Positions 1 through 26,235 of a DNA stretch of 26,235 bases are shown here, one piece after another. The first letter of the stretch is position 1; every line of letters begins with the position of its first letter. Position numbers and translations under genes: made by a program. The notes beneath the pieces were generated by a model. It did not search any database, was not told the DNA's origin, and was given only the letters and a program-made list of their open reading frames with translations. The DNA is from a virus (taxonomy: Duplodnaviria; Caudoviricetes): the IMG/VR virus record IMGVR_UViG_3300025718_000137, positions 1-26,235 of that record; one strand, given 5' to 3'.

Positions 1-1
1 C

Positions 2-235
2 CGCTTCGGACTCTGGATCGCATTCCACGTCTTCACCCAGGACCGCTACCTCGATGCGGTGCGCCTCTGCGTCGAGCGCGAGGCGGATAAGCGCAGCATA
101 GTGATCCCCTGGACCAAGGACCTGGAGTTCGAGGCCATCCAGTGGTCGCATGACAAGACCAAGCGCTGCGGAAGGACCGCTTTCCAGTTCTCCAAAAACT
201 GGGTTGGCGGATATTTACTTAAACAAAACGGATAG
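2..235 (+). CDS. 3' end (partial) of host DUF815/COG2607-type AAA+ ATPase
   Basis: Frame 2 is open from the window edge to TAG 233-235: RFGLWIAFHVFTQDRYLDAV...EAIQWSHDKTKRCGRTAFQFSKNWVG, resembling the RFGLW...RSGR-A-QF C-terminus of DUF815. Not in the ORF track. Confidence 0.8.
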   Translation, partial: RFGLWIAFHVFTQDRYLDAVRLCVEREADKRSIVIPWTKDLEFEAIQWSHDKTKRCGRTAFQFSKNWVGGYLLKQNG

Positions 236-243
236 TTATAAGA

Positions 244-1287
244 TTATTTCTTGGATACGGTATCAAATGGGTTCATCTTACGCATTTCGCTTATCAGGTG
301 AGTGGCTGCGAGATGGGTGTAGATCATCGTGGTCTGCACGTCGGAATGCCCCATCATCTGCTGTTGCGCCTGGATCGTCATCCCCGACTCTGCCGCACCT
401 GTTCCGAAACCATGTCGGAGCAGGTGTGGGTAGATCCTCATATTAATCCCCGCTGCCTTCGCCGCATACCTCAAGCTGTCCCGTACGTTCCGGTAAGGGT
501 TTTTCGTCACTGGGTTGATCCATAGGAACCCAGTCTTTACTTCTTCAATCTTCCGCTTCAGTTCCTCCAGGAGGCCCGGGTGCTGGACCGGGACGATCCG
601 CTGCTTGCTCCCCTTCCCCATGATCACGATCAGCCCGCGCTCCAGGAACACACACTCGGCGGTAATGTTGAGCGCCTCTGCCCGCCGCAGACCTGCGTAG
701 AACTCCAGCATGGCGATACCTCTAACCTCCGGCCTCACTTTGGCGATGATCGCCTCGAATTCGGCACGTGTCGGCATCACAGGTAGGGCAGAGCGGGTCA
801 TCTTGGGGGGGAATTGCTCACATTTCATGGCCGAGGCTACCAGGTTCTTTTTGGCCGCCCAGGTGAAGAACACGTTGAGGTGGAACAACTCGTTGTTGAT
901 GCTAGCCGGCTTGATGCCTTCGGCTGTCCTAGCGCGCTTGTAGTGGTCAATAGTGTCCGTCCCGATCGCCGTGAGGGGGAGTTTCCCCATGTACTGGCAG
1001 AGTCGGTTCAGGTTACGAGTCGCGGCCTCGACGGTGAGAGGAGCCCGGTCGAGCTTATACCATTCGAAGAATTCCGGCAGGCAGCGCTCCATCTGGGCGT
1101 TGACGGCTATGGGGGTTTTACGGGCTTTACTGCGCAGCCCGCGCTCGTGATCCATTGCCTCGGCCTTCGTTCCTTCGAAGACTTTGGTTTCCTTCCCTCC
1201 CTTTTTGCCAAGGGGATAATAGACCACCTGCCAGAATCGCGTAACGGCGAGATTCTTATTTTTTGTGGGATGTGGGTTTACGCTCAT
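244..1287 (-). CDS. int: Phage tyrosine integrase
   Basis: Catalytic residues in GLRRAE (R), GKGSKQR (K), HLLRH (H-x-x-R), MGHSD (H), TMIYTH (Y). No IntI-type insertion between the Lys region and box II. Confidence 0.95.
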   Translation of the reverse strand: MSVNPHPTKNKNLAVTRFWQVVYYPLGKKGGKETKVFEGTKAEAMDHERGLRSKARKTPIAVNAQMERCLPEFFEWYKLDRAPLTVEAATRNLNRLCQYMGKLPLTAIGTDTIDHYKRARTAEGIKPASINNELFHLNVFFTWAAKKNLVASAMKCEQFPPKMTRSALPVMPTRAEFEAIIAKVRPEVRGIAMLEFYAGLRRAEALNITAECVFLERGLIVIMGKGSKQRIVPVQHPGLLEELKRKIEEVKTGFLWINPVTKNPYRNVRDSLRYAAKAAGINMRIYPHLLRHGFGTGAAESGMTIQAQQQMMGHSDVQTTMIYTHLAATHLISEMRKMNPFDTVSKK

Positions 1288-1544
1288 TCTGTCTGTCCGT
1301 CTTCTTTTTTCTTCATAGCCACGATTTGATCATGCAGGGAAGGCATGGCACCCTTGGGTCGGTTTTCTACCGCATCTTTGCCTGGGGATAGGGATTTGTG
1401 ATGGACCTCAGCTTGACATATCCGTGCAAGTATTCCGACAAGGCACCCTATGCAAATTATACCGGGCCCCATTGTTGATTGAGACAAAGAGAAAAAGCCG
1501 AATATTCCGGCTAAAACCGCGATAGCTATAAGGTATGGAAACAT
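1284..1544 (-). CDS. Small membrane protein (two hydrophobic segments)
   Basis: 86 aa, two N-terminal hydrophobic stretches; stop overlaps the integrase start by 4 nt. Confidence 0.7.
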   Translation of the reverse strand: MFPYLIAIAVLAGIFGFFSLSQSTMGPGIICIGCLVGILARICQAEVHHKSLSPGKDAVENRPKGAMPSLHDQIVAMKKKEDGQTE

Positions 1545-1594
1545 TTCTTCTCCATTATGAGTCGACAGTCCGGTCAGATCAATTTCGAATGCAC

Positions 1595-1636
1595 GGCCTA
1601 GACCATCTAGAGGTAATCCTTGAGATGGTCTAGGCC
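1595..1636. repeat. 14-bp perfect inverted repeat (hairpin)
   Basis: GGCCTAGACCATCT (1595-1608) / AGATGGTCTAGGCC (1623-1636), just past the stop of the 1645-2220 gene; no U-tract. Confidence 0.8.
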
Positions 1637-1644
1637 AATCTCGA

Positions 1645-2220
1645 TTACCGCAACGCCATCATTTCAAGGTATGCCGTTGCATCCTCACCAGATTTGCCTG
1701 CACAGTACTTATTCCACTTGCTGCCAAAACCATCCATTTCGCTTGTTTTAATATTATCCCCGTACATGACTGCTCGTAGTCTATTCATCCCGCCAAAACC
1801 GTTTTGAGTCCTATATTCATAACAAACAGATCCGTTTTGCATTATTAATCCTGATTCGAGTTTGAAACTATCGGGATTTCTGACAGCATTCCTGATTGTA
1901 GTGATGCCTGCGATCGCGCGAACCTGATTATTCTCATTGCTCTGTTTTTGCTGGGTGCCTTTTATTTGCGCGGTCTTCTGCGCCCTTTCTGCTCGGATAT
2001 TTACCTCTTCGATCTTTTTATATAGTTTTTGCGCTTCTTTATATTCTTTAGCTTGTTTTGCTATGGCATCTAAATGCATTTTAGCCGGAACTACAGCTTT
2101 TTTTGTTATAGCATCCTTAGCGTATCTAAGATGCTCAGCGGAAGTCATTTTATCGAAATGTTCCCCTGCGCATACGGGGGCAGCTATAAGTAGAAGACCG
2201 AAAATTATAATATTTTTCAT
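1645..2220 (-). CDS. Secreted/periplasmic hypothetical protein (possible lysogenic conversion gene)
   Basis: Signal peptide MKNIIIFGLLLIAAPVCA; GGAG RBS; AT-rich; downstream of the repressor on the same strand. Confidence 0.75.
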   Translation of the reverse strand: MKNIIIFGLLLIAAPVCAGEHFDKMTSAEHLRYAKDAITKKAVVPAKMHLDAIAKQAKEYKEAQKLYKKIEEVNIRAERAQKTAQIKGTQQKQSNENNQVRAIAGITTIRNAVRNPDSFKLESGLIMQNGSVCYEYRTQNGFGGMNRLRAVMYGDNIKTSEMDGFGSKWNKYCAGKSGEDATAYLEMMALR

Positions 2221-2256
2221 GGTGGCTCCTCGATCAGGTTTTGATGTTCAATAAAT

Positions 2257-2955
2257 TTACGCCATTTTTATAACAGCAACAACCCTGCCTGCTATAGCAA
2301 TCCCTTCACCCGATAAATCAGATAAATGGATATCCCGGCTCCAACCTGTGGGGTTGTCCGAGGCAATCCTGATCGTCTCCCTGGACAGCCGCTGCATGCG
2401 CTTAACTACTGTCGTCTCATCAATCTGGAGAATATAGGCAGCCCCGTCTTTGGTAAGGGATCTGTCCGACACGTCAACGATCATCACATCGCCGGGGACG
2501 ATATAAGGGCTCATGCTGTCGCCTGAGGCCCGCAATGATGCCAAGCCTAGCCCTGAGTTACCAAACTGGATCTTCGCATATTCTTGGGAGAATGACAGGT
2601 AGCTTTCGACTTCTTCGTAACCGTTGATAGAACCCGGGCCGCCCTGCGCGACAGCATTGTAAAGCGGGACACGGATATACTCCCCTCCAAGAGGCGTTTC
2701 GTCTTGTCGATTGTCTTGCCTGCCCACTGGCTGCTGGCTAAACATCTCCCCTTTGCCTGTTTCGAGAAAATTTCTGTTCACTCGATATTTTAATTCCATT
2801 TGACGCATCACTGGCTCAGACGGAGTAGAGCCGCCTCGCTCGATATCGGAAACATAAACACCTGTAATGCCGAGTGGCTCTGCAAACTGAGTTTGCGTAA
2901 GCCTCAAGAATTTACGTACGACTCTAAGGTTTTTACCGAATATTTCTCTATTCAC
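2257..2955 (-). CDS. CI/LexA-like repressor (XRE HTH + S24 peptidase)
   Basis: HTH LRLTQTQFAEPLGITGVYVSDIERG; GDSMSP (Ser) and VVKRM (Lys). Start placed at GTG 2955 because the longer ORF start would run through the promoter/operator. Confidence 0.9.
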   Translation of the reverse strand: MNREIFGKNLRVVRKFLRLTQTQFAEPLGITGVYVSDIERGGSTPSEPVMRQMELKYRVNRNFLETGKGEMFSQQPVGRQDNRQDETPLGGEYIRVPLYNAVAQGGPGSINGYEEVESYLSFSQEYAKIQFGNSGLGLASLRASGDSMSPYIVPGDVMIVDVSDRSLTKDGAAYILQIDETTVVKRMQRLSRETIRIASDNPTGWSRDIHLSDLSGEGIAIAGRVVAVIKMA

Positions 2956-2968
2956 AATAATTTCTCTC

Positions 2969-2997
2969 TTGACAATTCTAGTGACTAGAATTATCCT
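2969..2997 (+). promoter_or_regulatory. Rightward sigma70 promoter with palindromic operator in the spacer
   Basis: TTGACA (2969-2974), 17 nt, TATCCT (2992-2997); palindrome AATTCTAGT-G-ACTAGAATT at 2974-2992. Confidence 0.8.
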
Positions 2998-3352
2998 GAC
3001 TTTGCAGTTTAACGAAATAACGTAATTTAAAATCCGGTTGCCGCCGGAGTTCGGGAAACACGAAACGATAAGCAATTGCTAATTTGGTAGATCTGTGGCG
3101 CTGGCTGCAACTATCTCTGCGTCGACAAGGAACAGGTGGGTTATGGCATTTGTGCGTAGAACTAGAATCCTAAGACTGTTCGGCCTTCCAATCTTGCGAG
3201 AGGACATTTGCCGGATTAGCCATGGCTCTAAGTTTCGGAACGGTGGACGTTCGTGCCTGCGCATTATTCCGCCCCGCGCCTCAACTCTGACAACTCAAGA
3301 CGTCGAAGCGACCGTAATGGCCATCCTGAGAGAACAAACTAGGCCGGGTGGG

Positions 3353-3562
3353 CTACTTTACCAGGATTTCCAGTGCTCTCCGGACCGCCATTGACTCAAT
3401 TTCTGCAAGGGTCAGGCTCTTAATGTCAGAGGCCTCGATGCTAACTGTAATTGTGCCGTCCGTTAATTCAGGGTATTCGTCCGCTGTAATGGCAAGAGTG
3501 GCTTCGATAGTGTTTTGGTGTGCGCGAAACTTGTGTGTCACCTGCCATAGAACGAGTTGCAT
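3353..3562 (-). CDS. Hypothetical protein
   Basis: 69 aa, AGGGGAG RBS before ATG, plausible composition. Confidence 0.55.
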   Translation of the reverse strand: MQLVLWQVTHKFRAHQNTIEATLAITADEYPELTDGTITVSIEASDIKSLTLAEIESMAVRRALEILVK

Positions 3563-3622
3563 AGAGTTCTCCCCTGTTAACTATTTAACATAATCGCATA
3601 ACAGATATGAGCGGGAAAGACA

Positions 3623-3874
3623 ATGGAAAAAGAAAAACCCTTAACAATCGACGCCGTTTTGACCAAGGGGAAAATCAAGGCAGACGGGCGAACTCCAATG
3701 TCGTGGTCGAGGATGAAGGGCATCCCCGCAGGGACCATGCAGAGGATCATCAACGGCTCCTACCCGCACACTGACGAGCTAAGCACCGAATACCAGCGCA
3801 TTCTCAAGCTTTTGAAGGTAGACGGGTATCTTGTCGAGGCTAACCGCCGCAAATTAGACAGGAGGGCAGCATGA
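3623..3874 (+). CDS. Cro/Ner-like small DNA-binding protein
   Basis: HTH-like TPMSWSRMKGIPAGTMQRIING; divergent from repressor; ATGA-coupled to the next gene. Confidence 0.65.
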   Translation: MEKEKPLTIDAVLTKGKIKADGRTPMSWSRMKGIPAGTMQRIINGSYPHTDELSTEYQRILKLLKVDGYLVEANRRKLDRRAA

Positions 3875-4419
3875 ATACGGGAACGCTTCTGAAAACGGCT
3901 CGCCACCGCGCAGGCCTCACGCTGACCGAACTCGCCGAGAAGACAGGATCCTCGCCGGCGGTGATCTGCGACGTTGAGAACGGCAAGCGCAAGTCGAGCC
4001 CCACCCCCCTGGAGATGGTTGCTTTCAGTGATGCCCTCCACGACACGAAACTGCTCTCCGATTACTGCGACCGCTGCCCGGTCCGCTCGCGTATCCTCCC
4101 ACGCAAATTCCTCCCGCTGAATAATGTCCTGGTGAACGCCCACGCCTCTGCGATCAAGACGGCCCAGAAGTTCTCTGAGGCGGCCGAGATGTCCCAGACC
4201 ATGGTCAGCAAGATGCTTAAAAAGGATTTCCAGGCGGACCCCGAATTCCTCGAATACCGGGACCACGCGATTATCAAGATCCTCGACGCCAAGCGCGGGG
4301 CAGAGATCCTCCTAGACCAGCTGCAGGGCCTCGGCATTGTCACGGCGGACGACCTCCGCGTTCTGGTATCGGCGCAGCAGATGATGTGCGTGGCTAAGGG
4401 CCACCACATCGAGGACTAG
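3871..4419 (+). CDS. XRE-family HTH regulator (CII-like position)
   Basis: LKTARHRAGLTLTELAEKTGSSPAVICDVENG; central YCDRCP. Confidence 0.85.
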   Translation: MNTGTLLKTARHRAGLTLTELAEKTGSSPAVICDVENGKRKSSPTPLEMVAFSDALHDTKLLSDYCDRCPVRSRILPRKFLPLNNVLVNAHASAIKTAQKFSEAAEMSQTMVSKMLKKDFQADPEFLEYRDHAIIKILDAKRGAEILLDQLQGLGIVTADDLRVLVSAQQMMCVAKGHHIED

Positions 4420-4466
4420 GTGACCGGTGCTATGACCACATCCGACCTTGCAGAGATAGAGGCCTA

Positions 4467-4688
4467 ATGCTTATGAACCAGTCGGAACTCAAATTTATTG
4501 CTGCCGAGCTTTTCCGGCTGATGAAGGATGAAGGTCTGACCTTTTCAGGAGGAAGCGTACCCCTGGCCCAGCCGTCGACTAGGCAGCAGAGGATAGATCT
4601 TGAGTATGACCAGGACGTAGCGAAGGCTGTAGCCAGGATGGAAAGAAAGGCGCAGGCGACCAAGTCGTCGGCTCGCGGGCAGCAGTGA
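4467..4688 (+). CDS. Hypothetical protein
   Basis: 73-aa ORF in the dense plus-strand operon. Confidence 0.55.
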   Translation: MLMNQSELKFIAAELFRLMKDEGLTFSGGSVPLAQPSTRQQRIDLEYDQDVAKAVARMERKAQATKSSARGQQ

Positions 4689-4720
4689 CCCTAGGTAGAC
4701 GCATAAAGGGAGGTGTGGTT

Positions 4721-4966
4721 ATGAAAACTTCAGTCCAGGCAGGAGCTGACAAACTTTTGCTCGAAACTATGCAACGCCTTACTACAACCTTGCGCGAAGA
4801 AAAGGACTCAACAACCCGGCTGCAGATTCGTGGCGAAATGCGTGGGATTCGTTCTGCCTTTGTAACTGTTTTTGGCACGGATAACCCCTTTTACCGCGAA
4901 ATAGTCCAGGTAGATACCTCAGCGACAAATTCCGTCTACAAAATTACTCAGCCAGTATCTGGGTAG
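4721..4966 (+). CDS. Hypothetical protein
   Basis: GGAGG RBS before ATG 4721. Confidence 0.6.
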   Translation: MKTSVQAGADKLLLETMQRLTTTLREEKDSTTRLQIRGEMRGIRSAFVTVFGTDNPFYREIVQVDTSATNSVYKITQPVSG

Positions 4967-5030
4967 CAGCAAGGTGGGGAAGGTCGGCGTAACTGGTGGC
5001 TTGTTATTTATTGGTAGGGGGAGGGGAGAT

Positions 5031-5198
5031 ATGAAGAGCTTGCATCTGCTGGCATGGGTCGCTTTGCTTACCATCATTGGGATCGCGGGAGCCACCGCAA
5101 CCTATCTTGCCGTTGGGCCTATAACCGGCCCGTCCAGAGTCAAAATCCCCGAAATACATGGCGCATGTAAATACCAGGCGCTGGCGGTGCTCCGATGA
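5031..5198 (+). CDS. Small membrane protein
   Basis: Purine-rich RBS, one hydrophobic segment, ATGA overlap with the next ORF. Confidence 0.55.
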   Translation: MKSLHLLAWVALLTIIGIAGATATYLAVGPITGPSRVKIPEIHGACKYQALAVLR

Positions 5199-5392
5199 TC
5201 CGGGCGCCTTTCCTCCGCGGCCGGAGAAGTGAGTATCCCGAAATGGATCTTCCTGAAGGCTCGACCTGCGGTGATTGCCACTGGTCAGAGAAGTGCTGCA
5301 CGATTTACGCAAGGATTCCCGAGGACGAGGTCTGCGACTGGGTACCGAGCAGGTTTGTTACCAAGACCGGCACCAGGGCGGTCTGCCAATGA
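5195..5392 (+). CDS. Small Cys-rich protein
   Basis: CGDC...CC...C; ATGA overlaps at both ends. Confidence 0.6.
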   Translation: MIRAPFLRGRRSEYPEMDLPEGSTCGDCHWSEKCCTIYARIPEDEVCDWVPSRFVTKTGTRAVCQ

Positions 5393-5556
5393 CCGAATGC
5401 TCCTGGTGCGGCACCACCCTTACCGGTCTGGATGCGGAAGGCAATGCAAGGCTGTCGAACGGGATCTGCCTCAGTTGCTTGGCTCGCCACTTTCCAGGCA
5501 TCCTTCCCCGGTTCATGGAGGCACGAAAATGCAATGTCAGTGTGGCGGGTGGGTAA
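5389..5556 (+). CDS. Small zinc-finger-like protein
   Basis: MTECSWCG...GICLSC (two CxxC); ATGA-coupled start. Confidence 0.65.
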   Translation: MTECSWCGTTLTGLDAEGNARLSNGICLSCLARHFPGILPRFMEARKCNVSVAGG

Positions 5557-5714
5557 GAGCGGACCTGGTCGAGTTCGCCGGCAAGAAAGTTGTGGGCCTC
5601 GTATGCAACGGCCCCTGCGGCTATGCGGAACCGGTTCCTGATGGAAAGAAAACGAAGGAGGCAGTAATCGACCGCCTCGACGTGGGTCGTGTGGCGATGG
5701 GAAGGGTCTGGTAA
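5529..5714 (+). CDS. Small zinc-ribbon-like protein
   Basis: GGAGG RBS; MQCQCGG...CNGPCG. Confidence 0.6.
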   Translation: MQCQCGGWVRADLVEFAGKKVVGLVCNGPCGYAEPVPDGKKTKEAVIDRLDVGRVAMGRVW

Positions 5715-5732
5715 CCAAAATTCTCGAGGGGG

Positions 5733-5996
5733 ATGCCAATGGAGAGGGTCAAGGTTTTATCGAAAAACGATTTTGCAAAGTTCTGCGCCGAGTGTAACCA
5801 ACAGGAAGCTCAGGAACCCGTCTTCAATCTCATCTTCGCCACATCTAATCTACCTAAAAGACGCAACGAAAGCGCTGCGGACCAGGATTTCCTAGCTCGC
5901 CGTCTCTTTGCGGTGGACAGCGAGTCTGAAGGTGCCCAGAGGATCACTGCGGAGCTCGTCAAGAGTCTCGCAGGGCAGGATTCCGGAGGCCTCTAA
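5733..5996 (+). CDS. Hypothetical protein
   Basis: 87 aa, one CxxC; TAATG overlap with the next ORF. Confidence 0.55.
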   Translation: MPMERVKVLSKNDFAKFCAECNQQEAQEPVFNLIFATSNLPKRRNESAADQDFLARRLFAVDSESEGAQRITAELVKSLAGQDSGGL

Positions 5997-6154
5997 TGCT
6001 GATGCCCTGCCGGGATTGTGATGAATCGGGACGCTGCGACATCGAGGCTGAAAAGAGCCGGATGGCACTATTCGCCTGGGTGCATGGCGGGCTGATCAGT
6101 TGCGGCCTGCGGGTAGAGCGTGCCTGGCGTGGCATCAAGGGTGTGGCGGCATGA
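5996..6154 (+). CDS. Small Cys-containing protein (52 aa, not in ORF track)
   Basis: MLMPCRDCDESGRC...; GGAGG RBS, TAATG and ATGA coupling at its ends. Confidence 0.55.
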   Translation: MLMPCRDCDESGRCDIEAEKSRMALFAWVHGGLISCGLRVERAWRGIKGVAA

Positions 6155-6765
6155 TCAGGCTCGGTGAGTGTAAAAGGTTGAGCGCACGGATAACGGCGCT
6201 CCAGTGTGAACGGAATAGGTTGAGAATCATCACATGTCATGGCTGCTGCGGCCTGGTCGAATTCGTACAGGCCGTCATCCCTGTCCAGGAGGAGAGAAAG
6301 AAGATGTCCAAGCATTACTGCGGAAAAAAGAATTGCACTCGTGCCGTCAAAAATGAAGGCGACATGTGCTGGCAGCACAAGGGCCTGGAGGATCAGATCG
6401 CCGCAGGTTCGGTGGCCGCCGAGGTTGTCCATATCCCGCTCACACAGGAAGGCGTTGATTCTTTCTCTGCAGATACTGCCGAGGCAGTGATCGAGCGCGA
6501 GGTTGCAACGCCTGCGGCACCTGAAGCGGTCTATTCTGCACCCAAGTTGACCGGCCTCGCCGCTCTGCTTCGCACCCCCCCCCCTATCACACCTCTCGAC
6601 GGCCTGCTGATTCCCTTTTCCCGGGAAGAAATAATATCTCTAATCGAAGCCGAAGTAACTGCGGACCATATCCGCGAGCTCGTAATCATAGGCCTGTCAG
6701 TTGGCCTGATGGAGTTCAGCGACGAGGACCCGCTCGCGAAGAGCCGCTGCCATGCAGCTGGTTAA
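6151..6765 (+). CDS. Hypothetical protein with Cys/His-rich N-terminus
   Basis: ATGA-coupled start 6151; CHGCC and CGKKNC...CWQH motifs. Confidence 0.6.
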   Translation: MIRLGECKRLSARITALQCERNRLRIITCHGCCGLVEFVQAVIPVQEERKKMSKHYCGKKNCTRAVKNEGDMCWQHKGLEDQIAAGSVAAEVVHIPLTQEGVDSFSADTAEAVIEREVATPAAPEAVYSAPKLTGLAALLRTPPPITPLDGLLIPFSREEIISLIEAEVTADHIRELVIIGLSVGLMEFSDEDPLAKSRCHAAG

Positions 6766-6919
6766 GCCCGCCGAGGAGTATAAGCCCGATATTGGCCGCT
6801 CCCTAACCCCTGAAGAATTTGTCCAGGCGTGCCGGGAAGCGACCCATGTAAGCCAGATCAAGAGTCGATCCTGCTGGCGGGAGAGCAATAACGACCATTA
6901 CAGGCTCGGTCGGCGTTAA
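6752..6919 (+). CDS. Hypothetical protein (55 aa, not in ORF track)
   Basis: MQLVKPAEEYKPDIGRSLTPEEF... fills the gap between neighbours. Confidence 0.4.
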   Translation: MQLVKPAEEYKPDIGRSLTPEEFVQACREATHVSQIKSRSCWRESNNDHYRLGRR

Positions 6920-6933
6920 GCGGAGGATGCATC

Positions 6934-7173
6934 GTGAAGAAATGTGGCCGTAGCCAATGTGATGAGCGGGAATGTGAGCTGTGCGCCGTCGGTGAAGCTC
7001 CGGAGGTGAGCCAGCTCCTGGCGAAGATTTCTGAAATGGACCTAGAGCTGCTGATTCTCAAAGCCAAGGTCGCGCCGCTTATCCGTCTGGAAATGGCCGT
7101 ACGAAGCTGCTCAAAAGTCGACATGGTCGCTCGGGAGCTGTTAACGGCAATGGATGAACCTGCCGCGAATTGA
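6934..7173 (+). CDS. Hypothetical protein, Cys-rich N-terminus plus coiled coil
   Basis: GGAGG RBS, GTG start; CGRSQC...CELC followed by a heptad-like helix. Confidence 0.6.
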   Translation: MKKCGRSQCDERECELCAVGEAPEVSQLLAKISEMDLELLILKAKVAPLIRLEMAVRSCSKVDMVARELLTAMDEPAAN

Positions 7174-7210
7174 ATGAGTGAAGTAAATAATCTGAGTAAA
7201 GGAGATCTGG

Positions 7211-8179
7211 ATGGAAAACATGTCGAACGATGAGTTGAGGCAATTCGTGGAAGCCGAATCGGGCGGGAAGCAGACGGTGCTCTATACCTTCAAGGGGCAG
7301 GCGAGCTTCTTCAACGTTGTCGAGAGATTCAACCTCGAGGATCTGCACCCGTCGCCGGGTACCGGACCGCACCCGGCCTTCGTGGTCAACGGGATCGTCA
7401 AGGATCGCATCTACATCGCGACCTATCAGGCCGTGCTCCGGGATGGCGAGGCCGTATCGCTTCCCAACCAGGACCCGGCAACCAACATCGATTTTGACCA
7501 GGCGCGCACCGCCTGTCTCGCCGCCGGCCCCGGGTTCCACCTCCTGACCAACTGGGAGTGGGCCGCGATCGCGCTCTGGTGTGCCGCCAATGGCCACGAC
7601 GTGCACGGGAACACGAATTGTAGCAAGTCCCATTCTCATCCGGAAGAGAAGGGTGTTCGCGCTGCCCGCAGTTACGTCACGCTGACCGGATCCGGCCCCG
7701 GCTCCTGGCGCCACGATGGCACGGCTTCCGGCATCGCCGACCTGGTGGGGAACGTTTGGGAATGGGTCGATGGGCTCAAGCTTTCGGGTGGAGAGATCAC
7801 CATGGCCCTCGACAATGCGTTTGCTGCAGAAGAAAGCGACTGGACTAAAACCGGAGCAGTAGTAACCGGGACAGACGGCCTGGCTTTAGGCGGGAAAATT
7901 ACCAGGCGCGGATGGTCCAATAAGGCGTTTCGCGAGGTCTCTGCTTCGAACGGCTTTGAAGACGCCAAGTTCCTCAAGCGGGCGGCACTTTTGCCAGTAG
8001 AGGGTGTGAACCTGCCCGGTCATTACTGGGCTGACAATAGTGATGGTTTCGAGGCCTTGCCGATCCGTGGTGGCAACTGGCGCGACGGGTCGGGCGCTGG
8101 TCTCGGCGCCCTCATTCTGAGCGGTGAGCGCTCGTATTCGAGCTCGATCCTCGGCTTTCGGCCCGCTTTTATCGAATAA
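7211..8179 (+). CDS. DGR target protein 1 (CLec/FGE-sulfatase-like fold)
   Basis: LLTNWEW, DLVGNVWEW, RGGNW...LGFRP motifs; C-terminal VR matches TR. Confidence 0.92.
   Translation: MENMSNDELRQFVEAESGGKQTVLYTFKGQASFFNVVERFNLEDLHPSPGTGPHPAFVVNGIVKDRIYIATYQAVLRDGEAVSLPNQDPATNIDFDQARTACLAAGPGFHLLTNWEWAAIALWCAANGHDVHGNTNCSKSHSHPEEKGVRAARSYVTLTGSGPGSWRHDGTASGIADLVGNVWEWVDGLKLSGGEITMALDNAFAAEESDWTKTGAVVTGTDGLALGGKITRRGWSNKAFREVSASNGFEDAKFLKRAALLPVEGVNLPGHYWADNSDGFEALPIRGGNWRDGSGAGLGALILSGERSYSSSILGFRPAFIE
8057..8167 (+). repeat. DGR variable repeat VR1
   Basis: 111 nt ungapped against TR 9625-9735; 14 mismatches, 13 at TR adenines. Confidence 0.95.
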
Positions 8180-8251
8180 TCCGGGGTCTGTTTTTCTGTT
8201 TATCTGAATGGTTTTAACCTCTGCAGCACATATCTGACAAAAGGAGACATC

Positions 8252-9229
8252 ATGACCACGATCATCGTAAAAGACCCCCTCAGAGATTCAGTAGAAGCAG
8301 CGTCAGACGGCAAGCAAACCGTGCGCTGGACAAAGTCCGGACTCCCCAGCTACATGTCTGTTATTCCCAGGGTCAACCTCGAAGACCTGCACCCGACTGC
8401 CCTGGGTTTCGGCCCTCATCCCGCTTTTGTCGTCAATGGAGTCGTAAAGGACCAGATTTTAATCGGGAGTTACCAGGCGGTCCTCCATGACGGGGAAGCA
8501 CTTTCGTTACCCAATCAGCCGCCGACGACCAACATCGATTTCGATTTGGCCCGTGCGGCATGTGCTGCTGCCGGTCCCGGCTTTCACCTGATGACCAATT
8601 GGGAGTGGGCGTTGCTGGCGCTCATGGCTGCAGCAAGCGAACGCGACGTTCGCGGCAACACCGACTGCAGTCGCTCGCATAGCAACCAGGAAGAGTGCGG
8701 TAAAAGGAGCGGCAATAGCAACTTCATCCTGACCGGTTCAGGCCCCGCATCCTGGCGGCACGACGGCACCATGTTCGGCGTCTCCGATTTGGTTGGAAAC
8801 GTCTGGGAGTGGAACGACGGGTTGAAGCTGCTGAACGGCCGGATACTGATGCCGCATGATAATGACTTTACCCTTGCCGAGTCCGAGTGGCCGGAGGCTG
8901 GCGCCTGCATCGATATCATCGGCGGATATCCTCGTGTGTCCGACCAGGTCACTACCAGAGATTGGGACTCGGTGATGTTCAATGAGATGCAGATCAACCC
9001 CGGGTTCGAAGTTCCCATCGCCCTGAGGCAGGCTCTGATTTCGCCAATGACTGATCGCCCTGTGGCCGGTCGTTTTTATGCCGACAATACCGAGGACTTC
9101 GAAGCTATGCCGTTCCGTGGTGGCCACTGGAGCCGCGAGTCGAACGCTGGTCTCGGCGCCCTCGCTCTGAGCGATGAGCGCTCGGCTGCGAACTCGAACC
9201 TCGGCTTTCGGCCCGCTTTTATCGAGTAA
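8252..9229 (+). CDS. DGR target protein 2 (paralog of target 1)
   Basis: LMTNWEW, DLVGNVWEW, RGGHW...LGFRPAFIE; C-terminal VR. Confidence 0.92.
   Translation: MTTIIVKDPLRDSVEAASDGKQTVRWTKSGLPSYMSVIPRVNLEDLHPTALGFGPHPAFVVNGVVKDQILIGSYQAVLHDGEALSLPNQPPTTNIDFDLARAACAAAGPGFHLMTNWEWALLALMAAASERDVRGNTDCSRSHSNQEECGKRSGNSNFILTGSGPASWRHDGTMFGVSDLVGNVWEWNDGLKLLNGRILMPHDNDFTLAESEWPEAGACIDIIGGYPRVSDQVTTRDWDSVMFNEMQINPGFEVPIALRQALISPMTDRPVAGRFYADNTEDFEAMPFRGGHWSRESNAGLGALALSDERSAANSNLGFRPAFIE
9107..9217 (+). repeat. DGR variable repeat VR2
   Basis: 111 nt ungapped against TR; 12 mismatches, 10 at TR adenines. Confidence 0.95.
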
Positions 9230-9276
9230 TCTGAACCCTGTTTTCCTGTTTATCTGATGGTTTTTGAGGTGTTGAG

Positions 9277-9609
9277 TTGGAAAATCTGAAAATAAAGCAG
9301 AAGACGGAAGACATGATCAAGTACGGGTATGTCGCTTTGCAGCAGTTTCCGAAAAGTGAAAAGTTTTCTTCGGTGCAGGACGTCAAGCGAACCATGTTCT
9401 CGTTGCTCGAACAGATAATCCGAGCAAATCGCAGCAGAGACAAGCGTATCGCGCTGTACGCGATCGACACAGAGCTTGAAATTCTTCGTACGCAGGTTCG
9501 CCTAGTGATGGAACTCAAATTCCTTCCTTTCCAGAAATACGAGATATGGAGCGGTCACCTCTCGGAGATCGGGAGGATGCTGGGCGGTTGGATCAAGTCT
9601 TTAAATTAG
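9277..9609 (+). CDS. avd: DGR accessory variability determinant
   Basis: 110 aa, helical, FPKSEKF and EIGRMLGGW motifs; directly upstream of TR. Confidence 0.92.
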   Translation: MENLKIKQKTEDMIKYGYVALQQFPKSEKFSSVQDVKRTMFSLLEQIIRANRSRDKRIALYAIDTELEILRTQVRLVMELKFLPFQKYEIWSGHLSEIGRMLGGWIKSLN

Positions 9610-9624
9610 GGGCAAGGCTGCACA

Positions 9625-9735
9625 ATGCCGATCCGTGGTGGCAACTGGAACAACGAGTCGAACGCTGGTCTCGGCGCCCTCAATCTGAACTATGAGCGCT
9701 CGAATTCGAACTCGAACCTCGGCTTTCGGCCCGCT
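9625..9735 (+). repeat. DGR template repeat (TR)
   Basis: 23 adenines, nine in-frame AAY codons; between avd and RT; diverges from both VRs after CGGCCCGCT. Confidence 0.95.
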
Positions 9736-9889
9736 CTCGCCTGCAGCCGGATAGGGCGCCCTCAAGGGGACGCTTTCAGAGCACAGGCAAAAGGAGCCTT
9801 CTTCCTGTGCATCAAGTAGCACGAATAGGTAGCAACCGCCGCCGGCGGTAAGTATCGCAAAGAGAACATGGCTGGCGACAATTTGAGGA

Positions 9890-10927
9890 ATGACGATGCC
9901 CATCACGCACAACAATATCTGGAAAGACATAACGACCTTCGAAAACCTCTACGTTGCCTATACTTCGGCAGCTCGGAGCAGAAGATATAAGAATTCGGTA
10001 CTTGGCTACCGGCAGCACCTTGAGGAGAACATCATTGATGCCCTCAACCATCTGGCCTGGAAGCAGTGGCACCCATCTCGTTTCAAAGAGTTTTACATTC
10101 ACGACCCGAAACGTCGGCTAATTAGCGCTCCGCCTTTCCATGATCGGGTAGTGCATCACGCCCTGGTCCGGGTGATCGCCCCGCTCTTCGAGTGCAAGTT
10201 CATCGCTGACTCTTTTGCCTGCAGGGCTGATAAGGGAACGCACGCGGCAAAGGAGCGGGTTGAATCCTTCGCTGCAGCCGCTCACACAAAATGGGGCAAG
10301 TACTATGTGCTCAAGGGTGACATCCACGCTTATTTCCACAGCATCAACCGGCGGGCCCTGCTTCGGCTTATCGAGAGGACTATCTCTGATAAGGATGTTT
10401 TGTGGCTGGTCCGGCAGATCGTGAATTGCGATGGCGACGAGCACGGCATCCCGATCGGCGCTTTGACGAGCCAATTGTTTGCCAATGTTTACCTGGACGC
10501 GCTGGACCATTACGTCAAGGACGATCTGGGCGTCAAGCTGTATGCCCGATACATGGACGATTTCGTAGTGGTGCACCGGGATAAGAACTACCTGAAGAAA
10601 TTGCTGGCCGACATCAATACCTTCATTACGACCCGGCTTCACCTGACGCTAAATCCGAAGACCGAGATCTTCAAGTCGGGGGTTGGCGAGTGCCATGCAA
10701 TCGACTTTTGCGGGTACCGCATCTGGCCTGATCACACTAAGCCGAGGAAGCGAACCGTTAAGTGTGCCCGGAAGCGACTCAAGAAGCTCTCTGTGCTTTA
10801 TCGGGAAGGGGCAATCCGATTGTCGAGGGTAAGCGCCAGTATTGCCAGTTTTGCGGGCTATATGAAACATTGCAGCGGAGTAGTAACAACAGAGTCCGTA
10901 TTGGGTGGGATCGTTTTTACGCGGTGA
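9890..10927 (+). CDS. DGR reverse transcriptase
   Basis: PKRRLISAPPFHDRVVHHA, GIPIGALTSQLFANVYL (DGR-type SQ), YARYMDDF, IDFCGY; 345 aa. Confidence 0.96.
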   Translation: MTMPITHNNIWKDITTFENLYVAYTSAARSRRYKNSVLGYRQHLEENIIDALNHLAWKQWHPSRFKEFYIHDPKRRLISAPPFHDRVVHHALVRVIAPLFECKFIADSFACRADKGTHAAKERVESFAAAAHTKWGKYYVLKGDIHAYFHSINRRALLRLIERTISDKDVLWLVRQIVNCDGDEHGIPIGALTSQLFANVYLDALDHYVKDDLGVKLYARYMDDFVVVHRDKNYLKKLLADINTFITTRLHLTLNPKTEIFKSGVGECHAIDFCGYRIWPDHTKPRKRTVKCARKRLKKLSVLYREGAIRLSRVSASIASFAGYMKHCSGVVTTESVLGGIVFTR

Positions 10928-11326
10928 GACAGTAAGGGAGAGACTGATGAACGGTACAGCGAGAAATATATCCGAGCACGCGCGGGAAGCCACAGGATGC
11001 AGTCAGATAACTCTGATTCCTTGCCGGCATACCGCAGCGGGCGACGTGCCGCGCTGGCCGCAGGCCAGCACCAGGCGGCGCTACTTGTTGTCTTTGCCTT
11101 TGTCTGCCGCCCCGGCCGACAGGCCGGGACAAGGCGGCGTATCTTCTTCTTTTGCTTCTCCCTCTGTCGTTTCGCCCCGCGCCCCCCGTGCCCCCCACAG
11201 GGAGTGCCGTGCCAGTAATTGTCATGATGATCTTTCCAGCCGTCCCCTCTTCGCCCGCGCCGCGGTGACCTCCCCCTCCCCCCTCATTCTTCGGAAAGAA
11301 AAACTTTCCAGTAATCATAGGGAAGG

Positions 11327-12130
11327 GTGGCGTCTGTGATCACGATCAAGACAACAGGGGTCAAGGAAGTGCGCGGCTACCTGGATGCACTCGCCAAGGA
11401 TCAGTTGCCGTTCGCACTATCGAAGGGTCTGAACGATACAGCCAACCGGGTCAAGGCGAAAGAAGTCGAGCTGATGAAGCAGGTGTTCGATAGACCAACG
11501 CCCTTCACCCTGAACAGTCTGCAGGTTATCCCTGCTAAGAAAGACCGGTTGGTTGCCGAGATTAGGTTTAGAGATCCGGCGGGGATGGTTGGCAAGCAGC
11601 ACTACCTCGCTGCCGAGATCCAGGGCGGCAATCGCCAACTGAAACCGTTCGAGCAATTGCTCGGGGGCCGCGACCTGATGCCGGGCAAAGGGCTGAACCT
11701 GAACCAGTACGGCAATATCCCTCGCGCCCAGATCGTGCAGATACTTGCAGTACTGCAGCAGGTCGGCGAGTCGGGCATGTCCACCGCGCTCCATAATAAG
11801 ATATCGAACCTAAAGAATACCAAAGATCTCTTCCTGGTAATGCAAAAGACCGGAGGTCTAGTCCCGGGGATCTACCTGCGGATACCAAACGGCGACGCAG
11901 TCAGGAAGAAAGGACAAGGTGTCCACCAGAAGGGAATGGCAAAAGGCAAATTCTATTCTGCGATTCGACCGAGGGGAGTTAAGCCGCTGCTGATCTTTGG
12001 TCGTGCACCACAGTACAAGGACCGATTCAAGTTCTATGAGGCCGGCCAGCAGACAGTGGACGAGAACTTCAAGCAATTGTTCGGCGATGCAATTCAATTA
12101 GCACTGAAGACGGCTCGGTCGGGCCGATGA
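11327..12130 (+). CDS. Conserved basic phage protein (minor tail Z / HK97-gp10-like, tentative)
   Basis: QLPFALSKGLNDTA...VFDRPTPFTLNS N-terminus recalled from phage proteins; family uncertain. Confidence 0.6.
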   Translation: MASVITIKTTGVKEVRGYLDALAKDQLPFALSKGLNDTANRVKAKEVELMKQVFDRPTPFTLNSLQVIPAKKDRLVAEIRFRDPAGMVGKQHYLAAEIQGGNRQLKPFEQLLGGRDLMPGKGLNLNQYGNIPRAQIVQILAVLQQVGESGMSTALHNKISNLKNTKDLFLVMQKTGGLVPGIYLRIPNGDAVRKKGQGVHQKGMAKGKFYSAIRPRGVKPLLIFGRAPQYKDRFKFYEAGQQTVDENFKQLFGDAIQLALKTARSGR

Positions 12131-12161
12131 TGGGGAGCCATGGCCCTCATGAAAGCGTCGC

Positions 12162-12205
12162 GGGTCCTCCCTGGAGGGTAACGGCCTGCGGGTAATTCGA
12201 CCTCG
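12162..12205 (+). other. Lambda-like cos site (cosQ + cosN), putative
   Basis: GGGTCCT (12162-12168) equals lambda cosQ; GTAATTCGACCT-CG (12192-12205) sits 23 nt downstream, the same spacing as lambda GGGCGGCGACCT-CG. Confidence 0.7.
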
Positions 12206-12282
12206 GGTCTTGAATCCACGTAGAATTTTGGTTTTCAGCGAAATAATGTAATTTATTGAATAGTTGCCGGAGGTTGCAGCAT

Positions 12283-12696
12283 ATGTCTGAGGATGCGGGG
12301 TTAAGGTTGTTCGGGATGGAGGCGGCTGCACGGTCCTTCGGTTTTGACATGATCAAGTACGACGACTGCGCGATGTGGGTGGTTTCCGAGTTGCACCCCG
12401 AAGGCGCAAAGTGTCCCCATTGCTCCGAGCCTGTCGCGCCTAGCGCCCAGGGGCGCTACTTCCGCCTCGAGCAGATCCGCTGTGTCAAGCCCGGATGCAA
12501 GAAGAAGTTCACGGCCGCCACCGGCACGCTGCTCAACGGCAGCAAACTGGAGGTTCGGGAAATTTATCTGCTCGCGGTCCTCTCCTTTCGGGGGGTCTCC
12601 ATCCCTCAGATCGCCGACGTGCTGAAGTGCCACGTCGACACGGTCACCAGTTGGCAGAATCATTTCAAGGCACACCGGGAGCAAGCGAGTGCCTGA
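12283..12696 (+). CDS. Zn-ribbon + HTH protein resembling the IS1595 transposase N-terminus (no DDE domain)
   Basis: GGAGG RBS; HPEGAKCPHC...RCVKPGCKKKFTAATGTLLNGSKL...GVSIPQIADVLKCHVDTV. Confidence 0.7.
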   Translation: MSEDAGLRLFGMEAAARSFGFDMIKYDDCAMWVVSELHPEGAKCPHCSEPVAPSAQGRYFRLEQIRCVKPGCKKKFTAATGTLLNGSKLEVREIYLLAVLSFRGVSIPQIADVLKCHVDTVTSWQNHFKAHREQASA

Positions 12697-14560
12697 TTCT
12701 GTAGTGCCTTCAGGGAACATAGCGGACATCCGCGCGCAGGTAGAAGCACAGATCCGCGAGGAGGGCGAACACTTCCCCGCTCCGATCGTAGTACCTGCGA
12801 CTCCTATTATCGACTCGGAGCGGATCATGCTCTGCCTCAACAGCAATGAGCGCGGGGACGGCATCCTCTATGCGGACCTGCTGCGCGATAAATTTATTTA
12901 CGTGAAGTCCACCGAGAAATGGCTTGAGTGGCTCGGGCACCACTGGGGGATCGACAAGAGCCACAAGTACCTGCGCGCCGTCGAAGACGTCGCTATGACG
13001 TACCTGAACGAGGCCATAGCACTAGAGCAACCTATCACGCGCACCACCGAGGCCCTGACCGCCGCCAACCTGGAAGTCACCGCCGCCAAGGAGCGCGTCA
13101 AGGCCGCCAAGGAAGCTGCCAACGCTCCCGCACTCTACCAGGCAGACCTCGAAGCCAAAGCCGCTGCTTCCGAAGCAAGCCGGCTCGCCTTTGAACTCGC
13201 CATTCTCGGCAAGAAAAAGAAGAAGCTGATGGCGCGTGTCGACCGTCTTCGCGGCCTGATTGGAGCCAAGAGCTGTGCCACCTGGTCGCACGTAGTCGAG
13301 CCGGCCATGTACGTAATAGGGGAGGAGCTCGACCAGCGCCCCTGGCTCCTGGCCTGCGAGAACGGGGTCATCGACCTGCAGCTTGCCGAACTCCTCCCCG
13401 GGCGACCCTCCGACCTGCTCGTGAAGAATGTCCCGGTCCCCTACCTTGGCATCGATACTCCGTGCCCGGAATGGGAAAAGCTCCTGGGGTCGAGCCTCCC
13501 TGATCCCGAGATTAGGCTCTTCGTCCAGCGGCTCTTCGGGTACGCCATCACCGGATTCTGCCACGAGCAGATTCTCGCCTGCTTCATCGGTGAGGGGTCT
13601 AACGGAAAGGGAATCATCTTTGAAACCATCCAGGCGATCATGAGCGAGCTTTGCTGGCGGATCCTTCCCGAGATGATCCTGGAGCAGAAGACTCCGCGTA
13701 CTTCCGGCAGCGTCTCCAGCGATATCGTCGCCCTGCGCGGCCGGCGCATCATCATCGCCTCGGAGACTGACGAGCACACGCGGATCTCCGCATCCAAGGT
13801 CAAGGGACTCGCGTCCGAGGACACCATGAACGCCCGCGGCCTCTTCGTCGAGGAGACCAACTTCGGTCCGACTCATACCATGTTCATCCAGTCCAACTAT
13901 ATCCCCCACGGCCTGACAGCAGACCTCGCCCTGCGCCGGCGCCTGGTGATCATCCCATTCCTCTACAGCTTCGTTTCCGATATCGCCGCCGAGGAGGCCA
14001 AGACTCCCAGCCGCATCGGATTCTTCAAGCCGAAAGACGACAAGCTCATGGAGAACCTAAAAAAGGAGTACTCCGGCATCCTGTCCTGGTTGGTGCGCGG
14101 CTGCGTCATGTGGCAGCAGATGGGCCTGGCTCCCCCTAAACAGATAACCGCCAACATCGAGGACCACCGGGTCTCCGAGGACTATCTGGAGCAGTTCCTG
14201 AACTCCCACTGTCTGCGGCCCTACAATCCCCTCAAGACTTATAACCAGGGCGATATGTCGCAGGTCGGAGATGACCAGTACGTCTGCGATAAAGATAAGT
14301 GCCTTGATAAAGATCCCGTTACTTCACCGGACCAATGGCGATACATCGGGTCGGGCGTCACGAGCGAGGAGTGGATCCCCTTCAAGGAGTTCCGGGTGCT
14401 CTACCAAAGTTGGTTTGTGGAGCGCATCTCCGAGGGCAAGAAATATCTCCCAACCGCTCAGAAGATCGGCAAGAGCCTGCGTGAAAAGGGGTACGTCACC
14501 GGGGAGCGGGGCGGGCAGAACCGCCTCTACGGGGTCCGGATAATCAACCGGGAGGTATGA
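12689..14560 (+). CDS. D5/P4-family SF3 helicase
   Basis: LLACENGVIDL, Walker A GEGSNGKG, IIIASE, IQSNY, RRRLVIIPF. Confidence 0.92.
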   Translation: MPDSVVPSGNIADIRAQVEAQIREEGEHFPAPIVVPATPIIDSERIMLCLNSNERGDGILYADLLRDKFIYVKSTEKWLEWLGHHWGIDKSHKYLRAVEDVAMTYLNEAIALEQPITRTTEALTAANLEVTAAKERVKAAKEAANAPALYQADLEAKAAASEASRLAFELAILGKKKKKLMARVDRLRGLIGAKSCATWSHVVEPAMYVIGEELDQRPWLLACENGVIDLQLAELLPGRPSDLLVKNVPVPYLGIDTPCPEWEKLLGSSLPDPEIRLFVQRLFGYAITGFCHEQILACFIGEGSNGKGIIFETIQAIMSELCWRILPEMILEQKTPRTSGSVSSDIVALRGRRIIIASETDEHTRISASKVKGLASEDTMNARGLFVEETNFGPTHTMFIQSNYIPHGLTADLALRRRLVIIPFLYSFVSDIAAEEAKTPSRIGFFKPKDDKLMENLKKEYSGILSWLVRGCVMWQQMGLAPPKQITANIEDHRVSEDYLEQFLNSHCLRPYNPLKTYNQGDMSQVGDDQYVCDKDKCLDKDPVTSPDQWRYIGSGVTSEEWIPFKEFRVLYQSWFVERISEGKKYLPTAQKIGKSLREKGYVTGERGGQNRLYGVRIINREV

Positions 14561-14609
14561 TCCTGACCTTTTCTCCTGGCGATTACTCAAACCGGGGGGC
14601 GGGGTTTTT

Positions 14610-14925
14610 ATGACTAAATCATCAGAGTCATTTAGTCATAAAGTAGTCATAAAATGCAAACCATCGGGATTAATAGGGAATACCCGCATTTTATGACTAC
14701 ATGACTAAATGACTACACCCGCGCACACGTAAGGATTTTTATTTCACATACGGGGCGGGTTCCTATGGCGACAGCCTAAAACCTTTTTTACTATTTTTGA
14801 GCAAATATATAAAAATTAGTCATTTAGTCATAAATAGTAACATTTCAGAAAAAAAGAATAAAGATTTCACTTAGTTTACTGGCATGACTAATTTCATGAC
14901 TACTGAATGACAAAATATTAGTCAT
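14610..14925. repeat. Putative replication origin with ATGACTA iterons
   Basis: 11 perfect ATGACTA/TAGTCAT copies plus 2 with one mismatch, both orientations, AT-rich, between helicase and primase. Confidence 0.85.
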
Positions 14926-14943
14926 GGAGAAGGGGGGACCGGC

Positions 14944-16404
14944 ATGGGCCTGCTGCAGATAGTGGAGAAACACGTGGAGATGCGCAAGGTGGGCGGGGAG
15001 TGGCATGGAGCCTGCCCGGAGTGCGGCTGCGGGACAGACGGTCCGGCTGTCTCCGACCGCTTCACGGTCAAGGCCGACGATCGCTGGTTCTGTCGCAACT
15101 GCGGTAACGGAGATACCGTTTCCTTCCTGCGCAAGTTTGAGCACATGAGCTGCCCTGATGCCCACGCGGCAGCCGGCAAGGCATGTACTTCCACCACCTG
15201 CCCCGTTAACGACAAGTGCCGTATGGGTAACGGTGTGGCCCCTCCGCAGAAAAGCAGGTTTGCTACTCCCGAGTCCGCTACGGTCGCACGCACCGCCACC
15301 CCCTTTATCCCTGGTGAAGCTGCCAGCCCGGCGGAGACCTGGCAACGAAAGGCCGAGGCGCTCGTTACTGAGGCGCACGCGGCGCTGCTCATATCCCCCG
15401 AGGCGCTTACCTACCTTGCCGGTCGTGGGCTCCCCATGGGAGCGGTCATCAAGAATCGACTCGGGTGGAACAGAACCGTTATCTACAAGTCCCGCGCTTC
15501 CTGGGGGCTTCCGGAGTCGCTCAACCCGGAGACCGGTAAACCGAGGAAGCTCTGGGTGCCCCGAGGGATCGTCATCCCGACCTATCTCGACGGAGTCATT
15601 CACCGCATCCGGGTTCGCGTTCCCAAGGAGGACCGGAATGCCAAGGTCCCCGGCTACGTGGCGGTCACAGGTTCAGGAGACGATATCGTTTCCCTCAACC
15701 CTGCGGCTCTCGCCTTTGCCACGGTCGAGGCCGACCTGGACGCGATGCTGATCGACTGGGTAGCGGGCGATATCGTCGGTGCCGTGGCGCTGGTATCTGC
15801 TGATGTGAAGCCGAAGAAAAGCCTCGCTGCCCTGCTCGGCGTGGCCCTATGCATCCTGGTTGCAACCGATTACGACCCGAAGGAGAACACCAAGACCGGT
15901 AAATACGAGAACCCTGGGGGGAAAGCAGCTCTTTGGTGGCTGAAAACTTACCCGCGTGCTAAGCGCTGGCCGGTACCGATCGGGAAGGATCCGGGCGACG
16001 CCTACCAAGCGGGGGTGAATGTTAGAGAATGGATCATCTCCGGGTTGCCTACCTCTCTACGGCTTAGGTCGCTGGTATCGGTACCGGCGGATACGAGCGA
16101 AGAAAAAAAGGAGACAGTCGTGAAATTCGACCGAGACAGGGCATGGCAGAGGATCAAGGAGGCGCGCAGTGAGATTACCTCGACCTGCCCGAGGGGGGCG
16201 CTGGAGTGGCTGCAGGGGCAGTCGGAAATTAGCGGCTACCTAAATAGGGCCGAAGCGGCCGTCGACCACGCATTTCTTGCCGAGAACGAAGATAGGCTGA
16301 TCCAGGTGCTGGAGAAATGGGTTGAGGGTCATGTGCGCGCCTGGAATAAGTTCGCAGGGCTACCGCCGGTTGTCGAAGTCTCTGTAGCAGGAGGGGCAGA
16401 ATGA
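14944..16404 (+). CDS. DNA primase (zinc finger + Toprim-like)
   Basis: GEWHGACPEC...DRF...WFCRNCG; YLAGRGL; GIVIP; VEADLD; TDYD; GKDPGD. Confidence 0.88.
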   Translation: MGLLQIVEKHVEMRKVGGEWHGACPECGCGTDGPAVSDRFTVKADDRWFCRNCGNGDTVSFLRKFEHMSCPDAHAAAGKACTSTTCPVNDKCRMGNGVAPPQKSRFATPESATVARTATPFIPGEAASPAETWQRKAEALVTEAHAALLISPEALTYLAGRGLPMGAVIKNRLGWNRTVIYKSRASWGLPESLNPETGKPRKLWVPRGIVIPTYLDGVIHRIRVRVPKEDRNAKVPGYVAVTGSGDDIVSLNPAALAFATVEADLDAMLIDWVAGDIVGAVALVSADVKPKKSLAALLGVALCILVATDYDPKENTKTGKYENPGGKAALWWLKTYPRAKRWPVPIGKDPGDAYQAGVNVREWIISGLPTSLRLRSLVSVPADTSEEKKETVVKFDRDRAWQRIKEARSEITSTCPRGALEWLQGQSEISGYLNRAEAAVDHAFLAENEDRLIQVLEKWVEGHVRAWNKFAGLPPVVEVSVAGGAE

Positions 16405-18158
16405 AAAGGATTCCCTCTTATGCTGGGCCCTATCGTGTTGACCCGCAACCGGCACTTAGCTTCTCTGGCGAGCTCATCGTGGACCTTTTCGCCGGAGGCG
16501 GCGGAGCCAGCACCGGCATGGAGTGGGCTCTCGGACGGTCACCCGATATCGCAGTCAACCACGACCCGGAAGCAGTCGCGCTCCACCAGGTGAATCATCC
16601 GCATACCCTGCACTTTTGTGAGTCGGTCTTTGACGTCGTGCCCCAGGAGGTTTGTGCGGGCCGTTCCGTCGGAGATCTCTGGATGTCACCCGATTGCACG
16701 CACCACTCGAAGGCTCGCGGCAGCAAGCCCGTTTCCAAGCGGGTCCGAGGCCTCGCCTGGGTAGGCAAGCGCTGGGCCGCCACCGTGCGGCCGAAGAGAA
16801 TCTACCTGGAGAATGTCGAGGAGTTCAAGGACTGGGGCCCGCTCGTCAGAGTTAACGGGGAATGGCGCCCTTGTAAGAAGCGCTCGGGCCGAACTTTCCG
16901 GAACTTTGTGCGGGAATTAAAACGCCTGGGGTACGACGTGGACTGGCGGGAGCTCAAAGCAAGCGACTTCGGTGCGCCGACGATTAGGAAGCGTTTGTTT
17001 CTGGTAGCGCGCTGCGACGGCCATTCGATCTTGTGGCCGGAGTTTACCCACGGTGACCCGCAAACGGCGAGCGTCAAGTCTGGTCAGCTCCTTCCCTGGC
17101 GCACCGCTGCGGAATGCATCGACTGGGACATCCCCTGTCCGTCGATCTTCACCAGGAAGCGCCCTCTGGTCGAGAACACGCTGCGCCGCGTCGCCAAGGG
17201 GATACGCCGGTACGTGATCGAGTCGCCCGCACCGTTCATTGTACCAGTGGGCCGAAAAGGCAGACAGGTTATGACTGCTCCTTCCCTAACCGAGCATGCC
17301 AATTCCAGCATGCAGCGGACTTTCTCCGTAGACGAGCCGCTCCGTACGCAGTGCGCGCAGGTGAAGGGCGGGCATTTTGCCTTGCAGTCCGCGATGCTTC
17401 TGAAACATTACGGGGGAGTAGTCGGCACGCCTCTGACGGTGCCGGCCGGGACAGTCACTGCGACGGACCATCATGGAATTGCTGCTGCGCACCTGGTGCG
17501 GCATTTTGGGGAGGGTATAGGCTCCCCGCTGGATGCGCCGGTAGGCACGGTCATGCCCGGGGGAATGGGCAAAACCGGAGTAGTGGCCGCCAGTCTTGTT
17601 CGTAATTTCGGGAAAAGTTTCGGTGCATCCCCTTCGGCCCCGCACGCGACGATCACCGGCAAGAGCAAGGATAGTCTGGTTACATCTAACCTGGTGAAAA
17701 TGTACGGGACATGTAAGGCCGGTCAGCCGACGGACAAGCCCATGGCCACCGTGACGGCAAACGGTCGTGGCGGCGGACACATCGCAGAGGTGCGGGCCTT
17801 CCTTCTGAAATATTACGGTGCCGATCAGGCCCCGCACCTTCAGGAACCGCTGCATACGATTACGACGCGGGACCGTTTTGGGCTTGTTACGGTGAACCGG
17901 GAACTGTACCAGATCGTGGACATCGGCATGCGGATGCTGGCCCCCCGCGAACTGTATCGCGCACAGGGGTTCCCCGACTCCTACATCATCGACTATGTCC
18001 TGAAGATGGTGCAGGAGAAGAGCGGCCTCTGGGTGATGAAGAAGGTGAGATTAACTGCCACCGCACAGGTCCGGATGTGCGGCAACTCGGTGAGCCCCTA
18101 TGTCGCCTGCGCTGTTGTCCAGGCAAACACTAGGAAGCAACTGCGCGAGGCCGCTTAA
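16401..18158 (+). CDS. DNA (cytosine-5) methyltransferase, phage type
   Basis: DLFAGGGG, SPDC, ENV, RKRLF, RAQGFP, GNSV; no cognate endonuclease nearby. Confidence 0.95.
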   Translation: MKRIPSYAGPYRVDPQPALSFSGELIVDLFAGGGGASTGMEWALGRSPDIAVNHDPEAVALHQVNHPHTLHFCESVFDVVPQEVCAGRSVGDLWMSPDCTHHSKARGSKPVSKRVRGLAWVGKRWAATVRPKRIYLENVEEFKDWGPLVRVNGEWRPCKKRSGRTFRNFVRELKRLGYDVDWRELKASDFGAPTIRKRLFLVARCDGHSILWPEFTHGDPQTASVKSGQLLPWRTAAECIDWDIPCPSIFTRKRPLVENTLRRVAKGIRRYVIESPAPFIVPVGRKGRQVMTAPSLTEHANSSMQRTFSVDEPLRTQCAQVKGGHFALQSAMLLKHYGGVVGTPLTVPAGTVTATDHHGIAAAHLVRHFGEGIGSPLDAPVGTVMPGGMGKTGVVAASLVRNFGKSFGASPSAPHATITGKSKDSLVTSNLVKMYGTCKAGQPTDKPMATVTANGRGGGHIAEVRAFLLKYYGADQAPHLQEPLHTITTRDRFGLVTVNRELYQIVDIGMRMLAPRELYRAQGFPDSYIIDYVLKMVQEKSGLWVMKKVRLTATAQVRMCGNSVSPYVACAVVQANTRKQLREAA

Positions 18159-18206
18159 CCCGGGGACACCTCGGATAAACTCAAGACAAGAAACTAGGGA
18201 GCCAAA

Positions 18207-18788
18207 ATGGTTACAAGGTGGGAACAGTTTTTAAACGAGACGGTGAGCGACGCCGGGAAGATCCTTGAGCTTCAAGAGTTCTTCGGGGTTTGTTTGGCCA
18301 ATGAAGGCAGAGCAGGGAAAGCGCTTGTTTTGTCCGGAGCAGGGAGTAACGGCAAAACCGTGATGGTCGAAATATTGCGGGACCTTGTCGGCGAAGCATT
18401 GGTCTCATTCGTAGATATCGAAAGCGCTTGCCCTTTCGGTTTGTCGCCCCTCGTCGGGAAGAGGCTGAACATATCGGAAATTTTGGAGTTCGGACCCCTG
18501 GTTAAATCAGTAGTCGACGGCGATGTGATACTCATTGAGCGGAAATATAAAGAGCCGGTTGAGTATTTGCCTAATTGCAATCTCGTTTATATGACCAATC
18601 CCTTACCGACGATTTTGGATAGGGACGCTGAATTGGCCAGCCGTCTACTGATTATAAGCATGGCAAGGGTATTTGTTGGTTCAGACCGGGACCCGGTGCT
18701 TTTAGATAAACTCCGTGCTAATTTTCACGAGATCGTCAGTTGGTCGCTTATTGGATTGGACAGGTGGCGGGATCGTCATAGGGCCTAA
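18207..18788 (+). CDS. Stand-alone D5-like SF3 ATPase domain
   Basis: GAGSNGKT, LVGKRLNISE, IERKYK, MTN, SRLLII; 193 aa. Confidence 0.8.
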   Translation: MVTRWEQFLNETVSDAGKILELQEFFGVCLANEGRAGKALVLSGAGSNGKTVMVEILRDLVGEALVSFVDIESACPFGLSPLVGKRLNISEILEFGPLVKSVVDGDVILIERKYKEPVEYLPNCNLVYMTNPLPTILDRDAELASRLLIISMARVFVGSDRDPVLLDKLRANFHEIVSWSLIGLDRWRDRHRA

Positions 18789-18833
18789 TGGTTTTTGGCT
18801 GTACCGGCTTGCGGTACGAGCACCTGATCAGGT
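18783..18833 (-). other. Decayed attC-like site A0
   Basis: Plus strand GCCTAAT-8nt-GCTGTAC-9nt-GTACGAGC-5nt-ATCAGGT: L boxes and spacing intact, both core triplets mutated. Confidence 0.6.
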
Positions 18834-18857
18834 GCATAACTCAGAAGGAGATTGAAA

Positions 18858-19100
18858 ATGGTCCAGCTCGGCAAAAAGTACAAAGACAAAATCACGGGTT
18901 TTGAGGGTATCGCCACCGGTACCGTGCAGTACATCAGCGGCTGCAACCAGGCGTTGCTCGCGCCTGCAGTCGGTGCGGACGGAGCGTTGAAGGATTCCCA
19001 GTGGCTTGACGAGCAGCGCCTGCAGCCTGTGGAGGGAGAAACCATCACTCTTGACAACGGCGAGAACCCCGGCTTCGATTGCGCTGCTCCGAAGAGGTAA
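18858..19100 (+). CDS. Phage hypothetical protein
   Basis: AGGAG RBS; LGKKYKDKITGFEGIATG...GCNQ...WLDEQRL. Confidence 0.75.
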   Translation: MVQLGKKYKDKITGFEGIATGTVQYISGCNQALLAPAVGADGALKDSQWLDEQRLQPVEGETITLDNGENPGFDCAAPKR

Positions 19101-19149
19101 TCGAATCCCTGGAAAGCGAAACTTGCAGCAATAAAAAGGAGAATAAAGC

Positions 19150-19356
19150 ATGTCGTATTCAGTCAACATCCCCTGCGGTACCTGCACCAAAAAGAAAGAA
19201 GGCTGCACTGATGGCGTAGTAGTCACCGGAGCAGTCCAGGGCATTATTCACCAGATGCCGTTCAATACCGGTCACCTTGGGTCTGGCTCTGTGACTTTGA
19301 GCTGCCAGAACTTCACCGCACCGCCTGAAGGCAACAACTCCGCCAGCGTCCAGTAG
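19150..19356 (+). CDS. Small Cys-rich protein
   Basis: AGGAG RBS; PCGTC...C...C. Confidence 0.65.
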   Translation: MSYSVNIPCGTCTKKKEGCTDGVVVTGAVQGIIHQMPFNTGHLGSGSVTLSCQNFTAPPEGNNSASVQ

Positions 19357-19400
19357 GAAACGGAAGGCGGGTAACTTTTCCTTGGCTGGAGAGGTTGCCC

Positions 19401-19429
19401 GCCTAACGGTTTAGATCTGGCCGCGTAAC
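19401..19429 (-). other. attC-like half site A
   Basis: GCCTAACGGTTTAGATCTGGCCGCGTAAC; 19404-19429 matches 23740-23765 at 24/26; partner arm not found. Confidence 0.55.
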
Positions 19430-19485
19430 GAAAACGCAAAAGCTGCCATACGCTGGCCGCTAAAACCCGCAGAAACCGTGAGCTT

Positions 19486-19746
19486 ATGACACCCGAAAAG
19501 CTAAAAACCATACGGAAAACGTGGAATTATTCCCAACCTGAATTTGCCGAGCTACTGGGAACCCGCCTGCGCACCTACCAGGATTGGGAAATAGGCAAGG
19601 GCCGGATACCACCCATCATAAGCCTCACCCTAGTTTTACTCCGCGAGCGCGACCAGCGGATCACCCGGGAGATACTTGACCAGGCTGCAGCGCGCATAAC
19701 AGAAGAGTACCCGGCGGGAATACAGAACGCAGCCGAGGACATCTAA
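19486..19746 (+). CDS. XRE HTH protein (antitoxin-like, orphan)
   Basis: MTPEKLKTIRKTWNYSQPEFAELLGTRLRTYQDWEIG. Confidence 0.85.
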   Translation: MTPEKLKTIRKTWNYSQPEFAELLGTRLRTYQDWEIGKGRIPPIISLTLVLLRERDQRITREILDQAAARITEEYPAGIQNAAEDI

Positions 19747-19758
19747 GCGGAGGGTAGA

Positions 19759-19956
19759 ATGGGTCAGCACTATACGCGCAATACTAAGTCGGTCTCGGTT
19801 TACTGCTCCATCTGCCGGCGCAATACTATTCATCGGGTTGACGATCGGCGGCTCGGCCCATGTACCGAACATGGAGTATCCCTCCTATCCAAAGAGCAGG
19901 AGAAGCGCCAAAAGTCGCAAGAACGGGAAGAGAAGAACCCCAAATTACCCTTTTGA
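19759..19956 (+). CDS. Small zinc-ribbon-like protein
   Basis: GGAGG RBS; YCSICRRNTIH...PCTEH; paralog at 26172. Confidence 0.75.
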   Translation: MGQHYTRNTKSVSVYCSICRRNTIHRVDDRRLGPCTEHGVSLLSKEQEKRQKSQEREEKNPKLPF

Positions 19957-19964
19957 GGAGAGTT

Positions 19965-20267
19965 ATGAAGAACGATGCAGTGATGAGCCAACCCTATGTC
20001 GAAACCGCCGCCGAGATCGGAGCCCTGGTGACTGAGAAGAATGCGGCCTACGGCGACAGCTTCGCAACCTGCGGACAGTTCCTGCGCCTGCTCTACCCAA
20101 CGGGCATCCATCCCGACCAGTACACCGACGCTCTCGCTATGGTCAGGATCTTCGACAAGCAAAAGCGTATCGCGACCCGTAAGGACGCTTTTGGAGAATC
20201 CCCTTACCGGGACATCGCCGGTTACGGCCTCCTGGGTGCCGTAAAGGATGAGCGAGGCCAGTCATGA
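19965..20267 (+). CDS. All-alpha nucleotide-modification-associated (Nmad1/DUF1599-like) protein
   Basis: GAGGAG RBS; EKNAAYGDSF...RIFDKQKRI...DIAGYGLL. Confidence 0.65.
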   Translation: MKNDAVMSQPYVETAAEIGALVTEKNAAYGDSFATCGQFLRLLYPTGIHPDQYTDALAMVRIFDKQKRIATRKDAFGESPYRDIAGYGLLGAVKDERGQS

Positions 20268-20626
20268 CGCTGCAGAAAAGAGCGGGGACCTCTTTACACA
20301 ACATCCCTGCCTACAATTTCCCGGCGACCAGCTTCGCCTATATCAATGACGACACAGCACAAACAAGCCATGTCTTGAGCGAAGCGGGCGAGGTTTGCGA
20401 AGCGATATCGGCACTGGCTGAAAATGAAGGTGCAGCGGATCTCCTCATTCATTTTTGGGAAGAGATGGCCGATCTCACGCATTCGCTCGAGACCTTCTGG
20501 AGGGTCATGGAACGCATGATGGGGCAAGAGTTCGTCCAGGACCTCTTCACCAAGGTCATCGAGAAAAATCGCACCCGCGGCTATTACGACGTCGGTGACG
20601 CTCCGGATCCCTGGGGCGATAGATGA
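20264..20626 (+). CDS. MazG-like nucleotide pyrophosphohydrolase
   Basis: SEAGEV...EEMADL acidic motif and KNRTRGYY; ATGA-coupled on both sides. Confidence 0.65.
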   Translation: MTLQKRAGTSLHNIPAYNFPATSFAYINDDTAQTSHVLSEAGEVCEAISALAENEGAADLLIHFWEEMADLTHSLETFWRVMERMMGQEFVQDLFTKVIEKNRTRGYYDVGDAPDPWGDR

Positions 20627-21195
20627 CAACCCCTGCGACCTTCACTCCCAAGCAGACCTATAAAAACTGCGCCGAGGCCTACCGCCTTTTCTTCCTGGCG
20701 CAGGGTATCGGCGTGGGGCAGACCAAGTTCTACAACGACGCAGCGCGCCTGCACCTGGTTAACCAGGACAAGACGCTGAACCTGTCGAGCCTGCTGGCCT
20801 ACGTTAAGGAAGAGCTCAAGATCGAGGCGACCACTGGTCGGAGCATCGTGGAGCGGGACCAGTCGCAACGTAAGGACGACCTGGAGATCAGAGAGCGGGA
20901 ACTGAAGATCGCCAAGCTGGAGCGCGAAGGGCGGAAGGACGACAGGGATTGGATCAGGCGCGACACCGTGAACGAGCGCGAGGGCGCCCTGGTCGGCACC
21001 ATCATGTCGGAAGCGAAGTATCGGCTGTCGCGGGCGGTCCCCGAACTGATAGTCCTCTGCAAAGGCGACGTGCAGCGCGCGGCAGATGTTACCGACCACC
21101 TGGACAAGGCGCTCTACCTGGCGTTCAAGAGTATCTACGATTCCGCCGAGATCGATATCGCCTTCGCCGAAGTCGACGCCGAGGATGAACTATGA
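20623..21195 (+). CDS. Putative terminase small subunit
   Basis: 190 aa, ATGA-coupled to terL; central coiled coil LEIRERELKIAKLERE; call is mainly positional. Confidence 0.65.
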   Translation: MTTPATFTPKQTYKNCAEAYRLFFLAQGIGVGQTKFYNDAARLHLVNQDKTLNLSSLLAYVKEELKIEATTGRSIVERDQSQRKDDLEIRERELKIAKLEREGRKDDRDWIRRDTVNEREGALVGTIMSEAKYRLSRAVPELIVLCKGDVQRAADVTDHLDKALYLAFKSIYDSAEIDIAFAEVDAEDEL

Positions 21196-23123
21196 CGCAA
21201 CCCCTGCTTGCAGACAGCCTGGTAATCCGGCCGCTTCCCGACTTCCTGCCGGCGCGGGTCAGGCACGCCTGCGCAGGGCGACGCATCTCTTTCCAGATTC
21301 CGGCCAGCGTGCGGGAGCGCATGCAGGTCCCCGAGGATATCGACGCCGCAGACTGGGCGGACAAGTACCGTCGCGTCACCGCCATCGATGCGCACCCTGG
21401 CCGCTGGCGTAATGAGCTGGTCCCGCATGCGGTCAAAGCAATGCGCCTTGCCAGTACCCCCCATGTACGTCAACTCTGGCTCTGCTGGCCGGAACGCGCC
21501 GCGAAGACCAATGTAGTTTTGAACGCCGTCATGCGCCAGCTGGACCGGGGCATCGACTCGGGCAACGTCTTCTGGCTCATGCCCAACGAGCACGAGGCGA
21601 AGAAGGCCATCGGCGAGCGAGTCATCGAGGCGCTGAAGGCGACCCCGCGCACCGCCCGGCTGCTGTCGCGCTACGCAGACGATACCACGCGCACCATCAT
21701 CCGTTTTCGCCACGGCCCCCGGCTCTTTGCCGCCTGGGCCGGGAGCGCGGCGAGCGTTTCCTCCTTCTTCGGCAAGCTCTGTGTTTTCGACGAGTGCGAC
21801 AAGGCCGAGCTCTCCGGAGTCGGCAAAGAGACCGACATCCTGACCCTGTTTTTCAAGCGCGGTCGCGACCGGGATGACAGCAAGTTCATTATCGTCTCTA
21901 CCCCGGCACAGGGGTACGTATGGAAAGGAACTATGGGGTGCGAGCAGGTATTCCAGTACCAGTCCCACTGCCCCCATTGCGAACAGTACGTTTCCCCCGG
22001 GTCCGACCAGGTGATCATCCCGGACGGCGCCACTGCCGAGGACATAGCTCATGGGCAGGTCCCGGTGCACATCGTCTGCCCCTCCTGCAAGGTGCCCTGG
22101 ACCGATCAGGCGCGCGCGGCCGCCTATGCTGACGGCGAATGGATCATCATCAAGGGTATCGGCATCGACAACCCGGCTACGGTGGGGATGCACATCACGG
22201 CCTACGTGCTCCCCAACATCCCGCTGCGAGAGATCGCGGAGAAGATCATTCTGGCACGCGACGGCGGAAGCACCGAGAAGAAGGCGCTCGCCAACGGTTA
22301 CGACTGCAAGGATTACGTGCCCGAGCAGGCCGGCGCGCTGAAAGACGATCATCTGCTCAAGTTCCGCTCCGAGCTCGCCCGCAACCTGGTACCACCGGAT
22401 ACCGCGCAGGTTGGCATTACCGTGGATACCCAGCAGGCGAGCTTCTATTACCAGGTCTGGGCGATGGGCTACGCTCCGGCTGTGGAGCTCCACATGATGC
22501 GTCATGGGATAGTAGATTCATTCGAGGACGTTGAGGGACTCCTCGAGCGTTCCTTCCTGGACCATGAAGGCCGCAAGTTTAAGATCACGGCAGGGATCAT
22601 CGACTCCGGCGGTACCCGCCGCGGTTGGCAAAAGCACAGCCGAACTCATGAGGTCTACGAGTGGTGTGCAGCGCACCGGATAATGACTCCGCACAAGGGG
22701 ATCCCCGGCCGCGCCGGCGAGATGATCAGCTACAAGCAGGTATCCACTTTCCCGGGGAGCAACAAGCCGATCCCGGGTGGGCTGAAAAGGGCCAACATCC
22801 GGGTCGACATCTTCAAGGACGACTTGGAGGGGCGCCTCGCCAAGGAGCCGGACGACCCCAAGGCGCTCAGCTTCCACAGCAAGATAGATGAGGGGTTTGC
22901 CAAGCACTTCACATCCGAGACTAAGGACGAATCGGGCGACTGGACACACGACAGGAAAAAGGGACGCAATGACCATTTTGACTGCACCGTCATGGCGCTG
23001 GCCTTGCGAGAGATGAGGAAACTAAGGATCCCGAAGAAGCCGGGCGCCCAAGTACAAGCGCAGGCGCAGTCGCAACCAGCAGCACACCGATCAGGCGGGT
23101 TCGTCAGCGGGTGGAAACGATAA
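21192..23123 (+). CDS. Terminase large subunit, GpA family
   Basis: WADKYR...GRW, VFDECD, VSTP, CPHC/CPSC, TVDTQ, IDSGG, NDHFDC. Confidence 0.93.
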   Translation: MTQPLLADSLVIRPLPDFLPARVRHACAGRRISFQIPASVRERMQVPEDIDAADWADKYRRVTAIDAHPGRWRNELVPHAVKAMRLASTPHVRQLWLCWPERAAKTNVVLNAVMRQLDRGIDSGNVFWLMPNEHEAKKAIGERVIEALKATPRTARLLSRYADDTTRTIIRFRHGPRLFAAWAGSAASVSSFFGKLCVFDECDKAELSGVGKETDILTLFFKRGRDRDDSKFIIVSTPAQGYVWKGTMGCEQVFQYQSHCPHCEQYVSPGSDQVIIPDGATAEDIAHGQVPVHIVCPSCKVPWTDQARAAAYADGEWIIIKGIGIDNPATVGMHITAYVLPNIPLREIAEKIILARDGGSTEKKALANGYDCKDYVPEQAGALKDDHLLKFRSELARNLVPPDTAQVGITVDTQQASFYYQVWAMGYAPAVELHMMRHGIVDSFEDVEGLLERSFLDHEGRKFKITAGIIDSGGTRRGWQKHSRTHEVYEWCAAHRIMTPHKGIPGRAGEMISYKQVSTFPGSNKPIPGGLKRANIRVDIFKDDLEGRLAKEPDDPKALSFHSKIDEGFAKHFTSETKDESGDWTHDRKKGRNDHFDCTVMALALREMRKLRIPKKPGAQVQAQAQSQPAAHRSGGFVSGWKR

Positions 23124-23147
23124 GCAATGCAATGTAATGGAGGGAGT

Positions 23148-23372
23148 ATGGCGGGCAAGCGTTACATGAGTCCCAGTGAAGTAGCCGAGAAATTCGGAGT
23201 TACCCCCCGCACCGTGCGCCGCTGGTGGCAAAGCGGCAAAACCTGCCTCAAGGCCTGGCACCCCCACCACTCCCTGGGACTACGCGGCCTCCGCTTCACC
23301 CTGGAATCCGTCGAGGAATACGCACTCTCCGGGCAGGTCCGCCCAGATGACTGTGATGAAGCCAATTTTTAA
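23148..23372 (+). CDS. MerR/excisionase-like HTH protein
   Basis: YMSPSEVAEKFGVTPRTVRRW...GLRF. Confidence 0.8.
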   Translation: MAGKRYMSPSEVAEKFGVTPRTVRRWWQSGKTCLKAWHPHHSLGLRGLRFTLESVEEYALSGQVRPDDCDEANF

Positions 23373-23390
23373 GCGTCCTAAGGAGATGAC

Positions 23391-23732
23391 ATGACCCAAC
23401 CCAGTGAAACCATCAAGGCAGCAGATGTCCACGATCTCGAGATTAAGCCAATAGCTGTCACCGAAACTGAAACTCGTCATATGGCAAGTTTCGCTATTTC
23501 CCCAACGCTGCTTGAGCAGGTTTTAGAAATTCCCGCCGGCCACGAGATAGTCGGAGCAAAATGGGATTTTGCTTCCCGGACTGTGCGCCTTTTCCTGGAA
23601 GGGCCTGATTTACCCGAGATCGAGAGGGGGCAGCTTGTTCCATCAATCTGTCCGATCGTGCGATATTACATCGACGATGAAGGAAAGCGGCATCACGTAT
23701 GGGACTGGAATAACTCTGGATCAAACAAGTAA
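23391..23732 (+). CDS. Hypothetical protein
   Basis: AGGAG RBS; 113 aa. Confidence 0.7.
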   Translation: MTQPSETIKAADVHDLEIKPIAVTETETRHMASFAISPTLLEQVLEIPAGHEIVGAKWDFASRTVRLFLEGPDLPEIERGQLVPSICPIVRYYIDDEGKRHHVWDWNNSGSNK

Positions 23733-23736
23733 AGGT

Positions 23737-23785
23737 ATATAACGGTTTAGAGCTGGCCGCGTAGCAGACCAGCGATTGGTTGGAA
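23737..23785 (-). other. attC-like site B (49 bp)
   Basis: Minus strand: TTCCAAC-CAATC-GCTGGTCT-GCTACGC-GGCCAGC-TCTAAACC-GTTATAT. Confidence 0.7.
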
Positions 23786-23813
23786 CGCGATTAACTACAA
23801 AAGGGGCATAGCA

Positions 23814-24596
23814 ATGGAAATAGCCGTACTTTACCACAACGATGCAGACGGATTCGGGGCCGCTTACGCCTGTTGGAAATCTCTCTACGAGAGAGCCATG
23901 TACATTCCTGTCCAGTACGGGCAGCCGGTGCCGGAACTGCCGGAGACGGTCAAGGACCTGATCATTGTTGATTTTTCGTATGATCGGGCAATGTGTGAGA
24001 CCCTGGCGGGGAAATACAAGCTCACCATCCTGGACCACCACAAGACTGCTGAAAAAGAACTGGAAGGACTCCCGTACGCGAAGTTCGATTTGAACAAGTC
24101 TGGCGCTGTACTGGCATGGGAAATGATGTATCCGCTCTGGACCCCCCCGGTGATTCTGCAATATGTCCAGGACCGGGACCTGTGGCGCTTTGGCCTGCCC
24201 AATTCGGAGGAAGTGAACCTGTATATCGCTTCTCTCCCTCAAACATTCCTGGCATGGGATGGTTTCGACTTGGAAGCGGCTGAGATCGGCGGGGCGGCAA
24301 TCAAAGCGTTCCGTGATTCGCAGATTGAGCGAGCCTGCCGGAATGTCCGATGGGGGAACATCGGAGAGCATAGGGTGCCGATACTTAACCTCTCTGACAA
24401 CATTTCGGAGGTCGGCAACCATCTGTGCCAAAAGTACCCGGATGCTGCTTTCAGCGCGTCTTACTGCGACCGTGCAGACGGTAAGCGGTCGTATTCACTT
24501 CGGTCAATCGGAGAGTTTGACGTGTCGGTTATCGCAAAACAGTTTGGTGGCGGTGGACATCGTAACGCAGCCGGATTCACAAAGTGCGCTGACTGA
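23814..24596 (+). CDS. DHH/DHHA1 phosphoesterase
   Basis: YHNDADG, IVDFS, LDHHKT, QDRDLW, SLRS, GGGGHRNAAG. Confidence 0.92.
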   Translation: MEIAVLYHNDADGFGAAYACWKSLYERAMYIPVQYGQPVPELPETVKDLIIVDFSYDRAMCETLAGKYKLTILDHHKTAEKELEGLPYAKFDLNKSGAVLAWEMMYPLWTPPVILQYVQDRDLWRFGLPNSEEVNLYIASLPQTFLAWDGFDLEAAEIGGAAIKAFRDSQIERACRNVRWGNIGEHRVPILNLSDNISEVGNHLCQKYPDAAFSASYCDRADGKRSYSLRSIGEFDVSVIAKQFGGGGHRNAAGFTKCAD

Positions 24597-24599
24597 GCG

Positions 24600-24645
24600 G
24601 TACAACGGTTTTCGAGCTGCGCGAAGCACCAGCGAGGGGTTATGG
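24600..24645 (-). other. attC-like site C (46 bp)
   Basis: Minus strand: CCATAAC-CCCTC-GCTGGTGC-TTC-GCGCAGC-TCGAAAACC-GTTGTAC. Confidence 0.7.
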
Positions 24646-25151
24646 CAAAGCAAACAGCTAAACAAAAATCGAATGATCCTTCCCCGTATTATGGCCCGAT
24701 TGAGCGGGTAGACGGCGTTCGTCCCTTCAACGGGTATTTGTGGAATACGGAAGATTGGTGGGCTAATCGGGAGGTACATCACAGCATCGGTTACCGACAC
24801 ATGATTGGCATCGTGGCCCTAGCTGACGGCCGGTTTTCAGTTGAAGGTTTCGTTCACGCCATTGAAAAGAACGAATACGCAGGCAAGCCTGTTGTTTTTG
24901 CCACTCGGACGGCAGCGATCCGTGTAGCAGCTGCGCGTGCGATCCGGCTGGCTAGATGGTCGCGAAAATGGAAAGGCAGTATGGACCAACTGGAGGGCAA
25001 GAGGCTCGCGGACGTGATTAACTGGGCCAGAAACACGGTAGCGCGGGAAACCGGTAAGCCTGAACCAAAGCCGGTACAGGTGAAAGAGCCACCCCCGCCG
25101 TTCCGTCCGACTGGCCTGCCACTGTTCGACTTTGGCCAGGTGAAGTCATGA
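24642..25151 (+). CDS. Hypothetical protein
   Basis: 169 aa; ATG lies inside the core box of site C; ATGA-coupled to the next ORF. Confidence 0.7.
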   Translation: MAKQTAKQKSNDPSPYYGPIERVDGVRPFNGYLWNTEDWWANREVHHSIGYRHMIGIVALADGRFSVEGFVHAIEKNEYAGKPVVFATRTAAIRVAAARAIRLARWSRKWKGSMDQLEGKRLADVINWARNTVARETGKPEPKPVQVKEPPPPFRPTGLPLFDFGQVKS

Positions 25152-25378
25152 GCCGCTGCCCGAGAGATAACGACCCTGACTTGATCCATGTCAGCTACAG
25201 ATCGGCAAGTAATCGGGCGACTCGACTCCTTCTCTTGGAACTAGTCGCGGAACAATTCCTGAAGGAACATCAAGAAATGAAGAATTTTACCGCTGGTTTT
25301 GGTCCGAAAGCGGAGTGCGACTGTCCCTGGTGCGAAAAGGGACGTGAGGCATTTCGGCTGAAATCACGACCGGCATAA
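25148..25378 (+). CDS. Hypothetical protein with CxCxxC motif
   Basis: ECDCPWC; TAA lies inside the core box of site D. Confidence 0.65.
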   Translation: MSRCPRDNDPDLIHVSYRSASNRATRLLLLELVAEQFLKEHQEMKNFTAGFGPKAECDCPWCEKGREAFRLKSRPA

Positions 25379-25425
25379 CGGTTTCAAGCTGTGCGGGGCT
25401 TGCCCGCACGAGCGCCTTGTTAGGC
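25373..25425 (-). other. attC-like site D (53 bp)
   Basis: Minus strand: GCCTAAC-AAGGC-GCTCGTGC-GGGCAAGCCCC-GCACAGC-TTGAAACC-GTTATGC. Confidence 0.8.
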
Positions 25426-25456
25426 GCATTACACTGGTAGGTCAAAGGAGAAGGGC

Positions 25457-25738
25457 ATGCATTACAAAAACGGAAGAGAAGCGAAGAATGGCGACAAGGT
25501 TATGTTGATATCGTCCTACGGGCCGCCGGTTGTCGGCATCCTGTACGACGCCGTAGCGGGTAACGACTACTGCAACGGCAAGATAGCGCCGGTATTGCCG
25601 AATGACCCGTGCCCGAACCTGAAGGAGTGCCTGCACCTGGATGACGTGTTGGCAGTTGTGGCGAACGTTCCCGATGCACAGCCCCCTATCGACAACGCGC
25701 ACGTGGCGGAAGGCTGCGAGCAGTTCTCCGCACAGTAA
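25457..25738 (+). CDS. Hypothetical protein
   Basis: AGGAG RBS; MHYKNGREAKNGDKV...CNG...CLHLDD. Confidence 0.75.
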   Translation: MHYKNGREAKNGDKVMLISSYGPPVVGILYDAVAGNDYCNGKIAPVLPNDPCPNLKECLHLDDVLAVVANVPDAQPPIDNAHVAEGCEQFSAQ

Positions 25739-25802
25739 CAACCTACCGGGCGGTGGGGCCCCGCTGGCCTCGCCGCCTAACTACGGATGAAAGGAGTCTA
25801 CC

Positions 25803-26111
25803 TTGAAAACCGGTATTGAGTTGATTGCCGAGGAAAGACAGCAGCAGATTAAGAAAGGTCGAACGCTTGAACACGATGATCAACATAAGGACGGGACCCT
25901 GGTCGTCATAGCAGCGGCCCTTGCATGCGACGGCACCGATGCATGGGTAGAAGATCCTGAAGGTCGTGGTACTGAGGGCGATCCGTGGGGGCTCATTAAA
26001 AAATATGGCTACCGTAATGGCGGAGACGAGATTCATATCCTGGCAGTTGCTGGCGCCTTGATCGCGGCTGAAATTGACCGGATGCAGCGTTGTCAGGGCC
26101 AGTCCGCATAA
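25803..26111 (+). CDS. Phage hypothetical protein
   Basis: AGGAG RBS, TTG start; GIELIAEERQQQI...EHDDQH...AGALIAAEIDR; TAA lies inside the core box of site E. Confidence 0.8.
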   Translation: MKTGIELIAEERQQQIKKGRTLEHDDQHKDGTLVVIAAALACDGTDAWVEDPEGRGTEGDPWGLIKKYGYRNGGDEIHILAVAGALIAAEIDRMQRCQGQSA

Positions 26112-26153
26112 CGGTTTTGAGCTGGCCCGAAAGGGCCGAGCGCCTGGTTAAAC
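26106..26153 (-). other. attC-like site E (48 bp)
   Basis: Minus strand: GTTTAAC-CAGGC-GCTCGGCC-CTTTCG-GGCCAGC-TCAAAACC-GTTATGC. Confidence 0.8.
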
Positions 26154-26171
26154 TGACGGGCTAAGGGAGGA

Positions 26172-26235
26172 ATGGTGAGCCAGCACTACACGCGCAATAC
26201 CAAATCAGTGTCAGTCTACTGCTCTACATGCCGGC
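26172..26235 (+). CDS. 5' part of a paralog of the 19759-19956 protein
   Basis: GGAGG RBS; MVSQHYTRNTKSVSVYCSTCR; truncated by the window edge. Confidence 0.75.
   Translation, partial: MVSQHYTRNTKSVSVYCSTCR

Follow-up and report, generated by a model that had tools for sequence, protein, structure and literature searches.

What is a row of short hairpin elements doing between small genes at the right end of a phage genome, and which enzyme, if any, works on them? The window, by which we mean the whole stretch of DNA analysed, is a complete virus record of 26,235 nt (IMGVR_UViG_3300025718_000137). A preliminary description had reported four intergenic elements of 46–53 bp (B to E) resembling the attC sites of integrons, and we found all four in place. 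Our reading, which we hold with considerable confidence, is that they belong to the cassette array of an integron that resides in the phage and is likely to have lost its own integrase gene. The hairpins are of attC type, the genes occupy the other strand from the one usual in bacteria, and the cassettes are likely moved by an IntI supplied in trans.

Phage context of the array

Left of the accessory block, the window encodes a phage integrase (positions 244–1287, minus strand), a CI-like repressor, a diversity-generating retroelement, two primase-like genes, and a methyltransferase. A connection of the cassettes with the retroelement's reverse transcriptase was considered and dropped, as nothing spoke for or against it. 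Between the two primase-like genes lies an AT-rich stretch with short repeats in both orientations (14610–14930), a likely replication origin, to the left of both the array and a second one described below. The large terminase gene (TerL, 21192–23123) is followed directly by an excisionase-like HTH gene (23127–23372, plus strand), which forms the left flank of the array and is itself followed by small accessory genes. In L001, a relative with a TerL 71% identical, the HTH gene is joined directly to the head genes, so the accessory block is an insertion after the HTH gene. The TerL search returned three viral relatives and none among genome contigs.

A prophage of Geobacter sp. UBA9976 (L102, L125, G001) carries an array at the same place, and the first site of that array (L125/G001) is 86% identical to site D over 72 nt. 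Because of this shared position and similarity, a Geobacter-like host is likely for the window phage. In the family to which Geobacter sp. UBA9976 (G006) belongs, we searched 87 genomes, of which two matched the array DNA, both in prophages; 50,697 GenBank phage records gave no match to the array. This restriction to prophages bears out the earlier view that the cargo is phage-like, and together with the presence of a common phage gene (25457–25738) it makes the cargo look phage-derived. Searches of the window gave no Rfam match and no tRNA gene.

Structure of the sites

Read on the minus strand, sites C, D, and E each begin with AAC, exactly 5 nt, and an 8-nt box whose fourth base is unpaired, continue through a centre of 3, 11, and 6 nt, respectively, to a complementary 7-nt box, and end with an L′–R′ spacer (9 nt in C, 8 nt in D and E) and GTT. 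The boxes pair without mismatch in D and E and with a single G–T in C. The extrahelical base is an unpaired plus-strand G in the predicted folds of D and E, and is assigned by pattern in C. The attC architecture with a fourth-base bulge that had been proposed for all four elements thus holds for C, D, and E, but only loosely for B: its L boxes pair imperfectly, it fits the bulge only with one mismatch and a wobble, it was missed by strict scans, and the predicted minus-strand fold leaves the sixth base bulged rather than the fourth. With the attC top strand on the minus strand throughout, site B occupies 23737–23785 (49 bp; predicted crossover 23742|23743), C 24600–24645 (46 bp; 24605|24606), D 25373–25425 (53 bp; 25378|25379), and E 26106–26153 (48 bp; 26111|26112).

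Chance is a poor source of such a row. A strict scan of 23373–26235 found three sites on the minus strand and none on the plus strand, and none of 300 dinucleotide shuffles reached two sites on one strand (282 had none and 18 had one). A sequence pattern matched B, D, and E, and 100 shuffles gave no match. We also built a covariance model, a rough one with a hand-supplied structure, from 48 of 61 non-redundant chromosomal sites of the host family. Following the suggestion that such a model be run on both strands, we obtained 16 matches in the window, of which D (28 bits, E-value 2.8e-5), B (18.8 bits), and E (17.5 bits) were the top three and C (10.7 bits, E-value 1.1) the sixth, all on the minus strand. 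This host-trained model scores C weakly and misses most short sites of related phages.

The host family also shows which features of the sites are ordinary. IntI above the cut-off of profile TIGR02249 (265 bits) was present in 39 of the 87 genomes, and scans upstream of intI covered 40 of the 54 listed places plus L137. There, sites had the usual polarity in 82 cases and the opposite in 4. After removal of overlaps, 80 attC sites remained (median 62 bp), of which 8 were at most 55 bp long, the shortest being 49 bp, and 35 had an L′–R′ spacer of 8–10 nt. Published attC lengths start at 56–57 bp (PMC5371416). The window sites are thus short by the published range, as had been remarked, yet short sites and long spacers both occur in the host family. 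The long spacer, also thought unusual, is not, and we ruled it out as a phage trait.

Further site-like elements were found in the window. At 25775–25793 (minus strand), a core box, 5 nt, and a weak second box stand without a hairpin and resemble attI-like sites; similar internal sites exist in L120 and G001, and this one may be attI-derived. A second, decayed array spans 18783–19427 and comprises a D-like site with both conserved triplets altered (18783–18833, minus strand; recognised by eye and unscored by the model) and half-site A (19401–19427, minus strand), identical to the left arm of B at 23 of 24 nt. Because B and this array at 18.8 kb look decayed, part of the array may be inactive.

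Genes and cassette boundaries

Every gene flanking the sites reads from the plus strand and so runs against the attC top strand, just as the preliminary description had it. The usual cassette layout, in which the gene lies on the attC top strand and ends before R″, is absent, and the genes are on the bottom strand. IntI cuts at the AAC of R′ on that strand (PMC5027507). A cassette here consequently starts with its hairpin, continues with its gene, and runs to the next AA, and the natural breakpoints described below agree. Several genes reach into the sites themselves: the stop codons of 25148–25378 and 25803–26111 lie inside R′ boxes, and the start codon of gene 24642 lies inside the R″ box of C.

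From left to right, all on the plus strand, a 113-aa gene (23391–23732) ends 4 nt before B and has no homolog among the fetched loci; as no site was found upstream, it is either flank or an old cassette. Cassette B (23743–24605) comprises hairpin B and a DHH phosphoesterase gene (23814–24596). Cassette C (24606–25378) carries two overlapping genes: 24642–25151, for which we found no relatives and no confident Atlas family, and 25148–25378, with a homolog in prophage L178. Cassette D (25379–25780) carries gene 25457–25738, a widespread phage hypothetical. A 102-aa gene (25803–26111), whose stop codon is the one in the R′ box of E, has homologs in the viral intI loci L270 and L320. The window then ends inside cassette E (26109–26235, first ATG at 26172), these being the first 127 nt of a 721-nt exact repeat. 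The full cassette E has 717 nt and three small genes, and the repeat adds shared core bases.

If these boundaries are right, a cassette's own ends should pair better than the two halves of a site. In the window, the cassettes' own ends pair at 25 of 28 positions (C 6/7, D 7/7, E 7/7), vs 19 of 28 for the site halves. The same preference was seen at variable positions in related phages (70/84 for cassette ends vs 49/84 for site halves) and in host integrons (101/140 vs 66/140).

Which enzyme may work the sites

The window phage's own integrase was ruled out as the cassette enzyme. It scored 87.5 bits on TIGR02249, far below the 265-bit cut-off, and this tyrosine recombinase has no insertion near patch III, the feature that marks IntI (10.1101/030866), as had been noted. 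No intI was found in the window. L119, whose start (reversed) is identical to the last 127 nt of the window, as is the end of L120, is likely its continuation to the right; gene order suggests this, and contigs cannot prove it. After cassette E, L119 has a box aligning with the attI region of prophage L146, then a hairpin-rich gap and head genes, with no intI in its 6,042 nt. The other right neighbour of cassette E also begins with an attI-like box. A CALIN is defined by two or more attC sites with no intI beside them (PMC9024848); with four sites, and intI absent from the window and from L119, the array is a genuine CALIN, with a probable attI.

Relatives carry the missing gene at the right end. 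In the viral contig L078, an IntI of 374 bits is encoded on the gene strand, where it follows the array and an attI-like site on the right; this contig shares the DHH cassette (74–80% nucleotide identity; gene frameshifted). Two prophages among the family intI matches, L146 (414 bits) and L178 (307 bits), have the order TerS-like gene, inverted cassettes, attI-like site, intI, TerL, portal, and L178 carries the DHH cassette at 72% nucleotide identity. The insertion characteristic of IntI is present in the integrases of L078, L146, and L178. In G007, an attI-like site is followed by an internally deleted intI of which only the two ends are left. The complete prophage G001 contains no intI, and its host has one on another contig. 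A simple attI pattern finds candidates in only 4 of 41 intI loci, so our attI calls rest on position and resemblance. Of the earlier suggestion that IntI acts in trans or is encoded further right, the relatives support a right-end location, but the likely continuation of the window itself has none. The integrase working these cassettes is likely IntI, and the window phage would then depend on one from its host or a co-resident element.

To see how general the layout is, we aligned IntI against viral stretches (229 matched) and kept the best 80, or 72 loci after eight duplicates were dropped. Orientation was scored from the gene starts and stops adjoining each site. Among these best 80 of 229 stretches, 39 sites in 26 of the 72 loci were classifiable (27 inverted, 2 canonical, 10 tied), and 46 loci had no classifiable site. 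The related phages gave 23 inverted, 0 canonical, and 7 tied sites (n = 30; 10 of 11 loci scorable), and the host family 56 canonical, 6 inverted, and 15 tied (n = 77). Since sites within a locus are not independent, we also counted loci, inverted to canonical: 20:1 for viruses (5 tied) and 1:22 for hosts (3 tied). Judged more crudely, by the longest ORF, viral cassettes came out as only 8 inverted to 6 canonical, and host cassettes as 6 inverted to 30 canonical. All 20 viral records classed as inverted passed the TIGR02249 cut-off. Relative to viral intI, attC polarity was the usual one at 46 sites and the opposite at 10. In an unrooted FastTree of 111 IntI sequences, inverted-layout proteins fell on several branches, apart from the main host clade (31 rows) and close to a second host group (7 rows); such a tree does not show one origin for them.

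Sites of this kind might instead be cassette boundaries worked by a tyrosine recombinase other than IntI, Xer-like and encoded by phage or host. The lack of intI in the window, in 6 kb of L119, and in the complete prophage G001 would fit, and in G004, with no IntI above the cut-off, a Xer-like gene of 319 aa lies ~500 nt upstream of the array. However, that gene flanks the end opposite to the attI-like one and is seen beside one array only, whereas three relatives have an IntI above the cut-off directly behind the attI-like site, with canonical attC polarity to intI, and the usual polarity prevails upstream of viral intI. We consider this alternative unlikely.

Evidence that the units move

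Genomic evidence of movement comes from the assembly of run X1, where contigs fork at window position 26109. The 721-nt piece that starts there has a depth of 104.7, and its four neighbours have depths of 47–52 each: on the left a piece of 25,970 nt that belongs to the window and another of 6,805 nt (50.3 and 51.6), and on the right pieces of 22,318 and 2,896 nt (48.9 and 47.0). The piece ends on the C of the next AAC, so that both ends fall on predicted crossover triplets. In L119 it spans the TAAC of E to the next TAAC, that is, 717 nt between predicted cuts plus four shared core bases. The exact duplicate is known from this one run, possibly the window's own source.

The DHH cassette provides an independent case. 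In L067, L068, L070, and L072, a homolog (~60% amino acid identity) keeps hairpin and gene together and swaps neighbours at AAC on both sides. Flanks were viewed for 18 of 33 DHH loci; six were site-bounded (L067–L070, L072, and L078, with L068 and L069 identical), and the other 12 had no sites flanking the gene. Compared with L078 and L178, the window's cassette is homologous only from R″ onward, so the gene is conserved without hairpin B. These natural breakpoints, at both ends of cassette E and of the DHH cassette of L067–L072, are genomic evidence for a crossover at the AAC of R′ on the bottom strand. Gain or loss of genes bounded by sites, whose absence among relatives was to have counted against a cassette system, was thus found for both cassettes.

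It could still be that the array is a fossil, its former IntI cassettes now moved between phages by homologous or illegitimate recombination at conserved linkers. In favour are the lack of a nearby intI, the decay of B, A, and the 18.8-kb site, and the fact that homologous cassettes have hairpins unlike hairpin B. Against this, TAAC is all that the duplicate has in common with its left flanks, and on the right it stops at the C of AAC. Such short identities would not suffice for homologous exchange, and a perfect match over 721 nt implies a recent event. Replicative resolution of IntI recombination has been proposed to duplicate cassettes and predicts such copies (PMC3458562). A purely fossil array is therefore very unlikely in our judgment.

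Least probable of all is that the hairpins act mainly on RNA as processing, stabilising, or translation signals before each gene: they do directly precede ribosome-binding sites on the gene-sense strand, and the folding energies of D and E as DNA are −14.2 and −8.3 kcal/mol, but such a role leaves the AAC breakpoints, the pairing of boxes 400–860 nt apart, and the adjacency of intI and attI unexplained, and the four sites have neither a terminator-like nor an Rfam match. A secondary role in RNA is compatible with these results.

Proposed mechanism

On the favoured reading, a phage-resident integron array served by IntI, the plus strand, on which the genes read, corresponds to the attC bottom strand. 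Once single-stranded, it would form the hairpins, and IntI would cut it at the AAC of R′. The entry point for new cassettes would be the attI-like site on the far right, as suggested by the relatives and by the adjoining cassette E. In complete relatives, TerS, cassettes, attI, intI, and TerL follow one another on one strand, so phage transcription would pass through cassettes and integrase without a Pc, and the cassettes would be read from upstream phage promoters. A scan for the sigma-70 consensus, which could miss a promoter, found none in window positions 23000–26235 or L119 positions 4900–6042. The template of the lagging strand favours attC folding (PMC5371416). As the likely origin lies to the left and the fork would move rightward, the recombining strand would lie on that template.

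A broader proposal seems to us evenly balanced between true and false. Temperate phages would keep complete integrons of their own, with several IntI lineages and their own attI in the replication-to-packaging operon, and a separate pool of inverted cassettes made from ordinary phage genes. Inversion would place the genes on the phage transcript and yet keep the recombining strand on the lagging-strand template, tying shuffling to replication; co-resident prophages would trade cassettes by copying; and the arrays would be a birthplace of new cassettes.

Relation to known systems

Clusters of attC sites without intI in phage genomes are already published. In phages, Qi et al. 2023 (PMC9892861) describe 17 CALINs, 3 complete integrons, and one In0; of the six phage attC sites assayed there, five recombined with IntI1 and attI1. 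The window array resembles those CALINs; what is added here are complete inverted phage integrons and an exact cassette duplicate. Their arrays TJE1 and PH101 are termed typical, and in our analysis the TJE1 top strand is the gene strand, in contrast to the inverted genes of the window. Their complete integrons are described as phage-captured ones of host or plasmid origin, whereas here the cargo is phage-like and the relatives' intI sits inside the phage operon. In the literature searched, mostly outside subscription journals, we found no account of a systematic inversion of cassettes in phage integrons.

Other systems share part of the layout. Chromosomal integrons of the Geobacter sp. UBA9976 family have the same attC architecture, 8–10 nt spacers, and attC polarity to intI, but their genes are canonical (30 of 36 cassettes; 56 vs 6 sites). 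In the inverted-integrase or "reverse" integrons of Treponema (10.1101/030866, 10.1101/2025.02.12.637893), intI is also co-directional with cassette genes; there it is intI that is flipped relative to attC, whereas here the genes are flipped relative to both, and we ruled out the Treponema layout because viral sites keep the usual intI polarity (46 vs 10). Delta-attI-type cassettes of class 1 and 2 integrons (PMC12901181) use an attI remnant as a boundary, as we infer for the site at 25775; those are resistance cassettes in mobile integrons, whereas the phage site is assigned by resemblance only.

In the common view, integrons belong to bacteria and are only now and then carried by phages, while strand choice and Pc fix the orientation of cassettes. 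A form that resides in phages, has integrases of its own and genes of reversed polarity, and shares a cassette as an exact copy between two elements would add a site-specific route to phage mosaicism. As to wider occurrence, a narrow site pattern found nothing on viral contigs, and no site was found in L351, a GenBank virus with an IntI-like gene. A looser pattern marked 62 viral contigs, mostly other site types or chance, and four of these had a clean bulged stem (L008, L018, and the duplicate pair L046/L056). The array also bears on how cassettes arise. Among the best 80 of 168 loci with homologs of the common phage gene 25457, 64 were distinct and none had an upstream site, so this gene is not generally a cassette; here it lies in one whose ends pair at all seven positions.

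A second, decayed array in the window

We also observed a second array of sites in the window, at 18783–19956 between a primase-like fragment and TerS, and this array is decayed. It contains an altered D-like site and genes at 18852–19100 and 19150–19356, the latter followed by half-site A (19401–19427, minus strand). Another of its genes, at 19759–19956, is paralogous (71% at the amino acid level) to the gene that comes first in cassette E, the 717-nt unit from site E. The primase-like fragment itself (18207–18788, 193 aa) directly follows a methyltransferase gene and matches the same primase/helicase families as the gene at 12689–14560. Arrays located after the primase genes of two fetched loci, L018 and L120 (the contig that ends with the window's last 127 nt), are intact. 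Within the decayed array, 19486–19746 encodes an Aca2/YdiL-like HTH protein (Pfam PF08965, 25.5 bits), and the genes adjoining it might be anti-CRISPR candidates.

Unusual site forms

Some sites carry a long loop between their arms, at 3506–3967 and 5780–5910 of the IntI-bearing viral contig L078 and at 10917–11116 of L138, from the prophage relative G007. A long loop in L078 holds a 140-aa ORF; here a gene appears to lie within the loop of a site and not in the interval separating neighbouring sites. Other internal sites lack a hairpin and resemble the attI-like box (L120 at 3702, L116, reversed, at 15418, and the window at 25775); each is followed by a ribosome-binding site and a gene. Separately, the chromosomal integron of Geobacter sp. 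UBA9976 has a hairpin site (L137, 12975–13030) to which our scans assigned neither polarity.

Recombinase genes

In G007, an attI-like site is followed by an intI retaining only its N- and C-terminal ends (L138, 11733–12070), immediately before TerL. In G004 the inverted array, which has no IntI, lies downstream of an Xer-like recombinase gene that is accompanied by a small HTH gene (L117, 8555–9514). No attC was detectable near the viral IntI-like genes of L351 (4650–5648) and many of L275–L346, and a classifiable site was absent in 46 of the 72 viral IntI loci. Several site-less genes form their own branches in the unrooted IntI tree.

Other genes

Among its early genes, the window holds a diversity-generating retroelement (7211–10927) with two target genes (7211–8179 and 8252–9229), Avd (9277–9609), a template repeat (about 9625–9735, 88–89% to each target), and a reverse transcriptase (9890–10927). 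On L119, the likely continuation of the window, a putative ferritin-like ORF (2420–2890) sits between the portal and head protease genes. By eye, the Geobacter prophage array includes a tRNA-like sequence (L125, 10110–9985, minus strand).
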